From assembly GCA_964402065.1 (NCBI GenBank), contig CAYOAN010000001.1, positions 200,920-264,919 of the forward strand: 64,000 nucleotides of DNA, in the 5' to 3' direction. The position numbers and the translations under genes are program-made. Positions within the stretch are counted from its first letter, which is position 1. Each line of letters opens with the position of its first letter. Below are positions 1 to 64,000 of the stretch, piece after piece. The DNA is from an uncultured Chthoniobacter sp. (GTDB lineage: Bacteria; Verrucomicrobiota; Verrucomicrobiia; Chthoniobacterales; UBA6821). The notes beneath the pieces are model-generated. The model did no database searches, was not told where the DNA came from, and was given only the letters and a program-made list of their open reading frames with translations.

Positions 1-1
1 T

Positions 2-181
2 GAAGAATACGACTTGCTTTGGCCTTGTATTGCTAGTTTACAAGAGATGGTCGAAATACCTTTTGTGGCGAGATCTCGTGATAGTTCGATTAATGGATCA
101 GAAAGGGTGAGGGTTGATGGAGCTTCCATTAATGGATCATATTCTGAAACGGCAACAAATCTTTCATCTTCTGTTTTGTAA
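2..181 (+). CDS. 3' end of an unidentified CDS (5' part lies outside the window)
   Basis: Open frame from the window edge to TAA at 179-181 (..EEYDLLWPCIASLQEMVEIPFVARSRD..SSSVL*). No family is recognisable from 59 residues. Confidence 0.3.
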   Translation, partial: EEYDLLWPCIASLQEMVEIPFVARSRDSSINGSERVRVDGASINGSYSETATNLSSSVL

Positions 182-217
182 AACATCTGATTTTTCTCTA
201 TCTTTCTTTTACTCATT

Positions 218-1807
218 ATGAATCAAAAACAAAAATCCTCTCAGCAACACAAAGTTATTATTCTTGATTTTGGATCGCAGTACACGCAGGTAATTGCACG
301 TCGTGTTCGTGAAGCACATGTCTTTTCAGAGGTCTTGCCATACACTACCAAAGCTTCACAGCTCAGTAATGACCCTTCTATTCGTGGTATTATTTTGTCA
401 GGTGGACCAGCAAGTGTGTATGCTAAAAATGCTCCAGCAATTGATAAAAAAATCTACCAGCTAGGAATTCCTATCTTGGGGATTTGTTATGGAATGCAGC
501 TGATAGCTCATACATTGGGAGGAAAAGTCGCGCGTTCAGAACGCCGTGAATATGGGCAAGGTCAGCTCACTGTTAAAAAAGCGGGATTGCTCTTCAAAAA
601 GTTGAGCCGCAAATTACAAGTTTGGAACAGTCATAGTGATCATATTGAAAAATTACCCAAAGGCTTTACCATTCTTGGAACCACAGAAAATGCGCCCCAT
701 GCAGTCATTGCAGATGAAGAGAGAAAAATTTATGGCATGCAATTTCACCCTGAGGTCGCTCATACTCCTCAAGGAAAGGAAATTTTAAACAATTTTCTTT
801 TTGAAGTTTGTCGTTGTTCTGCAACGTGGACGATGGGTTGTTTTATTGATGCGGCATGTCAAAGAATTCGAGAACAAGTTGGTGAAGGTCGCGTCATCCT
901 TGGCCTAAGTGGAGGTGTTGACTCGTCGGTGGCTGCCGCACTGATTCATAAGGCTATTGGAGATCAATTAACCTGTATTTTTGTCGATAATGGCTTGCTT
1001 CGTGGAGGAGAGCGAAAGGGAGTTCAAGATCTCTTTGAACGTAACTTTAAAATGAAGTTGAAAGTTGTTCCTGCAGAAAAACAATTTCTTTCAAAGCTTC
1101 GTGGTGTAAGCGACCCAGAACGTAAGCGAAAAATCATTGGAAAAGAATTTATCCATGTCTTTGAGAAAGCCGCTTTAGACTTACAGCGCGCTTCGAAAAA
1201 AGCAGGGCATCCATTTAAATTTCTTGCTCAAGGAACACTTTATCCTGATGTCATTGAAAGCGTGCCTATCGGCAACAATCCTGCAGCACTCATTAAAAGC
1301 CACCACAACGTTGGGGGACTTCCAAAAAATATGAAATTTGAGTTGGTGGAACCGTTGCGTCAACTCTTCAAAGATGAAGTGCGAGAGGTGGGGCGCGAAC
1401 TTGGTTTGCCGCGTGAAGTTGTAGATCGCCAACCCTTTCCAGGACCAGGTCTTGCCGTTCGTATTATTGGAACAATTACACCTAGTCGACTTAGCATTTT
1501 GCGTGCTGCTGATGCTATTGTGCTTGAAGAAATGAGGGCGTCCGACTGGTACTATAAAGTTTGGCAATCTTTTGCTGTTCTGCTTCCTGTCCAGTCTGTT
1601 GGAGTCATGGGAGATGAGCGAACTTATGACTATACGATCGCTCTTCGTATTGTGGAAAGCCAAGATGGCATGACGGCCAGCTGGGTAGAGGTTCCTGCCG
1701 AAGTGCTTCGTAAGATTTCTAGTCGCATTATTAATGAGGTCAAGGGAGTCAATCGTTGCGTGTACGATATTTCGAATAAGCCACCAGCTACGATCGAATG
1801 GGAATAA
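218..1807 (+). CDS. guaA: GMP synthase (glutamine-hydrolysing)
   Basis: 529 aa. N-terminal class-I amidotransferase ([12 protein letters not shown]), ATP-PPase P-loop [18 protein letters not shown], and the canonical C-terminus PATIEWE. Confidence 0.97.
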
Positions 1808-1856
1808 TGGTTTGTTCATTCTACTAAGATTGTGCACTGCGGCGTTGCTGTGGTGC

Positions 1857-1996
1857 TAGAGCATTTTCAAAATTCTATAGCCGCGTATTGCGGCGTCACT
1901 CCGGTGCTCAAAACCTCGAGTATGAGATATACACTGCGTTTTTGCGCTCCTTGTTCCTGGTGCTACATCGGCTATCATATTTTTTAAAATGCTCTA
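1857..1996 (+). repeat. Family-1 MITE-like palindromic intergenic element, full copy (140 bp)
   Basis: Imperfect terminal inverted repeats: TAGAGCATTTTCAAAATTCTATAGCCG ... CGGCTATCATATTTTTTAAAATGCTCTA. Near-identical to 51239-51379. Confidence 0.85.
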
Positions 1997-2033
1997 CCCT
2001 CGTCACTGTTACCTTTTCTTCATGAATTTTTTG

Positions 2034-2061
2034 CTGTGACCCGCAACCTGTAACCTATAAC
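2034..2061 (+). promoter_or_regulatory. Tandem heptad array (CTGTGAC CCGCAAC CTGTAAC CTATAAC) 10 nt upstream of the coaD ATG
   Basis: Four head-to-tail 7-nt units read directly. The same motif class occurs upstream of 10 other genes. Confidence 0.6.
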
Positions 2062-2071
2062 CTGCCGTTTA

Positions 2072-2551
2072 ATGAAATTTAAACGTGCCATCTATCCAGG
2101 AAGTTTTGATCCCGTGACCAATGGACATCTGGATCTTATTGAGCGATCTCTAAAAATTTTTGACGAAGTGATTGTTGCGGTGGCGCGTAATTCAGAGAAG
2201 CGCCCCCTTTTTTCAGTGGAGGAGAGAATTGATCTATTGAAAAAAAGTATTGGTCCTCATCCACGAGTCCGTTTTGAGTCGTTAGAGGGACTTTTAGTTG
2301 AAGCAGCAAGAGAGCAAGAGGCTTTTGTGATTATTCGAGGGTTGCGAGCCGTTTCTGACTTTGAGTTTGAATTTCAAATGGCCCTGACAAATCGACGTCT
2401 CGAACCCAAAGTAGAAACCATGTTTTTAGCACCTCGTGAGGATTGTATCTTCCTGAGCTCTCGGATTGTCAAAGAGGTAGCTTCCCATGGCGGGGATGTG
2501 GCTGCTTTTGTGCCTGAAGTTGTAGCTACGGCTCTACGAGGAAAGTTTTAG
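2072..2551 (+). CDS. coaD: Phosphopantetheine adenylyltransferase
   Basis: 159 aa. AIYPGSFDPVTNGHLDLIERS nucleotidyltransferase motif, typical length. Confidence 0.95.
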   Translation: MKFKRAIYPGSFDPVTNGHLDLIERSLKIFDEVIVAVARNSEKRPLFSVEERIDLLKKSIGPHPRVRFESLEGLLVEAAREQEAFVIIRGLRAVSDFEFEFQMALTNRRLEPKVETMFLAPREDCIFLSSRIVKEVASHGGDVAAFVPEVVATALRGKF

Positions 2552-2571
2552 GGGATTTTATTAATAGGAAA

Positions 2572-2603
2572 GGGGCTAAAAGCTTCGTGTAGCCCCATTT
2601 TTT
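2572..2603 (+). terminator. Rho-independent terminator after coaD
   Basis: GGGGCTA (2572-2578) pairs with TAGCCCC (2590-2596) across an 11-nt loop, followed by ATTTTTT. Confidence 0.75.
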
Positions 2604-2720
2604 CAACGTGCTCCTAATGAACTATAGTAGTTCTGAAAAAATTGAGATTTTTAATTTTGCTTCATCTTGCTTCATGATTATTCTTGCTGGCATAGAACCT
2701 ATTAAAAGAGACAAATAATA

Positions 2721-3182
2721 ATGATCCCTATCCACCTTCATCAAATTCCTCAAAACGACACACTCTCCGTGGCTGGTGAGATTAGTGTTGGAGAACTGCA
2801 ACCTTTTAGTATTGAGGAGGCCGGTATGGAGCCGGTGGGACCTTTGCATTATCAGTTAGAAGTTGGGTTGTCCGATGGTGGCCTCTTCGCAACAGGATCT
2901 TGGTCGGTTCGACTTAAAGCAACATGTGTTTCTTGTCTGGAGCCATTCGAATATGAGGTCTCGAATAGTGAATTTGGGATGCAAAAAGAACTTACAGGAT
3001 CTGAATTAGTTGACTTGACTGATGAGGTGCGAGAGGATATACATCTTCTTCTGCCCATGCATCCCAAGTGCACTTTGGGTGGAAAAAAATGCCCGGCGCA
3101 GTTTCCGCAAAGAGTAGTTCCCTCTTCAAAAAATTCGGAAGTTCGTTCAGTCTGGGCGGCACTTGATAACTTCAAACATTAA
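2721..3182 (+). CDS. yceD: YceD/DUF177 family protein (large-subunit rRNA accumulation protein)
   Basis: 153-aa acidic protein with CVSCLEPF ... HPKC Cys motifs, in the conserved position directly upstream of rpmF-plsX-fabH. Confidence 0.8.
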   Translation: MIPIHLHQIPQNDTLSVAGEISVGELQPFSIEEAGMEPVGPLHYQLEVGLSDGGLFATGSWSVRLKATCVSCLEPFEYEVSNSEFGMQKELTGSELVDLTDEVREDIHLLLPMHPKCTLGGKKCPAQFPQRVVPSSKNSEVRSVWAALDNFKH

Positions 3183-3188
3183 TCATCC

Positions 3189-3371
3189 ATGGGAGTCCCA
3201 AAACGTAAAGTTTCTAAAATGCGCTTGCGCACTCGTAAAGCAGCTAATCGCTGGCATGCACCAAGTCTTGGCAAATGTCCAACTTGTGATGCTCCAATTC
3301 ACTCTCATACGGTTTGTCCTGCTTGTGGTTCCTATCGCAATCGTCAAGTTCTTGATGTAACTCCTGCTTAA
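3189..3371 (+). CDS. rpmF: 50S ribosomal protein L32
   Basis: 60 aa. MGVPKRKVSKMR N-terminus and CPTC...CPACG zinc ribbon. Confidence 0.95.
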   Translation: MGVPKRKVSKMRLRTRKAANRWHAPSLGKCPTCDAPIHSHTVCPACGSYRNRQVLDVTPA

Positions 3372-3414
3372 TCAGCAGGTCTTTTATTCGTATTTTTTAT
3401 CCCTCTAAAGCAAG

Positions 3415-4455
3415 ATGAGAATTGTTCTCGATGCTATGGGTGGGGACTATGCTCCTGCCAATACTGTGGCTGGAGCGGTCTTGGCGCTCAAAGAATATTC
3501 TAAAATTACCCGTCTTTTTTTAACGGGCGATGAGGCAATGTTGCGCGCTGAAGTCCGTAAACATCAGTGCAACGACCCTCGGCTTGAGATTGTTCATACA
3601 ACTCAGATCGTAGAAATGAGTGACCAAGCCGTTGAGGCTGTTCGCCGGAAAAAAGATTCTTCTATTTCACGGGCTGTGGACTTAGTAAAGAAAAAGGAGG
3701 CCGATGCCGTTGTAAGTGCAGGGCACACCGGTGCCGCTGTGGCTGCAACAACGATTAAATTACGAACGCTCGAAGGTATTGATCGCCCTGGTATTGCAAC
3801 CTGGTTTCCTACTGAAAAAAATCTCTGCGTGATTATGGATGCAGGAGCTAATCTTGATGCTCGTCCAGAACATCTCTTGCAATACGCTATCATGGGATCA
3901 GTTCTTTCTGAGCATATTCTTGGTTATGCCAATCCTTCAATTGGCTTGATGTCCATTGGAAGTGAGGATGTCAAGGGAAGTGGATTTACAAAAGAAACTT
4001 TTAAACTCCTCAAGGCAAGTTCTCTCAATTTTCGAGGCAATGTCGAAGGACATGATCTTTTTGAAAATCCAGTAGAAGTGGTCTTGTGTGATGGATTCAC
4101 GGGAAATGTTGTCTTAAAAACAGCGGAAGCAACGGCTTCGTTTTTAGTGCATACCTTAAAAAAAGAATTAACACAAACGCCAGTTCGTGCTCTTGGAGCA
4201 TGGTTGGCAAAGGGTGCTTTTCGGACCATTCGCAATCAACTCAATCCTGATCTTCATGGAGGTTCACCTCTTTTAGGAATTAATGGAACTTGTATCATCG
4301 CTCATGGATCAAGTTCTGCAATTGCAATCAAGCATGCTATTCGAGCTGCCACTGATTTTATTGAGCGCGGGGTTAATCCTCGTATTGTGGACGCAGTAAA
4401 AGCATATCATTTGAAAAACGCTGTCTCATCTCATGTCTCTGAACTTAAAAAATAA
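3415..4455 (+). CDS. plsX: Phosphate acyltransferase PlsX
   Basis: 346 aa. RIVLDAMGGDYAP, SAGHTGA, conserved synteny between rpmF and fabH. Confidence 0.95.
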   Translation: MRIVLDAMGGDYAPANTVAGAVLALKEYSKITRLFLTGDEAMLRAEVRKHQCNDPRLEIVHTTQIVEMSDQAVEAVRRKKDSSISRAVDLVKKKEADAVVSAGHTGAAVAATTIKLRTLEGIDRPGIATWFPTEKNLCVIMDAGANLDARPEHLLQYAIMGSVLSEHILGYANPSIGLMSIGSEDVKGSGFTKETFKLLKASSLNFRGNVEGHDLFENPVEVVLCDGFTGNVVLKTAEATASFLVHTLKKELTQTPVRALGAWLAKGAFRTIRNQLNPDLHGGSPLLGINGTCIIAHGSSSAIAIKHAIRAATDFIERGVNPRIVDAVKAYHLKNAVSSHVSELKK

Positions 4456-5440
4456 TCATCTACTTTCGGCTTCTGTTCTTGGAACTGGTAGTTATGTTCC
4501 TGAGCGTGTGATGAGGAATGAAGACCTTGAAAAAATGGTCGAAACGAATGATGAGTGGATTCGGACACGCACAGGAATTCGTGAGAGACGTATCGCTGCA
4601 CCGCATGAAACAACAAGTGACATGGCTGCTGCTGCAGCCCGAGCCGCTATAGAAAACGCCGGGATTATCGCGGAAGAAATTTCAATGATTATCTGCGCAA
4701 CAGTAACGCCAGATATGTTTTTTCCTAACACGGCTTGTTTTGTTCAAACCAAAATTGGAGCAACAAAAGCCATCTGCTTTGACGTGAGTGCTGCTTGTTC
4801 TGGGTTTCTCTACGCTATGGAGATAGCTCGTCAATTTATTGCAACAGGGACGCACAAAACCATTTTAGTTATTGGAGCTGATAAGCTTTCTAGTATTGTG
4901 AATTGGGAAGATCGCAATACATGTGTTCTATTTGGTGATGGAGCTGGAGCTGCCATTTTGCAGCATCGTGACGGGGCTCGTGGAATTCTTGCAACTCCTA
5001 TGGGAAGTGATGGAAGGCTTGCTGACATTCTTTATACTCCTGGAGGAGGAAGTGCTGCTCCCACAACGATTGAAAATGTGCATGAAAAACTTTCGACTAT
5101 TCGAATGAATGGAAGAGAGACTTATAAACAAGCAGTAAAAGCAATGGTCGAGTCTTCTCAAGAAGCCTTGCGTCGCGCCGGAGTGAGTATTGATGAGATC
5201 AAGTGTATTATTCCTCACCAAGCTAATTTGCGAATTATTGAAGCCATTGCTGATCGCCTTGAGGTGTCACTTGATAAATTTCATATTAACCTCGACCGCT
5301 ATGGAAATACTTCAGCTGCGGCCGTCGCTATTGCTTTTGACGAAGCTGCAAGACAACAGCGCTTTGAGCGAGGAGACCTCGTTTTGCTCGTTGTTTTCGG
5401 AGGGGGGTTGACCTGGGCCGCTTCTGTCTTAGAGTGGTGA
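4433..5440 (+). CDS. fabH: 3-oxoacyl-ACP synthase III
   Basis: 335 aa. Active-site context DVSAACSGF, HQANLRI, GNTSAAA. Overlaps the plsX 3' end by 23 nt. Confidence 0.95.
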   Translation: MSLNLKNNHLLSASVLGTGSYVPERVMRNEDLEKMVETNDEWIRTRTGIRERRIAAPHETTSDMAAAAARAAIENAGIIAEEISMIICATVTPDMFFPNTACFVQTKIGATKAICFDVSAACSGFLYAMEIARQFIATGTHKTILVIGADKLSSIVNWEDRNTCVLFGDGAGAAILQHRDGARGILATPMGSDGRLADILYTPGGGSAAPTTIENVHEKLSTIRMNGRETYKQAVKAMVESSQEALRRAGVSIDEIKCIIPHQANLRIIEAIADRLEVSLDKFHINLDRYGNTSAAAVAIAFDEAARQQRFERGDLVLLVVFGGGLTWAASVLEW

Positions 5441-5534
5441 GAAAATTCACCACGAAGATTGCCAAGTTGTTAAAGCGGTACGCAATGAACACAAAATAAA
5501 AAGTTTAAAAATTAGGATTTAGCATTCAACAAAA

Positions 5535-6982
<1,448 letters not shown>

Positions 6983-7142
6983 CAATGTTGGGAAGATACC
7001 ATGGGCAAGGAGCCGTTTTAAATTGTCCTCTACTCAGTCTTCCAGAACTTAATACCCTATATCTTAATAGAGCACACGTTCAGAGCTAGTATTATCACGA
7101 AGGATGATCTGCCTCTGAACTCATTTTTGATTACTTTTTTCC

Positions 7143-7997
7143 ATGTCTTCTATTACTCATCTCTGGACGCGACTCACTTCCAAAAATCATGAAGACGCTT
7201 GGGTAGAGCGTCTTCGTTTTGCGGGGCCTGAGAACCTCGTGATGAAAGCCTTTCCTGCGTCACGGACGTTGCGTTTGCAGGTTTATACGAATGAAGCAAC
7301 TTCTAAAAAGCTTATTAAACTTTTTGGTGGGTCTGTCCGCCCTTTTCGCTTAGCCACTTGGAAGCCTCCTGAAATCAAGCGTCGCAAGCCGCTCTGCATC
7401 GCAGGAGGGTTGCGGTTGCATAATGATCGCGAGTTGTTTTTACAAGATCGCAATAAGAAAAAGGGCTACCCTTTGCTTGTTCCTGCAGAAATGGCTTTTG
7501 GGACGGGAGAGCATGCAACAACTCGAAGTTGCCTTCGGATGCTCAGTAAGATTGCTCTGGAAGAGACAAAAAACAAGTGGTCTTTTCTTGATCTTGGAAC
7601 AGGCTCAGGAATTTTGGCGCTTGCTGCTGAGTTATTTGGAGCAGAAAAAATATTGGGAATCGATTTTGATCCTCGATGCATTAAGGTTGCACGAACTAAT
7701 GCCAAAGCAAACCAGTTATTAAAAGCCACGTGGGAACAAGCAGATCTCCTCAAGTGGAAAATTCCTGGAACATGGAATGTGATTGCAGCCAATATTTATT
7801 CTTCAGTGCTCACGGTTGCAGCTCCTAAAATTGCGAAAGGACTCAAGGCAGAGGGTCATCTCATTCTCTCAGGGATTTTTGCTCAAGAGATTCCTCAAAT
7901 TGAAAATTGTTTTGCTGCACTCGGTCTTCAAAGGAAGCATGCGATTATTCAAGGAAAATGGGGAGCGCTGTGGTTGGAGAGAAGTCATGAAAAATAG
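7143..7997 (+). CDS. prmA: Ribosomal protein L11 methyltransferase
   Basis: 284 aa. FGTGEHATTRSCL and SAM-binding LDLGTGSGILALAA. Confidence 0.88.
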   Translation: MSSITHLWTRLTSKNHEDAWVERLRFAGPENLVMKAFPASRTLRLQVYTNEATSKKLIKLFGGSVRPFRLATWKPPEIKRRKPLCIAGGLRLHNDRELFLQDRNKKKGYPLLVPAEMAFGTGEHATTRSCLRMLSKIALEETKNKWSFLDLGTGSGILALAAELFGAEKILGIDFDPRCIKVARTNAKANQLLKATWEQADLLKWKIPGTWNVIAANIYSSVLTVAAPKIAKGLKAEGHLILSGIFAQEIPQIENCFAALGLQRKHAIIQGKWGALWLERSHEK

Positions 7998-8016
7998 ACA
8001 TTGAAAGTCTATTTTC
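7994..8016 (+). terminator. Weak candidate terminator after prmA
   Basis: ATAGAC (7994-7999) pairs with GTCTAT (8007-8012), followed by TTTC. The stem is short and AT-rich. Confidence 0.3.
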
Positions 8017-8037
8017 ATGAAATGGTTTTATTTTTTC

Positions 8038-8065
8038 CTGTAGCCTGCAACCTCTAGCCTGTACC
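8038..8065 (+). promoter_or_regulatory. Tandem heptad array (CTGTAGC CTGCAAC CTCTAGC CTGTACC) 9 nt upstream of the uppS ATG
   Basis: Four contiguous 7-nt units read directly. Confidence 0.6.
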
Positions 8066-8074
8066 CTCTTTTCG

Positions 8075-8788
8075 ATGAAAATGACCTCTCCGCCACTACC
8101 AAAACACATTGCCATCATTATGGATGGGAATGGGCGTTGGGCCAAAGAGCGAGGCTGGATCAGGCTCAAAGGACATGAGCAAGGATCGCAATCAGTCCAA
8201 GAGGCACTAGATGCCTGCTTGGAAACTGGAGTGGAATATCTGACGCTTTATGCTTTTTCTTCTGAAAATTGGAAGCGCCCTAAACTTGAAGTGCAAGGTT
8301 TAATGACTCTTTTGGAGCATTACTTGGGGCATAAAATTGAAGAGATGAACAAAAATGGAATTCGCTTTCAGGCCATTGGGCGTCTCAATGAGTTGTCATC
8401 TTCAGTACAAAAGCGATTGCAAAAAGCCATTGATGCAACTGCTCATAACAGCAAACTGACGCTCACGCTAGCATTGAACTATGGCGCTCGTGCAGAAATT
8501 GTGGATGCAACGAAAATGATTGCACAAAAAGTGCAGCAAGGAATTTTATCCCTCAAAGAAATTACAGAGGAGTCTTTTTCGCATCATCTCTACACCGCTA
8601 ATATGCCTGATCCTGATTTGTTCATTAGGACGTCAGGAGAATATCGCATCTCGAATTTTTTACTCTGGCAGTTGAGTTACGCCGAACTTTATATTACACC
8701 TCAACTTTGGCCCGACTTTAAAAAAGCAGATCTCTTGGCTGCGATTGAAGAGTTTCAAAAACGGGAACGACGATTTGGAGGAGTGTGA
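8075..8788 (+). CDS. uppS: Undecaprenyl-diphosphate synthase (cis-prenyltransferase)
   Basis: 237 aa. HIAIIMDGNGRWA, RTSGEYRISNFLLWQ. Confidence 0.95.
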   Translation: MKMTSPPLPKHIAIIMDGNGRWAKERGWIRLKGHEQGSQSVQEALDACLETGVEYLTLYAFSSENWKRPKLEVQGLMTLLEHYLGHKIEEMNKNGIRFQAIGRLNELSSSVQKRLQKAIDATAHNSKLTLTLALNYGARAEIVDATKMIAQKVQQGILSLKEITEESFSHHLYTANMPDPDLFIRTSGEYRISNFLLWQLSYAELYITPQLWPDFKKADLLAAIEEFQKRERRFGGV

Positions 8789-8835
8789 AGGCAAAGCAAA
8801 TTAACCACAAAGAAAGAAAAACTTTAATCTCTTTC

Positions 8836-8856
8836 CTGCAACCTGTGACCTGTAAC
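8836..8856 (+). promoter_or_regulatory. Tandem heptad array (CTGCAAC CTGTGAC CTGTAAC) 5 nt upstream of the ATG
   Basis: Three contiguous 7-nt units read directly. Confidence 0.6.
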
Positions 8857-8861
8857 TTATT

Positions 8862-9632
8862 ATGAATTCTTGGTCCTGGCAGCAAAACGAGATGCAGCCT
8901 TGTGGTGAAGGTGTTCCTCTCAACGATCGTGGGTTTCGCTACGGCCAGCATCTTTTTGAAACAATTGCGATTCGAAATGGGGACGTTCTTTTTTTTGAAG
9001 AACATTGGAAAAGATTGATGCATGCAGCCGAGCGATATCATTTTCCAATTAATTATGCTTGGTATCAAAGTGTGAGCTATTTTTTAAAAAAAGAATCGTG
9101 GAATGATGGGATGTTAAGGATTTTTTTAACGGCGGGAGAAGGAGCGGCTTGTTCACCCATTGTGACTCCTCATTTATTTTTGCTGTGGGAAAAAGCGGAG
9201 TTTCCTTCGGAGGAAAAATTACGCGAAGGAATCAGTGTTGTTTCATTGGACCAACCCACAGGGATTAATTCTTGGGGAGAAAAAACAGGAAATTATTGGG
9301 AACATCTCCTTGCTCTTAACTCAGCGCGGCAAGCTGGTGCTGAAGAGGGACTCGTTTTTGATGTAGAGGGTTTTTTAATTTCTGCGGCGATGGCCAATAT
9401 CATTCTTTGGATGAATGATGGACGCATTGTGACGCCGCCTCGCACTCGTGGTGCACGTGATGGAGTGATGTTGGCTCAAGCGCGACGTCAACTTCCTGAG
9501 CTAATGGCAGCTGATGTGAAGAGAAATAATTTGGAGAACATTATTGCGATGGTTGTGACAAATTCGCGCCTTGGAATCATGCCTGTAGCGGAGCTTGATG
9601 GGAGGAAGCTGGAGCATTTTTGGAACAGATAG
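8862..9632 (+). CDS. Fold-type IV PLP enzyme, aminodeoxychorismate lyase-like
   Basis: 256 aa. N-terminal LNDRGFRYGQHLFETI is typical of class-IV aminotransferases/ADC lyase. The short length favours PabC-like. Function is tentative. Confidence 0.7.
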   Translation: MNSWSWQQNEMQPCGEGVPLNDRGFRYGQHLFETIAIRNGDVLFFEEHWKRLMHAAERYHFPINYAWYQSVSYFLKKESWNDGMLRIFLTAGEGAACSPIVTPHLFLLWEKAEFPSEEKLREGISVVSLDQPTGINSWGEKTGNYWEHLLALNSARQAGAEEGLVFDVEGFLISAAMANIILWMNDGRIVTPPRTRGARDGVMLAQARRQLPELMAADVKRNNLENIIAMVVTNSRLGIMPVAELDGRKLEHFWNR

Positions 9633-9696
9633 GCTACGTTTCAGAAGCTATTCGAGCATTTAATACACTATGCTGGAATGACGTTGTGGTGAAAGG

Positions 9697-9710
9697 TTGT
9701 AGCCTGTTAC
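9697..9710 (+). promoter_or_regulatory. Short heptad array (TTGTAGC CTGTTAC) 9 nt upstream of the mfd ATG
   Basis: Two units only. This is the weakest of the instances. Confidence 0.4.
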
Positions 9711-9719
9711 TCTTTTAAT

Positions 9720-12700
9720 ATGCCTCACGACGATCTGCTCGCTAAGATTGCAACAATACCAACATTCCAACAAGTTGTTGAAGTATTAGAGCGCGGTGAT
9801 TCTTGTTGTTTCACAAATGCTACGCGTGCCTCATGGCCTTTTTTAGGAGCAGCCCTGGTTGCTAGACTTGGAGAAGATCGTGGAATTTGGTTTCTCAGTC
9901 ATGATGTGCGCTCTCAAGAAAGATTTTTTCAAGAATGGAATGAAAGAGAAGAGCTATTAAATTTTTTCCCATCGCTCAGTATGACGGCGGAAGGAATAGG
10001 GCTTCCTGATCCAGAAGTCATTTCTGAAAGACTTGCTTTCCTGGGAAAGGTAGCTGAAAAAAAATCTTTTGCTGCTAGCGTTGCCTTTTTAGCTTTATCA
10101 GACAATGTTCCAACTCCGAAAGAACTTTTAGCTGATGTGTTAAAAGTTGCAATTGGCTGGAAAGGCTCCCCTGGAAGTCTTGCTAAGCAGCTCAAGGAAG
10201 TTGGCTTTGAGCGTACTGCTCAAGTAGCTCATCGCGGTGAGTATGCCTTAAGAGGAGGTATTCTAGATCTTTTTGCATGGCAGGAGGAGAGGCCATGTCG
10301 ATTGGAATTTGATGAGGAAAAAATCATTTCGATTCGTAGTTTTGATCCTGATTCACAACTTTCATTGGAACATTTAGAAGTTTGCGAAATTCAATGGGCA
10401 GAGCCAGAGCGCGCTGGAGTGCCACTTAGCAGCTATATTAAAAAAGAGGACTTCATTGTTTTACTCGGAGATGACTTTAGTGAAGATGAAACAAAAAAAT
10501 TGCTACTGCAACTTCCAGCAACAAAACTGAGGTTTTCAGAGCAATTAATTAACGCTAACGAAAAAGAAATTTCTTGCGAGCTTGCCTCGTTACCAATTCC
10601 TTTTGCTAGCTTTGCGGCAGGAGACTTTGTGACACATGAAGCACAGCGAAGAGAGTTTTTTAAGCAACTGAGGCAATGGCAAAAAGAAGAATATCAACTT
10701 TTCTTTTTTAGTAGTGCTGAGTCGGGAGGGGAACGCTTTACTGAACTAGCCGAAAAAGAAAATATTTCTCGTGCCTCATTGCAGTTGCATTCTGCTAATA
10801 TTTCGGAAGGCTTTGTATTGCCTCAAGCAAAGCTTGTTTTCCTTTCTGAAGCTGAAATTTTTGGGCGATCGGCCCAGCAACAATGGCGCGCTTCTCATCG
10901 CAAGAGAGAAGAACAACGAGCTGCACGCTCTGCGATTGATTACACAGAATTCGAAGAAGGCGATTTTGTCGTCCACGTTGAATATGGCGTTGCTTATTAT
11001 GCTGGCATTGAGAAGATATCTGACTTAAACGGCAACTTAACGGAAGTTTTGGTGCTTGAGTTTGCGGATAAAGCAAAGCTTTTTGTTTCATTAGATCAGG
11101 CTTGGCAGATCTCTCGCTACGTTGGTATTGGGAGAGCGAGACCATCACTTTCTTCTTTAGAAAATGATCGTTGGAAAAAGGCACGAGCCACTGCTGAGAA
11201 ATCTATTTTTCTTTATGCAGGAAAACTCTTGCAACTTCAAGCAGAGCGCGAGACTGGCTCTGGGCATGCATTTAGCCCTGACACACCGTGGCAGCGTGAA
11301 CTTGAAGAGCATTTTCCATATCGTGCAACAAGAGATCAGTTGCGGGCGGTTGCGGAAATTAAGCAAGATATGGAGTCGTCCATGCCAATGGATCGACTTC
11401 TATGTGGAGACGTTGGGTTTGGTAAAACAGAAGTGGCTTTGCGTGCTGCATTCAAGGCTGTGCTCGACGGGAAACAAGTTGTTTTTTTAGCTCCCACCAC
11501 AGTGTTGGCGCAGCAACATTTTCAAACATTAAAAGAGCGGATGAGTTCTTATCCAGCAACAATTGAGTTAATGAGCCGCTATCGTACAGCTGCAGAGCAG
11601 CGTGAAGTAGCAAAGGGGCTGGCAGCTGGTTCTGTTGATATTGTTGTAGGAACACATAGATTGTTGTCTGCTGATATTGTCTTTAAAGATCTAGGCTTAG
11701 TTATTGTCGATGAAGAGCAGCGATTTGGAGTGAAGCATAAGGAAATTTTCAAAGAACGCTTTCGTCTCATCGATATGTTGACGCTTTCAGCAACACCAAT
11801 TCCGCGAACGCTCTATCTTTCATTGATGGGAGCTCGCAAAATGTCACTCCTAGAAACCCCGCCAGCCAATCGACAGGCTGTTGAGACAGTAATAGCGGCT
11901 TATGACGAACGCCTCATTCGCAAGGCCATCGAACAAGAATTAACGCGTGGCGGACAAGTCTACTTTTTACATAATCGTGTAGCAACTATTGAAACAGTAG
12001 CAACACGATTACAAGAACTAGCTCCAAAAGCTCGTATCATTGTCGGACATGGACAAATGGAAGAAAAAGATTTGGAGCAAGTTATGCAACGATTTGTGAA
12101 AGGTGATGCCGATATTCTTGTTTCAACAACAATCATTGAAAGTGGCCTTGATATTCCTAATGCAAATACCATCATCATTGATCGTGCTGATCGTTTTGGG
12201 TTAGCTGATCTTTATCAATTGCGTGGTCGTGTCGGAAGAAGTCAGCAAAAAGCTTATGCCTACTTGTTATTACCGCGTAGTATGATGATTTTTGGGGAAG
12301 CGCGACGGCGTGTTCAAGCCATCCGACAATATTCAGAACTTGGCTCTGGCTTTAAAATTGCAATGCGCGATTTGGAAATTCGTGGAGCTGGGAATCTTTT
12401 AGGAACAGCCCAGAGTGGGCATATCACGGCTATTGGTTTTGATCTTTATTGCAAAATGCTTCATCAAGCTGTGGCTCAGCTTAAGGGAGAAAAAATTAAA
12501 GAATTGCCAGCTATTCAGACCACACTCTTTTTCGATTTTGTTGTTACTTCTATTGCCGCTTGGGAAAATGCACTTAAAGAACATAGCGCAAAAGAAAAAA
12601 CAGAAAGAAAACGATTTTGCCAATCGATCATACCAGCTTTTATTCCAGAAGAATATTTGCCCGAGGTGTCACTTCGTTTAGAACTTTATCGCCAACTTGC

Positions 12701-12992
12701 TGCAGCCTCTGATCGGAAGGAGCTGAAACAATTAGAAGCTTCTTGGCGTGACCGTTTTGGGCCTCTTCCTGAACCTCTGCAGTATCTTCTTATGATGGAA
12801 ATTATTCGACGTGTTGCTGCTGAATCTGGGGTGACCAAAGTAGAAACACAAGGACCAAAACTGTTGATGACACGGCATGGAGATTTTTTACAGCTGAATC
12901 ATCGCTTCCCACGATTAACGGCAGTGACGCCAGCAGCCAAGCTAAAGGAAGTTTTGCAATTTGTAGAATCGTTGAACTATTCAGGAACCTAG
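9720..12992 (+). CDS. mfd: Transcription-repair coupling factor
   Basis: 1090 aa. CarD/TRCF RNAP-interaction region (FEEGDFVVHVEYGVAYY), SF2 motifs GDVGFGKTEVA, DEEQRFG, LSATPIPRT, QLRGRVGRS, and a C-terminal TRCF domain. Confidence 0.96.
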   Translation: MPHDDLLAKIATIPTFQQVVEVLERGDSCCFTNATRASWPFLGAALVARLGEDRGIWFLSHDVRSQERFFQEWNEREELLNFFPSLSMTAEGIGLPDPEVISERLAFLGKVAEKKSFAASVAFLALSDNVPTPKELLADVLKVAIGWKGSPGSLAKQLKEVGFERTAQVAHRGEYALRGGILDLFAWQEERPCRLEFDEEKIISIRSFDPDSQLSLEHLEVCEIQWAEPERAGVPLSSYIKKEDFIVLLGDDFSEDETKKLLLQLPATKLRFSEQLINANEKEISCELASLPIPFASFAAGDFVTHEAQRREFFKQLRQWQKEEYQLFFFSSAESGGERFTELAEKENISRASLQLHSANISEGFVLPQAKLVFLSEAEIFGRSAQQQWRASHRKREEQRAARSAIDYTEFEEGDFVVHVEYGVAYYAGIEKISDLNGNLTEVLVLEFADKAKLFVSLDQAWQISRYVGIGRARPSLSSLENDRWKKARATAEKSIFLYAGKLLQLQAERETGSGHAFSPDTPWQRELEEHFPYRATRDQLRAVAEIKQDMESSMPMDRLLCGDVGFGKTEVALRAAFKAVLDGKQVVFLAPTTVLAQQHFQTLKERMSSYPATIELMSRYRTAAEQREVAKGLAAGSVDIVVGTHRLLSADIVFKDLGLVIVDEEQRFGVKHKEIFKERFRLIDMLTLSATPIPRTLYLSLMGARKMSLLETPPANRQAVETVIAAYDERLIRKAIEQELTRGGQVYFLHNRVATIETVATRLQELAPKARIIVGHGQMEEKDLEQVMQRFVKGDADILVSTTIIESGLDIPNANTIIIDRADRFGLADLYQLRGRVGRSQQKAYAYLLLPRSMMIFGEARRRVQAIRQYSELGSGFKIAMRDLEIRGAGNLLGTAQSGHITAIGFDLYCKMLHQAVAQLKGEKIKELPAIQTTLFFDFVVTSIAAWENALKEHSAKEKTERKRFCQSIIPAFIPEEYLPEVSLRLELYRQLAAASDRKELKQLEASWRDRFGPLPEPLQYLLMMEIIRRVAAESGVTKVETQGPKLLMTRHGDFLQLNHRFPRLTAVTPAAKLKEVLQFVESLNYSGT

Positions 12993-13981
12993 TGTACATT
13001 CAACAGTCTCTGCTCATGAAACGTTGGCTCTATTTCTACCTATTTATTTTTTTGATAGCTTCTCCTTCGCTATTGCAAGCCGAAGAAATTGTTGTCAATG
13101 GTATGGCAGCCATTGTTAATAATGATGTTATTACGTTTTCGCAAGTGCGCGAATTAACAGCAGCCCAAGAAAAAGCTGTTGCTCAAATGTATCAAGGAAA
13201 ACAGTTGGAGGATAAAATTAAAGAAATCCGTCAATCTGCAATGAGGGATTTAATTGATCGATCTTTAATTCTACAGGAGTTTAAGAAAAAGGAATTTTCG
13301 ATACCGGAGTATTATGTCGATGACGCTATTCAAAAAATTATTCGTGAGGAATTTGGCGGCGATCGAATGGCTTTCCTTAAAACATTGCAGGCACAAGGAT
13401 ACTCACTCACTCGTTTTCGACAGTCACAAAAAGAGAAACTCATCGTTCAAGTCATGCGGGGATCGAAGCTTAAGGAGAACTATGTTGTTTCTCCAGTAAA
13501 GGCCCGTTCGTATTACGAAAAAAACCGTGAAGTCTATGCTACGCCTGAACAAGTAAAACTTCGTATGATTGTTCTGCATGAGAGTGACCCTAATAACCCT
13601 GATGGTTCTAAAAAAGGGATGGCGGAGGAGATTCATCAAAAATTAGCAGGAGGAGCTGAATTTGATCGGATGGCACAAATGTATTCCGAAGATTCCACTC
13701 AAGATTCTGGAGGCGATTGGGGGTGGGTAGAACGAAAAACACTTAATACGACTCTTTCTAATGCTGCTTTTTCCATGAAAGCAGGAGAAGTAAGCCCCGT
13801 AATCGAACTGGATCATTCGTATTATATTCTCATGGTAGAGGCAGTTAAAAAGGCTTCAGTGAAACCATATACAGAAGTGCAGCGTGAGATTGAACAGAAC
13901 TTAATTGAGCAAGAAAAATTAAAAGCTCAAGAGCGATGGATGCAGGGGTTAAGAGATAAAGCCTATATTAAGATTTTATAA
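12992..13981 (+). CDS. Periplasmic SurA-like chaperone / parvulin-type peptidyl-prolyl isomerase
   Basis: Signal peptide MKRWLYFYLFIFLIASPSLLQA, SurA-N-like region, parvulin domain (FDRMAQMYSEDSTQDSGGDWGWV). The GTG at 12992 overlaps the mfd stop. ATG at 13016 is the more likely start. Confidence 0.85.
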   Translation: MYIQQSLLMKRWLYFYLFIFLIASPSLLQAEEIVVNGMAAIVNNDVITFSQVRELTAAQEKAVAQMYQGKQLEDKIKEIRQSAMRDLIDRSLILQEFKKKEFSIPEYYVDDAIQKIIREEFGGDRMAFLKTLQAQGYSLTRFRQSQKEKLIVQVMRGSKLKENYVVSPVKARSYYEKNREVYATPEQVKLRMIVLHESDPNNPDGSKKGMAEEIHQKLAGGAEFDRMAQMYSEDSTQDSGGDWGWVERKTLNTTLSNAAFSMKAGEVSPVIELDHSYYILMVEAVKKASVKPYTEVQREIEQNLIEQEKLKAQERWMQGLRDKAYIKIL

Positions 13982-14006
13982 ACCTCTTTGTGGTTCACTT
14001 TTTTTT

Positions 14007-15074
14007 ATGAGTTTTACTAAACTCTTTATTCCAGGGCCTGTTGAGGTTTCTCAAAAAACCCGTGAGGCTTTTGCTAAGCCGATGATTGGGCACCGTGGAG
14101 AAGAATTTAAGAGCCTCTATGCTTCCTGTCAGCCGCGATTGCAAGAGCTGTTTGGAACGACGAGACCGGTTTTTCTTGCGACTTCTTCAGCCTGGGGTGT
14201 GATGGAAGGAACACTGAGAAATTTAGCAAAAGGTAACGTCCTCAACTGCATGAATGGAGCGTTTTCAGATAAATGGTTTGAGGTTACTCAGCGTTGTGGC
14301 TGTGAAGCAGAGAAGCTTCAAGTTGATTGGGGAGCACCAATCACAAGCGAGCTGCTTGAGAAACGCTTGCAACAAGGAAAGATCGATGTTGTAACGTTGA
14401 TTCATAATGAGACATCGACAGGTGTTCTCAGCCCATTAGGAGAACTGGCTGTTGTTATGAAAAAATTTCCCGACGTGTTGTGGGTTGTAGACACAGTTTC
14501 TTCTTTTTCAACAATGCCAATTCCCATGGACAAATTCGGCATTGATGTCATGTTGACCAGCTCTCAAAAGGCTTTGGCGCTGCCTCCTGGGTTAGCCCTC
14601 TTTTCTGTTTCAGAAAAAGCAATGGCTCGTGCAGCTACAGTCAAGGGTCGTGGTTACTATTTTGATTTTCTTGAATTTCAAAAAAATCATGAAGGAAATA
14701 TGACGCCTAGCACGCCTTCCATTGGGCATATTTATGCTCTTGCTTCCAAGCTTGATGATATTTTTGAAGAAGGAATCGTACGGCGCTACGAACGGCATGC
14801 CTATACCAATGCGCTTGTTCATGAATGGGTGGTGCAACGAGGGTTTGATTTTTTCGCGCCCGAAGGATTTCGTTCCTTAGGGTTGACTTGTATTAAAAAC
14901 AATCAAGGAATTGACGTGGTAGCTTGGATTGCACGCCTCAAAAAAAAATATCAGTGCATCATTGATGGCGGTTATGGCCCACTTCAAGGAAAAACGTTCC
15001 GTATTTCTAACATGGGGGATGAAACTGCGGAGACGGTCTCGCAATTGCTAGCTTGGTTAGATGATGTTGCTTGA
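14007..15074 (+). CDS. Class-V aminotransferase (serine-pyruvate / alanine-glyoxylate type)
   Basis: 355 aa. FIPGPVEV N-terminus, PLP-lysine context TSSQKALALPPG. Confidence 0.85.
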   Translation: MSFTKLFIPGPVEVSQKTREAFAKPMIGHRGEEFKSLYASCQPRLQELFGTTRPVFLATSSAWGVMEGTLRNLAKGNVLNCMNGAFSDKWFEVTQRCGCEAEKLQVDWGAPITSELLEKRLQQGKIDVVTLIHNETSTGVLSPLGELAVVMKKFPDVLWVVDTVSSFSTMPIPMDKFGIDVMLTSSQKALALPPGLALFSVSEKAMARAATVKGRGYYFDFLEFQKNHEGNMTPSTPSIGHIYALASKLDDIFEEGIVRRYERHAYTNALVHEWVVQRGFDFFAPEGFRSLGLTCIKNNQGIDVVAWIARLKKKYQCIIDGGYGPLQGKTFRISNMGDETAETVSQLLAWLDDVA

Positions 15075-15175
15075 TAGAGCATTTTCAAAAATTCTATAGC
15101 CGCGTGTTGTGATGTCACTCCGGGGATCGAAGCCTCGAGTATGCCCAAATGGTATAGGTTCAGGACATAGGTAAC
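15075..15175 (+). repeat. Family-1 element, short variant B (about 101 bp)
   Basis: TAGAGCATTTTCAAAAATTCTATAGCCGCG...CTCGAGTATG...AGGTTCAGGACATAGGTAAC. Starts on the base after the TGA stop (15072-15074). Its closest relative is the inverted copy at 25837-25936. Confidence 0.8.
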
Positions 15176-15292
15176 ACTTTTTAAGGCAAAAAAAGCTTAA
15201 CAAACTTAAGAGATGCCTTGGAAAAACAATACACTTGTGGACCAACAAAAAGAATTTGACTGTAACTTACACTTTTAACTTCAACTGCCACG

Positions 15293-15313
15293 AAGTAGCC
15301 TGTAGCCTGTCTC
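15293..15313 (+). promoter_or_regulatory. Tandem heptad array (AAGTAGC CTGTAGC CTGTCTC) 7 nt upstream of the ileS ATG
   Basis: Three contiguous units read directly. Confidence 0.55.
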
Positions 15314-15320
15314 CCTTCTT

Positions 15321-18071
15321 ATGAGCCGTTATCGCGATACTGTCCTTCTACCTAAAACTGATTTTCCTATGCGCGCTGGTCTTGCTACGCGAGAACCGGA
15401 ACTGCTTGCTCGTTGGGAAAAAGAAAATCTCTACTTCAAAATTCAAGAAGCTCGTGCTGGAGCTCCTCGGTATGTATTGCATGATGGCCCTCCCTTCGCC
15501 AATGGCCAAGTGCACATGGGAACGGCGCTTAACAAGGTTCTTAAGGATCTAGTTGTTAAGTCAAAAACCATGCTTGGCTTTCAAGCACCTTTTGTTCCTG
15601 GATGGGATTGTCACGGATTGCCGATTGAATTTAAAGTTGTTAAATCTTCAAAAGGGTTAACGCCACTTCAAATTCGTGAGCAGTCAGATGCCTATGCACG
15701 CAAGTTCATTGATATTCAACGAGACGATTTCAAGCGTCTTGGAGTCTTTGGAGATTGGGAACATCCCTATCTGACGCTAGATCCAGGTTATGAAGCCACC
15801 ATCATTCGTTCTTTTTCTAAATTTGTAGAAAAAGGACTGGTTTACCAAAAGAAGAAGCCAGTCTATTGGAGCACCGGAGCACAAACAGCTCTGGCAGAGG
15901 CTGAGATTGAGTACCAAGAAAAAACTTCTCCAGCAATCTACGTCGCATTTCCGCTGGTAGTAGAAAAAGAAAGTTCGCCAAAATTTTCAAGCCTTACAGA
16001 TCTCTCGGTTGTCATTTGGACCACGACGCCTTGGACACTGCCTGCCAATGTTGCCATTGCTGTTAGCCCTGAGGCTACCTACGTTATTGTTCGAACAAAG
16101 AACCAACAGGGACTTGAAAAAAATTATCTTATTGCAGAATCTCGTGTGGAGAGTTTTTGTGAAGCATGTGCTTTAGAAAAAATCTCCCTTGGAGAAAAAA
16201 TCTTAGGGCGCGATCTTGAAGGGAAAATAGCAGAGCACCCATTTTTGCCTCGTACGGCAACATTGTATGGAGCCGATTTTGTAACGATGGATTCAGGAAC
16301 GGGTCTTGTTCATATCGCCCCTGGGCATGGTGAAGATGACTATGCTCTTGGGCTGCAAAAAAACCTTCCTGTCTTATCTCCTGTGGACGATGAAGGATGC
16401 TTTACCGAAGAATGTGGAGTTCCTGAACTGATTGGTAAAAATGTTTTTGTAGGAAATCCACTTGTTATTGCGATACTCGCAGCGAGAGGACTGCTCTTGG
16501 GGCATCAGGAATATCAGCATAGTTATCCACACTGTTGGCGTTCTAAAACACCAATCCTCTTCCGTGCTGTTGAACAATTTTTTATTAATATTGCTCAGCT
16601 CCGAGATCAAATGTTAGCAGGCATCGGTAATGTCGACTGGATTCCTGCCTGGGGCAAAAGCCGTATTAGCGCTGGAGTAGAGCGCTTGGATTGGTGCATC
16701 TCTCGCCAACGCTCATGGGGTGTTCCCTTGCCAATTTTCTATGACACTGAGAAAAAACCAATTCTCGAGCCTGCATTGATTCTTCAAATCGCTGATGTTT
16801 TTGACAAAGAAGGATCCAATGCTTGGTTTGCTTGGGATGATGCAACCTGGTGCCAACGCCTTGGAAAACCTGAAGGTTCTTTACAGCGTTTTTCATTAGA
16901 TATTCTCGATGTTTGGATTGAAAGTGGCGTCAGCCATGAAGCTGTTTTGCGTCAGCGCCCTGAACTCCAATTTCCTGCTGATCTTTATTTAGAAGCAACC
17001 GATCAACATCGTGGTTGGTTTCAATCTTCCTTGATGACCTCGGTTGCCTTAAATGAAGCTGCACCTTATAAAGCCGTTTTGACACATGGTTTTGTAGTTG
17101 ATGTGGACACACGTCAAAAAATTTCTAAGTCAAATCAAGGAGCCTCTGGTTATCAAAAACCGACCGAAGCCGCCCATTTTATCAAGACCTACGGTGCTGA
17201 TATTGTGCGCCTCTGGGCAGCAAGCGTTCAGTTCACAGATGAAGTTCCTTTCTCGGAAGAAATTTTTGCGCGTGTGACCGATTCATATCGTCGTATTCGC
17301 AATACGCTACGGATTTTATTAGGAAACATTCAGGGTTATGATGCAACAGAGCCTGCCGCAGCTTTAACAAGTATCGATGCTTGGATTTTAGAACGCTTGC
17401 AGCAGCTTGTGAACACCTGTCGCAAAGGCTATGAAGAGCTTGCTTTTCAAAAAGTGACACATGCCATCAATCAGTTTTGTACTGTTGATCTGAGCAGTCA
17501 CTACGTTGATGTTACGAAGGATCGGCTTTACTGTGATGGAAAAGATTCCGAAAGACGTCGCGCTACTCAAGCAACGATGGCCCGTATTTTCGAAACTATT
17601 ACCAAGTTACTAGCACCGATCTTAGTTTTCACAACAGAAGAAGCGTGGAGTTACTATCGTCCTAACAGTTCAATCCACCTGGAACTGCTTCCAGGGGAGG
17701 ACGATCTTGATGTGGCCTTACTGCAACGGTATGACAAACTTTTAGCACTTCGAGGTCAAATTGCGCAAGCTCTTGAAAAAGCACAACGTGATGGTGTTAT
17801 TGCAAACCCATTAGAAGCTTTTGTCAAAGTAACGACAAAGGAGCCAGAAATTTTGAAGGCAGCAACAACGCCAGCAGATGTTTCAATGATTGAAGAGTTT
17901 TTTATCCTCAGCCATCTTGAAATTGAAGAAGGCGAGGAAAAAGTCACCATTGCTTTGGAGAGTGCTGAAAAATGTGAACGCTGCTGGCGCCACCGCGCGG
18001 ATGTCGGCTCACATGTGGAGCATCCAACGTTGTGCGGACGATGTGCCAATGCCGTTGAAACCAAGAGTTAG
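15321..18071 (+). CDS. ileS: Isoleucine--tRNA ligase (type 1)
   Basis: 916 aa. HIGH-type PFANGQVHMGTALNK, KMSKS-type KISKS, C-terminal zinc motif CERCWRH...CGRC. Confidence 0.97.
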   Translation: MSRYRDTVLLPKTDFPMRAGLATREPELLARWEKENLYFKIQEARAGAPRYVLHDGPPFANGQVHMGTALNKVLKDLVVKSKTMLGFQAPFVPGWDCHGLPIEFKVVKSSKGLTPLQIREQSDAYARKFIDIQRDDFKRLGVFGDWEHPYLTLDPGYEATIIRSFSKFVEKGLVYQKKKPVYWSTGAQTALAEAEIEYQEKTSPAIYVAFPLVVEKESSPKFSSLTDLSVVIWTTTPWTLPANVAIAVSPEATYVIVRTKNQQGLEKNYLIAESRVESFCEACALEKISLGEKILGRDLEGKIAEHPFLPRTATLYGADFVTMDSGTGLVHIAPGHGEDDYALGLQKNLPVLSPVDDEGCFTEECGVPELIGKNVFVGNPLVIAILAARGLLLGHQEYQHSYPHCWRSKTPILFRAVEQFFINIAQLRDQMLAGIGNVDWIPAWGKSRISAGVERLDWCISRQRSWGVPLPIFYDTEKKPILEPALILQIADVFDKEGSNAWFAWDDATWCQRLGKPEGSLQRFSLDILDVWIESGVSHEAVLRQRPELQFPADLYLEATDQHRGWFQSSLMTSVALNEAAPYKAVLTHGFVVDVDTRQKISKSNQGASGYQKPTEAAHFIKTYGADIVRLWAASVQFTDEVPFSEEIFARVTDSYRRIRNTLRILLGNIQGYDATEPAAALTSIDAWILERLQQLVNTCRKGYEELAFQKVTHAINQFCTVDLSSHYVDVTKDRLYCDGKDSERRRATQATMARIFETITKLLAPILVFTTEEAWSYYRPNSSIHLELLPGEDDLDVALLQRYDKLLALRGQIAQALEKAQRDGVIANPLEAFVKVTTKEPEILKAATTPADVSMIEEFFILSHLEIEEGEEKVTIALESAEKCERCWRHRADVGSHVEHPTLCGRCANAVETKS

Positions 18072-18090
18072 AGTTGTGCAGTAAAATTTT

Positions 18091-18118
18091 CTGTAACCTG
18101 CAACCTGCAATCTATAAG
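18091..18118 (+). promoter_or_regulatory. Tandem heptad array (CTGTAAC CTGCAAC CTGCAAT CTATAAG) 9 nt upstream of ATG 18128
   Basis: Four contiguous units. A fifth degenerate unit, CTAGTGG, follows. Confidence 0.6.
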
Positions 18119-18127
18119 CTAGTGGCC

Positions 18128-18586
18128 ATGACTGCTCCTCTCTACTTCATCCCCATTGTCTTTCTTCTTGTTGCCTGCGATCAGCTGACAAAGTTACTAG
18201 TATTGCACGCTGTTTCTGTTTATGGAGCGGTAAAAATTGTACCAGGATTTTTTTACCTCACTCACCTCTACAACACAGGAGCTGCTTTTGGAATGCTTCA
18301 TGATAGCAACCGATTTTTTATGGGCATTTCGGTCGCAGCAATAGCAATTTTATTTTGGCAGCGTCACCATTTTGTAGCGCTTTCATTGCAACTTGGATGG
18401 GTATTAATGTTGAGTGGAATTCTTGGAAACCTCTGTGATCGCTGGTTTCGAGGGCATGTTGTTGATTTTCTTGGATTCCAAATTTGGAATTATTATTGGC
18501 CGCCATTCAACATCGCTGATACGTGCATTTGTATGGCGACAGGATTTTTTCTGTTGAGTGCATTTTCTTCGCAGCGCTCAAAGTAG
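18128..18586 (+). CDS. lspA: Lipoprotein signal peptidase (signal peptidase II)
   Basis: DQLTK, NTGAAFG, VVDFLGF, FNIADTCI. The track ORF starts at TTG 18074, but the heptad array lies inside that extension, so ATG 18128 (MTAPLYFIPIV) is preferred. Confidence 0.9.
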   Translation: MTAPLYFIPIVFLLVACDQLTKLLVLHAVSVYGAVKIVPGFFYLTHLYNTGAAFGMLHDSNRFFMGISVAAIAILFWQRHHFVALSLQLGWVLMLSGILGNLCDRWFRGHVVDFLGFQIWNYYWPPFNIADTCICMATGFFLLSAFSSQRSK

Positions 18587-18628
18587 AGAAGAAAAAGTTT
18601 AATCTGAAAAAGCACAAAAACAAAACGC

Positions 18629-19057
18629 ATGAATCTTCCGCGAAGCCCTTATGACGCAATTCATGGCCTCGTCTATTTTGGGCGATTACTTGATAAAATT
18701 CGGTTGCATGCTGCAGGCAAGTTGCCTGAAGTTTATATAGCCAACCTTGGTCATGACCAAAAATTCGATGGAGCCTGTCTTCGGTTTTTAGGCGTTTCTT
18801 ATCAAGCATTGGAACAAGTTGTGGTCGCTGGAGCTTCTGATGAAGAGGCTTGGGAATGGTGTTCCAAAAACGGAAAGATGCACACCGAAGAAGAGATCAT
18901 GATTTGGAATTCCTATATTGCCAAATCCGGTTGGCGTGACCCAATGGCAGAAATATTACAACGCCGTCTCAAAGAAGGTGGCTGGGAGAGCCGAACAGAC
19001 ATTCAAACCTTATTTGATTATATTGATCTTGATGAGGGGAGAGAACAAAAGCGCTAA
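18629..19057 (+). CDS. Conserved hypothetical protein (DUF5069-like)
   Basis: 142 aa. The N-terminal PRSPYDAIHGLVYFGRLLDKIR pattern resembles DUF5069 as I recall it. Function unknown. Confidence 0.6.
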   Translation: MNLPRSPYDAIHGLVYFGRLLDKIRLHAAGKLPEVYIANLGHDQKFDGACLRFLGVSYQALEQVVVAGASDEEAWEWCSKNGKMHTEEEIMIWNSYIAKSGWRDPMAEILQRRLKEGGWESRTDIQTLFDYIDLDEGREQKR

Positions 19058-19059
19058 CA

Positions 19060-19782
19060 CTATTTCTCTTTTCTCGGAGCCACATAATAATGTTCAGGCC
19101 AATTGATCTGGCGACGTAACAACCAGAAAACACCGATAAGGTCAAGGACGCCGTGGCTAGCTCGTTTTAAAATCGTATAGTTTGATTGACCAAAGCGACG
19201 AGGGCGATGATTGACAGGAAATTGACCGAGTGTGAGGCCTGCATGCTCGAGCATCGCAATCATGTAGCATTGCATTTGATTAAAGGGCATGAGAAATCGA
19301 AGGTATTCTTTGCGAATAACTTTTAGTGTGCAGCCTGCATCGCGCACCGTATCGCCAGTAAAAAATTTGCGCACCTTATTTGCAACTTTAGAGGCAGCCT
19401 TAACTTGCCAGCTATCTTTGCGGTGTTTTCTATAACCACAGACGATATCGTAATTTTGTGATTCACGAACCAACATGGGAATATCAGCAGGATCATTTTG
19501 CCCATCGCCGTCCATCAAGACGCAAATAGGATTAGAAGCTGCTAACAAGCCAGCATAGAGAGCAGCACTTTGGCCTAAGTTTTTTGAAAAAGAAACCAAA
19601 CGAACATCACTAAATTTCCTAATCAAAGATTCTGTGTGGTCCCGACTCCCATCATTAACAGCAATAATTTCAGCATGAGGATTCGTTGAGCGTGTTTCTT
19701 CAAGAACAGCAACAACGTTATCTTTTTCGTTATAAAAAGGAATGATAATAGAAATATTGAGCGAGGCTTGATCTTCAGGCAT
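19060..19782 (-). CDS. Family 2 glycosyltransferase (polyprenol-phosphate sugar synthase-like)
   Basis: 240 aa. GT-A motifs SIIIPFYNE, VNDGSRDHT, DGDGQNDP. Confidence 0.9.
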   Translation of the reverse strand: MPEDQASLNISIIIPFYNEKDNVVAVLEETRSTNPHAEIIAVNDGSRDHTESLIRKFSDVRLVSFSKNLGQSAALYAGLLAASNPICVLMDGDGQNDPADIPMLVRESQNYDIVCGYRKHRKDSWQVKAASKVANKVRKFFTGDTVRDAGCTLKVIRKEYLRFLMPFNQMQCYMIAMLEHAGLTLGQFPVNHRPRRFGQSNYTILKRASHGVLDLIGVFWLLRRQINWPEHYYVAPRKEK

Positions 19783-19783
19783 G

Positions 19784-19818
19784 AGGATAGCGTACAGATT
19801 AGAGGCTACAGGTTACAG
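19784..19818 (-). promoter_or_regulatory. Tandem heptad array (minus strand: CTGTAAC CTGTAGC CTCTAAT CTGTACG CTATCCT) ending 1 nt before the ATG
   Basis: Five contiguous units on the gene strand. Confidence 0.6.
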
Positions 19819-19843
19819 GAAAAAATTAAGGACTGCCCCTATG

Positions 19844-20539
19844 TTATGGAATGAGTGAGATGAGTCGTATCGGTGCTTCGGTGCCGTTACGTGTTTTAAT
19901 TGGAAGCGCTATGATCCAACTTCCTTTTGCTGGCAGCAGATCTATGTTTGCAATGTTTTCAATGATGTATCGTTCGCTTCCTAAAAATGCTGCATGGACT
20001 GGGTAATCACTTTCAGGCTTGTCAGGAGAGAGGGTATCGATGCCCAGGCCAACAGCTTGTCGTTGAATTAATAGTTCGGCTGCTTTTTGAGAAACAGAAG
20101 GAAAGCGATAATTGTTGTGATATTTTTTTGGCTCTTTCCAAAATTTTTCCCATCCCGTTTTAATAATGACAAAGCTTTTTGGTTCAATCAGGCCATGGGT
20201 TTTTTCAAAAAATTCAATTTCACCTGGTGGCAATAAATAGTGTTCATCAGCGTGCATTGAAACATCAATGACAACACAAGGAGCGACGAGGTTATTAAGA
20301 TCAAGTTGATCAATTGTCTTTTTTCCCAAGCTGCAGTGAGCAGGCGCATCTATGTGCGTACCAATGCCAGCATGCATTTTAAGTTGTTGCACGCGGAAGG
20401 AAATATCAGTTGCTGAATCATAATCAAGTTTGAGTTCTTGATGAAAGCCACAGCTTCCACTCCAAGAAGGAACTGTTTCATCAAGGGTGTGACTCAGGTC
20501 AACGAGCTTGTAAGGGAAAAAAGAGGGTATGGTTTTCAT
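19844..20539 (-). CDS. Cyclase-family protein (kynurenine formamidase-like)
   Basis: 231 aa. HxGTHxDxPxH metal motif (HAGIGTHIDAPAH). Confidence 0.85.
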   Translation of the reverse strand: MKTIPSFFPYKLVDLSHTLDETVPSWSGSCGFHQELKLDYDSATDISFRVQQLKMHAGIGTHIDAPAHCSLGKKTIDQLDLNNLVAPCVVIDVSMHADEHYLLPPGEIEFFEKTHGLIEPKSFVIIKTGWEKFWKEPKKYHNNYRFPSVSQKAAELLIQRQAVGLGIDTLSPDKPESDYPVHAAFLGSERYIIENIANIDLLPAKGSWIIALPIKTRNGTEAPIRLISLIP

Positions 20540-20545
20540 AGGACA

Positions 20546-21061
20546 TTACATAATGACGATGCCTTTTTCCATGGCACGTGCCAATATTTTGGTAGCATCA
20601 GAACTGTAAGGGCGCGTGGAAGCTATTTCGTTGTCATCATCCTCGGGCGTGTCCGTGTTTTTTTTGCTATCATTCTTTTTTTTAAATGGAGGTCGGCGAG
20701 CACCTCTTTGTCCAATGTTAGCAATGATTTGATCCTGGGTTGTGGCTGCTTGTAAGGTGGACTTAGCCGTGTCATCAACGGTGGTGTATTGATTTCCTGG
20801 TGTGGCTTGGCCTGTTGCTGTTGACCCAAAAACAAAAGCTGTTGCATCGTTGGACTGCATTGCATAAGCATCAGGCGCAACAGTGCCTGGTGCTACGCTC
20901 ACACTGGCCTCAGTTCCGCTACTCACGCCTGTCGATGTTTCACCTTGCCCGCCAGTTGGAGGTGTTGAGCTGTTGGAGGGAGAAAATTGATCATTGTTAG
21001 CAGCAAGTGAAGATTGAATCATTTGCGCTGGCGAGATCATGGTGATGGGATGATTAGCCAT
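20546..21061 (-). CDS. Hypothetical low-complexity (S/T/G/A/Q-rich) protein
   Basis: 171-aa ORF, 6 nt upstream of the cyclase gene on the same strand, with a heptad array in front of its ATG. No recognisable domain. Basic/acidic tail ..KKKNDSKKNTDTPEDDDNE.. Confidence 0.55.
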   Translation of the reverse strand: MANHPITMISPAQMIQSSLAANNDQFSPSNSSTPPTGGQGETSTGVSSGTEASVSVAPGTVAPDAYAMQSNDATAFVFGSTATGQATPGNQYTTVDDTAKSTLQAATTQDQIIANIGQRGARRPPFKKKNDSKKNTDTPEDDDNEIASTRPYSSDATKILARAMEKGIVIM

Positions 21062-21082
21062 GATAGAAATTATAGGTTATAG
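21062..21082 (-). promoter_or_regulatory. Heptad array (minus strand: CTATAAC CTATAAT TTCTATC) abutting the ATG
   Basis: AT-rich variant of the heptad motif, read directly. Confidence 0.45.
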
Positions 21083-21193
21083 AAATTTTTATGATGTACC
21101 GAAATCATGATGAGAGTTACGAGCTCTTGCAAAGAGGGTAGATAGTAAAAATTAGTGGTTTTGATAGTTCCTATTTTTTGTGAGGGTGTTGGA

Positions 21194-21916
21194 TCAAAAC
21201 AATCCAGCAATAATGTTGACAACTAACGCAATGATGGAGGTGTTAAAAAGAAACGAGAGTAATCCATGCAATAAAACGAGTCGACGCAATTGATGTTTTG
21301 TGATGCCAACATCAGCTACTTGACAAGTCATTCCAATGACAAAAGAAAAATAGACGAAGTCCCAATAGTCAGGAAATTTTTCTTGGCCAGGAAAAGCAAG
21401 TCCACCTGCAAAGGTTGTCTGATCGCCCTGATTTTCATTTGAAATATTAGAAGGAAGAGCACGATAAAAAAAATGAGCATACAGGCTTGCAAAACGGGTA
21501 TGAACAAAGATCCAAGAGATCGCAATGGTGATTAGCGCAAAAACAATGCTCGCAGAGAGATGAAGAGTAAATTTTTCTTTTACTAAGTTTAATAAGAACC
21601 ACGTCGATAAAACACTAACAATGGCTGCCAGAATAACGACCAAAAAGAAAAAATGACGAGTGTTATCATTGAGGCGAAGCTGCTTTCTAATCTCATAAGG
21701 ATTTTTAGTGAAAATAAATAACCCGGTAAGAGCAATGCTGGTAAAGGCGAATCCATCCCAAGCGACTAGAAAAGGGATTGGAAAGGGAAAGTGTTGTCGC
21801 AATTTAAAAAAAAGAAGTAGCGCTATGAAGCACTCAATCACCCAATATTCATGAAAATGCAAAAAATGATGGGATCGTTTTGTGAGTTGATTTATTTTTT
21901 TGTGTGATAATAACAT
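21194..21916 (-). CDS. DUF1345-like integral membrane protein
   Basis: 240 aa with several TM helices. PDYWDFVYFSFVIGMTCQVADV resembles the DUF1345 signature as I recall it. Confidence 0.65.
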   Translation of the reverse strand: MLLSHKKINQLTKRSHHFLHFHEYWVIECFIALLLFFKLRQHFPFPIPFLVAWDGFAFTSIALTGLFIFTKNPYEIRKQLRLNDNTRHFFFLVVILAAIVSVLSTWFLLNLVKEKFTLHLSASIVFALITIAISWIFVHTRFASLYAHFFYRALPSNISNENQGDQTTFAGGLAFPGQEKFPDYWDFVYFSFVIGMTCQVADVGITKHQLRRLVLLHGLLSFLFNTSIIALVVNIIAGLF

Positions 21917-21933
21917 GAATAGCCTGAACTAGT

Positions 21934-24156
21934 ATGAGATCTGAGCAATTTTTCTCAAAGAATTTTTTTTCGCAGCCTTTGGCTGGCGTAGTCGTATTTT
22001 TAGTTGCACTCCCACTTTCTCTCGGCATTGCATTGACGTCTGGTGCGCCACTTTTTTCAGGACTCTTGGGTGGGATGATTGGAGGACTTGTTGTAGGGGT
22101 ATTAAGCGGTTCACAAGTTAGTATTAGTGGTCCCTCAGCTGCATTAGCTTCGATTGTGGCTCAGCAAATTAGCGAGCTCCATTCTTTTGAAGCATTTTTA
22201 TTAGCACTTTTTTTCGCAGGTATCATTCAGGTTATTGTGGGCTGGGTTCGTGGGGGCTTTATTGCAGAATTTTTTCCTTCGAGTGTGATCAAGGGGTTGC
22301 TCACAGCTACTGGAATTTTGATTGTTCTTAAGCAAATTCCACACTTGATTGGTTATGATCCAGTAGCCTTTGGCGATTCTGCATTTTGGGAATGGGATGG
22401 GAACAATACTTTCAGTGCTATTAAATGCGCTGCCGTTCATTTGCAGTTTGGAGCTTTGTTAGTGGGAAGTCTCTCGCTCTTTTTTTTAATACTCAGTAAT
22501 CGAGTGAAATGGGTAAAAGCCATCCCAATTCCACCTCCTTTATTAGTGGTTGTTGGGGCAGTTGGTGTGAACGAGCTATTGCGCCGTTGGGGGTGTTCTT
22601 GGGAGATTGAGTCGACGCATCTGGTCCAAATTCCAAAAATTGCAACCCCTGCCGTTTTTTTAACAGCACTTCGCTTTCCCGATTTTTCTCAATGGGTACA
22701 ACCTGGAGTTTACACGGCAGCTATTTTCATTGCTATCAGTGCTAGCCTTGAAACGTTATTAAACTTGGAAGCGACTGACAAAATTGATCCTGAACAACGC
22801 GTTAGTCCTCCAAATCGAGAGCTTATTGCGCATGGTGTTGGAAATATGGTTTTAGGTCTTATCGGAGGAATTCCAATTACCAGTGCGATTGTAAGGAGTA
22901 CAGCTAATATCACGGCAGGGGGACGTACCCGCTGGGCAACAATCACGCATGGTGTTTTTCTTTTTGTGTCGATTCTTTTTTTATCCCGGTGGATCAATGA
23001 GATTCCACTTGCTGCCTTGGCTGCGATTTTGGTGATAGTGGGCATGAAACTAGTTCAGCCTCAAGTTGCTCTTAGCCTTTGGCATGAGGGATTGAGTCAA
23101 TTTGCACCATTTGTGGTAACGATCGCAGCGATTATTTTTACGAATTTACTTTTTGGAATTTTAATTGGCCTTGGTGTTGGTCTTCTTTTTTTACTTCATA
23201 ACAATCTTTATCGTCCCATTCATCAAGTGTTAGAACGGCATGCGGCTGGAGATGTCTTGCGTATAGAGTTAGCAAATCAAGTAAGTTTTTTAAATCGGCC
23301 ATCTCTCATGAAGGCTCTGGATGCGGTTCCTTCCAAAAGTCATCTTTTTATTGATGCTCGTGGTACCGATTATATTGACCCTGACATCATCAGTTTAATT
23401 CGTGATTTTCTTCAATCGAAAGCTAAGGTGCGCAATATTACCGTGAGTCTTCTTGGTTTTCAGAAAAAGTATAAACGCATCAAAGATGTTGTTCGCTTTA
23501 TTGACTATTCGACTCGAGAGCTGCAATCCAAGCTGTTGCCAGAGCAGGTGCTGGTAATTATGAAAGAAGGGAATGAGCGCTTCTGGCAAGGACGGCCCTT
23601 ACAGCGCGACCTGCGTCGTCAAATGCAAAAGACATCCGAAGGCCAATACCCTATGGGAGTGATTCTTAGTTGTATTGATAGTCGTGCTCCTGTGGAGATG
23701 ATTTTTGATGCTGGGTTGGGGGATTTTTTTAGCGTTCGGATGGCTGGTCAAGTTGCTAATCATAAGGAGCTCGCCAGCATGGAGTATAGTTGTGTGGTTG
23801 CTGGCGCTAAACTCATCTTAGTCTTGGGGCATAGCTCCTGTGGGGCAGTTGGAGCGGCTCTTGAGTTTTATCAGCAACAAACAACAGCTCAACAAGCTAC
23901 AGGGTGTGAACATCTTGATTCACTTCTTCAGGAGATCCAACAGTCCATCGATCCTTCTACACCAGTGAACTTTTCTTCAGCGGAGGAAAAAAAAATATGG
24001 GTCGATGATTTAGCACGCCGTCACGTTAGCGCAACGATTGGTTTTATTCGTAATGAAAGTTTTTCATTACGTCGCCTTGAAGAAGAGGGAGTGATTAAGA
24101 TCATAGGCGCATTTTATAATGTGAGTACTGGGCGAGTTGAGTTTCTGCGCTCCTAA
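21934..24156 (+). CDS. SulP-family anion transporter fused to a STAS domain and a C-terminal beta-carbonic anhydrase
   Basis: 740 aa. SulP N-terminus (PLAGVVVFLVALPLSLGIA), STAS-like region (LRIELANQVSFLN), beta-CA motifs CIDSR and GHSSCGAV. Confidence 0.9.
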   Translation: MRSEQFFSKNFFSQPLAGVVVFLVALPLSLGIALTSGAPLFSGLLGGMIGGLVVGVLSGSQVSISGPSAALASIVAQQISELHSFEAFLLALFFAGIIQVIVGWVRGGFIAEFFPSSVIKGLLTATGILIVLKQIPHLIGYDPVAFGDSAFWEWDGNNTFSAIKCAAVHLQFGALLVGSLSLFFLILSNRVKWVKAIPIPPPLLVVVGAVGVNELLRRWGCSWEIESTHLVQIPKIATPAVFLTALRFPDFSQWVQPGVYTAAIFIAISASLETLLNLEATDKIDPEQRVSPPNRELIAHGVGNMVLGLIGGIPITSAIVRSTANITAGGRTRWATITHGVFLFVSILFLSRWINEIPLAALAAILVIVGMKLVQPQVALSLWHEGLSQFAPFVVTIAAIIFTNLLFGILIGLGVGLLFLLHNNLYRPIHQVLERHAAGDVLRIELANQVSFLNRPSLMKALDAVPSKSHLFIDARGTDYIDPDIISLIRDFLQSKAKVRNITVSLLGFQKKYKRIKDVVRFIDYSTRELQSKLLPEQVLVIMKEGNERFWQGRPLQRDLRRQMQKTSEGQYPMGVILSCIDSRAPVEMIFDAGLGDFFSVRMAGQVANHKELASMEYSCVVAGAKLILVLGHSSCGAVGAALEFYQQQTTAQQATGCEHLDSLLQEIQQSIDPSTPVNFSSAEEKKIWVDDLARRHVSATIGFIRNESFSLRRLEEEGVIKIIGAFYNVSTGRVEFLRS

Positions 24157-24160
24157 AGTG

Positions 24161-24186
24161 CTCTTTTCAATTTAATGCACTATAGT
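24161..24186 (+). repeat. Family-2 repeat, tail fragment only
   Basis: CTCTTTTCAATTTAATGCACTATAG matches the 3' tail of the family-2 copy at 59548-59672 (CCTTTTCAATTTAATACACTATAA). Confidence 0.5.
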
Positions 24187-24228
24187 TGCGAGGGTGAGTG
24201 GTGGATTACAAAACAGAATAAAAAATTT

Positions 24229-24256
24229 CTGTAACCTGTGCTCCGTAAGCTATAAT
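24229..24256 (+). promoter_or_regulatory. Tandem heptad array (CTGTAAC CTGTGCT CCGTAAG CTATAAT) 8 nt upstream of the ATG
   Basis: Four units. The last unit contains a perfect TATAAT. Confidence 0.55.
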
Positions 24257-24264
24257 CTTCTCGT

Positions 24265-25827
24265 ATGTCTAATATTTCTTCCAAGATTTCTTTTTTTGAA
24301 AAAAAATCTGCCCTTCTATTTTTTGCCCTACTCATCATTGCGGTAACTCTTTTTCGGTTTTGGTATGCCACACAACTCGAATTAATAGGAGATGAGGCTT
24401 ATTATTGGTATTGCTCAAAGCATCTCGATTGGAGTTTTTTTGATAAAGGCCCTGGTGCGGCAGTAACGATTTGGTTAGGAACGCATCTTTTTGGAGATAC
24501 TGTTTTTGGAGTGCGCTTTTTTGCAGTGTTACTCTCAGCCGCAACGGGGATGGCTCTCTTTGCGCTAGCCCGAATGCTTTTTTCACAACGAGCTGCTTGC
24601 TGGACCTTGCTCCTTGCTCTCTTTATGCCGCTTTACGCTGTCGGAAGTATTTTAATGACCATTGATCCATTAAGTATTTTCTTTTGGACCTTGGCAGCGA
24701 TTTCTTTTTGGAAGGCCACAGCGAGCTTTAAAGCAGGTTTTAAAGAAGTTTTCTTTTGGATCTTAACAGGAACTTTTGTTGGGCTGGGAATGCTTGCAAA
24801 ATATACGAACTTAATAGAACTACTTTGCTTTGCGATTTTTTGTTGTTGGAATCGAGAGGAACGGCGGCAATGGAAGAGACCTCATTTTTATCTCATGTTA
24901 GCAACGACCTTGTGTTTTGCATTGCCAATGGTGATTTGGAATATCCAACATCAAGGGATAGGCCTCGTTCATTTAATTCATCGAGGTGATCTTGATCATA
25001 GTTGGAGTATCAAACCAGGAGAATTACTGACTTTTCTTGGGGCACAAGCTGGTGTTATTTCGCCTCTCTTTTTTCTTGGTATGGTCGTGTCTGTTTTTTG
25101 GCCGCAGTGTGATCAAAAACATGAAAAAGCAACATGCTATCTTCGTTCGCTTTTTATACCTCTTTTTGCTTTTTACTCTTTCCTCAGTTTGAATAAAGCA
25201 GCAGAACCAAACTGGACAGCGCCTTGTTATATTGCAGGAATGGTATTACTTGCCGGGAATTGGCCTGTACTACAGCAGCGATGGGCGCTTGCAAAAAAAT
25301 GGATTGTGGCTGCGCTGATGATTGCTACTTTTGAAACGGTCATGTTGCACAATACTTGGTGGCTTCATATGCCGGTCCCAGCAGTCTTGCAAACGAGTAA
25401 AAATCCTGTGGTTCAAAAATTGGTCGAAGCTTATCTCAATGTAGGGGCCGTGGATCCTCTTGATCGCGCTCGTGGCTGGGAGTCATTGGCTCAACACGCA
25501 TTAGAGCTTTCTAAAAAATATAAAACGGACTTTTTTATTTCAGACAATTATCAAATGGCAAGCCTGTTGAGCTTTTACCTTCCAGGGCATCCCGATACTT
25601 ATGAAGCTGACTGGGGACGGATCAAAGACCAGTTTTCAATTTGGCCAGGATTTAAAGAAGGCTACCCTTTAGGAAGCAACGCTCTTTTTATTTTTGAGTG
25701 GCCTTACTCACCTAAAGAAGTCCGCCGTGATTTTACTCAAGTGAAAGAAGTTGATCAAAGCTATTCAATGACAGGCGCTCGACCTGTTAAAAAATATTAC
25801 TATTCAGTCTGTTTCAATTTGAGATGA
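24265..25827 (+). CDS. Family 39 (ArnT/PMT-like, GT-C) glycosyltransferase
   Basis: 520 aa, polytopic. N-terminal GDEAYYWYCSKHLDWSFFDKGPG motif typical of the ArnT/GT39 family. Confidence 0.85.
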   Translation: MSNISSKISFFEKKSALLFFALLIIAVTLFRFWYATQLELIGDEAYYWYCSKHLDWSFFDKGPGAAVTIWLGTHLFGDTVFGVRFFAVLLSAATGMALFALARMLFSQRAACWTLLLALFMPLYAVGSILMTIDPLSIFFWTLAAISFWKATASFKAGFKEVFFWILTGTFVGLGMLAKYTNLIELLCFAIFCCWNREERRQWKRPHFYLMLATTLCFALPMVIWNIQHQGIGLVHLIHRGDLDHSWSIKPGELLTFLGAQAGVISPLFFLGMVVSVFWPQCDQKHEKATCYLRSLFIPLFAFYSFLSLNKAAEPNWTAPCYIAGMVLLAGNWPVLQQRWALAKKWIVAALMIATFETVMLHNTWWLHMPVPAVLQTSKNPVVQKLVEAYLNVGAVDPLDRARGWESLAQHALELSKKYKTDFFISDNYQMASLLSFYLPGHPDTYEADWGRIKDQFSIWPGFKEGYPLGSNALFIFEWPYSPKEVRRDFTQVKEVDQSYSMTGARPVKKYYYSVCFNLR

Positions 25828-25836
25828 ACTTTTCGG

Positions 25837-25936
25837 GTTACCTAGGTTCTGAACCTGTACCACACCTAATACTCGAGGCTTCGAGCACCGGAGTGACGCC
25901 GCAATGTGCAGCTATAGAATTTTTTAAAATGCTCTA
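25837..25936 (-). repeat. Family-1 element, short variant B, inverted
   Basis: The reverse complement reads TAGAGCATTTTAAAAAATTCTATAGCTGCACATTGCGGCGTCACTCCGGTGCTCGAAGCCTCGAGTAT...AGGTTCAGAACCTAGGTAAC. Lies 10 nt after the GT39 stop. Confidence 0.8.
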
Positions 25937-25986
25937 GCTATGTAGTCAACTTACTTAGAGATTACAACAAGCTGACGTGATCTTAG

Positions 25987-26100
25987 TTAGGAAAAAGCAG
26001 CGTTCTCATCCCATCACGTTATCGTTGAGATAGCGCTCGGTCTTCGGTCTCGCCTTTTCTAAAGGGCTCTGCGTTCCTTCCTGTCATTGCTAAGTAATTT
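25987..26100 (+). repeat. Family-2 dispersed repeat
   Basis: TTAGGAAAAAGCAGCGTTCTCAT..CACGTTATCGTTGAGATAGCGCTCGGTCTTCGGTCTCGCC. Aligns with 59548-59672 and 29162-29280. Confidence 0.65.
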
Positions 26101-26102
26101 GA

Positions 26103-27272
26103 CTATAAAGCTTCTGCAGCAGCATTTGCACTAGCCCAAGCCCATTGGAAGTTGTAACCACCGAGCCAGCCAGTTACATCAATGACTTCGCCTATAAAGT
26201 AAAGTCCAGGAATGCGACGTGACTCCATTGTTTTGGAGGAAAGTTCAGAAGTGGAAACCCCACCGCAGGTCACTTCGGCTTTTGGATAGCCTTCGCTTCC
26301 TGAAAAGCGCATAGGCCAATGATGAAGCATTTCCAGGAAATAAGAAAATTCTTGATCACTGCATTGGTGAGCGGATTTAGAAAAGTGATGTCGTTGGCAC
26401 CAGGCCTCAGCAAAACGCCGAGGAAGATAATGGCTCAAAATATTAGGTAGTAGAGCATGACTCTTTCTTTCTTGAGCTAGTTGAGAAGAGGCTGTTGGGT
26501 TGGGGAGTAAGTCAAAAACAAGTTCTTCACCAGGCTCCCATGTCGAAGAAATTTGTAGTATAGCAGGGCCGCTAACGCCACGATGGGTGAATAAGAGGGC
26601 CTCTTCAAATGTGACGCTACGATACGTTACAGATACTGGCAGTGAAACGCCGGCTAAGTCGTTGCAAAAATGGCGGTCTGTTGACATGAACGTTAATGGT
26701 ACAAGACCTGGTCGTAATGTTGTCACTGCTATGCCAAATTGTTGCGCAATGCGATATCCAAAATCAGTCGACCCAAGTTTAGGGAAAGAGAGCCCTCCTG
26801 TAGCAATCACAAGAGAATCAGCGGTGAAAGAGCCTCTGGAGGTGAGGAGATGAAAGGAAGTAGTTTCTTTCCGAACTTTTTGAACGCGACAGGAAGTCAT
26901 GATCTCAACCCCTTTTGCATGGCACTCGCGCAATAACATCTCAATAATTTCACGAGAGCTTGAATCACAAAACTGTTGGCCTAATTTTTTTTCGTGATAA
27001 GCGATTCCATGCTTTTCTACGAGAGATATGAAGTCCCAAGGAGAATAACGAGCCAATGCTGACTTGCAGAAGTTAGGGTTTTCAGAGAGGTAATTTTCAG
27101 CGTTGGCATGAATATTTGTAAAATTACAACGGCCACCACCAGAAATGCCGATCTTTTTTCCGACGCGATCATTGTGTTCTAATAAAAGAACCTGATGCCC
27201 TCGGTGAGCCGCTTGGAAAGAGCAAAAGAGGCCTGCTGCGCCAGCTCCAATAATGATAACATCGAAATGCAT
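26103..27272 (-). CDS. HI0933/YhiN (BaiN-like) family flavoprotein
   Basis: FDVIIIGAGAAGLFCS dinucleotide fold, GGGRCNFTN, GGYNFQWAWASA. ATG 27272 (MHFDVIIIG) is preferred. The track extension to 27416 would overlap the divergent helicase gene. Confidence 0.9.
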   Translation of the reverse strand: MHFDVIIIGAGAAGLFCSFQAAHRGHQVLLLEHNDRVGKKIGISGGGRCNFTNIHANAENYLSENPNFCKSALARYSPWDFISLVEKHGIAYHEKKLGQQFCDSSSREIIEMLLRECHAKGVEIMTSCRVQKVRKETTSFHLLTSRGSFTADSLVIATGGLSFPKLGSTDFGYRIAQQFGIAVTTLRPGLVPLTFMSTDRHFCNDLAGVSLPVSVTYRSVTFEEALLFTHRGVSGPAILQISSTWEPGEELVFDLLPNPTASSQLAQERKSHALLPNILSHYLPRRFAEAWCQRHHFSKSAHQCSDQEFSYFLEMLHHWPMRFSGSEGYPKAEVTCGGVSTSELSSKTMESRRIPGLYFIGEVIDVTGWLGGYNFQWAWASANAAAEAL

Positions 27273-27335
27273 CTCTTTTTTATAGGGATCTTTTTTCAAT
27301 AAGCGACATTTTCTTTGTGTTCTTTGTCTTCTTTT

Positions 27336-28919
27336 ATGGCTATTAATCAACGGATGGAAAAACGTACGTTCGAGGCGCTCGGCCTCTCTCCCGAGATGAT
27401 GAAGGCTATTGCGCAACTTGGCTTTGAAGAAGCTTCACCTATTCAAACAGCAGCTATACCTGTTTTGATGTCTGGATCTGATGTTGTTGGACAGTCTCAA
27501 ACCGGCTCTGGAAAGACGGCTGCATTTGCGATCCCTGCAATTGAAAAAATTGATCCAGCTAAAAAAGGAGTTCAAGTTTTAGTCCTTTGTCCAACACGAG
27601 AGTTAGCTACACAAGTAGCAGACGAGGTTTACAAATTGACAGCTTTCAAGCGAAACATTCATTGCGTGCCCATCTATGGCGGAGCTTCATATGAGCGTCA
27701 GCTTTTTGAATTGAAGAAAGGAGTTCAGATTGTGATTGGTACTCCAGGTCGTGTAATGGACCATTTGGAGAGGGGTACTTTAAAGTTAGATCAACTCCAA
27801 GTTGTTATTTTGGATGAAGCAGATCGCATGCTCGATATGGGATTTCGTGATGACATTCAAACAATTCTTGAAAAAACACCTCCAGAACGACAAACCGTTT
27901 TCTTTTCAGCGACTCTCTCTAAACCGATTCGCGATCTCATTAATCGTTTTTCACATGAGCCACAGACAATCAAAATTGAGCAAAAAGAGTTAGCTGTTCC
28001 AACAATTGAGCAATGGTTTTATGAAATCCCATCGCGCATGAAAGTTGAAACATTAATTCGACTCATTGATTTTCATGAATACAAGTTGGGAATTATTTTT
28101 TGCAACACTCAGCGGATGGTCGATGAATTGGCTGATGCGCTCTTGGCACAAGGCTTTTCAACAGATCGTTTGCACGGTGGTATTGCCCAGGCTCAACGGA
28201 CACGGGTGATGAATAAATTTAAAAATTCCGAATTTGAATTTCTTGTTGCAACCGATGTTGCAGGACGTGGGATTGATGTGGATGCTTTAGAAGTTGTCGT
28301 TAACTATGATCTTCCATACGATCCTGAAGATTATGTCCATCGCATTGGACGTACTGGAAGAGCCGGCAAAAAGGGAGTTGCAATCACCTTTGCAAGTGGC
28401 AGAGACATTTATAAGCTTCAATTTTTGGAACGCTTTACCAAAGCAAAAATTCGCCGTGGGACTATTCCGACTGTGGGAGAGGTTGAGGGAAAGCGTGCTG
28501 AACAGCTTTATGGAAAACTTCTTCAGCAGCTTCAATCAAACTCTTTTAAAAAGCATGATGTCCTCATGGATCGTCTGTTAGAAGAGGGGTATACGTCCAC
28601 CGATATTGGATCAGCGCTCTTTTCAATGTTGTTAGGTGGAGCTTCAGGAGCCTCAAAAAAGCAAACTGCAGAAACATCAACACAGCGTGAGTCACAACAG
28701 TTTTCTTTTGCACAATCTCAGGGAAGTCGAGGCGGTCATCGCGATGATCGTCGTGATGCTTCTCGTGGAAGTCGCAGTTTTAAAGGTGGTGCGAACCGTG
28801 GTGACCGAGGAGAGCGTCGGGGTGGGCCAAGGCATGAGAGTGATTATCGAGCAGAGGCACCTAGAGATCGTTCTTTTAAAAAGGGACCCGTGAGAAAATA
28901 TTCAAAGCCTCAGAGGTAA
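27336..28919 (+). CDS. DEAD-box ATP-dependent RNA helicase with RG-rich C-terminal tail
   Basis: Q-motif (FEEASPIQ), GQSQTGSGKT, PTRELA, DEAD, SAT, HRIGRTGRAG. The tail is rich in RGG/RGD. The start could be ATG 27336 or 27354. Confidence 0.95.
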   Translation: MAINQRMEKRTFEALGLSPEMMKAIAQLGFEEASPIQTAAIPVLMSGSDVVGQSQTGSGKTAAFAIPAIEKIDPAKKGVQVLVLCPTRELATQVADEVYKLTAFKRNIHCVPIYGGASYERQLFELKKGVQIVIGTPGRVMDHLERGTLKLDQLQVVILDEADRMLDMGFRDDIQTILEKTPPERQTVFFSATLSKPIRDLINRFSHEPQTIKIEQKELAVPTIEQWFYEIPSRMKVETLIRLIDFHEYKLGIIFCNTQRMVDELADALLAQGFSTDRLHGGIAQAQRTRVMNKFKNSEFEFLVATDVAGRGIDVDALEVVVNYDLPYDPEDYVHRIGRTGRAGKKGVAITFASGRDIYKLQFLERFTKAKIRRGTIPTVGEVEGKRAEQLYGKLLQQLQSNSFKKHDVLMDRLLEEGYTSTDIGSALFSMLLGGASGASKKQTAETSTQRESQQFSFAQSQGSRGGHRDDRRDASRGSRSFKGGANRGDRGERRGGPRHESDYRAEAPRDRSFKKGPVRKYSKPQR

Positions 28920-28955
28920 AGCTAAGCTTGGCTGTTGCTTCTCCTGTTATTCCAT

Positions 28956-29095
28956 TAGAGTATTTTAAAAACTTCCGTAGCCGTACATGATGTTGTTGTT
29001 CTGCTGAGCGTGTTTGTTTCACTTTCTGCAGCGAGGCTCAGCTTCAACATCTGTCGGGCTTCATTTATTTGGCAGTAAGAATGTAAATGCTTTAA
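28956..29095 (+). repeat. Diverged family-1-like element
   Basis: The left end TAGAGTATTTTAAAAACTTCCGTAGCCG resembles the family-1 TIR. There is an internal GCTGAGC...GCTCAGC palindrome. The right end is poorly defined. Confidence 0.4.
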
Positions 29096-29161
29096 TACAT
29101 TTCTGGCTTTATTTATCACCTATTAAATCAATAAGGGCACTCTACAGACTTGCGCTTTTTG

Positions 29162-29280
29162 CTTAAGAGGGCGTTCTCAGAGCCTACCTTACCGTAAGCT
29201 CGTGCCTCGATCTTCGGACGTGTCCTGAGAAAAAACTTTTGCCTTTCTCTCGCGCTTTTCTCAATTTCATACGCGATAAC
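29162..29280 (+). repeat. Family-2 dispersed repeat (diverged)
   Basis: ..GGGCGTTCTCAG..TCGATCTTCGGACGTGTCCTGAGAAAAAAC..TTTTCTCAATTTCATACGCGATAAC aligns block by block with 59548-59672. Confidence 0.55.
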
Positions 29281-29393
29281 ACCCCTTAGGATTGTAACCA
29301 GCTAGTTGAAATAAGGATGGGCTTTAGGAGTCTCATCTTCAAGATTCTTGCTGAAGAGCCAAGGGTGACCTTGGGAACCCTGGGCGTATCTGG

Positions 29394-29428
29394 TTTAAAC
29401 TTGACAGGGTTACAAGCAATATAATAAT
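29394..29428 (+). promoter_or_regulatory. Candidate sigma70-type promoter of the Rpn gene
   Basis: TTTAAACTTGACA (29394-29406) is the same 13-mer as in both cassette promoters. An A/T-rich -10 candidate AATAAT lies at 29423-29428 (16-nt spacer). The -10 assignment is ambiguous. Confidence 0.35.
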
Positions 29429-30308
29429 GGGGGGCCTTATGGCACGTTACCTCGATCCCAAGAACGATTTTATTTTTAAGAGGATTTTTGGCCAACATCC
29501 TGAGTTGCTCAGGAGTTTTCTCAATGCTGTCTTGCCTCTGCCTGAGGAGTGTGTGATCGAAAGTCTAACGTATCTTCGAACTGAAAACGTTCCCGAGGTT
29601 CCCGCACTCAAATATTCTATCGTTGACGTTCGGTGTTGTGATAATCACGGTCGCCATTTTATTGTGGAGATGCAGTTGCAGTGGACGAGTGATTTTATTA
29701 AACGGATGCTGTTTAATTCAGCTACAACTTATGTTCGGCAACTCGAAAAAAGAGAACAATATCGAGATTTGAGCCCAGTCTATGGCTTAGCCTTGCTGGA
29801 TACTAAGTTTGATCAAGGTGAGGAGTGGTTTCACCACTACCAGATGACGCATGCCATTAATAAAGATAAAACCCTGGATGATATCCAACTTGTTTTAATC
29901 GAGCTTCCCAAGCTTAAGCCAACAACAATGAACCAAAAAAAATTGGCCATTTTGTGGCTTCGTTTTTTAAAAGAAATTGATGAGCGAACTCAAGAAGTGG
30001 ACCCTAACTTGCTGAATGTTGCACCGATCAAAGAGGCTCTTCATCTTCTTGAAATTGCTTCTTACGACGAAACTGAATTAATGGCCTACGATCGAGAGTG
30101 GGATGCTGTTAGATCGGAAAAAACATTGTTGAGTGGTAGGTTTGAAGAGGGGAGAGCAGAGGGGCGTGCAGAGGGCGAAGCCAAGGGTATCGAAAAAGGA
30201 AAGGCTGAGGTTGCAATGAAGCTGTATCAGACAAAAGTACCGATAAGCCAAATTGCCAATGTTACAGGGTTTACCGAAGAGCAACTCAAGGAGTTAGGCT
30301 TGAACTGA
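29427..30308 (+). CDS. Rpn-family recombination-promoting nuclease / PD-(D/E)XK putative transposase
   Basis: 293 aa. YLDPKNDFIFKRIFG N-terminus, nuclease core SIVDVRC...HFIVEMQ, C-terminal GRAEGRAEGEAKGIEKGKAE repeat typical of the family. Alternative start at 29439. Confidence 0.88.
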   Translation: MGGLMARYLDPKNDFIFKRIFGQHPELLRSFLNAVLPLPEECVIESLTYLRTENVPEVPALKYSIVDVRCCDNHGRHFIVEMQLQWTSDFIKRMLFNSATTYVRQLEKREQYRDLSPVYGLALLDTKFDQGEEWFHHYQMTHAINKDKTLDDIQLVLIELPKLKPTTMNQKKLAILWLRFLKEIDERTQEVDPNLLNVAPIKEALHLLEIASYDETELMAYDREWDAVRSEKTLLSGRFEEGRAEGRAEGEAKGIEKGKAEVAMKLYQTKVPISQIANVTGFTEEQLKELGLN

Positions 30309-30320
30309 GCTCCAAGTAGC

Positions 30321-32108
30321 ATGTTCAACAACTTGTTAAAGACGTTCTTGGAAAAACTTTCATCTCCCATCTTTCGTTGTCTGTTTTTCTTTGTTGTTGC
30401 TAGCGTTCTGCTAACAGCAATACATGCTGATGTAACGCTGCCTGCTATCTTTGGCGATCATATGGTCCTTCAGCAGGGAGCATCCTTGCCAATTTGGGGG
30501 GAAGCTGATCCGGGCGAGCGAATAACGGTGAAATTTGTTGGGCAGCAAGTAACAACAATCGCACGCCAAGATAGACAGTGGCGCGTTAATCTCCGACCAG
30601 TCTATCTTCGTAGTTCATCTGATGTTTTGATCGTTGATGGGAAAAATCATTTAGAATTTTCTGATGTGCTTGTAGGGGATGTCTGGCTTTGTTCCGGGCA
30701 ATCTAATATGGCATTTCCATTAAAGGCCGCAGAAGGAGGGGAGGCTGCGGTCATACATGCTCACGATGATCAAATGCGTTTTTTTGTTGTTCCTGAAAAG
30801 TGTGCTTTGATGCCACAACGCCAATTAGAGGGAAGATGGGAATGTTGTTCTCCAGAGGCAGCGGCCAATTTTTCTGCAGTTGGATATTTTTTTGGGCGAG
30901 ATATTCGTATGGCAACAGGAATGCCGATTGGCTTGATTGGAAGCTATTGTGGAGCTACTTCAATACAAGCCTGGATGAGTCTTGCCGCGTTGAAGCAGGC
31001 TCCTTCTTTTGGGCATTATCTTGCCGAATATAATCAAATCGTCCGTGATTTTGCAAAAAATCAAGAGGCTTATGATCAGCGAGAAAAAAACTATGAACAA
31101 GAATTAGCCACATGGGAAGAAGAGGTTGGAGCTCCTTATCAAGCTGAATTGGCAGATTGGAAGCTTAAATGCAAAGAGGCTTGTTCAAAGCTTTGGGCTC
31201 AACCATTAAAGCCAGATCCACTATCTCCAAAACCAATGCGTCCTTTGTCGCCAAATGGAGGTACCACAGCGCCGACTATTTTTTTTAATGCAATGATTGC
31301 TCCACTCATTCCCTATGCGATTACGGGGGTAATTTGGTATCAAGGAGAAGCTAATGAAAATAGAGAATCTAAAAAATCATGGATGGCGGCACTCCCAAAA
31401 GGTGGTACTAAAACTAATATTCCTGACGCATTTGAATATCGACGGCTCTTTCAACGACTCATTCGTTCGTGGCGTGCGGCTTGGGGAGAAGGGCCATTTC
31501 CTTTTTATTTTGTTAGCTTGGCTGGATTTCGGAAGCCGACTCTCGATCCTATTGAAATGCTAGTTGATGATGAAGGAGAACTGAATCCTGGATGGGCTTG
31601 GGTTCGTGAAGGGCAAGCGACGGCGCTTTTCCTTCCTGAGACAGGAATGGCAGTGACCACAGATATAGGAAGTCCGAATGATATTCATCCAAAAGACAAG
31701 TTGGATGTAGGGCGCCGGCTAGCATTGCTTGCACGGAAAAATCTTTATGCCCAGCCTGTCGTTGCAAGTGGTCCAACCTATCGTTCTATGAAACAAGAAG
31801 AAGGTAAAATTCGCCTTAGTTTTAGTAATATTGGTAAAGGGTTGACTGTTGCTGCTCCTGCGTGGCGATATGACGGAGGAATGATTGTGCCGCGTTCTTT
31901 ACAAGGTTTTGCTATTGCCGGAGATGATCGCCATTGGTATGACGCAGTAGCGCTTATTGAAGGGAATGAAGTTACCGTCTCGAGTGAACTTGTTCTAAAG
32001 CCAACAGCAGTGCGTTATAACTGGAAAGATAATCCAACGGGCAATTTTTATAACAAGGATGGCCTGCCTGCAGCACCCTTTCGAACTGATTTGGATCAAC
32101 CTCGTTAG
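30321..32108 (+). CDS. Sialate O-acetylesterase (SASA-domain SGNH-like esterase)
   Basis: 595 aa. N-terminal signal/anchor, CSGQSNM nucleophile motif, WYQGEAN, NDIHPKDK. Confidence 0.88.
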   Translation: MFNNLLKTFLEKLSSPIFRCLFFFVVASVLLTAIHADVTLPAIFGDHMVLQQGASLPIWGEADPGERITVKFVGQQVTTIARQDRQWRVNLRPVYLRSSSDVLIVDGKNHLEFSDVLVGDVWLCSGQSNMAFPLKAAEGGEAAVIHAHDDQMRFFVVPEKCALMPQRQLEGRWECCSPEAAANFSAVGYFFGRDIRMATGMPIGLIGSYCGATSIQAWMSLAALKQAPSFGHYLAEYNQIVRDFAKNQEAYDQREKNYEQELATWEEEVGAPYQAELADWKLKCKEACSKLWAQPLKPDPLSPKPMRPLSPNGGTTAPTIFFNAMIAPLIPYAITGVIWYQGEANENRESKKSWMAALPKGGTKTNIPDAFEYRRLFQRLIRSWRAAWGEGPFPFYFVSLAGFRKPTLDPIEMLVDDEGELNPGWAWVREGQATALFLPETGMAVTTDIGSPNDIHPKDKLDVGRRLALLARKNLYAQPVVASGPTYRSMKQEEGKIRLSFSNIGKGLTVAAPAWRYDGGMIVPRSLQGFAIAGDDRHWYDAVALIEGNEVTVSSELVLKPTAVRYNWKDNPTGNFYNKDGLPAAPFRTDLDQPR

Positions 32109-32240
32109 AATTGTTAAAATTCCACTGTAGCGATAACGAGCCGTGTAGCACCAGTACTCGTACATTGATACACACATCGTCGCTCTGAGCTCCCTCAGCT
32201 TGCTCTTGTCTATTTCATGCACGATGAGTTCAGATTTAGC
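32106..32240 (+). repeat. Diverged family-1-like element beginning with the esterase stop codon
   Basis: TAGAATTGTTAAAATTCCACTGTAGCG compares with the TIR TAGAGCATTTTCAAAATTCTATAGCCG. The interior resembles the 63128-63264 copy (..GCTTGCTCTTG..). The right boundary is approximate. Confidence 0.45.
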
Positions 32241-32250
32241 AATTTTCAGT

Positions 32251-32285
32251 TTGTACGTTGTAGTGTGTAAACTATAACCTGTAGC
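32251..32285 (+). promoter_or_regulatory. Tandem heptad array (TTGTACG TTGTAGT GTGTAAA CTATAAC CTGTAGC) 7 nt upstream of the ffh ATG
   Basis: Five contiguous units in register. Confidence 0.55.
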
Positions 32286-32292
32286 TTTTCTT

Positions 32293-33657
32293 ATGTTTTC
32301 TCGTCTTTCTGATCAACTTCAACAAACTTTTAAAAATCTTCGAGGACAAGGCCGCATTACGGAATCAAATGTTTCCGAGGCGCTTCGAGAAGTCCGTCTA
32401 GCCTTGCTAGACGCTGATGTTCATTTTCAAGTTGCTAAAGATTTTATAGCGCGTGTGAAAGAAAAAGCATTGGGGGAAGAAGTGCTTAAGAGCGTTACTC
32501 CTGGCCAACAGATCGTCAAAATTTTTCACGATGAATTAACTCAATTGCTCGGCGGAGATGCCGCTCCTCTCAACTTAAATAAACCAGGGCGTCTTTTAAT
32601 GGTCGGTTTGAATGGCGCTGGAAAAACGACTTCTTCTGCAAAGCTTGCGAAGTGGTTGAAAGGCCAAGGTCATCATCCAATGCTTGTTGCACTTGATTTA
32701 GTGAGGCCTGCAGCGATTGAGCAATTGGTTGTTCTCGGTAAGCAGATAGATGTCCCTGTGTTTGCACCAGCCTCTGGTGCCAAAGATGTAATGGTTGTGG
32801 TTAAGGAGGCTCTTGCATGGTGCGACCAGCAACAAGGAAATGTTACAATCTTTGATACAGCTGGGCGTCGAGAGATTAATGAAGCACTAATCAGTGAGCT
32901 GAAACAACTCAAAGAGTTTCTAAAGCCAGAAGAAATTTTATTAGTCTGCGATGGAGCTACTGGACAACAGGCTGTCAGCGTGGCTGAACGTTTTCATGCG
33001 GCACTTGGATTAACTGGTCTCATTCTGACAAAGCTTGATGGAGATGCTCGTGGCGGTGCAGCACTTTCATTGCGCTCCGTGACTGGAAAGCCAATCAAAT
33101 TTGTAGGTGTCGGAGAGAAGCTTGATCAATGGGAGCTATTTCATCCTGACCGTTTAGCGGGGAGGATTCTTGGGATGGGAGACATTGTCAGCTTTGTTGA
33201 AAAAGCCGCAGAGGCGGTTGAGATGGATGAAATGATGCAGTTAGAAAAAAAACTGAAAACATCATCTTTGGATCTCAATGATTTTTTAATGCAGCTCAAA
33301 ATGATTCGACGCATGGGACCATTAGAAAATCTTCTTGGAATGTTGCCAGGAGGAGCGAATCTTCCTACAAATGTTCTTAATGGAAAAGAGCTCACTCGAA
33401 TTGAGGCAATTATTTTTTCGATGACTCCACAGGAGCGCCAGCGCCCGGAGATCCTGAATGCACGCCGACGCCAGAGAATTGCTCAAGGTAGTGGGACGAG
33501 CGTAACGGAGGTGAATAATCTCCTTCTTCGCTTTCAGCAATTAAAGAAGATGACAAAAAATATGGGGCAAATGAAAAAAATGCTGGCTCAATTTGGGAAA
33601 AAAGGTTCTAATACTTCACTTTCTCAACATTTACCAAATCGATTCCCATGGCAGTAG
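32293..33657 (+). CDS. ffh: Signal recognition particle protein
   Basis: 454 aa. N-domain MFSRLSDQLQQTFKNLRG, GTPase GLNGAGKTT / DTAGR / TKLDG, Met-rich M-domain. Confidence 0.97.
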   Translation: MFSRLSDQLQQTFKNLRGQGRITESNVSEALREVRLALLDADVHFQVAKDFIARVKEKALGEEVLKSVTPGQQIVKIFHDELTQLLGGDAAPLNLNKPGRLLMVGLNGAGKTTSSAKLAKWLKGQGHHPMLVALDLVRPAAIEQLVVLGKQIDVPVFAPASGAKDVMVVVKEALAWCDQQQGNVTIFDTAGRREINEALISELKQLKEFLKPEEILLVCDGATGQQAVSVAERFHAALGLTGLILTKLDGDARGGAALSLRSVTGKPIKFVGVGEKLDQWELFHPDRLAGRILGMGDIVSFVEKAAEAVEMDEMMQLEKKLKTSSLDLNDFLMQLKMIRRMGPLENLLGMLPGGANLPTNVLNGKELTRIEAIIFSMTPQERQRPEILNARRRQRIAQGSGTSVTEVNNLLLRFQQLKKMTKNMGQMKKMLAQFGKKGSNTSLSQHLPNRFPWQ

Positions 33658-33899
33658 CAATTAGACTTCGTCGCGAAGGAGCGCGTAATCATCCTTTTTA
33701 CCGTATCACTGTGGCAGACCAACGTAGCCCGCGTGATGGCAAATTTATTGAACTTATCGGACACTACGATCCAAAGAAAAAAGAAGAAAATTTTTCTATT
33801 GATTTAGAGCGCGCCGAATATTGGTTGAGCGTTGGAGCTCGCCCATCTCAAACTGTAAAAAGTTTTATTACTAAGGCTCAAAAAAAGGCTGGTAAGTAA
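33648..33899 (+). CDS. rpsP: 30S ribosomal protein S16
   Basis: 83 aa. MAVAIRLRREGARNHPFYRI. 10-nt overlap with ffh. Confidence 0.95.
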   Translation: MAVAIRLRREGARNHPFYRITVADQRSPRDGKFIELIGHYDPKKKEENFSIDLERAEYWLSVGARPSQTVKSFITKAQKKAGK

Positions 33900-33948
33900 T
33901 CAACTTAACATTCGAGAGTATCAAGACTTTTCAAAGATATTACATTCT

Positions 33949-34143
33949 ATGAAACAGCTCTTTCTTTTTTTCTTCGCAGGATTAGTTCTTGTGCTGGGAG
34001 TTGCTTGCGATCGTCATCCTGTTTCGCAAACAATTCCTGGTTATCAAGAAAAAAGTCATCTCCTTGAAAGTAAACAGGCATTAACCCCTGCAAGGCATCC
34101 CGTGAAGTTTTTTTCAGAGAAAAAAACGACATCCTTAAATTAA
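33949..34143 (+). CDS. Small putative lipoprotein
   Basis: 64 aa. MKQLFLFFFAGLVLVLGVAC has a lipobox-like LGVAC. No homology is recognisable. Confidence 0.45.
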   Translation: MKQLFLFFFAGLVLVLGVACDRHPVSQTIPGYQEKSHLLESKQALTPARHPVKFFSEKKTTSLN

Positions 34144-34211
34144 ATTGCTTTTCTAGGTAGGTGGTCTTTTGTGAGGGTTAAATTTAAGAGTTCTTGCGAT
34201 TTAGTTTTGCT

Positions 34212-34889
34212 ATGAACCTCGTTCTCTTTGATCTTGATCATACCTTACTCAATGGCGATACCCAAAGTGAGTGGGGGCGTTATTTAGCAGATCATGGAGT
34301 TATTGATTTGAAGGAATATCAAAAAGCAATGGCTGTTTTTTATGCAGCCTATCGCCGAGGGAAATTGGATATTCCAGCATTGATAGAGTTCCAAATTGGT
34401 ATTTTGAAGCTGCATTCTCGCTCAGTAATAGAGGCATGGCGCGAGCAATTTGTGGAAGAGCGTATTCGTCCTTTGATTGTACAAGCAGGATGGGAAGCTG
34501 TTATAGAGCATCAAAAGCAGGGAGATGATCTCGTTTTGATAACGGCAACAAATGAATTTCTCACAACACCCATCGCAAAACTTTTGGAGATTCCTCATCT
34601 CATTGCTTCGCAGGAAGAATATGATCAAGTAGGAAACTTCACAGGGCGATGCTATGGAGTTCCTTCCTACCGTGATGGGAAAATTACACGCCTGCATCAA
34701 TGGTTTGAAGAACAGCAGCGTTCAAGAGAACATTACGACAAAGTTGTGTTTTATAGTGATTCCCATAATGACATCCCGCTTCTTTCTTTTGTAGATGAGC
34801 CAATTATCGTGAATCCTGACGCAAAACTTCAAGAATATGCTTTAAAAAGGCAATGGAAGATTGTTGACTTTGGAATTCAGCGTAAGTAG
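34212..34889 (+). CDS. HAD-IB family hydrolase (SerB-like)
   Basis: MNLVLFDLDHTLL (DxDxT motif I), ITATNEF, SDSHNDIPLL. ATG 34212 is preferred over TTG 34194. Confidence 0.85.
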   Translation: MNLVLFDLDHTLLNGDTQSEWGRYLADHGVIDLKEYQKAMAVFYAAYRRGKLDIPALIEFQIGILKLHSRSVIEAWREQFVEERIRPLIVQAGWEAVIEHQKQGDDLVLITATNEFLTTPIAKLLEIPHLIASQEEYDQVGNFTGRCYGVPSYRDGKITRLHQWFEEQQRSREHYDKVVFYSDSHNDIPLLSFVDEPIIVNPDAKLQEYALKRQWKIVDFGIQRK

Positions 34890-35115
34890 GTTCCTGAATT
34901 CCGTTAAAATGAAAACACAGATTTTTCTGCAGCTGCATTTTTATTTTGTGAGCCAGTGTGAGTACCTTGCAGTACCTTAGTTGCTTTTTTTACAACAAAG
35001 CAGGGGCTTTCTTTTTTACCTGTTCCTTCAACCTCTTTCTGTAGCTATCAGTGTAGCTTGTGAGCCGAAGATAAAGCGTTCTCGTCATCGGCGCTTTTTT
35101 ATTTTCTATTTTTAT

Positions 35116-36873
35116 ATGAAGCTCCCTAAAAAACCGTTTCCTTTTATCTTTTATTTTGTTTCTCAGCAATGGATCAAATGCCTTCTTGCTGTGATTGCTG
35201 CTGCTTCTTGGGGTGTTTACAGCGCTATTTTTCCCTACTTTATCAAAAGTCTAATTAATTCTTTAGAATTCCATCCTACTTTTCCAATTCCTGCGATAAG
35301 TCTGAAAATAACAGGAATGATTATAGCATTGTGGATTGTAGCGCATCTCTTTCATATCCTCCAAGGATTTGTCTTTCGCGTTCATTTTTGTGCACGGTTC
35401 AGAGCTTCTATTAGAGAGGCTCTTTTTCAATATGTACAAACACATTCAACATCCTATTTTTCAAATCATTTTTCAGGAACTATCGCTGGCAAAATATCAG
35501 ATATTCCTACGAATTGTGAACGGATGATCAGTATGATGTGCGTTGAATTTACAACAGCCTTTGTCATGGCTCTGACCATCTTCATTAGCATGTGGCTTGC
35601 GCAACCTTTATTCGCACTGCTCCTATTTGTTTGGCTTGTACTCCACTTTGTCATTACATTTTTCTTTCTTAGAAAAACAAATCTTCTTTTAGAAGAACAT
35701 GCTGATTCTGTGACGACACTTTCAGGAAGGATTGTAGATGTTTTTACTAATATCCAAAATGTGAAGCTGTTTGCTCGTGAACAAAAAGAGCAAGCTGTTT
35801 TTCGTGAAATTCAAGGGCAAGAAGTTGAAAAATCAAATCAAGCTTATACCTACTTAGAATGGACGCAAATAGCATACAGCATCAACCACACCTTTCTCAT
35901 AGGTGGAATGCTATGTCTTTTAATATGGGGGTGGGAATGTCATTGGGTGAGTCTCGGAGATTTTGCACAAATAATGATGCAATCATTTTATCTTTCTGGA
36001 TGGGTATGGTTTATTAGTGATCAAATAAAGGACTTCATCAAAAATAGTGCCACCGTCCATGCCGCTTTGTCACTAATTCAGCAGCCTCATGATATTGTTG
36101 ATATGAATAATGCTGCTGTATTAAAAGTCCAGCGAGGAGCTATTCAATTTAAAGAGGTCGGTTTTTCATATCAGAATCATCCTGTTTTTCAAAATCTCAA
36201 TGTAACAATTCCTGCTGGTGAAAAAGTTGGTCTTGTTGGTTTTTCAGGGGCCGGAAAGACCACGTTTCTTAATCTCATTTTGAGACTCTATGATTTGAAT
36301 GTTGGGAAAATTTTGATTGATGGACAATCAATAGCAACCGTTACACAGCAATCATTGCATCAAAATATCGCCGTCATTCCACAAGAACCTCTGCTCTTTC
36401 ATCGAACGCTGATGGAAAATATTCGTTATGGGCGCTTGGAAGCTTCTGATAAAGAAGTTTTCGAGGCTGCTAAACGAGCACATTGTCACGAATTTATTGA
36501 ACAGCTTCCTGAAAAATATGAGACACTCGTTGGAGAGCGAGGAGTCAAGCTTTCTGGAGGCCAGCGTCAGCGAATTGCCATTGCTCGAGCTTTACTCAAA
36601 AATGCGCCGATTCTTATTTTGGATGAAGCCACATCATCACTTGATTCTCTAACAGAGCAAAAAATTCAAGAAGGACTGAAAGCTTTAATGAAAGGAAGAA
36701 CCACAATTATTATTGCTCATCGTCTTTCAACACTTGCAGCAATGGATCGAATTTTGGTTTTTCATGATGGAAATATTATTGAAGATGGAAGTATTGAAGA
36801 ATTACTTAAGCGAGAAAACCATTTTACAACCCTTTGGAAAATGCAGCAGCGAGATTCTTTGATTGAAGGTTGA
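35116..36873 (+). CDS. ABC transporter, fused permease/ATPase (MsbA-like type I exporter)
   Basis: Six predicted TM helices, Walker [10 protein letters not shown], signature [14 protein letters not shown], Walker [16 protein letters not shown] 35116 is preferred over the TTG 34981 extension. Confidence 0.9.
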
Positions 36874-36904
36874 TCATGACCAGGGCAGTTGTTACGCTCG
36901 CCGC

Positions 36905-37672
36905 ATGAAATGTGTCATTTTAGCAGGTGGCCTCGGAACACGCATTAGCGAAGAGAGCGTGCTTAAACCAAAGCCAATGGTAGAGATTGGTGGAAAACCA
37001 ATTCTTTGGCACGTTATGAAAATCTACTCAGCACATGGTATGCATGAGTTTATTATCTGTGCTGGCTACAAGGGCTATTTAATCAAAGAATATTTTGCGA
37101 ATTATTTTTTGCACATGTCAGATGTGACCTTTGACATGAAGGCCAATAGCATGGAAGTTCATGAACGCTATGCAGAGCCATGGAAAGTTACCATTGTTGA
37201 CACAGGCGAAGAGACAATGACAGGAGGTCGCTTAAAAAAAGTGGAGCGTTATCTTAATGGTGAAACTTTTTGCATGACATATGGTGATGGGGTTGGCGAT
37301 ATTGATATTTCAAAAGTTTTAGAAGCTCATCGGCAGAAAAAGCTCAAAGCAACAATGACTGCTGTTCAGCCACCGGGCCGTTTTGGAGCCTTACATTTAG
37401 AAGACAACAGTGTCACTCATTTCATTGAAAAACCAGAAGGCGATGGCGCCTGGATTAATGGTGGTTTTTTTGTTTTAGAACCTGAAGTGCTCAATCACAT
37501 CGAACATAACAATATCATTTGGGAGCGTGAGCCATTACAACGACTAGCGAAAGAAAAACAATTAAATGCATATCAGCATCGAGGGTTTTGGCAGCCAATG
37601 GATAGTTTACGTGACAAGCAACTTTTAGAAGAGCTTTGGAATGTCGGAAAGGCACCATGGAAAATATGGTAA
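36905..37672 (+). CDS. rfbF: Glucose-1-phosphate cytidylyltransferase
   Basis: [32 protein letters not shown]. About 255 aa, typical of RfbF/DdhA. ATG 36905 is preferred. Confidence 0.92.
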
Positions 37673-37679
37673 AAAAGCA

Positions 37680-38789
37680 ATGACATCGTTTCATACTCAG
37701 CTTGCCAATATCTATCGAGGGAAACGTGTTTTTCTAACAGGTCATACCGGTTTTAAGGGGTCATGGCTTGCGGAATGGCTTTTGAAGCTGGGTGCCGAGG
37801 TGCATGGCTATTCATTAGAACCAGTAACAAGCCCTTCACTTTTTCATCAGCTGGGACTGACTTCGCGTCTACATCACCAGGTTGGAGATGTGAGAAACTT
37901 TGAGGTGCTCCAAAAATCTATAGTGTCGTTTCAACCCGATTTTATTTTTCATTTAGCAGCACAACCACTCGTCCGTTACTCCTATCAGCAACCGCTCAAT
38001 ACTTATGAAACCAATGTAATGGGGACATTGCATGTTCTTGAGGCTTTGCGCTCATTACAACAACAGCAACCTTCTCATCGCATCGTAGGGGTCATGGTGA
38101 CAACTGATAAATGTTATGAAAATGTTGAAAATGGAAAGGCCTACCATGAAAGTCATGCACTTGGTGGACATGATCCTTATAGTTCTAGCAAGGCAATGGC
38201 AGAGATTGGGACAGCAGCCTATCGACGATCCTATTTTTCAAACGCTTCTTCCATTCACATTGCAACTGCACGTGCTGGCAATGTGATTGGAGGAGGTGAC
38301 TGGGCTCATGATCGGATTGTTCCTGATGTGATTCGTGCTTTAGAAAAAGAGGCAGCAGTTCTCGTTCGCAATCCTTCTGCTGTTCGGCCTTGGCAGCATG
38401 TTCTAGAACCACTTGCAGGATACCTGCTCTTGGGAGCTAAATTGACTCAAGATCCCAAACTGGCAGGAGCTTTTAACTTTGGTCCTCTGCTCGAAGAAAA
38501 TTATTCGGTTGCAGATGTTGTTGATGAAATGTTGCAACACTGGCCAGGATCATGGAGAGACGCCAGCGATCCAACTGCGCCTCATGAAGCCCTGCATTTG
38601 AGCCTTTCGATCAAAAAGGCCATGGATATTTTAGGGTGGTATCCTGTTTGGAATTTTAAAGAGACAATTGCACGCACCGTTCAGTGGTACCGAGCTCAGT
38701 ACGAGGATTCGAAAAATGCTCTTGTGTTAACCCAGCAACAGATTGCTGCTTACGAAGCAGCTGCCTTGGCTGTTACCACGCCATGTTAA
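37680..38789 (+). CDS. rfbG: CDP-glucose 4,6-dehydratase
   Basis: VFLTGHTGFKGSWL, YSSSK (YxxxK), C-terminal WYR motif region. ATG 37680 lies 7 nt after the rfbF stop. Confidence 0.92.
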   Translation: MTSFHTQLANIYRGKRVFLTGHTGFKGSWLAEWLLKLGAEVHGYSLEPVTSPSLFHQLGLTSRLHHQVGDVRNFEVLQKSIVSFQPDFIFHLAAQPLVRYSYQQPLNTYETNVMGTLHVLEALRSLQQQQPSHRIVGVMVTTDKCYENVENGKAYHESHALGGHDPYSSSKAMAEIGTAAYRRSYFSNASSIHIATARAGNVIGGGDWAHDRIVPDVIRALEKEAAVLVRNPSAVRPWQHVLEPLAGYLLLGAKLTQDPKLAGAFNFGPLLEENYSVADVVDEMLQHWPGSWRDASDPTAPHEALHLSLSIKKAMDILGWYPVWNFKETIARTVQWYRAQYEDSKNALVLTQQQIAAYEAAALAVTTPC

Positions 38790-38805
38790 GTTTTGATATT
38801 TTTTC

Positions 38806-40314
38806 ATGAATAAAAATCCTGCTGAATTAAAAAGTGAAATCCTTCGTCTTACGCGTGAGTATTCCTCGCTTGTGCATCAAGCTCATTTGCCAGCTTCAGC
38901 AAAAAAGCCTGACTTTATTCCAGGTGAAACAATGATTCCGTATGCCGGGCGTGTTTTCAATGAAAGTGAAGTAGAAGCTGCTGTAGCAAGTACTCTTGAT
39001 TTTTGGTTGACTCTTGGTAAAGAAGGAAGCGCTTTTGAAAAAGAGTTTGCAGAGTTTTTGGGAGTGAAGCACACACTTTTGGTTAACTCTGGTTCTTCAG
39101 CAAATTTAATAGCCCTTTCAGCACTAACTACTCACAAACTTCCATCCCATCAGCGTTTGAAGCCAGGTGACGAAGTGATTACGGTTGCTGCTGGTTTTCC
39201 AACAACAGTAGCACCAATTCTACAATTTGGAGCAGTTCCTGTTTTTTTGGATAACGATCCTCAAACTGGAAATATGAATATTGCATTGCTTGAAGAAGCA
39301 TTTTGCAACGGGAAAACAAAAGCGGTCATGATGGCACATGCCCTTGGTAATCCTTTTGACATTGCAACAGTACTAGAATTTTGTCGTTGCCATGGACTTT
39401 GGCTTATTGAAGACAATTGCGATGCGCTTGGATCAACTTATTCAATGCCACTCGAGCGTGCTAAAAAATTAGGAATCACAGAAAATTCTCCTGGCATTCC
39501 GGCTGATGGAAAGAACATTACTCGCTACACAGGAACGTGGGGTGATCTTTCCACTCAATCTTTTTATCCGCCTCATCATCTCACGATGGGCGAGGGAGGT
39601 GCTGTGAATATCGTCTCACGATCGCCGCTTAAATCTTATGCGGAAAGCTTTCGTGATTGGGGGCGTGACTGCTGGTGCGCTTCTGGCCAAGACAATACTT
39701 GTCATAAACGATTTGGTTGGCAGTTGGGTGAGTTGCCACAGGGCTATGACCACAAATACATTTATAGCCATCTCGGCTACAATTTAAAGCCGCTCGATCC
39801 TCAAGCTGCTATTGGTCGTGAGCAGCTCAAAAAATTGACAGTTTTTGTCGAAGCTCGGAAAAAAAACTGGAACATTCTTCGTTCAGGTTTAGCTGGATTA
39901 GAGGAATTTTTTGACTTTTCATTACCAACCCATGCAGTCTCTTGGAATGAAGATGGGACATTCAGTTGGAATAGCTCTCAGAATCGAAGTGATTGTTCAT
40001 GGTTTGGATTTATGCTGCGAGTTAAATCAAAAGCCCCTTTTTCTCATGCTGATTTAGCATGCCACCTTGAGAGGAATAAAATTGGGACGCGAATGTTTTT
40101 TGGAGGAAATTTGTTACGACAGCCAGCATTCGTGCAGCTCAAGAAAGATCGACCTGAGGCTCTGCGTGTTGTAGGAAGCCTATCTGGAGCTGATGTCATC
40201 ATGGACAGCGCGCTTTTTTTAGGAACATATCCTGGCTTAACGCAAGCAATGTTGGATTATGAAATAAAAGTTATTTGGGATTTTGTTAAAACTCGAAAAG
40301 AGCAAACGCGTTAG
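38806..40314 (+). CDS. rfbH: CDP-6-deoxy-4-keto-hexose 3-dehydrase (E1, RfbH/DdhC/AscC type; DegT-family fold)
   Basis: 502 aa. DegT/aspartate-aminotransferase fold with His replacing the PLP-Lys (SFYPPHHLTMGEGG). Has a C-x-C-x7-C cluster (DCWCASGQDNTCH), as in the [2Fe-2S] PMP-dependent E1 dehydrase. Confidence 0.85.
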   Translation: MNKNPAELKSEILRLTREYSSLVHQAHLPASAKKPDFIPGETMIPYAGRVFNESEVEAAVASTLDFWLTLGKEGSAFEKEFAEFLGVKHTLLVNSGSSANLIALSALTTHKLPSHQRLKPGDEVITVAAGFPTTVAPILQFGAVPVFLDNDPQTGNMNIALLEEAFCNGKTKAVMMAHALGNPFDIATVLEFCRCHGLWLIEDNCDALGSTYSMPLERAKKLGITENSPGIPADGKNITRYTGTWGDLSTQSFYPPHHLTMGEGGAVNIVSRSPLKSYAESFRDWGRDCWCASGQDNTCHKRFGWQLGELPQGYDHKYIYSHLGYNLKPLDPQAAIGREQLKKLTVFVEARKKNWNILRSGLAGLEEFFDFSLPTHAVSWNEDGTFSWNSSQNRSDCSWFGFMLRVKSKAPFSHADLACHLERNKIGTRMFFGGNLLRQPAFVQLKKDRPEALRVVGSLSGADVIMDSALFLGTYPGLTQAMLDYEIKVIWDFVKTRKEQTR

Positions 40315-40432
40315 TGAGTTTTAGGAAAACAAAACTATAAAATGCGAGTGCCTCAAAACTTTTGGCCCTACTTTCTTAAAGCTTCAGCGTTCTTTTCTGT
40401 AATCTCAAAGTAATTTAGCTATAACATTTTTT

Positions 40433-41455
40433 ATGGTGCTGCGACCTCTTCCGTTAGAAGATCTTGAACATGTCTTAACTCATACGAAGCCGCTCTGGGA
40501 GAGCCTTCGCAGAGGTCGTATTTTTGTGACAGGAGCAACAGGATTTTTTGGGATTTGGCTATTAGAAACTTTTTTATATGCCAATGAACAGTTGGACTTG
40601 AGAGCAGAACTTGTAGGACTGAGCCGTGATCCTTCTTCTTTTGCTGCAAAAGCACCTCATCTTTTTAATCATCAAGCCATTCAAATGTGTGCTGGAGATG
40701 TGCGTGATTTTATATTTCCGGAAGGAAAATTTTCCCATGTGATTCATGCAGGAACAACTGCGAGCGTTCCTGTGCCGCCGCTCGAAATGCTAGAAACGAT
40801 CACTCAGGGAACACAGCGTGTGCTCGATTTTGCTGTTGCGTGTGAAGCAAGGCGGTTTTTGTTTGTGAGCTCGGGGGCTGTTTATGGAGAGGCTTCATCA
40901 GTACGGCATTATTTTTCAGAAGAAGATCATGCTGCTCCAGACCCCATGAAATCAGGCTCTGCCTATGGTGAAGGAAAGAGGCTTGCGGAGTTATTATGCC
41001 GTCTTTGTCACGACCAACATGGCTTAGAGACAATGATTGCTCGCTGTTTTACTTTTGTAGGTCCTCATCTCCCACTGGATGCTCATTTTGCTATTGGAAA
41101 TTTTTTGCGCGATGCTTTAGAAAAAAAACCGATTATCATTAAAAGTGATGGTAGCTCCCAACGTTCCTACCTTTATACTGCTGACCTTATGGTTTGGCTC
41201 TGGACAATTTTATTCAAGGGGCAGTCATGCCGTCCTTACAATGTTGGTTCAGAGCACGCGATCACGATCAAGCAATTAGCAGAAAAAATTCAGACTATAT
41301 TACAACTCAAAGAAAGCTTACGGGTCGGGATAGGGGGTACAAGCTCCTGTTACCTACCTCAGACACAACGTGCCCAAAATGAATTGGGGCTTAAAGAATG
41401 GGTAAGTCTGGAAGAGAGTGTAATGAGATCTTTTAAATGGTCATACTCTCATTAA
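40433..41455 (+). CDS. NAD-dependent epimerase/dehydratase-family (extended SDR) enzyme
   Basis: 340 aa. VTGATGFFG Rossmann motif, SAYGEGK (YxxxK). The position after rfbH suggests a CDP-sugar 4-reductase/epimerase, but specificity is unknown. Confidence 0.85.
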   Translation: MVLRPLPLEDLEHVLTHTKPLWESLRRGRIFVTGATGFFGIWLLETFLYANEQLDLRAELVGLSRDPSSFAAKAPHLFNHQAIQMCAGDVRDFIFPEGKFSHVIHAGTTASVPVPPLEMLETITQGTQRVLDFAVACEARRFLFVSSGAVYGEASSVRHYFSEEDHAAPDPMKSGSAYGEGKRLAELLCRLCHDQHGLETMIARCFTFVGPHLPLDAHFAIGNFLRDALEKKPIIIKSDGSSQRSYLYTADLMVWLWTILFKGQSCRPYNVGSEHAITIKQLAEKIQTILQLKESLRVGIGGTSSCYLPQTQRAQNELGLKEWVSLEESVMRSFKWSYSH

Positions 41456-41461
41456 GGAGAA

Positions 41462-43195
41462 ATGAAAAAGAAAGTTTTCAGTTTTTTTCAAACTAGCCTG
41501 TTTAAAAAAATTGGCTATGGAAGTTTTGTCATTGCTGTGCTGTTTTTAGGAAGCATTTTTTTTATGCAAAATAGCGTAGAACATTTTTGGATCATGATCT
41601 TCTTGTCTGGAATTGTCGCTTTGTTATTAGGAGTGCTTTTGGAAACATCAAGTTATAAAGCGAAGGTAGAACGTTTTTTAAACCATCCTATAAAATGGAA
41701 AATAACGTGTTGTTGCTGTTTGGTGGTTTTAGTTTTTGGCACTCTTTGTTGCGGCATGCAGCAATTTGGAGGATGGGATTTTAGCATTCTTGTTGATTCC
41801 GCCTGGAGGTTTTATCAAGGCCAAATTCCGTATGAAACTTTTGTTTGTACAACTCCTCCTGGATTTTTAATAGGTGGAATGCTCGCATTTAAGTTTTTTG
41901 GAGTACGCTGGTTTTCATTAGTGCTCATTGCAGCAATTTATGGTGGAGTTACTTTTTTATGGAGTTGTTGGCTCTTAAGACAGCTCGCTGATCGTAGGCT
42001 GGTCGCATTATTGATGGCTTTACTACTACAATCATCAACGACCTTCCTTGCAGGATTTTGGTGGTTTAATTCTATTACAACAATCGCTGGAATCCTTTTT
42101 TTCTTATCAGCATTGTTGTTTTTAAGAGCGCCGCATTCTCGATATGCTCTATTTTCCTATTTGGGATCATTGATGTTACTTTTATTCATGAAGCCAAATA
42201 CCGTTGGGGTAGAAGTGATAGGAATAACAACAGTACTGTTTTTTTCATTTTCAAATGCTTCTCGAGCAAGATTGATAGGGCTTTCAATCATTGCCCTTAT
42301 TGGATGGGTAGCAATGTTATCATTGCTCAATATTAATGTGATCAATTTATTGAGGAGTTATGCAGGCATTGCTCATCGAGCATTCACCTTAAAACAATTT
42401 ATAGATAACAATCTATTTCAAATGGATGTTGTTGAAAGGAGTTTAAGAATCAGCATTTGGGGAGCATTGATCTTATTACTTCTGTCACTTTATCGTGTCA
42501 TTATCTATTCCTTCACACCTCAAAAGGGTATCGCGCTTATAACGATAATAGCTGGTATTTTTGCAACGATTAATAATTGTGAAAATGCATTGATGAGTCT
42601 TCAGTTTATCCTATTTGGAATTTGGGGCGTACTAACAGACTTCAGCGTGACCAATAGCAAACTTCTTTCTAAGCTAAGATTTTTGGTTTTAGTAGATTAT
42701 TTAGCGCTCATTTTCTTGTGCTATTTTTTATTAGGGCTTTCGTTTGGAGAAGGGATAGGACGAAATAGAGTCAAAGGGATTGGAGATTTTTTTGACTATA
42801 CAACTTCTTCAGAAACGATTTCTGGAGATTTTTTTGAAGATGTTTATGCAAGTCCACTTTTTGTGGAGCTCCATCACGCTCTAACAGCTAGTATTCCATT
42901 TTATATAGCAAGGGGAGCTTCTATTTGGTTTGGTCCGCGCTTAGGATGGGCCTATGCTGATTTTGGTCTTCCTTCCCCTGCGGGCCAGCCTGTTACTTGG
43001 GAAAGAGGTGTTTTTTATGCGCCTCAGCAAGAGCCTTATCTTATTCAAGAATGGATAGAAAAAAAATTTGATGTGTTAGTTTTTTTTAAAAATGATGCTA
43101 CCTATGTTCCCATAGAGCTTCTTCAATTTATTGGAAACAACTATTTTTTACTTCAGCAGCAAAGTCTAATAACGATTTTCTGCCGCAAGAAATAA
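41462..43195 (+). CDS. Polytopic membrane protein, GT-C-type glycosyltransferase candidate (DUF2029/GT87-like motif)
   Basis: 577 aa with at least 10 TM helices. The first-loop motif DSAWRFYQGQIPYETFVCTTPPGF resembles the D..Y..G..PY...PP loop of GT-C enzymes. Confidence 0.55.
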   Translation: MKKKVFSFFQTSLFKKIGYGSFVIAVLFLGSIFFMQNSVEHFWIMIFLSGIVALLLGVLLETSSYKAKVERFLNHPIKWKITCCCCLVVLVFGTLCCGMQQFGGWDFSILVDSAWRFYQGQIPYETFVCTTPPGFLIGGMLAFKFFGVRWFSLVLIAAIYGGVTFLWSCWLLRQLADRRLVALLMALLLQSSTTFLAGFWWFNSITTIAGILFFLSALLFLRAPHSRYALFSYLGSLMLLLFMKPNTVGVEVIGITTVLFFSFSNASRARLIGLSIIALIGWVAMLSLLNINVINLLRSYAGIAHRAFTLKQFIDNNLFQMDVVERSLRISIWGALILLLLSLYRVIIYSFTPQKGIALITIIAGIFATINNCENALMSLQFILFGIWGVLTDFSVTNSKLLSKLRFLVLVDYLALIFLCYFLLGLSFGEGIGRNRVKGIGDFFDYTTSSETISGDFFEDVYASPLFVELHHALTASIPFYIARGASIWFGPRLGWAYADFGLPSPAGQPVTWERGVFYAPQQEPYLIQEWIEKKFDVLVFFKNDATYVPIELLQFIGNNYFLLQQQSLITIFCRKK

Positions 43196-43208
43196 TTTAA
43201 TACGCTCT

Positions 43209-44693
43209 ATGTCATCACTCACTTCAAATAACCATCAGTATGACATCATTATCCTTGGCGCTGGCCCAGCAGGACTGAGTTGTGCTTACGAACATGCTAA
43301 ACGAGAACATCGAGGATTAATCCTTGAGAAAAACTCTATTGTTGGAGGGCTGTCACGGACAGAAATATACCGTGGTTATCGTTTTGATGTTGGCCCCCAT
43401 CGTTTCTTCACTAAAAACGATGAGGTTGATCGGCTGTGGCATGAATTGGGCGGAGAAGAAATTATTCGAGTGCCTCGTTTAACGCGAATTTTATATCGTG
43501 GAAAATTTTTTGAATATCCATTGAAGCCATTGCAGGCCTTATTTGGATTAGGAATTGTCACATCAATACAAGCATTCTTGAGCTACCTCTTAGCACAGCT
43601 AAAACCTAAAAAAGAAACATTAACTTCCTTTGAAGATTGGGTTGTTCAAAAGTTTGGGGCAAAGCTCTATTCCATTTTTTTTAAAACTTACACCGAAAAG
43701 GTTTGGGGAATTCCTTGCTCTGAAATTGGCGCAGAATGGGCTGCTCAGCGCATCAAAGGACTTTCCCTAACGGAGGTGATACGGACTGCTTTTTGCGGGC
43801 AACGTAAAAATAAGTCAAAAAAAATTAAATCCCTTGTTGATGAATTTTCTTACCCCAAGCATGGAGCGGGGCGCGTCTATGAAAAAATGAGGAACTATGT
43901 CTGTGAGCATGGTTTCGAGGTCCGTACTTCAGAAATAGTGGAGCGCATTGCATTCATCAATGGAACGTATGAGTTATGGACACGCACCCAACATGGCCAA
44001 CTCCAGACCTATTCATGTAATGCTCTTTTTTCGAGTATTCCTTTAACGGAGTTTATCCTTAAACTGCAACCGCCTCCGCCTTCCTCTGTGATTGAAGCAG
44101 CCCGTGCACTCTACTATCGAGATCATATTACTGTGAATTTAATTTTAGATGCTCCTACGCCTTTTCCTGACAATTGGATTTATGTTCACAGTCCTGAAGT
44201 TAGGATGGCGCGCATTTGTGAATATGGAAATTTTTCCAAGGAGATGCTTGCCTCTCCCAATCACAGTGCACTGAGTGTCGAATATTTCTGTTTTGCGCAT
44301 GATGATTTATGGCAAATGAAAGACGAGACATTAATTCACTTTGCAATGGAAGAGATGAAGAGAGTCGGTCTTCTCAAGAGAGAGTCCCTTGTTGACGGCT
44401 TTGTCATTCGAGAAAAAGATAGCTACCCTGCGTACTACCTTGGACATCAGCATCACTTTGGAAAGCTCAAAAGCTTTATTTCACAATTACCAAACCTTTG
44501 GATGATTGGGCGAGGTGGCATGTATAAATATAACAATCAAGATCACTCGATCTTGTCTGGTATCCTTGCGGCCAGAGCTTATCACGGTGAACAAGTCGAT
44601 CTTTGGGAAATTAATAGCGATGAAAACTACCTCGAGGAAAAACAGCTGCCGAGTCCTTTATCCGTTGCTTCACCGCAACACGCTGGGCAGTAG
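43209..44693 (+). CDS. FAD-dependent oxidoreductase (amine-oxidase / UDP-galactopyranose-mutase-like fold)
   Basis: 494 aa. YDIIILGAGPAGLSCAYE dinucleotide-binding motif, and a GRGGMYKYNNQDH C-terminal FAD motif. Confidence 0.8.
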   Translation: MSSLTSNNHQYDIIILGAGPAGLSCAYEHAKREHRGLILEKNSIVGGLSRTEIYRGYRFDVGPHRFFTKNDEVDRLWHELGGEEIIRVPRLTRILYRGKFFEYPLKPLQALFGLGIVTSIQAFLSYLLAQLKPKKETLTSFEDWVVQKFGAKLYSIFFKTYTEKVWGIPCSEIGAEWAAQRIKGLSLTEVIRTAFCGQRKNKSKKIKSLVDEFSYPKHGAGRVYEKMRNYVCEHGFEVRTSEIVERIAFINGTYELWTRTQHGQLQTYSCNALFSSIPLTEFILKLQPPPPSSVIEAARALYYRDHITVNLILDAPTPFPDNWIYVHSPEVRMARICEYGNFSKEMLASPNHSALSVEYFCFAHDDLWQMKDETLIHFAMEEMKRVGLLKRESLVDGFVIREKDSYPAYYLGHQHHFGKLKSFISQLPNLWMIGRGGMYKYNNQDHSILSGILAARAYHGEQVDLWEINSDENYLEEKQLPSPLSVASPQHAGQ

Positions 44694-44773
44694 AAGACAC
44701 ACGGACGAAGATCTGCATTGCTGAGGAAAAATTTTCTTGTTAGAAACGAGGGCAACATTTTTCTGAAAACCAA

Positions 44774-45652
44774 ATGAAACAAGAACTCATTATCGCTGAT
44801 CGAGCTGTGGGTAAAGGCCACCCCTGTTACATCATTGGCGAAATTGGTATTAATCATAATGGAAATCTTGAGATTGCAAAAAATCTTATTTCTATTGCAA
44901 AAAATGCAGGGTGCAATGCCGTTAAGTTTCAAAAGCGCACTGTTGATCTGGTTTATACAGCAGAAGAATTAGCAAAGCCGCGTGAAAATCCTTTTGGAGT
45001 AACAAATGGCGATCTCAAGCATGGATTAGAGTTTGGAGTAGAGGAATATCGTGAGATTGATGAATATTGTAAGGAAATAGGAATGACATGGTTTGCTTCT
45101 TGTTGGGATGAGGCTTCTGTCGACTTGATAGAAAAGTTTTCCGTGCCCTGTTACAAAATTGCTTCTGCTTCACTGACGGATGATGCCCTTTTAAAACACA
45201 CACGAGCTACAGGAAAGCCGATTCTGCTTTCCACTGGCATGAGTACCTATGAAGAAATTGACCATGCTGTAACAATTTTAGGAAAAGAAAATCTCATCCT
45301 CATTCACACTTGTAGCACCTATCCTTCAAAGTATAGCGAACTAAATCTTCGTGTGATTCCAGCGCTTCAAGAACGTTATGGAGTTCTAGTTGGCTATTCA
45401 GGACATGAAACAGGCTTAGCTTCCTCAGTTGCTGCCGTAGTGATGGGGGCATGTGTGCTCGAAAGACATATTACCTTGGACCGTGCAATGTGGGGCTCTG
45501 ATCAAGCCGCTTCTCTTGCGCCAAGTGGTCTTTCCCATTTAGTGAGAGATGTGCGTCTTGTTGAAGAGTCAATGGGAGACGGAATTAAGATTGTTCAAAA
45601 AAGCGAGATTCCTGTTATGAAAAAACTTCGCCGTGTAGGATGCAAAGCATGA
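44774..45652 (+). CDS. NeuB-family ulosonic acid (N-acetylneuraminate-type) synthase, lacking the C-terminal SAF domain
   Basis: 292 aa. IIGEIGINHNG, AVKFQKRT, KIASASL, LSTGMSTYEEI, GYSGHETG, LERHITLD. Ends about 50 aa short of SAF-containing NeuB. Confidence 0.85.
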   Translation: MKQELIIADRAVGKGHPCYIIGEIGINHNGNLEIAKNLISIAKNAGCNAVKFQKRTVDLVYTAEELAKPRENPFGVTNGDLKHGLEFGVEEYREIDEYCKEIGMTWFASCWDEASVDLIEKFSVPCYKIASASLTDDALLKHTRATGKPILLSTGMSTYEEIDHAVTILGKENLILIHTCSTYPSKYSELNLRVIPALQERYGVLVGYSGHETGLASSVAAVVMGACVLERHITLDRAMWGSDQAASLAPSGLSHLVRDVRLVEESMGDGIKIVQKSEIPVMKKLRRVGCKA

Positions 45653-46116
45653 TGCCGACGATTAAAGCTATTGCTCTGGATATTGATGGAGTTTTAACAG
45701 ATGGAACATTTTTGTGGGACTCTAATGGAGGTGAACAAAAGCGTTTTAACTTTCGAGATGTTATGGGGATTGTTCGCGCTGGACGACAAGGAGTTATTTT
45801 TGCGCTCATCTCCGGAGAAAAAAACTCTATTGTTGATCGCCTTGCTGCGAAGCTCAATATTTCATCAGTCTATCAAGGCTGTTCAGATAAAGCTGCAGCC
45901 ATTCGCAGTTTTGCAAAAGAAAACAATCTTGCTCTGTCAGACATTTGTTTTATGGGGGATGATATTAACGATCTCGAGGCGCTTAACATTGTAGGCTATT
46001 CTGCAGCACCTTCTAATGCCCATGAAAGCGTGTTAAGTATTGTTAATTTTGTGACTCAAAAGGAAGGTGGCATGGGAGCCGTGAGGGAGTTAATTGATTG
46101 TTTGAATATTTTATGA
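45640..46116 (+). CDS. KdsC-family HAD phosphatase (ulosonate-phosphate phosphatase)
   Basis: IKAIALDIDGVLTDG (DxDxV/T), GDDINDL. The alternative ATG 45649 would give an ATGA overlap with the upstream stop. Confidence 0.85.
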   Translation: MQSMMPTIKAIALDIDGVLTDGTFLWDSNGGEQKRFNFRDVMGIVRAGRQGVIFALISGEKNSIVDRLAAKLNISSVYQGCSDKAAAIRSFAKENNLALSDICFMGDDINDLEALNIVGYSAAPSNAHESVLSIVNFVTQKEGGMGAVRELIDCLNIL

Positions 46117-46829
46117 AAAATATTCTTCATGGAAAAAAAGTATTAATTACTGGAGCAAGTGGCGGTTTAGGAGCCGCTATCGCAAAGGAATTAGGAACAT
46201 TAAAATGTCACCTTTTTTTAACAGGGCGTAAGCATTCTGCTCTTGAAGAAGTAGCAAAAGAACTTTCTAAAAGCACGCATGAGGTAAAAATATTTTCTGC
46301 AGACTTAGCAAAAGAAAATGAAATATTAGCTCTTGAAAAAGAAGTTCGAAAAACTTTTCAATCAATCGATATTTTGATCAATTGTGCAGGAGTCTTCCCA
46401 GTTGCTTCTATTGCAGAGACAACACTCGAGGACTTTGATCGCTGTTTTGCTCTTAATGTGAGAGCACCCTTTTATTTATCAAAACTTTTTTTGCCAGATA
46501 TGATTGCCCAGCAATGGGGGCGTATCGTTAACATAGGTTCTTCGTCTGCTTTTAGTGGTTTTAAAAATACCGCTATTTATTGTGCCTCAAAACATGCGCT
46601 CTTAGGCTTAAGTCGCGCTCTCTATCAAGAGGCCAAGGAACACAATGTAAGGGTGATCAGCCTCAATCCTGGATCTATAAAAACAGAAATGGGAAAAAAA
46701 AGTAGCGATCAAGAATTTGATACTTTTATGGATCCCGATGAGATTGCTCAATATCTAGCTTTTACTATCGCTTGGAATTCGGAAATGGTTGCAGAAGAAA
46801 TTAGGCTCAATCGTTTTGTCATGAAGTAG
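46113..46829 (+). CDS. Short-chain dehydrogenase/reductase
   Basis: ITGASGGLGAAIA, NCAG, YCASKHAL. ATG 46113 forms an ATGA overlap with the upstream stop. Confidence 0.88.
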   Translation: MKNILHGKKVLITGASGGLGAAIAKELGTLKCHLFLTGRKHSALEEVAKELSKSTHEVKIFSADLAKENEILALEKEVRKTFQSIDILINCAGVFPVASIAETTLEDFDRCFALNVRAPFYLSKLFLPDMIAQQWGRIVNIGSSSAFSGFKNTAIYCASKHALLGLSRALYQEAKEHNVRVISLNPGSIKTEMGKKSSDQEFDTFMDPDEIAQYLAFTIAWNSEMVAEEIRLNRFVMK

Positions 46830-46864
46830 TCGGCACGCCGGTTTTCTAATGCTTGTTTATTATT

Positions 46865-48673
46865 ATGAAGCTTTCTGATTATGTGATTGATGTTTTAATT
46901 CAGCAGGGAATAAAACATGTTTTCTTTTTACCCGGTGGCGCTGCTATGCACCTTAATGACTCGCTTGGAAAAAGGCGCGAAGAAATAGCTTTTATTCCAA
47001 TGCTGCACGAACAAGCTGTTTCTATTGCCACGGAAGCCTATGCTAAGTCATCTCAACAAATAGGCGCTGCAATGGTAACGAGTGGACCTGCTGCAACAAA
47101 TACGCTGACTGGAGTTGTTGGAGCTTGGCTTGATTCAACAGCAACAATTTTTTTATCAGGTCAGGTAAAACGTGCAGATCTTAAAAAAACACCCAAGCTG
47201 CGACAACTAGGATCTCAAGAAGTTGATATTACTACTATTGTTAGCTCAGTGACGAAATATGCAGTGACCATTACAGATCCTCAACGGATACGTTACCATT
47301 TGGAAAAAGCTTTTTACCTAGGTCGTGAGGGAAGGCCAGGGCCCGTGTGGCTTGATTTTCCCTTGGACGTACAAGCCTCTGAAATTGCTCCCGAAGCATT
47401 AGAAAGCTTTGTTCCTGAAGACTCACAAAAAGCGGATGGATCTATTCTGCAACAAAAAGCAGAAGAGCTTTTAGCCATGCTTCAAGCCGCAGAACGGCCT
47501 GTGATTGTCGCAGGAAATGGCATTCGCATTGCTAATGCTATTCCAGAATTCCATGAATTTATTGAAAAGATGGGAGCGCCTGTATTAACAACATGGCCAG
47601 CTATGGACTTGCTTCCACATGATCACCCTCTTTTTGCTGGTCGACCTGGTGTGATTGCTTCTAGAGGAGCAAATTTCACACTTCAAAATTCTGACCTCAT
47701 GATTGTTGTTGGGTCTCGATTAGATATGTTTTTTACAGGTTATGCCCATGAAAACATGGCTCGAGGAGCAAAAAAAGTGATGGTTGATATTGATGAGGAA
47801 GAGATCAAAAAAATGCAGACAAAGATAGATCTTCCCATTGTTGCTGATGTGCGACTTTTTTTAGAAGTACTTTTAAAACAAATGGAAAAAGCTCCTTCTA
47901 GCGCCTTCGGTAATTTTGATGCTTGGGTGGCCAAGACCCGAGAGTGGAAAAAAAAGTATCCATTAGTACAGCCTCAACATCGACAAATCAAAGATAGAGT
48001 CAGCCTCTATTGTTTTTCAGAAGTCCTTTCTCAATGTCTACCAGAAGGAGCGCTCGTTGCTCCGGGAAGTTCTGGTGTTGCTATTGAATTATTTTTGCTC
48101 AACTTTTCTATTAAAAAAAACCAACGTGTTTTTCACAACAGAGGGCTTGGTTCGATGGGGTTTGCACTACCTTCTGCTATTGGGGCATGTTTAGCTGCTG
48201 GTACCAAAGAAACAATTTGCATTGATGGTGACGGTGGTTTTCAAATGAATGTCCAAGAATTGGCATTGGTGGCCCAATGGCAGTTACCCATTAAAATTTT
48301 TATATTGAATAATGATGGATATGCCTCGATTAGAAGTTCTCAAAAAAACTACTTTCAGCAGCTTGTAGGAGCTGATGCTAGTAGCGGATTAGCTTTACCA
48401 AATTTACAAAAAGTAGCAAAAGCATACGAGATTCCAACAGCCTGCATTAAGAATCAAAAAAATTTGAAGCGAAAGATTCAGAGTGTTCTGGCAAGACCAG
48501 GACCTGTTATTTGTGAAGTAATGGTTGTTGCTGATGAGCAACGAGAGCCTCGGATCTCTTCCGTGCAGCGACCAGATGGGAGCATGGTTTCTAAACCGCT
48601 GGAGGATTTGTGGCCCTTTTTAGAAAGAGAAGAATTTTTATCGAATATGATAATACCAGCTTTAGAGGAGTGA
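46865..48673 (+). CDS. Thiamine-diphosphate-dependent enzyme (acetolactate-synthase large-subunit-like; YerE-like candidate)
   Basis: About 600 aa. N-terminal Pyr domain (HVFFLPGGAAMHL..HEQA), ThDP-binding motif GDGGFQMNVQELA...NNDGY. Confidence 0.85.
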   Translation: MKLSDYVIDVLIQQGIKHVFFLPGGAAMHLNDSLGKRREEIAFIPMLHEQAVSIATEAYAKSSQQIGAAMVTSGPAATNTLTGVVGAWLDSTATIFLSGQVKRADLKKTPKLRQLGSQEVDITTIVSSVTKYAVTITDPQRIRYHLEKAFYLGREGRPGPVWLDFPLDVQASEIAPEALESFVPEDSQKADGSILQQKAEELLAMLQAAERPVIVAGNGIRIANAIPEFHEFIEKMGAPVLTTWPAMDLLPHDHPLFAGRPGVIASRGANFTLQNSDLMIVVGSRLDMFFTGYAHENMARGAKKVMVDIDEEEIKKMQTKIDLPIVADVRLFLEVLLKQMEKAPSSAFGNFDAWVAKTREWKKKYPLVQPQHRQIKDRVSLYCFSEVLSQCLPEGALVAPGSSGVAIELFLLNFSIKKNQRVFHNRGLGSMGFALPSAIGACLAAGTKETICIDGDGGFQMNVQELALVAQWQLPIKIFILNNDGYASIRSSQKNYFQQLVGADASSGLALPNLQKVAKAYEIPTACIKNQKNLKRKIQSVLARPGPVICEVMVVADEQREPRISSVQRPDGSMVSKPLEDLWPFLEREEFLSNMIIPALEE

Positions 48674-48675
48674 AC

Positions 48676-49494
48676 ATGCTGCTTGGAATCATGCAAGGGA
48701 GATTGCTTCCTCCTATCAATAACCGAATTCAATGCTTCCCAAAAGATAGATGGAATGAAGAATTTTCTTTAGCATCTTCGTTGGGAATCCAAATGATTGA
48801 ATGGATTTATGAAGACTATGGGTCTAATGAAAATCCTTTATCGAGTGACACAGGTATCAGCTCTATAGAAAAGCTTGCTGCTGAGCAAGGGGTACAAGTT
48901 CTTTCTCTATGCGCAGACTATTTTATGGATTATCCTTTTTTGAGATGTAGCAGGAGCGAGCAACAAGAACGTATTAGCAAATTAAAATGGCTCCTCGATC
49001 GAGGACGAAAAGCTCATATTCGATCCATAGTGCTTCCATTTGTAGACGCTGCAAATATTAGAAATGTAGAGGAAATGAAAGAAGTGGTGGCGTTGTTGCA
49101 AGAAGTATTACCCTTGGCCGAACAATACAATATAGAACTTCATTTGGAAGCGGACTTGCCTCCAAATGTTTTCCATGCATTGCTGTGCCAATTGCGCCAT
49201 CCTCTTTTAATGGTTAATTACGATTCTGGAAATAGCGCATCATTAGGATATTCTATTTCAGAAGAGTTTAAGGCTTATGGAGAACGTATCGGTAGTATCC
49301 ATATTAAGGATCGTCTACTTGGAGGAAGTACCGTTTCCTTGGGGAAGGGGGCTGTTAATTTTATTGAACTTGCTACGGCTTTAAAAAAAATTCAGTATGA
49401 GCGCCCTCTCATTTTACAGATTGCTCGTGGAGTTTCTGGCGACGAAGTTCATTGGATAAAAAAGCATCTTCAAATGTTAACTGACATTTTTTAA
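48676..49494 (+). CDS. Xylose-isomerase-like TIM-barrel protein (sugar-phosphate isomerase/epimerase family)
   Basis: About 272 aa from ATG 48676 (MLLGIMQGRL), 2 nt after the upstream stop. Pattern ..IEW.., LEADL, NYDSGN, IHIKD is typical of AP_endonuc_2/TIM-barrel proteins. Confidence 0.75.
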   Translation: MLLGIMQGRLLPPINNRIQCFPKDRWNEEFSLASSLGIQMIEWIYEDYGSNENPLSSDTGISSIEKLAAEQGVQVLSLCADYFMDYPFLRCSRSEQQERISKLKWLLDRGRKAHIRSIVLPFVDAANIRNVEEMKEVVALLQEVLPLAEQYNIELHLEADLPPNVFHALLCQLRHPLLMVNYDSGNSASLGYSISEEFKAYGERIGSIHIKDRLLGGSTVSLGKGAVNFIELATALKKIQYERPLILQIARGVSGDEVHWIKKHLQMLTDIF

Positions 49495-49500
49495 AAACTG

Positions 49501-50328
49501 ATGAATGCCCTTCCATGGTTTAGCCTTGAAAAAAAACTTGCTGTTATCACTGGCGGTGCAGGCCTCCTAGGACGTCAGCATGTACATGCTATTGCGCTTG
49601 CTGGAGGTAGTTCCGTTATTCTTGATGTCGCAGCGGCTAAGCCTATCGAGGTAGCAAAAAAATTGGCAACAGAATGGAACGCTCCCATTTATGGGTATGA
49701 AGTTGATATCACCGATGTGAATGCGATTAGGAGCATGCAACAGCAGCTATTTTCTGAGTTAGGAAATATTGATATTTTAATTAATAATGCCGCTAATAAT
49801 CCCAAGATGAATGGCGATATCACCTCCAACAACTCAAGATTTGAATCATTTTCTTTGGAGGCATGGCATCAAGATGTAGCCGTTGGTCTAACAGGTTCTT
49901 TTTTATGTTGTCAGGTTTTTGGGGCTGAGATGGCTAAACAGGGACATGGAGTGATTGTTAATATTGCTTCTGACTTAAGCCTGATTTCACCAGATCAACG
50001 CCTTTACAAAGAACCTCATCTTCCTGAAAATTTACAACCAGTAAAGCCAGTGACCTATTCGGTCGTGAAGAGTGGAATTATAGGGCTGACACGTTACTTG
50101 GCAACTTATTGGGCTGACTGTGGTGTTCGTGTGAATGCGCTTTCTCCTGGAGGAGTCTTTACGGGACAAAATAAAGCTTTTGTGCAACGCTTAACTTCCT
50201 TAATTCCCCTAGGTCGAATGGCCGCTCCTACGGAATATCAAGCCGCGATTATTTTTCTTTGTTCTGAGGCTTCTTCCTATATGACGGGGCATAATTTAGT
50301 CATTGATGGGGGAAGAACATGTTGGTGA
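49501..50328 (+). CDS. Short-chain dehydrogenase/reductase
   Basis: ITGGAGLLGRQ, NNAA, YSVVKSG (YxxxK), NALSPGGV. Confidence 0.88.
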   Translation: MNALPWFSLEKKLAVITGGAGLLGRQHVHAIALAGGSSVILDVAAAKPIEVAKKLATEWNAPIYGYEVDITDVNAIRSMQQQLFSELGNIDILINNAANNPKMNGDITSNNSRFESFSLEAWHQDVAVGLTGSFLCCQVFGAEMAKQGHGVIVNIASDLSLISPDQRLYKEPHLPENLQPVKPVTYSVVKSGIIGLTRYLATYWADCGVRVNALSPGGVFTGQNKAFVQRLTSLIPLGRMAAPTEYQAAIIFLCSEASSYMTGHNLVIDGGRTCW

Positions 50329-50355
50329 TTGTTTCATCTATTCAATTTTTAAAAA

Positions 50356-51294
50356 ATGAAGAGTGAGAGAAGTCAGCGTGTTTATCTTTTAGGGGCGAGT
50401 GGTCGTTTAGGAAAAACCTTGTTGCAACAATGGAGGCATCATCAAAAAGCTGACTCTATCATTCCCTTAAGCAGGCAGGAGATTGATTTTTTAAATCCCC
50501 TTCTTGCTCAGAAAAATTTTTCTGCTTATGACCTTTGTGAAAACGATCTTGTGATTAATTGCGCTGCTTTAACCGATGTTGACTATTGTGAAAGTGAGGC
50601 TGTAGCAGCAACAGCTGTCAATGCAACAACGCCTGCTTTTTTAGCAGAGGTTTGTGCTCAAAAAGGAGCGCGCTTTCTTCAGCTTAGCACGGATTACGTA
50701 TTTGATGGCACCTTAGATCGTCCCTATGAAGAAACTGATGAGCCAGCTCCTATCAATCACTACGGTATTAGTAAACTTATTGGAGAACAACGGGTGATAG
50801 CAACTTCTGAGCAGCATATCATTGCTAGGATTTCTTGGGTCTTTGGCCCAGGATGTCCTAGCCTTATTGATCAAATACTTCAGGAAGCTATGACTTCTAA
50901 AAAAGTTGTTTCAGCTGTTGATAGAATCGCTTCGCCTTCTTTCACCCATGATCTGATAGAATCGCTTGGCGTGTTTTTAAATTCTTCTGTCAAAGGTGGA
51001 ATCTATCACCTTTGCAATACAGGAGCTTGCTCTTGGTATGAATATGGAACCTATGTTTTAAAAAAAGCCAGCGATTACGGAATGCCTGTTCGAACAACAG
51101 AAATTATTCCAACGAAATTATATTCTATGAAACAATTTAGAACACATCGCCCCTTGAAGACCCCTCTTAATACTAATAAATTTCGTAACGAGAGTGGCCT
51201 TACTTTCCGTCCATGGCAAGAGGCAGTAGATGAATATTTAGAGCATGTTCAAAAATTCTATAGCCGCTTATTGCGGCGTCACTCCGGTATTTGA
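50356..51294 (+). CDS. RmlD-type (dTDP-4-dehydrorhamnose reductase family) sugar-nucleotide reductase with a repeat-derived C-terminus
   Basis: LLGASGRLG, STDYVFDG, YGISKLIGE. The last 17 codons and the stop (..EHVQKFYSRLLRRHSGI*) are encoded by the family-1 element starting at 51239. Confidence 0.85.
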   Translation: MKSERSQRVYLLGASGRLGKTLLQQWRHHQKADSIIPLSRQEIDFLNPLLAQKNFSAYDLCENDLVINCAALTDVDYCESEAVAATAVNATTPAFLAEVCAQKGARFLQLSTDYVFDGTLDRPYEETDEPAPINHYGISKLIGEQRVIATSEQHIIARISWVFGPGCPSLIDQILQEAMTSKKVVSAVDRIASPSFTHDLIESLGVFLNSSVKGGIYHLCNTGACSWYEYGTYVLKKASDYGMPVRTTEIIPTKLYSMKQFRTHRPLKTPLNTNKFRNESGLTFRPWQEAVDEYLEHVQKFYSRLLRRHSGI

Positions 51295-51379
51295 GGCCTC
51301 GAGTATGAGATATACACTGCGTTTCTGCGCTCCTCGTTCCTGACACTATATCGGCTATAATATTTTTTAAAACGCCCTA
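51239..51379 (+). repeat. Family-1 MITE-like element, full copy (141 bp), overlapping the 3' end of the RmlD-like gene
   Basis: TAGAGCATGTTCAAAAATTCTATAGCCG ... CGGCTATAATATTTTTTAAAACGCCCTA. Near-identical in the core to 1857-1996. Confidence 0.85.
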
Positions 51380-51393
51380 GCGTCTGTGTCCCA

Positions 51394-52383
51394 ATGCTAC
51401 TGATAAAAAAAATGATGGTAACAACAAAACAGAGGGTTCCTGTAATAAAAGAAATAAAAAAGTGGCTTTTACTCCAAGGGCCTCATTCTATTTTTACTCA
51501 ATGGTCGTTGAAGCTCTATGGACTGTTGAAAGGTGGATATAAAGTCACTTTCAACAATGGAGTGATTAAATTTAGGAAAGCTCATCAGTGTCTTGTTATT
51601 AGCGAGAAGGATTGCATTTTTGCGCCATTAATTATGCGAGGCTTTTTTGATCAAAAATTTAACGAAATTGAGGCGAAGAAAATTAATGATATGGAGGTGC
51701 TTGATTTTTCGAAGCCAGGAACTCATTACCTTAAAGGTGATAAAATTGGATTTATCTTTCCAGGTTTGGCAGATGCTCCTGTTCATACTTATATTGATAA
51801 ATTTAAACCTGCTCCGGGAATGATTGTGTTTGATGTTGGTGCGCATGTCGGTGCTATTAGTTATTTTTTTTCAAAGATGGTAGGGGAGCAAGGTAAGGTT
51901 TATGCTTTTGAACCTGATGAAATCAACCTCTGCTATCTTAAGAGTAATATAAAAAATAAAAATTTAGCTAATGTTGCTGTTGTAACTGCAGCATTAGGAG
52001 GGCAATCAGGGAGCTCTGTATTTTTTGCCGATGGATCAATGCGATCATCTTTTGTAAAAAATGCTCCGTATCTTCCTAGTGATGGAGCTCAAAAAAAAGT
52101 AACGGTTTTAACGATTCAAGATTGTTGTGAGCAGCTAGGGGTTATTCCTGATTTTATTAAAATGGATATTGAAGGGGCAGAGATTGAGGTGATCAAAAGT
52201 TCTCTACATTTTTTAAAAGAACATCACATCCATTTTGCTATTGAAAGTAACCATCTTACTCAAGACGGCTGTTTAACGTCTGATGAGTTAGAAAGATTAT
52301 TTAAATCTATTGGCTATGTTGTAGAATCATCAGATCAGTTTGGAGAAATGTTTACTTGGGCAGCTCCGCCTGATCCGCTTTAA
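51394..52383 (+). CDS. FkbM-family methyltransferase
   Basis: VFDVGAHVGAISYFF (SAM motif), AFEPD, IKMDIEGAEIEV. The start codon is uncertain and several in-frame Met are present. Confidence 0.8.
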   Translation: MLLIKKMMVTTKQRVPVIKEIKKWLLLQGPHSIFTQWSLKLYGLLKGGYKVTFNNGVIKFRKAHQCLVISEKDCIFAPLIMRGFFDQKFNEIEAKKINDMEVLDFSKPGTHYLKGDKIGFIFPGLADAPVHTYIDKFKPAPGMIVFDVGAHVGAISYFFSKMVGEQGKVYAFEPDEINLCYLKSNIKNKNLANVAVVTAALGGQSGSSVFFADGSMRSSFVKNAPYLPSDGAQKKVTVLTIQDCCEQLGVIPDFIKMDIEGAEIEVIKSSLHFLKEHHIHFAIESNHLTQDGCLTSDELERLFKSIGYVVESSDQFGEMFTWAAPPDPL

Positions 52384-52397
52384 CGGAAGTGACTACC

Positions 52398-53333
52398 ATG
52401 AAAAAAAAACTCATTACCATTCTTACTCCAACTTTCAACGAAGAGGGAAATGTGGAAGAACTCTACCAGCAGGTACGAGAAATATTTCGTGGGTTGCCTC
52501 AGTATGATTATGAGTACCTTTTTATTGATAACGCTTCCCAGGATCGAACAGCAGAGCAGCTGAGGCTGCTGGCAGCAACTGACCCCAAGGTTAAAGTCAT
52601 TTTTAACCAGCGTAATTTTGGACATGCTCGCTCTCCGCAGTATGCATGCTATCAAGCGAGTGGAGAGGCTATTATTTCTCTAGCCTGTGACTTACAGGAT
52701 CCGCCTGCTCTTATTCCTGAGTTTTTAAAAAAATGGGAAGAAGGGTATCTCGTAGTGCTGGGGCAGAAAGTTAATAGCAAAGAATCAGCTATTATGTTTG
52801 CACTGCGAACAATGTACTATTCACTAGTCAATAAATTGTCTGATACCGAACTCATGCAGCATGTCACGGGTTTTGGACTTTATGATCGAACTGTGATTGA
52901 TCAGATCAAATCGTTAAATGACCCTTATCCCTATACGCGCGGCCTCATTGCTGAGCTTGGATATTCTGTTGCGCGTATTCCTTACACTCAATCAAAGCGC
53001 AAACGAGGACTGTCAAAAAATAATTTTTATACACTCTACGACTACGCAATGTTAGGAATTACAAGTCATTCAAAAATACCATTGCGACTAGCAACAATGC
53101 TTGGCTTTTTGATGTCCTTTTTGAGCGGGATTGCAGCAATAGGCTATTTTATTTATAAGCTTTTATTTTGGGATTCTCTTCCTATTGGGATTGCTCCGAT
53201 TGTGATTGGGCTTTTTCTCTTCTCATCGGTTCAACTTTTTTTCATTGGCATCGTTGGGGAATATATCGGAGCTATGCACACACAAATTTTACATCGTCCT
53301 TTGGTGGTTGAAAAAGAGCGTCTAAATTTCTAA
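52398..53333 (+). CDS. Family 2 glycosyltransferase, GtrB/CsbB/ArnC-type polyprenol-phosphate sugar synthase
   Basis: ILTPTFNEEGNV, IDNASQDRT, ACDLQDPP, plus two C-terminal TM helices (..LGFLMSFLSGIAAIGYFIY.. and ..IVIGLFLFSSVQLFFIGIVGEYIG). Confidence 0.9.
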   Translation: MKKKLITILTPTFNEEGNVEELYQQVREIFRGLPQYDYEYLFIDNASQDRTAEQLRLLAATDPKVKVIFNQRNFGHARSPQYACYQASGEAIISLACDLQDPPALIPEFLKKWEEGYLVVLGQKVNSKESAIMFALRTMYYSLVNKLSDTELMQHVTGFGLYDRTVIDQIKSLNDPYPYTRGLIAELGYSVARIPYTQSKRKRGLSKNNFYTLYDYAMLGITSHSKIPLRLATMLGFLMSFLSGIAAIGYFIYKLLFWDSLPIGIAPIVIGLFLFSSVQLFFIGIVGEYIGAMHTQILHRPLVVEKERLNF

Positions 53334-53351
53334 ATTGGTTCGTTTTTAAAT

Positions 53352-55718
53352 ATGCAGCAAAACAATAATTATTCTTTTTCAACCAGACTGATTTTTGGAA
53401 TAGGCTTCTTATTTTTTGGTGTGATTGGAATAACTTGGCTGTGCCAGCTTCCATCAGCTGAAGAAGCTTTCGGCAATACAGGAAAGTTATGGGATTTGCT
53501 GCAGACTCATTGGAACGGTTGGACACCGACATTCATGTTGGGGCATAGCGGTATGATTTATCAGCTCTCAGTCATAGAGCTTTTTACTCATTACCTTCTG
53601 CTGCCGCTTCAATCTTTTTTAACATTGTTTGCTATCAAAAAACTCATTGCGCTGGGGTATTTTGCAACTAGTGGTGTGACCATGTTTTTTTTCGCGCGAC
53701 GCCTGACCCGTAATGAAACTCAGGCTGCCGTGGCAGCGCTAGCCTACATCATGATGCCATCCATCACGGTCGCTATGGGAATTTATGAGCATTTCAGTGT
53801 GACCCTTTGTTTTGTTTTTGTTCCACTTATTTTACGAGGAGTTTTAGTTTTGTCCGAAGAGAAGTCGCTGCGAGAGACTGTTGGGCTAGGAATAGCAGCA
53901 AGTGCAATAGCATTAAGTTATGCGAAAATTGCTGTCGTGATTTCTCCGATGCTACTGCTCTGGACGTTGGAAGTTTTACGCTTACAACCTGTTGCAGTTC
54001 GTTTGAAAATCATCACGCGCTACGCCATGAGTGCTGCGCTAGCACTTATATTGACGCTTCCTTTTTTATTGCCAGCCTCACGAGAGTTTGGTTTTGCCGC
54101 TGGTTTTTTATTTGATCCGCTAGACGCTTGGCAACATCATTACGCATTTAAGTCAGCACTTCAATGGATTGATCTCTGGGGATTTTTGATGAAAGGTTCA
54201 GGAGCTGATATAGAGAGGGATGCTGCGATGTTTGCAATTGGGTTCATTCCACTGTTAGGCATTTCCTTGGGATTAGGGCTTCCTGCTTTAAAAGAATGGC
54301 GTCATTCCTTGCTTGGACGTTGGTTCCTAATCCTAGTAGTCTGCTGGTTATTTTCTATCAATCTGGCCGCAGGTCCTGATGGAATTCTTTTAGGGCATTG
54401 GCATCTTTTAAAAAATAATGCTCGTGATATTTCGGACTTTTCTGTTCCTCTTCTTTGGCTCGCTCTTGCTTGGTTAATTTGGATGAGTTATCAGGTTATC
54501 CGTTATCTCATTGCGGGAGCACCATGGCGCTCATGGTTATTATTAGCCTTATTTTTAGCGCTGCCTTTTTTTCGGATTGCAGCCGTATTTCCTTTATTTA
54601 AGGATATTCGAGCTCCGGAATCATTTTGGAGTGTGGGAGGTTTTTGCGCATTAGCAGCCGCTATTGGAATGGTGACAGTAGAGCTTTTTGTGAAAGTAGT
54701 TCCAATACGATTCCGTACTCTTGTCGCAGTAGTCATGGGCCTTCTGTTTATACTCGAGCTTTATCCTATTCATTCCACTTATTGGACACGTGGTCTATCT
54801 GAGGAACTTTTTTCTGATTACGATCAGTCAGTGGTTTTTTTAAAAAATGCACCGTTACCCGGTCGTGTCTACCCGTTGAGTAGCCGTTATTTTTATTTAA
54901 CGATTCCGCAAAAGACAGGGCGTTCTCTTAGTACGGAGGCCCTGATGCGGCATTTTGAATTGAAGTGGGTTCGGTGTTTTGAAGCCGCAGGGATGGCCAA
55001 CATTGATATGATGAAAACCTATCTCAACCTATCAGGGGTTTCTTATGTTTTCATCGATAAGGAAGATCCTCTGACGCCAAAACAAACGCAGGATATTTAC
55101 CGTGCTCTTTTTCCAGTCGTGTTTGAAAATCATTCGATTGTGATTTTAGCCAATGAGACTTCACTCTACCCGGCTTTTTTGGCACATAACTTTGTTGTGC
55201 TTCCTTCAGAAAGTTATCAGATGGCTCCAATGAGCTTGCAGTTAGCGCGAATGAATCTTCTTAGTGTAGAGCTTGCTTCAAGCGATCAACGGCAAAATGG
55301 ATTTGCAGGCAGAGCTGCCGGAAATAGTCAGGTAGAACTTTTGCCGCAATATCAAAAAAGCGGAGGAGCTCCTTTTGAACGCGTTCCTTCTATGAGTCGT
55401 CGGTCTGATGATTATGGGAAAATGATCTATCGTTTGCCTTCCACTGTTTCAGGATGGTTGACTGTTGCGGAGGCTTTTCATCCGGACTGGCAAGCTTTTA
55501 TTGATGGGCAGCCAACCGATATTCGTCGAGCTGCTTCAGCACTCCTTGCTGTCTATGTGCCACTTGGCTCTCAAGAAATTCTTTTTAAATTTGTTCCGCC
55601 GCTTTGGTATTCCATTTCATTTTACCTTGGATGCTTGCTTTGGGTCATAGCCTTGGGAAGCTTTTTATTTTTCCGCAGTCGTTGGGCTCATCCTTCTTGG
55701 AAGGACTGGTGGAATTAG
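53352..55718 (+). CDS. YfhO-like polytopic membrane protein (GT-C-type extracytoplasmic glycosyltransferase candidate)
   Basis: 788 aa with many TM helices. C-terminal module AEAFHPDWQAFIDGQPTDIRRA..LLAVYVPLGSQEILFKFVPP matches the YfhO-family tail pattern, followed by a final TM helix. Confidence 0.75.
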   Translation: MQQNNNYSFSTRLIFGIGFLFFGVIGITWLCQLPSAEEAFGNTGKLWDLLQTHWNGWTPTFMLGHSGMIYQLSVIELFTHYLLLPLQSFLTLFAIKKLIALGYFATSGVTMFFFARRLTRNETQAAVAALAYIMMPSITVAMGIYEHFSVTLCFVFVPLILRGVLVLSEEKSLRETVGLGIAASAIALSYAKIAVVISPMLLLWTLEVLRLQPVAVRLKIITRYAMSAALALILTLPFLLPASREFGFAAGFLFDPLDAWQHHYAFKSALQWIDLWGFLMKGSGADIERDAAMFAIGFIPLLGISLGLGLPALKEWRHSLLGRWFLILVVCWLFSINLAAGPDGILLGHWHLLKNNARDISDFSVPLLWLALAWLIWMSYQVIRYLIAGAPWRSWLLLALFLALPFFRIAAVFPLFKDIRAPESFWSVGGFCALAAAIGMVTVELFVKVVPIRFRTLVAVVMGLLFILELYPIHSTYWTRGLSEELFSDYDQSVVFLKNAPLPGRVYPLSSRYFYLTIPQKTGRSLSTEALMRHFELKWVRCFEAAGMANIDMMKTYLNLSGVSYVFIDKEDPLTPKQTQDIYRALFPVVFENHSIVILANETSLYPAFLAHNFVVLPSESYQMAPMSLQLARMNLLSVELASSDQRQNGFAGRAAGNSQVELLPQYQKSGGAPFERVPSMSRRSDDYGKMIYRLPSTVSGWLTVAEAFHPDWQAFIDGQPTDIRRAASALLAVYVPLGSQEILFKFVPPLWYSISFYLGCLLWVIALGSFLFFRSRWAHPSWKDWWN

Positions 55719-55795
55719 AGCGGTTTATCTCAAGTTAATGCTGCAACGATGGTCATTTCGGTACGTGCCTTCTCGATAACCACGTCCAAGAAAAA

Positions 55796-56410
55796 TCAAA
55801 AGTAATCTTTTTTTATTTCAGTGTTAGCAGTGCCATTCTCCCGCATTTCCCATTTTCTTTTTTCCTTTGTAGTCAATTGATCAAGGTCCTTTTTTGAAGG
55901 GAACTTAAAGCTGATTAGTTTTGAAGAGCTCGTATCCCAATCTACATCAAAGATGCACATTTTTTGCTCTTTGAACGGACTACCTTTAAAAGGATAAACT
56001 CCATAAATCAACCTGGCATTTTTTTTAAAAAAATGAACACCTACAACAAAGTAATAAGATGGTTCCTGTATGGGAGGATCACAATCGTAAGCCATCCAAT
56101 GATTGTCTTGGTAATGAACAATGGTGGCCATTGACCCTCCTGATAAATGAGAAACGATAAACAATGATTTTGAATCAGGTGTCCATTTAATATTTTGTAT
56201 GGAAAGAACAAGAGATTTTGAAAAGTCATTTTTAGAGGTTAAGCAATTATGAATTGTTAAAACTGTTTCTCTATCCCCAATAACCAACCTCGCAATATAT
56301 TTTTTGTTTGGTGATGGATATTCTTCATGACGTTCATATGCAACAGCCTCTTGCCCATGTATTAGACAGGTTAAAAATAATGAAAATAAAAAATTGCGAA
56401 AGAAGTTCAT
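55796..56410 (-). CDS. Cassette partner protein A: 204-aa signal-peptide protein of unknown family (candidate immunity/inhibitor)
   Basis: MNFFRNFLFSLFLTCLIHGQEA signal-like N-terminus. Its ATG lies 2 nt after the stop of the upstream gene. SPNKKYIA / WTPDSKSLFIV are beta-propeller-blade-like strings. The paralogue is at 58041-58655. Confidence 0.8.
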   Translation of the reverse strand: MNFFRNFLFSLFLTCLIHGQEAVAYERHEEYPSPNKKYIARLVIGDRETVLTIHNCLTSKNDFSKSLVLSIQNIKWTPDSKSLFIVSHLSGGSMATIVHYQDNHWMAYDCDPPIQEPSYYFVVGVHFFKKNARLIYGVYPFKGSPFKEQKMCIFDVDWDTSSSKLISFKFPSKKDLDQLTTKEKRKWEMRENGTANTEIKKDYF

Positions 56411-56412
56411 AT

Positions 56413-57174
56413 TTAGGATCCAGATGGATAGTAAGTAACTGTAGCATAAATGTCTCTATCATGATTAAATTGGTCAGAAGGATCTGTTGGAACTGGCCCT
56501 AATCCACCACTTCGCTCTTTAATGCCTAATCCGAGATCCTGAGCAGCTTTGATAGAAATTTCACCAACGCTATCTTTTTCAGGACCAAAGTCTCCTACAA
56601 TTGATGAGATAGATTTTATATATTGAGTTGAGTCAATGATGATAGGCCTACCACCTATCATACGCCAAGCGTATGTATAAAAATATACAGTTACATCTGC
56701 TCTGTCTCCCTTTTTGACACCTTGATTAATTAACCATATAGGAGCAACAACATAGGAATCAGTATCAGCATTGAGAGCTTTGTTATTTCTATGAAATGAT
56801 GTGTCCCCCTTATGATCGTAATCTCCATGAGAAGGTCCCGTTCCATCATCATCAAGTTTAATTTGGCCGTTATATGTTAATGGCCCTCTTACCATCATGA
56901 GAGGTAATTCTTCTTTAAATTCAGAAGCATTCTCGTTACTTGACTGATTTTCATAATCAGTTTCAATATTTTTATCGACACTAGTATTTTGATATTCTGC
57001 AGGTGTCTCGCTTTCCTCATTGGTTACTTCATTGCTAGTAGAGTAACAACCAATGCTTGAATAACTGCTAGCTGAAGAGTCAGAGTTGTACTCCGGAATA
57101 CTACTATAGGCAATAAGTTGATTTGGAAATAAAGTAGTCCATAGACAAAAAAGAAGGAGGAAAAATGGTTTCAT
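56413..57174 (-). CDS. Cassette protein A: 253-aa secreted protein with a GH75-chitosanase / double-psi-beta-barrel-like C-terminal domain (candidate glycan-hydrolase effector)
   Basis: Signal peptide MKPFFLLLFCLWTTLFPNQLIA, then an acidic S/N/E-rich linker. Motif order: LDDDGTG, GDTSF, LNADTDSYVVAP, GDRADVTV, IVGDFGP..VGEISIKAAQDLG. Confidence 0.8.
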   Translation of the reverse strand: MKPFFLLLFCLWTTLFPNQLIAYSSIPEYNSDSSASSYSSIGCYSTSNEVTNEESETPAEYQNTSVDKNIETDYENQSSNENASEFKEELPLMMVRGPLTYNGQIKLDDDGTGPSHGDYDHKGDTSFHRNNKALNADTDSYVVAPIWLINQGVKKGDRADVTVYFYTYAWRMIGGRPIIIDSTQYIKSISSIVGDFGPEKDSVGEISIKAAQDLGLGIKERSGGLGPVPTDPSDQFNHDRDIYATVTYYPSGS

Positions 57175-57193
57175 GGTTTTAGATTAGGGTCCT

Positions 57194-57222
57194 TCTAAAA
57201 CTGCGTGCTGGTATATTGTCAA
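57194..57222 (-). promoter_or_regulatory. Sigma70-type promoter of cassette A
   Basis: Minus strand: TTGACA (57217-57222), 17-nt spacer, TTTAGA (57194-57199), about 20 nt upstream of ATG 57174. Preceded by TTTAAAC. Confidence 0.55.
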
Positions 57223-57302
57223 GTTTAAATATCGTTATTTCCATGGATGATCAGCTTTCTATTGTTGGTGAGAAGAGCTAACTTGGATTGTGCTTCTGCG
57301 TA

Positions 57303-57437
57303 TCACACAATAACGTGTCGCAGGATTCGCTCTGGATTAAAAGGAGATCCGCTTCCTGGGAGTCTGATAAGTTTATCCTTGATCATATTTTGCTCAAGTA
57401 GCTCACTCAGAATATGTGCTCGTTCCAACTCCGTGAA
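57303..57437 (-). pseudogene. 3'-terminal fragment of an unidentified gene, truncated by the family-1 copy at 57438
   Basis: Minus-strand frame reads ..FTELERAHILSELLEQNMIKDKLIRLPGSGSPFNPERILRHVIV* with no start codon. The frame begins exactly at the repeat boundary. Confidence 0.4.
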
Positions 57438-57515
57438 TAGAGCATGTTAAAAAATTCTATAACCGCGTATTGCGGCGTCACTCCAGTGCTCGAAGTCCCC
57501 AGTATGAGATATAAT
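57438..57515 (+). repeat. Family-1 element, truncated (left half only)
   Basis: TAGAGCATGTTAAAAAATTCTATAACCGCGTATTGCGGCGTCACTCCAGTGCTCGAAGTCCCCAGTATGAGATATA, after which homology is lost. Confidence 0.8.
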
Positions 57516-57548
57516 ACCCATTTAGGGGAGTGGGGTATAAGAAGATAA

Positions 57549-57917
57549 ATGTTAAATCTTTTGATTTCTTGAAAATTTAAAACCAAATTGGGATTGGTCG
57601 TTTATACAAGTTTCAGCTTTCAATTCTCTAAATAAAGATCAAGTAAGACCCCTACCAATTTATAAAAAGAATGGGATCCACCTCTGAGGCCAACTCGAGA
57701 TTTTCTCTTTTGAAAATCCTCCGAAGCGCTCTTCGCAGCCTGAAGCATGTGGATTGCGGCATTTAGCATTTGCTGTTAATGATCTCCAGGCCGCTGTTCA
57801 ATATTTGGTCGAGAGAGACATTGTCTGTGAACCAATTCGTATTGATGAATTGACGAGTAAACGATTTGTTTTTTCAACACTCCTGATGAGTTGCCATTGG
57901 AGCGTTATGAAAAATAG
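57549..57917 (+). pseudogene. Decayed VOC/glyoxalase-family (YaeR-like) pseudogene
   Basis: 57694-57917 reads LEIFSFENPPKRSSQPEACGLRHLAFAVNDLQAAVQYLVERDIVCEPIRIDELTSKRFVFF-NTPDELPLERYEK* only if 1 nt is restored in the T6 run at 57869-57874. There is an in-frame TGA at 57685-57687. The N-terminal half is eroded or shortened. Confidence 0.75.
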
Positions 57918-58040
57918 ACAAGATCAAGTACAAGGTGGAGAGTATAAGAATTTTTTAACTCTTCCAAAAATTTTTCGACAGATTCAATAAATTGTACCTA
58001 TCACCTTCTTCACTAGGAAAATAACCACGTCCGCGAAGAA

Positions 58041-58655
58041 TCAAAAGTAATCTTTTTTTATTTCAGTGTTAGCAGTGCCATTCTCCCACATTTCCCATTT
58101 TCTTTTTTCCTTTGTAGTCAATTGATCAAGGTCCTTTTTTGAAGGGAGCTTAAAGCTGATTAGTTTTGGAGAGCCGGTATTCCAGTCTACATCAAAAATG
58201 CATATTTTTTGTTCTTTGAACGGACTACCTTTGGAAGGATAAACTCCATAAACTAGCCTAGCAAATTTTTTGAAGAAGTGAGCTCCAACAACAAAGTAAT
58301 AGCATGGACCCTTTACAGGAGGATCACAATTGTAAGCCATCCAATGATTGTCTTGGTAATGAACAATGGTGGCCATCGATCCTCCTGATAAATGCTCAAC
58401 GATAAATAGTGATTTTGAATCAGGCGTCCATTGAATATTTTCTACACGGGAAATAAGAGCTTGTGAAAAATCATCTTTAGAGGTTAAGCAATTATGAATT
58501 GTTAAAACTGTTTCTCTATCCCCAATAACCAACCTCGCAATATATTTTTTGTTTGGTGATGGATATTCTTCATGACGTTCATATGCAACAGCCTCTTGCC
58601 CATGTATTAGACAGGTTAAAAATAATGAAAATAAAAAATTGCGAAAGAAGTTCAT
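58041..58655 (-). CDS. Cassette partner protein B: 204-aa signal-peptide protein (candidate immunity/inhibitor), paralogue of 55796-56410
   Basis: The first 60 aa are identical to copy A. The central region is diverged (DDFSQALISRVENIQW vs NDFSKSLVLSIQNIKW; PPVKGPCYY vs PPIQEPSYY). Same 2-nt coupling to the upstream gene. Confidence 0.8.
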   Translation of the reverse strand: MNFFRNFLFSLFLTCLIHGQEAVAYERHEEYPSPNKKYIARLVIGDRETVLTIHNCLTSKDDFSQALISRVENIQWTPDSKSLFIVEHLSGGSMATIVHYQDNHWMAYNCDPPVKGPCYYFVVGAHFFKKFARLVYGVYPSKGSPFKEQKICIFDVDWNTGSPKLISFKLPSKKDLDQLTTKEKRKWEMWENGTANTEIKKDYF

Positions 58656-58657
58656 AT

Positions 58658-59422
58658 TTAGGATCCAGATGGATAGTAAGTAACTGTAGCATAAATGTCT
58701 CTGTTTTGATTGACTTGATCATGAGGATCTGTTGGAACTGGTCCTAGTCCATTAGAGCGTTCCCTGATACCCAGTCCCAAATCCCTAGCTGCCTTGATAG
58801 ATATTTCACCGACGTCATCTTGCACAGGCCCAACATCTCCTACTATTGATGATATTGATTTTGTATAACAATTACAGGGGTAGGTTACTAAGTTATTATT
58901 GGCATCTAAGCCACTATTATATTCATAAAAATATACGGTTACATCGGCTCTATCTCCCCCTCTAACACCTTGACTGGATAACCATCCAGGAGCGACAACA
59001 TAGGAATCAGTATCAGCATTGAGAGCTTTGTTATTTCGATGAAATGCTGTATCGTTGTTGTGCTTTTTATCATTATGAGATGGTCCCGTTCCATCATCAT
59101 CAAGTTTAATTTGGCCGTTATATGTTAATGGCCCTCTTACCATCATGAGAGGTAATTCTTCTTTAAATTCAGAAGCATTCTCGTTACTTGACTGATTTTC
59201 ATAATCAGTTTCAATATTTTTATCGACACTAGTATTTTGATATTCTGCAGGTGTCTCGCTTTCCTCATTGGTTACTTCATTGCTAGTAGAGTAACAACCA
59301 ATGCTTGAATAACTGCTAGCTGAAGAGTCAGAGTTGTACTCCGGAATACCAGTATAGGCAATAAGTTGATTTGGAAATAAAGTAGTCCATAGACAAAAAA
59401 GAAAGAGGAAAAATGGTTTCAT
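58658..59422 (-). CDS. Cassette protein B: 254-aa secreted GH75/DPBB-like protein, paralogue of 56413-57174
   Basis: The N-terminal roughly 115 aa are nearly identical to copy A. The catalytic-domain core is diverged, but DDDGTG, LNADTDSYVVAP, GDRADVTV and IVGDVGP..VGEISIKAARDLG are retained. Confidence 0.8.
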   Translation of the reverse strand: MKPFFLFLFCLWTTLFPNQLIAYTGIPEYNSDSSASSYSSIGCYSTSNEVTNEESETPAEYQNTSVDKNIETDYENQSSNENASEFKEELPLMMVRGPLTYNGQIKLDDDGTGPSHNDKKHNNDTAFHRNNKALNADTDSYVVAPGWLSSQGVRGGDRADVTVYFYEYNSGLDANNNLVTYPCNCYTKSISSIVGDVGPVQDDVGEISIKAARDLGLGIRERSNGLGPVPTDPHDQVNQNRDIYATVTYYPSGS

Positions 59423-59441
59423 GGTTTTAGATTAGGGACCT

Positions 59442-59470
59442 TATAAAACTGCGTGCTGGTATATTGTCAA
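59442..59470 (-). promoter_or_regulatory. Sigma70-type promoter of cassette B
   Basis: Minus strand: TTGACA (59465-59470), 17-nt spacer, TTTATA (59442-59447). Conserved with cassette A. Confidence 0.55.
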
Positions 59471-59547
59471 GTTTAAATAGCATCGTAGTTATTGTAATTT
59501 TTGAACTATTATTACTTAGAAATTACATTAAGTTGATTTCATCTTAT

Positions 59548-59672
59548 TTAGGAACAAGCAGCGTTCGCATTCAGTCACGTTATCTTCGGATAGCGTCTCA
59601 GTCTTCGGCCTTGTCCTAAGAAAAAATGCCGGCGCTTCTAACGTCCCCCTTTTCAATTTAATACACTATAAT
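59548..59672 (+). repeat. Family-2 dispersed repeat (best-preserved copy)
   Basis: TTAGGAACAAGCAGCGTTCGCAT..CACGTTATCTTCGGATAGCGTCTCAGTCTTCGGCCTTGTCCTAAGAAAAAAT..CTTTTCAATTTAATACACTATAAT. Contains the hairpin CGTTATC-TTCG-GATAGCG (59578-59595). Confidence 0.75.
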
Positions 59673-59687
59673 TTTACTTAAAGTGGC

Positions 59688-60527
59688 CTAAGCGCCTAAA
59701 TCAATAGAGTGATTTTTTAATGCAGGTAGCCATTCTTGAGCCCAAGCAATAACGGTGTCGATTCCTCTTTCTAGCTCAATAGTTGGTTGCCATGAAAGAT
59801 CATGATGATACTGCGTAGATTCTAACAGCTCTTCTTTGTTTTGATGCTGGTGATCACCAATAAGGGTTACGACATCTTCAAAACTTACGTTCAGGCGATT
59901 GCAAATTAAAGACACAAGGTCTCGAACTGAAATGAGGTGATTGTTAGAAAAATGATAAATCTCTCCAGGGACTCCCTCGTAAACTACCCTGAAGATGCCG
60001 GCAGTGATGTCATTGATATGAATAAAGGCTTGCTTGGTGTGGCCACCATCATGAAGGAGAAATTTTTTTTCTGATAAAATAGAGAGAATGATTTTAGGAA
60101 TGAGCTCATGAACTTGCTGACCGGGGCCGTAAACATGACTCATTGGAGCTATGACAACAGAAGAAGTTTTGGTAGTTGTGTTCCGTTGATAGCAATTCTC
60201 CTTCAGTGAGGAAACAGAGACATACTTCAGAGGCTGATTTTTTAATTGATCATGAAAGTCGAGCTGAACATCACCCATGCAATGAATAATATAATCTGGA
60301 TTATAATCATTGATCATCGAGATGGCATTATCAGGATGAGCACCCAAACTGAGTTGCTTTAGGGTAAGGCGGTGAGCGCTTCCTACTTTCCAATGATAAG
60401 GTGTAAACGGAATACTTTTTTTGGGGACGTAGCTTATCCCTAGTACAGTGAGCCCTTGAGAGAGTGCATGGTGAACAAAATGACTTCCCGAAAAAGAATG
60501 ACTTCCAATAATAACGATTTTTTCCAT
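59688..60527 (-). CDS. Divergent NAD-dependent epimerase/dehydratase-family protein (catalytic motif apparently degenerate)
   Basis: 279 aa. The N-terminal Rossmann-like IVIIGSHSFSGSHF and HVYGPGQ are conserved. The region where S..YxxxK is expected is shortened (..ENCYQRNTTTKTS..), with no clear YxxxK. Confidence 0.75.
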   Translation of the reverse strand: MEKIVIIGSHSFSGSHFVHHALSQGLTVLGISYVPKKSIPFTPYHWKVGSAHRLTLKQLSLGAHPDNAISMINDYNPDYIIHCMGDVQLDFHDQLKNQPLKYVSVSSLKENCYQRNTTTKTSSVVIAPMSHVYGPGQQVHELIPKIILSILSEKKFLLHDGGHTKQAFIHINDITAGIFRVVYEGVPGEIYHFSNNHLISVRDLVSLICNRLNVSFEDVVTLIGDHQHQNKEELLESTQYHHDLSWQPTIELERGIDTVIAWAQEWLPALKNHSIDLGA

Positions 60528-60541
60528 GGTGTTAGATTTCC

Positions 60542-60562
60542 TCTGCAGGCTATAGCCTATAA
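60542..60562 (-). promoter_or_regulatory. Heptad array (minus strand: TTATAGG CTATAGC CTGCAGA) 14 nt upstream of the ATG
   Basis: Read directly. It coincides with the tail of the inverted family-2 copy. Confidence 0.45.
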
Positions 60563-60670
60563 AACTGAAAAGGGTGCGTTAGAAGCACAGAAATTTTTTC
60601 TTAGGACAAGGCTGAAGATTGAACCGCTATCTGAAGATAACCAGCCGTCTGAAAACAAAGTCTTAAGAAA
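60549..60670 (-). repeat. Family-2 dispersed repeat, inverted relative to 59548-59672
   Basis: The reverse complement reads ..GGTTATCTTCAGATAGCGGTTCAATCTTCAGCCTTGTCCTAAGAAAAAATTTCTGTGCTTCTAACGCACCCTTTTCAGTTTTATAGGCTATAG. About 85 percent identical by eye to the 59548 copy over the core. Confidence 0.7.
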
Positions 60671-60948
60671 AAAAAGAACAAGCTTAAGCCGTGCATGATA
60701 AATGATAGCAAGATGCTGTGCAAGGTGCAGGAACACGAGGAGGGTGAAAGAAAGCGATTCTACTTTTTAAGTAACAAAATACCTTGAACGCTTCGCAATA
60801 TGTTATCGACACGAGGCTAGTTTTAGTCACATTGGGAGAGTTCAAACAGAAATGCTTGAATGACCTTCCAGATGGAAATGAATTTCAATATGAAAATTCT
60901 TGATAACGCTGCAGGTCAGATTACATTTTTTATTTCCTACTTTTTTTC

Positions 60949-61692
60949 ATGAACACACTTTCTATTCGCAATCTTCATGCTTCCATTGGTGAGCAACCCA
61001 TTCTTCGAGGCCTTAATTTAGAGATTCCACAAGGAGAGGTTCACGCAATTATGGGAAAGAATGGTTCTGGAAAAAGCACGCTTGCTAAAGTCATGGCTGG
61101 ACATCCTGACTATACGGTTACGGAAGGAGAGGTGTTGCTCAATGGGCAAAATATTTTTGGTATGGAGCCAGATGAGCGTGCTCGTCTGGGACTTTTTCTC
61201 GCCTTTCAATATCCAATGGAAATTCCTGGTGTCACGATTGCTAATTTTATTCGAGCAGCATTGCAGGCTCGCCTTCCTGAAGGTGAAGAACTAGAAGCGA
61301 CAGAGTATTACGCTCAGCTTTATAAAAAAATGGACGAGCTGAGCATTCCTCGCACCTTCACTTCACGTGCTGTTAACGAAGGGTTCTCAGGTGGAGAAAA
61401 AAAACGCTGTGAAGTTTTACAGATGGCAATGCTACAACCTAGCTATGCTGTACTTGATGAAACTGATAGCGGTCTGGATATCGATGCGCTCAAAATTGTT
61501 TCTTCTGGAGTCAATGCGCTGCGAGGTCCCGGAGTTGGTATGCTGGTCATTACTCACTACCAAAGGCTCCTCAACTACATTGTCCCTGACAAGGTCCACG
61601 TGATGACCGAGGGACGAATTGTGATGAGTGGGGATAAAGATCTCGCTTTGAAATTAGAATCGGAAGGCTACGACTGGGTTAAAGCAGAATAA
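60949..61692 (+). CDS. sufC: Fe-S cluster assembly ATPase SufC
   Basis: 247 aa. Walker [23 protein letters not shown] signature, Walker [12 protein letters not shown]. Confidence 0.96.
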
Positions 61693-61705
61693 AACATGTA
61701 ATGTT

Positions 61706-63130
61706 ATGAAGGAAACTGAATCTTCAACTATTGCAGAACAAGTAGCTATTGACCGTTCGGTTGGCGATTTTCGCTACGATGTCGATTATGCTTTTGATGC
61801 TGGTGTCGGCTTAACAGAAAAAACCATCGATTACATTTGTGATGTAAAAGGTGATCCTGACTGGGTTCGCAAGTTTCGAAAAGAGGGGTACAAGAAATTT
61901 TTAGAGAAACCAATGCCAACGCATTGGGCGAGTAAAGATCTTGAAAATATTGTTTTTGAAAATATTCGCTATTACCTTGCGCAGGGACAGGCTCCTAAAC
62001 GTAGCTGGGAAGAGGTTCCTGAAGAAGTGAAAAAGACTTTCGAGCGCCTTGGTATTCCAGAACAAGAGCGCAAATTTTTAGCTGGTGTTGAAGCTCAGTT
62101 TGATAGCGAAGCGGCTTATTCCAACATTAAAGAGGCTGTAGGCAAACAGGGAGTTATTTTTGTAGGAAGCACCGAAGGCTTACAAAAACACCCTGAAATT
62201 TTTAAAAAATGGTTTGGGAAGGTCATTCCAAGTGGTGATAACAAATTTAGTGCCCTAAATAGCGCTGTCTTTAGCGGTGGAAGTTTTATTTATGTCCCTC
62301 CGGGTGTTAAGGTTTCTCATCCGCTTCAAGCCTACTTCCGGATTAATGCTCAAAACTTTGGGCAGTTCGAGCGAACCCTTATCATTGCTGATGAAGGTTC
62401 AGAAGTAACGTATATGGAGGGGTGTACTGCGCCAAAATTTGAAACAGCAACGCTGCACAGTGCTGTGGTTGAATTAGTCGCATTAAAAGGGGCAAAAATT
62501 CAATATATTACAGTACAGAATTGGAGCTCTAATGTTTTTAATCTCGTAACAAAGCGTGGTCTTGCTCACGAAGATGCTGAGATCAAGTGGATCGATTGTA
62601 ATATTGGTTCACGTCTTACCATGAAATATCCAGGCGTTGTTATGAAAGGGCGTCGTGCGCGTGGAGAAGTGATTTCAATTGCTCTTGCAGGTGATGGCCA
62701 GCATCAAGACACGGGTGCAAAAATGGTTCACGCTGCGGATGAAACAACGAGCAATATCATTTCCAAATCAATTAGCCTTGGGACGGGCCGTGCAACTTAC
62801 CGAGGCATGGTGCATATTCCAAAGCATCTCAAAAAATGCAAAAACAATACGGAATGTGATGCATTGTTGATTAATGCCAATAGCCGTACGGATACTTATC
62901 CTGCGATTACAGTTCGTGGTCAAGGTCACTCGGTTCAGCACGAGGCAAGTGTCAGCCAGATTAATGAAGAGCAAATTTTTTATATGCAACAGCGGGGTCT
63001 CAGTGAGGCTGCTGCAATGAGCTTGGCGGTGAATGGTTTTGTTAATGATCTCGTGCAGCAATTTCCTATGGAATACTCCGTAGAGTTGAAACGCCTGATT
63101 GATCTAGAAATGGAGGGCTCTGTTGGTTAG
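61706..63130 (+). CDS. sufB: Fe-S cluster assembly protein SufB
   Basis: 474 aa. Conserved SufB core ([59 protein letters not shown]). Confidence 0.96.
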
Positions 63131-63264
63131 TTTACTTTGTTCCTGCTATTGCGTGAGCTCCGTTGCGACGGGACTCGACGCTTCCAGTATTTCCATATAC
63201 ACTCTTCCTTTTTCTGCGATCGAGCCTTGCTCTTCATCCGTGCTAGCGAATTTTTAATGTACTA
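63128..63264 (+). repeat. Diverged family-1-like element beginning with the sufB stop codon
   Basis: ..CCAGTATTTCCATATACACTC.. compares with GAGTATGAGATATACACTGC. The right end GCTAGCGAATTTTTAATGTACTA compares with GGCTATCATATTTTTTAAAATGCTCTA. Confidence 0.5.
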
Positions 63265-63287
63265 GTTCAAGATGATATGTCTTTCCT

Positions 63288-64000
63288 ATGAATATTGCTT
63301 CACAACATAAAAGTAATTCTGTTTTTCCAAACTGGTTTGCTCAACAACAAGAACTTGCTTGGAAACAATTTCAAGCATTACCAGTGCCAACACGACATGA
63401 TGAGTTGTGGCGGTTTTCCAATTTAAAAAGTCTCGACCTGTCAACGTGGCAGGAAGCTTCTGCGCCGACGGACAGAGATGATTTATTGGCTCTTTCCCAA
63501 GGAATGAACGATGTTGCAGCAAAGCTTGTTTTTTCAAATGATCATTTAATTGCGAGAGAGGCTAACGAACTTCCAGGCGGTGTGTTACTTGTTTCCTTAG
63601 AAGAAGCAGCACGAGATCATGAGGCATTATTAAAAAATTATTTTATGAACCACCCTGCTTTGCTTGGTTCAGCCAAGATCGCAGCGCTTCATCAAGCTCA
63701 ATTGAAAACAGGAGCGTTTCTCTATGTTCCAAGTGGGGTGAAAATTGAAAAGCCTATCGAATTATGGCATTGGAACGATGGCAGCCATGTCGCTACTTTT
63801 CCTCATACCCTTATCGTCTGTGAGGAGGGAAGCTCCGTTTCAGTAGTTGATCATTTTTGCTCAGTAAAAAAGGAAGCGTCTTTTGTCGCAGGCGTTCATG
63901 ATTTGATAGTAAAAGAAAATGCAAATCTGAAGTATGTTGCTGTGCAAAATTCGAATGCTGAGACAACAGCTTTTCACTTGAATACGACGGATGTCAGTAA
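63288..64000 (+). CDS. sufD: Fe-S cluster assembly protein SufD (3'-truncated by the window edge)
   Basis: Open frame from ATG 63288 to the window end (MNIASQHKSNSVFPNWFAQQQELAWKQFQALPVPTRHDELWRFSNL..LYVPSGVKIEKPIEL..). Not in the ORF track because no stop is reached. Confidence 0.9.
   Translation, partial: MNIASQHKSNSVFPNWFAQQQELAWKQFQALPVPTRHDELWRFSNLKSLDLSTWQEASAPTDRDDLLALSQGMNDVAAKLVFSNDHLIAREANELPGGVLLVSLEEAARDHEALLKNYFMNHPALLGSAKIAALHQAQLKTGAFLYVPSGVKIEKPIELWHWNDGSHVATFPHTLIVCEEGSSVSVVDHFCSVKKEASFVAGVHDLIVKENANLKYVAVQNSNAETTAFHLNTTDVS

Follow-up and report, generated by a model that had tools for sequence, protein, structure and literature searches.

Two tandem copies of a two-gene cassette with mosaic sequence identity in an uncultured freshwater member of the Verrucomicrobiia

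The two cassettes and the proteins they encode

The window, by which is meant the whole 64,000-nucleotide stretch of DNA that was analysed, comes from an uncultured Chthoniobacter sp. and contains two tandem copies of a two-gene cassette, both on the reverse strand. Unit 1 (55776-57231), which was delimited with blastn and MAFFT against unit 2, consists of an upstream region, the enzyme gene A1, the partner gene B1 and a 20-nt tail, and its borders are the points at which homology to unit 2 and to cassettes at other loci stops. Unit 2 (58021-59479), delimited by alignment with unit 1, has the same order of upstream region, A2, B2 and tail, and a global alignment of the two gives 88.1% identity over 1459 columns. 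Both are full-length pairs of open reading frames, each preceded by the same 57-nt upstream region carrying a TTGACA (57217-57222 in unit 1), and no promoter-less or 5'-truncated orphan cassettes were found. The conserved TTGACA region was not picked up by a scan for sigma-70 promoters and terminators, which also gave no terminator downstream of B, and an Rfam search over 50-61 kb returned nothing credible. Between the units lies a 789-bp spacer (57232-58020), and within it are a dispersed repeat of 75 bp (57438-57513) and a short ORF (57754-57990). Like the outer flanks of the units the spacer is unique sequence, and no duplicate of it is found beside either unit.

The neighbours of the locus are glycan-related, with genes for a GT2 glycosyltransferase, a YfhO-like protein, an FkbM methyltransferase and epimerases, and the GC content of the island is below that of its flanks. 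No target-site duplications, inverted repeats or common site-specific boundary were found at the unit borders, and as cassette borders differ from one context to another an integron- or transposon-type cassette was ruled out. Silent cassettes of the kind known from antigenic variation were also rejected, because both copies are complete and have the same upstream region.

The A1 gene (56413-57174, reverse strand) encodes a protein of 253 aa with a signal peptide, a disordered acidic linker of ~70 aa with the motif YSSIPEY...YSSIGCY, and a GH75-like domain at residues about 93-253; A2 (58658-59422, same strand) encodes 254 aa with the same architecture. Beyond the signal peptide and linker neither protein has an RHS, PAAR or other trafficking domain. 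No Pfam match at E <= 1 and nothing meaningful in NCBIfam was obtained for A1 or A2, and a profile search of PDB sequences found nothing for A, the GH75 assignment being based on predicted fold, motif and transitive homology. The AlphaFold model of A1 has a pLDDT of about 90 over residues 93-253, and its five best Foldseek matches in the PDB are all V-Csn (7TVO and 7TVL on top, E 5e-5 to 8e-5, probability 1.0), with modest TM scores (TMt 0.40); the matches also include kiwellin, another DPBB protein. The GH75 enzyme V-Csn has four universally conserved acids, D34, D36, D148 and E157, and two conserved glycines (PMC9485262). In 22 A homologues covering both alleles D108, D110, G111 and G113 never vary, D195 and E205 occur in at least 90% of the sequences, and the D195-E205 spacing of 10, taken at the level of the sequence motif, falls within the 9-13 of its GH75 counterpart (PMC9485262). 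Furthermore PF07335 (Glyco_hydro_75), with a cut-off of 27, is matched at 28.1 and 28.4 bits by the distant homologues L004 and L032, both of them fusions with Phage_lysozyme2 or Peptidase_C39-like domains. The A domain is thus predicted to have, in 160 aa, the GH75 chitosanase-like fold of V-Csn, a double-psi beta-barrel that makes a cleft with a second lobe, and appears from the alignment to keep the four acidic residues of that family; its substrate could be peptidoglycan or another GlcN-containing polymer. The domain family is small and phyletically patchy, with 261 representatives among 1.84 billion proteins.

The partner gene B1 (55796-56410, reverse strand, 204 aa) starts 2 nt past the stop codon of A1, and B2 (58041-58655, same strand, also 204 aa) is a second partner allele with 88% amino-acid identity to it. 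Searches of Pfam and NCBIfam gave nothing meaningful for either, and a profile search of PDB sequences gave only weak WD-repeat matches. The model of B1 (pLDDT 88.7) resembles three blades of a TolB/PD40-type propeller, with TolB/WD40-type Foldseek matches, and would make B1 an exported partial beta-propeller-like protein. Judged from sequence, it is probably the immunity or inhibitor partner of A.

Blocks of identity and diverged cores

Identity between the units is distributed as a mosaic, in which three conserved segments, here called handles, enclose two diverged cores (coordinates are of unit 1, reverse strand). The 5' handle (56834-57231) comprises the 57 nt upstream and A codons 1-113 and is 98.7% identical (393/398) to 59082-59479, including a perfect block of 268 bp (56834-57101 = 59082-59349). 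The junction handle (56231-56457) is identical to 58476-58702 over all 227 bp and takes in the last 45 nt of A, the two intergenic nucleotides (AT) and the 5' 180 nt of B, and the 3' handle (55776-55904), with B codons about 169-204 and the 20-nt tail, is 96.1% identical to 58021-58149. The enzyme core (56458-56833, A codons 114-239), which contains a hypervariable hairpin at residues 167-190, has only 70.4% identity to 58703-59081 with one 3-bp indel, and the partner core (55905-56230, B codons 61-168) has 84.0% identity to 58150-58475.

This is in essence the pattern that the original prediction had read by eye. The 225-bp block that it placed at 56233-56457 and 58478-58702 is real, and extends in the alignment to 227 bp from 56231; its composition of 180 nt of the partner gene, the 2-nt junction and some 45 nt of the enzyme gene is exactly as described, and so is the presence of diverged segments with an indel between the blocks. 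More than 97% identity over about 400 bp was likewise borne out, with the end of that stretch at 57231/59479 and not at 57232/59477; in general its coordinates were off by 1-3 nt and the block pattern itself stands. The identity profile along the units is not uniform, perfect blocks lying beside cores of 70-84% identity.

When the differences between the units were permuted 100,000 times the longest identical run had a mean of 44 bp and a maximum of 121 bp, and the analytic probabilities of the two perfect runs are about 5e-11 and 3e-13; a chance origin of these runs is excluded. A PHI-type recombination test on 11 cassettes was significant, giving 0.264 against a permuted 0.350 +/- 0.004 with none of 1000 permutations as low. 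In the perfect blocks dS is 0 across 124 synonymous sites, as it is over 67 synonymous sites of the 5' handle and in B codons 167-204 of the 3' handle, whereas dS between the cores of the two units is 0.5-2.8 (0.80 for the A core and 0.50 for the B core), and protein constraint is therefore not the cause of the identity. No gross positive selection was seen in the cores either, the average omega being 0.16-0.5.

Had the copies diverged uniformly after duplication under strong purifying selection limited to the flank regions, the one point in its support would be the coding or regulatory nature of the blocks. The dS values already refute this, the permutation P is below 1e-5, and between lineages the handle blocks are only 55-93% identical; with the disordered linker and the signal peptides that they include, they rank in that comparison with the parts of the cassette that diverge most. 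The probability left to this explanation is next to nil, in agreement with the earlier argument that uniform drift could not give such a mosaic.

An artefact of assembly or polishing, in which strain variants were stitched in tandem or repeats were homogenised by multi-mapped reads, also has to be weighed as the contig is probably metagenome-derived and the perfect blocks, at 227-268 bp, have roughly the length at which phasing with short reads fails. It would seem very improbable, since flanks and cores recur at 99.4-100% identity in independent assemblies from at least five samples that break at block edges, a contig of a second strain (L045) spans the junction block with the linkage of A1 core to B1 core unchanged, and the spacer and outer flanks are unique. 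The short-read contigs of four other samples stop at 59450 or 59082, which are edges of the blocks, and this is how contigs should behave at a true repeat.

Exchange of core alleles and conversion between the copies

In the protein alignment the A cores fall into two types which cross lineages, and the N-termini track lineage; A1 has a type I core and A2 a type II core. A parA/cassette/PRiA4 locus on related plasmid-like contigs holds either type, and two cassettes at this same locus (L005, type I, and L021, type II) are 88-98% identical in their flanks and 59-71% identical in the core. Within A1 a tract at 56728-56835 (reverse strand) has only 3 mismatches in 108 bp to the L019 cassette of another lineage, with dense differences on either side, and the B gene of unit 1 has a 113-bp tract with 1 mismatch, these tracts of ~110 bp being 97-99% identical to L019. 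A codons 114-166, a segment that for the most part overlaps the first tract, have a dS of 0.03 between unit 1 and L019, against 0.45 and 2.6 in the adjacent segments. The tract at 56728-56835 is probably an imported conversion tract, and short tracts so nearly identical to plasmid-type cassettes imply that imports occur too.

Apart from unit 2 there are five type II cassettes, of which L011, L019, L021 and L033 have a gap of 55-96 nt and a GQKW end, and L035 has a 2-nt junction as in unit 2. Across 12 cassettes the type of the enzyme core showed no linkage to that of the partner core, type II enzymes being found with both partner variants, which would be unexpected for strictly cognate pairs.

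Contigs of the second strain are 99.97% (L045) and 99.4% (L041) identical to the window. There are 8 SNPs between this strain and the window in 15,517 bp, and 6 of these fall in the 550 bp of perfect block (binomial P = 5e-8), a count that comes from a low-coverage short-read metagenome assembly in which common repeat nodes could force identity of the copies. Four are in the unit-2 copy of the 5' handle and two, at 56341 and 56362, are in the junction handle. The latter two are mirrored in both partner proteins from other assemblies, I17L and A24P being common to P0033 (B1-like) and P0034 (B2-like). Furthermore at 56891, 57046 and 56341 the two copies of the window have states in common that differ from those of the second strain and of most or all other lineages. 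The concentration of six of the eight SNPs in the blocks, together with the same two changes in both partner genes, indicates ongoing gene conversion between the tandem copies, as read from sequence comparison. Tracts of zero dS within diverged paralogues, accompanied by strain differences common to both copies (the second strain being represented by a short-read metagenome assembly), are the pattern of concerted evolution.

It could be that the tandem duplication is young and the flanks are identical for that reason, with foreign alleles having then replaced both cores and no conversion in progress. That imports occur, as in the unit 1 tracts with 97-99% identity to L019, and that type I and type II alleles interchange at one plasmid locus are both in keeping with this. 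However, both cores are present in a strain with 99.97% identical flanks and yet the blocks differ from it at six sites, whilst within each strain they appear uniform; unit 2, unlike most type II cassettes, combines its type II core with a 2-nt junction in the style of type I; and the lack of any duplicate of the 789-bp spacer argues against a simple recent tandem duplication. A young duplication is thus quite unlikely. Ongoing conversion together with exchange of cores is the preferred reading, and the two mechanisms which the original prediction had offered as alternatives are both in evidence, gene conversion keeping the flanks identical in the strain SNPs and the two paired substitutions, and import of core alleles through conserved flanks in the cross-lineage classes, the plasmid locus with both types and the L019 tracts.

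A toxin/immunity interpretation and its relation to known systems

The A domain is found at the extreme C-terminus of RHS-repeat proteins, among them L003 (1573 aa), L028 and 9 of 10 long representatives, and the genes for these are followed by one whose product has a signal peptide and is homologous to B (hhalign probability 98%), the A-B pair being kept in all full-length loci. An A domain ending RHS proteins with a B homologue downstream is the signature of a polymorphic toxin/immunity system, and the analogy to such systems, first drawn from the mosaic, is in this way supported by homology. Cassettes on plasmid-like contigs adjoin genes for ParA, a TrwC relaxase, AbiEii and transposases. 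A third paralogue lies in the core chromosome, between gyrA and secA, and its partner was tested as a homologue of B and is unrelated. In L015 a chitin-synthase/deacetylase/GH18 gene lies about 8 kb from the cassette.

The pair may also be no weapon at all, A being a housekeeping or niche glycanase for chitosan, exopolysaccharide or cell-wall remodelling and B an accessory binding or regulatory protein, with the mosaic still produced by paralogue recombination. The nearby GT2, YfhO-like, FkbM methyltransferase and epimerase genes, the gene ~8 kb off in L015, an omega below 1, the unlinked A and B types and the paralogue between gyrA and secA would all suit such a role; the repeated occurrence of A as a terminal RHS module with B downstream, the ParA, TrwC relaxase, AbiEii and transposase genes of the plasmid-like cassette contigs, the small and patchy distribution and the low GC of the island do not, and on balance it seems unlikely.

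It is therefore probable, in our judgement, that the locus comprises two complete tandem operons of toxin-immunity type, their handles homogenised by conversion and their cores exchanged between lineages. A would leave the cell by the Sec route and, as a stand-alone protein, may reach target cells and be toxic through a periplasmic cell-wall or polysaccharide target, and B would bind and neutralise it within the producer's periplasm. The two units hold different old alleles, type I and type II in the A core (114-239) and two further ones in the B core (61-168), and three stretches serve as handles for homologous recombination: the upstream region with the beginning of A, the A/B junction, and the end of B. 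Non-reciprocal exchange between the tandem copies keeps the handles identical, and exchange through them with other cassettes of the population, many of which lie on plasmid-like elements, moves core segments between lineages. Conversion tracts would be halted by the strong divergence of the cores, allowing both alleles to persist, and selection for two specificities probably also contributes.

A broader and more tentative suggestion, which we think somewhat likelier to fail than to hold, is that GH75-fold domains are an unrecognised class of antibacterial cell-envelope toxins, RHS-borne or stand-alone and Sec-exported, with a dedicated family of PD40/beta-propeller-like periplasmic immunity proteins and, in the stand-alone form, a third handle at the junction that lets the cores reassort independently. 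If so, independent reassortment of toxin and immunity cores would point to immunity that is broad and not tied strictly to one allele. In the literature searched no description was found of a GH75-like glycanase and a propeller-like partner as a toxin/immunity pair, one that would be deployed in two ways, attached to RHS scaffolds or carried by plasmids as a module of its own. Confirmation would widen the enzymatic repertoire of interbacterial weapons and suggest that a glycoside-hydrolase family hitherto tied to chitosan degradation has a second role outside nutrition. The locus is also a clean natural case in which homogenisation of ends within a genome and exchange of cores between genomes occur at one site, both visible at strain resolution in uncultured freshwater Verrucomicrobiia.

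Compared with GH75 chitosanases (fungal Csn and the soil-virus V-Csn, PDB 7TVL-7TVP, PMC9485262) the predicted fold of A is alike and the DxD...GD...GE.S acidic pattern and conserved glycines are present, but identity is only about 15-19%, A1 and A2 have no Pfam or PDB sequence match of their own, and the context of the family is one of RHS fusion and an immunity-like partner rather than nutrition. B is, like periplasmic immunity proteins of the Tsi, Tai and Tgi types, small, all-beta, equipped with a signal peptide and encoded directly downstream, although it matches none of them in sequence or specifically in structure, and its binding to A is putative.

Bacteriocin-immunity mosaics of the colicins and pyocins show concerted evolution, in tandem paralogues with conversion-resistant cores. 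The same has been described for T6SS effector-immunity arrays, for example in Vibrio cholerae (PMC5361080). As in these systems the identical tracts of the window end in abrupt divergence, cassette modules are exchanged via conserved flanks and there are several putative specificities per genome; unlike them the window has no T6SS or colicin-type lysis or uptake context, and the signal-peptide part of the immunity gene lies within its handles.

Finally, polymorphic toxin systems, as set out in the catalogue of Zhang et al. (2012, PMC3482391), comprise C-terminal toxins on RHS/YD-repeat proteins with an immunity gene downstream, and include a class with only a signal peptide for Sec/T2SS export; a chitosanase, barwin or double-psi toxin domain was not found in the first 300,000 characters of the full text of that catalogue. 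The C-terminal position of the toxin domain on large scaffold proteins holds for the A family and not for the A proteins of the window, which are without a repeat or trafficking scaffold. Variable modules on a constant N-terminal part, acquired by recombination, are present, but here the variation is allelic within one fold and does not consist of swaps of unrelated toxin domains. Further differences are that both copies in the window are full-length with their own upstream region, rather than 5'-truncated orphans, and that there is an extra internal handle over the toxin/immunity junction. In common with polymorphic toxin systems the A domain recurs at the C-terminus of RHS proteins, an immunity-like gene of predicted function lies immediately downstream (2 nt in the window) and co-varies with it in presence, cassette alleles exchange by recombination through conserved sequence, and the cassettes are found on plasmid-like, probably mobile, contigs with more than one module per genome.

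Mosaic identity of the two cassette copies

The two-gene unit is present twice in the window, with both copies on the minus strand and a unique 789-bp spacer between unit 1 (55776-57231) and unit 2 (58021-59479), which are 88.7% identical by blastn and 88.1% identical over 1459 columns in a MAFFT alignment. In each unit the upstream gene encodes the GH75 chitosanase-like enzyme (A1, 56413-57174, 253 aa; A2, 58658-59422, 254 aa) and the putative immunity gene (B1, 55796-56410; B2, 58041-58655; both 204 aa) starts 2 nt past the A stop codon. Identity is strongly mosaic along the alignment; in unit 1 coordinates, the 3' end and tail of B (55776-55904) are 96.1% identical to unit 2, the B core (55905-56230) 84.0%, the junction block (56231-56457, 227 bp) 100%, the A core (56458-56833) 70.4% with one 3-bp indel, and the 5' part of A (56834-57101, 268 bp) 100%, or 98.7% over 398 bp when the upstream sequence is included (56834-57231). 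The original prediction of perfect blocks flanking diverged cores was right to within 1-3 nt, as was its account of the junction block as 45 nt of A, 2 nt and 180 nt of B.

That uniform drift could not give such a mosaic was likewise borne out. When the 174 differing columns were shuffled 100,000 times the longest identical run had a mean of 44 bp and a maximum of 121 bp, against observed runs of 268 and 227 bp, for which the analytic probabilities are ~3e-13 and ~5e-11. The copies show no synonymous divergence (dS exactly 0) over a total of 124 synonymous sites, in A codons 1-113 and in B codons 1-60 and 167-204, whereas A codons 114-239 have a dS of 0.80, with saturation in the hairpin (167-190), and B codons 61-166 a dS of 0.50. 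The perfect blocks encode signal peptides and disordered linker, and between lineages these regions share 55-93% identity, so that few parts of the cassette are less conserved; heterogeneous purifying selection is therefore ruled out. Eleven complete cassettes gave a significant result in a PHI-type incompatibility test (0.264 vs 0.350 +/- 0.004, with none of 1000 permutations as low).

The cassette island has a GC content of 34-38%, compared with 41-44% in its flanks. Its spacer holds a 78-aa ORF (57754-57990) that has no Pfam match and by eye is like a glyoxalase/VOC fragment, and on the right of unit 2 lies an epimerase/dehydratase gene (59688-60527) that is matched over its C-terminal part only; these features and the lower GC suggest that 55.8-60.5 kb is a decayed, recombination-prone island. 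A dispersed repeat of ~75 bp with a short GC hairpin (GCCGC-TTATT-GCGGC) occurs at 1857-1931, 15074-15143, 25866-25936 (inverted), 51239-51314 and 57438-57513, with copies 81-87% identical, and also in L037, from the same genome, and in L001. Four of the five window copies lie at, or no more than ~50 bp past, a gene stop codon; the repeat has no match in Rfam and could be a REP-like element, a terminator module or a small RNA.

Probable conversion between copies and import of core alleles

Two contigs of a second strain, from another metagenome (ERZ4216102), correspond to window positions 45796-56888 (L045) and 59082-63505 (L041), and differ from the window by 3 SNPs in 11,093 bp and by 5 SNPs and one 21-bp indel respectively. 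The indel is in frame, at 62471-62491 inside a SufB-like gene (61706-63130), L041 being otherwise 99.9% identical to the window. Six of the eight SNPs (56341, 56362, 59139, 59270, 59279 and 59294) fall within the perfect blocks; block sequence contributes 550 bp to the 15,517 bp of the comparison (binomial P = 5e-8). The two in the junction block cause I17L and A24P in B, and both replacements are found in a B1-like (P0033) and a B2-like protein (P0034) from non-window assemblies. At 56891, 57046 and 56341 the window copies have a common state unlike that of strain 2 and of most or all other lineages. Gene conversion had been proposed, and these sequence comparisons support the view that the two copies are still converting each other, with the caveat that de Bruijn repeat collapse could also impose a common sequence on both strain-2 copies. 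Short-read contigs 100% identical to the window stop at 59450 in three samples, L041 stops at 59082, the exact edge of the 268-bp block, and L045 starts 55 nt within that block; contig breaks at block edges are how a true repeat behaves in de Bruijn assembly, which argues against an artefact in the window.

The import of alternative cores, also proposed, finds support among the relatives. Protein alignment divides the A core into two classes that cross lineages, type I (YTYAW.M.GGRP.II...KERSGG...PSDQFN; A1, L005, L001/L015, L034 and L036) and type II (YEYNS.LDAN.NLVTYPCN...RERSNG...PHDQVN; A2, L011, L019, L021 and L033), with L035 a mix of both, and the N-terminal half of A follows lineage rather than core class. 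As dS is 1.1-2.8 between the types and 0.25-0.8 for lineage splits (flanks and within classes), the type split predates the lineage splits. L005 (type I) and L021 (type II) share one locus, ordered parA, cassette, PRiA4_ORF3, where the flanks are 88-98% identical and the core just 59-71%; this is the mosaic of the window recurring between alleles at a single plasmid locus. Unit 1 is itself, on alignment, a patchwork. Two of its tracts nearly match L019, which is a type II-core cassette from a different lineage: 56728-56835 in A1 differs at 3 of 108 bp and 56136-56248 in B1 at 1 of 113 bp; A codons 114-166, which mostly overlap the former tract, have a dS of 0.03 to L019, compared with 0.45 and 2.6 in adjacent segments. 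Unit 2 combines its type II core with two features of type I cassettes, a ...YPSGS end and 2 nt between A and B, while L011, L019, L021 and L033 have a ...GQKW end and a gap of 55-96 nt ahead of B.

The enzyme, its partner and their relatives

Both families are tiny: a word-indexed search of 5.8 billion proteins returned 22 A and 9 B homologues, and an exhaustive search of 1.84 billion cluster representatives with the A profile (E <= 1e-3) gave 261 matches. Close relatives come from freshwater Verrucomicrobiia assemblies, B lies downstream of A wherever the contig extends far enough, and all loci other than that of the window have a single cassette. Several cassettes adjoin ParA, TrwC relaxase, AbiEii and transposases (L005, L011) and are therefore plasmid-like; those of L015 and L034 are chromosomal. 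ParA/VirC1-type ATPase genes sit beside the cassettes of the plasmid-like contigs L005 (4139-6930), L011 (223-11006) and L033 (186-6572). L005 also has a DDE transposase and a PRiA4_ORF3 gene, L011 a TrwC relaxase, a DUF6088 gene and transposase fragments, and its relatives L012-L014 also AbiEii, and the cassette of L033, an NCBI MAG contig, adjoins type III secretion genes (HrpJ/TyeA, FliMN_C, Bac_export_1/2).

The A protein consists of an N-terminal signal peptide, a linker of ~70 aa modelled with low confidence (pLDDT < 50), in which the motif YS[SN]IPEY...YS.I..Y is conserved, and a confidently modelled domain (residues 93-253, pLDDT ~90). In a Foldseek search of the PDB the five top matches of the model are all entries of V-Csn, a viral chitosanase of family GH75 (7TVL-7TVP; E 5e-5 to 8e-5, probability 1.0). 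[quoted passage not shown] A1 and A2 themselves fall below Pfam thresholds in a Pfam search; distant homologues in L004 and L032, from Saccharimonadales (candidate-phyla-radiation bacteria), score slightly over the Glyco_hydro_75 cut-off. These are secreted proteins of ~595 aa (L004:2500-4281, L032:1179-2975) with an N-terminal GH75-like domain and Phage_lysozyme2 or Peptidase_C39-like domains, a composition that suggests cell-wall-attacking enzymes. Every stand-alone A protein has the motif YS[SN]IPEY...YS[SN]IG.Y right after the signal peptide, in the linker (residues ~22-46; window 57040-57110 and 59290-59360). The motif is absent from RHS-fused versions, is limited to A-family proteins within the DNA examined, and may serve in sorting, anchoring or secretion.

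The B model (pLDDT 88.7) has twelve strands and C-terminal helices and resembles part of a TolB/WD40-type beta-propeller, with repeats SPxKKYIA and WTPDSKSLF. If B is an immunity protein, its export points to a target in the periplasm or envelope, putatively a glycan (for example peptidoglycan or a polymer containing GlcN).

Proposed toxin and immunity roles, and comparison with known systems

L003, L028 and L031 encode RHS-repeat proteins (Pfam RHS_repeat, E 3e-26) that carry the A domain at their very C-terminus, past the DPxGL-type core end, and the next gene encodes a signal-peptide protein homologous to B; hhalign probabilities were 99.6% and 98%. Nine of ten long representatives with a C-terminal A domain are RHS proteins. 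An RHS C-terminal toxin with a downstream immunity gene is described in PMC3482391 as the defining polymorphic toxin/immunity architecture, and toxins with only a signal peptide are recognised there as a Sec/T2SS class. The predicted likeness to polymorphic toxin/immunity systems is thus supported by this arrangement. Four observations speak against a strictly cognate pair of toxin and immunity protein: average omega in the cores is 0.16-0.5, the type of the enzyme core is not linked to the partner-core variant across 12 cassettes, glycan-synthesis genes are abundant around the locus, and a third A paralogue lies between gyrA and secA with an unrelated exported partner. We therefore retain a housekeeping or nutritional glycanase with an accessory protein as an improbable alternative.

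At L037:10001-11386 this paralogue (P0015, 47% identical) occupies a core chromosomal site in the genome of the window and is followed by a 241-aa exported protein unrelated to B; at L025:6308-7696 the A homologue is also trailed by a homologue of that protein, and such pairings suggest a second immunity-like family for the A toxin fold. On the related Verrucomicrobiia contig L015 (10827-12082 and neighbours) a giant gene ~8 kb from the cassette has GH18, polysaccharide deacetylase and chitin-synthase/GT2 domains, with MBOAT and DUF2334 genes close by, so that a pathway for a polymer similar to chitin or chitosan seems to lie near a GH75-like gene.

A full-text search of the 2012 catalogue (PMC3482391), in the text available, returned no mention of a GH75-like toxin fold or a B-type immunity fold; a 2025 study of T6SS includes 'chitosanases-like' toxin domains without further specification. 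Variable cores of the putative toxin and immunity genes are exchanged through conserved flanks, and the repeated copies evolve in concert; polymorphic toxin loci and bacteriocin mosaics are known to work in this way. Polymorphic toxin loci, however, carry orphans behind a scaffold gene, whereas the window has stand-alone, full-length tandem modules, and the cassette differs from such loci in having a third handle, which spans the toxin/immunity junction.

Follow-up and report, generated by a model that had tools for sequence, protein, structure and literature searches.

The window, by which we mean the whole 64,000-nucleotide stretch of DNA that was analysed, contains two tandem repeat units of about 1.46 kb on its reverse strand (Table 1). 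Each unit consists of an enzyme gene, a gene encoding a 204-amino-acid partner protein and a 59-nt leader, and in both cassettes the partner reading frame begins 3 bp past the stop codon of the enzyme. The cassette organisation that had been proposed for this locus is therefore real. A third paralogue, P0015, is present in the genome from which the window comes and lies between gyrA and secA.

Table 1 Features of the two cassettes, their surroundings and related loci. Positions are those of the window unless a locus is named; residue numbers refer to copy A.
Feature	Position	Strand	Description and basis
Two-cassette segment, whole	55776..59481	(-)	GC 0.366 vs 0.419 for the window
Repeat units	55776-57233 (A); 58021-59481 (B)	(-)	about 1.46 kb each
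Enzyme gene, copy A	56413..57174	(-)	253 aa; signal peptide, acidic linker and GH75-like DPBB domain (ORF, AF2 model, Foldseek)
Partner gene, copy A	55796..56410	(-)	204 aa, signal peptide; candidate periplasmic immunity protein, partial beta-propeller-like fold
Enzyme gene, copy B	58658..59422	(-)	254 aa; 83% identity with copy A
Partner gene, copy B	58041..58655	(-)	204 aa; 88% identity with partner copy A
59-nt leader upstream of the enzyme, common to both copies	57175..57233 (A); 59423-59481 (B)	(-)	has a TTGACA hexamer
Predicted Sec signal peptide, residues 1-22	57109..57174	(-)	MKPFFLLLFCLWTTLFPNQLIA; by eye from the sequence; conserved in homologues
Acidic S/N/E/T-rich linker, residues 23-90	56905..57108	(-)	composition; starts with tandem YSSIPEY, YSSIGCY
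Tandem motif YS[SN]I[PG]xY, residues 23-29 and 38-44	57087-57108; 57042-57063		same residues in copy B
GH75-like catalytic domain, residues 91-253	56416..56904	(-)	163 aa; AF2 model, Foldseek, conservation, profile alignment
D108-D-D110-G111	56842..56853	(-)	equivalent to V-Csn D34-A-D36-G37 (alignment to 7TVL); roles from PMC9485262
D195...E205	56560..56592	(-)	GDFGPEKDSVGE; equivalent to the V-Csn catalytic pair D148, E157; alignment includes the D148N row
Long two-stranded beta-hairpin insertion, residues 163-186	56617..56688	(-)	subfamily-specific; strands in AF2 model
78-aa ORF between the cassettes	57754-57990	(+)	no Pfam match
279-aa epimerase-like ORF beside copy B	59688-60527	(-)	PF01370, mainly in the C-terminal part
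Second-family partner loci	L001 6001-7386; L005 4909-5583; L007 6183-6866		P0015 and relatives, paired with this family
Enzyme gene with two in-frame stops	L005 4200-4906 (same contig as L016); L017 3040-3738		homologous gene in two samples

The genes next to the segment encode RmlD, an FkbM methyltransferase, a GT2 protein and a YfhO-like protein (surface polysaccharide), as well as sufCB, and the two cassettes form a low-GC edge of this surface-polysaccharide gene cluster. The epimerase-like reading frame beside copy B, which PF01370 matches mainly in its C-terminal part, may be truncated or degenerate, and together with the 78-aa reading frame between the cassettes, for which Pfam gave no match, it may be a remnant of genes broken by cassette insertion. 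Promoter and terminator scans gave counts at or below the shuffled expectation and thus no enrichment, including for the TTGACA leader, which is a candidate promoter only. Homologous cassettes in other genomes (L004 and L001) lie in unrelated genomic surroundings; together with the low GC content of the segment, this suggests that the cassettes are horizontally mobile.

The sequence-only reading had described a signal peptide, an acidic linker and a series of ordered motifs in both copies of the enzyme, and all of these are present as claimed. All signal peptides discussed here, in the enzyme, the partner and their relatives, were called by eye from the sequence. The 68-residue linker consists to 68% of S, N, E, T, D and Q, with 15 acidic and 2 basic residues. 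The motifs of copy A are LDDDGTG (residues 107-113), DTSFH (124-128), LNADTDSYVVAP (134-145), GDRADVTVYFY (156-166) and IVGDFGPEKDSVGEISIKAAQDLGLG (192-217), and the paralogue retains every one of them. The distance of 10 residues between the Asp and the Glu of the last motif, D195 and E205, had been given correctly, and the spacer read as GP-x5-VGE is in fact GP-x4-VGE. Conservation of the motifs is far above chance across 130 diverse homologous domains.

The mature N-terminus carries the tandem motif YS[SN]I[PG]xY, which is kept in standalone verrucomicrobial homologues even where the remaining acidic linker has diverged and is absent from all other reading frames of the fetched loci. This tandem may be a sorting or receptor-binding signal, possibly bearing on access to a rival's wall.

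GH75 enzymes carry out the endo-hydrolysis of chitosan with inversion. The only member that turned up among solved structures in our searches is V-Csn, a GH75 chitosanase of a soil virus (PDB 7TVL-7TVP; PMC9485262). A search with hmmscan against PF07335, named as a check of the GH75 assignment, found no match for either window enzyme even at E<=10, so that both also stay below the gathering score of this profile, and the four cassette proteins gave nothing relevant in Pfam and NCBIfam at the same threshold. The PDB sequence searches, by phmmer and with a narrow profile of the close family, returned no match, and neither did PHROGs for enzyme or partner. As a consequence of the missing PF07335 match, the link from the window proteins to GH75 has to be made through intermediates or through structure.

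Both routes lead to V-Csn. The AlphaFold2 model of residues 88-253, based on an alignment with 15 homologues, has a mean pLDDT of 81 and a pTM of 0.76, and its top five matches in the PDB according to Foldseek are the five V-Csn entries 7TVL-7TVP (E 4.6e-5 to 1.9e-4, probability 1.0), with modest TM-scores (TMq 0.40-0.50). The next matches are the DPBB proteins kiwellin and expansin. By the model and by the first place of V-Csn in Foldseek, the domain has the DPBB Domain-1 of GH75.

An exhaustive profile search collected 281 clusters at E<=1e-3, and a broad family profile built from 93 of these matches V-Csn 7TVL over its full length at E 8.2e-21. PF07335 is matched individually by 35 of the 93 and by 13 of 29 family members, several of them above the gathering score of 27 bits; these intermediates include P0143 (50.3 bits), P0097 (41.1), P0105 (33.7) and P0071 (32.7). 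Direct comparisons are less telling: phmmer gives about 7 bits between V-Csn and the window protein, and hhalign of the narrow family against V-Csn gives a moderate probability of 78.8% over 52 columns. The proposed GH75-chitosanase-like DPBB domain with an Asp/Glu pair is thus borne out by the Foldseek ranking, the family profile and the alignment of the acids, which support placing the enzyme as a distant, compact member of the GH75 superfamily, homologous to V-Csn via intermediates.

The same reading had also pointed to a resemblance to RlpA- and 3D-type DPBB enzymes, which holds for the fold and fails at the profile level. Neither PF03330 nor PF06725 (RlpA-like/3D) matched the window proteins in Pfam at E<=10, and neither was found among the 93 and 29 relatives scanned; because no RlpA or 3D-domain profile matches, this likeness is one of fold only. 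The best viral structural match, BFVD A0A6J7X6A9 (551 aa, from an uncultured Caudovirales phage; E 2.3e-7, TMq 0.60, 27% identity), is labelled 'Molybdopterin dinucleotide-binding domain', which is probably a cross-annotation between DPBB families, and it likely carries this glycanase domain.

GH75 enzymes have just six universally conserved positions, D34, D36, D148 and E157 in V-Csn numbering and two glycines (PMC9485262). The four acids align with D108, D110, D195 and E205 of the window enzyme, and the residues mutated in the V-Csn entries 7TVN and 7TVO are D148 and E157. Among the 130 domains, D108 is present in 123 and D110 in all. The putative catalytic Asp and Glu, on whose conservation across homologues the earlier assignment had been made to depend, are conserved as well: E205 is invariant (130/130), and position 195 is Asp in 125 domains and Glu in the other 5. 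The glycines are likewise in place, with G111 in 130/130 and G194, G197 and G204 each in at least 119/130, and D118, T125 and S207 each occur in 123 or more of the 130 domains.

The family departs from V-Csn in the remainder of the cleft. V-Csn carries a Domain-2 of 72 residues (37-108), inserted in the barrel, which provides the opposite wall of the cleft as well as the -2, -3 and +1 subsites (PMC9485262). The 130 domains lack a Domain-2 of this kind: the equivalent segment has a median length of 22 residues (range 18-41) compared to 69 in V-Csn, and it has a conserved D118 and T125 of its own. D50 of V-Csn, which belongs to the +1 subsite, is replaced in the family, and the spacing of the catalytic Asp and Glu is one residue shorter in V-Csn. 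The window enzymes also carry the long hairpin of residues 163-186, which occurs in at most 13 of the 130 homologues and is the stretch most divergent between copies A and B (nucleotide identity 0.50 over codons 161-180). Given the short Domain-2, the loss of D50 and the added hairpin, the window subfamily is a compact branch of the GH75 superfamily rather than a typical member.

We next consider the partner gene. The AlphaFold2 model of the 204-aa protein (pLDDT 85) is all-beta with TolB-propeller-like blades, as indicated by TolB-like matches in Foldseek. A word-indexed search for partner homologues returned 9 proteins, and the link to Rhs proteins described below came from the inspection of neighbouring genes. 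In most loci the enzyme and partner genes are separated by -4 to +6 bp, and the pair recurs across unrelated genomic neighbourhoods.

In the relatives, the domain is nearly always found at the extreme C-terminus. At least 10 Rhs-repeat proteins end in it, and there it directly follows the PxxxxDPxGL motif and the TIGR03696 Rhs core, that is, it occupies the toxin-payload position of polymorphic toxins. The homologues are thus found as payloads on a delivery scaffold; the window proteins themselves are not Rhs. We examined the five Rhs relatives with retrievable DNA (L022-L026), and in all five loci the reading frame directly downstream of the Rhs gene encodes a homologue of the 204-aa partner. 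A partner HMM built from verrucomicrobial partners alone and searched against 1,752 reading frames at E<=10 matched these five (E 3e-18, 1.5e-14, 3e-14, 3e-10 and 2.4e-8) and every cassette partner, with zero further matches. All complete cassette loci contain a partner-family reading frame, so that the conserved downstream gene typical of toxin-immunity modules is present here.

P0015 and its relatives pair with a second partner family of 224-241 aa, which has a signal peptide and a 'VLWKVDGKW' motif and no detectable similarity to the 204-aa family. In two samples (L005 and L017), a homologous enzyme gene is interrupted by two in-frame stops, and beside it the 224-aa signal-peptide partner is intact. 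This arrangement looks like a decayed toxin whose immunity gene has been retained.

Enzyme, partners and full-length Rhs relatives all carry signal peptides, which indicates that enzyme and partner meet in the periplasm. Together, these observations show that the gene pair is probably built like a toxin gene with its matching immunity gene. The reading of the gene as a glycan-cutting enzyme stands in so far as the protein is GH75-like, and it had overlooked this toxin-immunity appearance of the pair, which shifts the likely target from chitosan towards the bacterial cell wall.

Delivery appears to differ from that of type VI effectors. The window enzymes have Sec signal peptides, their neighbours in the window are polysaccharide-synthesis and Suf genes, and a PAAR domain occurs in one family member only, so that we do not assign the window enzymes to the T6SS effectors. 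The full-length Rhs relatives P0124, P0046 and P0060 (L022, L024) start with an N-terminal Sec signal peptide, not with PAAR or other T6SS adaptor domains, which suggests that these Rhs toxins depend on Sec for their export.

Other relatives carry the domain in fusion with PG_binding_1 (7 cases), PG_binding_3, Phage_lysozyme2, Peptidase_M15_4, SH3_3 and T4SS pilin-like modules. PG_binding_1 is combined with Glyco_hydro_75 in P0097, P0105, P0143 and P0158, three of which score above the Pfam threshold. These peptidoglycan-binding fusions belong to the subgroup close to V-Csn and not to the subgroup of the window. The fusions with PG_binding_1, Phage_lysozyme2, Peptidase_M15_4, SH3_3 and T4SS_pilin modules suggest that many bacterial and phage 'GH75 chitosanases' may act on peptidoglycan.

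The comparison of copies A and B shows a mosaic pattern. The enzyme genes have a dS of 0.014 over codons 1-116 and of 0.83 over codons 117-241 (omega 0.33), the stretch from enzyme codon 241 to partner codon 58 is identical, and the partner genes have a dS of 0.50 over codons 59-165 (omega 0.24) and of 0 over codons 166-204. Conserved ends around a variable core, as known from polymorphic toxins, are therefore seen in both genes, with a dS of about 0-0.014 in the flanks compared to 0.83 and 0.50 in the enzyme and partner cores. No positive selection was detected, since omega (dN/dS) is below 1 in every block. Judged from these substitution patterns, the two copies are most readily described as old alleles with recently homogenised ends, and the mosaic of old cores and homogenised ends is a sign of recombination or gene conversion, with purifying selection acting on the genes. 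Hairpin types A and B each occur singly in other metagenomes, and in L011 and L012 a B-type enzyme stands beside a partner segment that is A-like; hairpin type and partner type did not co-vary cleanly in the loci compared.

Based on these results, we favour, with moderate confidence, the model that the enzyme of each cassette is a glycan-cleaving toxin exported by Sec and that its partner is the cognate immunity protein in the periplasm. From the observed homology, fold, residue conservation, gene linkage and domain contexts we infer catalysis, substrate, toxicity and neutralisation as follows. The exported enzyme would cut beta-1,4 bonds of a cell-wall glycan, most probably the peptidoglycan backbone. 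By analogy to V-Csn, the enzyme would be inactivated by loss of D195 or E205, and D110 and D195 would hold the sugar at subsite -2. The 204-aa partner, which is likewise exported to the periplasm, would inhibit the enzyme by binding it and thereby shield the producer and its kin. In the tandem copies, recombination would have joined old allelic cores to recently homogenised ends. An exported immunity protein implies that the target is present in the producer's own envelope, and peptidoglycan is the most economical reading; on the target itself our judgement is evenly poised between peptidoglycan and the alternative of chitosan or another GlcN-containing glycan. Against the toxin model counts the fact that the outer membrane of Gram-negative bacteria cannot be crossed by a freely secreted enzyme alone. 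The missing direct match of the window proteins to PF07335 and V-Csn, the moderate hhalign result, the modest TM-scores, the position of the peptidoglycan-binding fusions outside the subgroup of the window, the imperfect co-variation of hairpin and partner types and the omega values below 1 weigh in the same direction.

The pair could have other functions, and these have to be weighed against the same evidence. The enzyme might be an ordinary secreted GH75 chitosanase used for feeding on fungal, algal or arthropod chitosan, with a downstream gene that is unrelated or encodes an accessory periplasmic protein. The signal peptide fits this idea, as does the conservation of the two acids, D36 and D148 in V-Csn, with which that enzyme binds the free GlcN amine, and V-Csn, the closest solved structure, does hydrolyse chitosan (PMC9485262). 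We nevertheless regard it as unlikely, given that feeding needs no tightly linked exported partner whereas the partner family lies directly downstream in 5/5 Rhs-fused relatives, that the domain serves as an Rhs C-terminal payload, that the chitosan cleft has lost V-Csn D50 and had its Domain-2 cut from 69 to about 22 residues, and that relatives are fused to peptidoglycan-binding modules.

This association with peptidoglycan in relatives, the DPBB fold and the export of both proteins by signal peptides would equally suit a housekeeping enzyme of wall remodelling, that is, a DPBB lytic transglycosylase of the RlpA or MltA kind with the partner as its regulator or inhibitor and no use against other cells. 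Such a role is very unlikely in view of the patchy, island-like distribution at low GC and differing insertion sites, the tandem duplication of the cassette with mosaic alleles, the pseudogenised enzyme gene in some genomes and the deployment of relatives on Rhs and PAAR; nor do the RlpA or 3D profiles match, even at E<=10. Finally, kiwellin and expansin among the fold matches, and the resemblance of V-Csn Domain-1 to such proteins (PMC9485262), raise the idea of a non-catalytic DPBB binder of glycan or protein, comparable to expansin, cerato-platanin, kiwellin or a protease inhibitor. This is hardly credible, as the GH75 acid tetrad and its flanking glycines are invariant or nearly so in 130 domains and the best matches of both fold and profile are to an enzyme, V-Csn, and not to the binders. 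The toxin-immunity model therefore remains our preferred reading of the cassettes.

Peptidoglycan hydrolases that act in the periplasm and are matched by periplasmic immunity proteins are familiar from the T6SS pairs Tge/Tsi and Tae/Tai. VgrG3 has a GH46-type chitosanase-like fold, so that there is a precedent for turning a 'chitosanase' fold against peptidoglycan. A GH46-like fold is documented on a VgrG (PMC3235180). The proposed logic of the window pair, a wall-degrading enzyme with an exported inhibitor, would be the same as in these T6SS effector pairs, whereas the fold is GH75/DPBB and not a lysozyme-like GH46 or amidase fold, the immunity family is new, and no linked T6SS genes or PAAR/VgrG were found among the scanned neighbours of the cassettes.

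The Rhs and other polymorphic toxins (Zhang et al. 2012, PMC3482391) offer a parallel for the relatives, in which the domain fills the C-terminal slot after PxxxxDPxGL and is followed by a small conserved gene; the occurrence of the domain also in standalone cassettes, the conserved ends with variable cores and the recombination are further points in common. In contrast, the window genes are not Rhs and carry a Sec signal peptide and an acidic linker. With GH75 and V-Csn the family shares, through homology, the DPBB core, the four acids, the GDxGP...GExS motif and the flanking glycines, but its context is that of an Rhs payload with an immunity-like partner and not of carbon acquisition. GH45 endoglucanases, MltA (3D domain), RlpA, expansins and kiwellin have the barrel topology and an acid at the E205/E157 position in common with the enzyme (PMC9485262); they differ by the absence of the GH75-specific tetrad of DxDG and GDxGP...GE, and none matches the enzyme at the profile level.

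In the searchable literature we found no paper that ties GH75 or DPBB domains to Rhs, T6SS, effectors or immunity, the nearest being the GH46-type fold on VgrG. Neither chitosanase nor DPBB, barwin or RlpA occurs in the polymorphic-toxin survey (PMC3482391), peptidoglycan is never mentioned in the V-Csn paper (PMC9485262), and Pfam and NCBIfam cover neither the window proteins nor the Rhs C-terminal domain nor the partner. Toxin-immunity pairs and GH75 are each already known, and what appears to be undescribed is the fold in this role, its compact form and the family of immunity proteins.

If the toxin-immunity model is true, the known interbacterial cell-wall toxins would be extended by an enzyme fold new among them (GH75/DPBB) and by a new family of immunity proteins. 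Gene pairs of freshwater Verrucomicrobia and Rhs C-terminal domains that so far lack annotation would acquire a function. With about 160 residues and a defined candidate inhibitor, the compact domain would also lend itself to work on the substrate choice of DPBB glycanases. A broader and more tentative suggestion is that the compact branch of GH75, with its short Domain-2, comprises widespread and so far unrecognised peptidoglycan-cleaving antibacterial toxins and lysins, accompanied by a beta-propeller-like periplasmic immunity family and with Sec, Rhs, PAAR, phage tails or T4SS-associated proteins as their means of delivery. Many bacterial and phage genes now annotated as 'GH75 chitosanases', some viral 'auxiliary metabolic genes' among them, would then encode cell-wall weapons or lysis enzymes rather than chitosan feeders. 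The fusion of PF07335 domains to peptidoglycan-binding modules, together with the silence of the V-Csn paper on peptidoglycan, already makes it worthwhile to revisit whether the 'GH75 chitosanases' of bacteria and phages act on this substrate.
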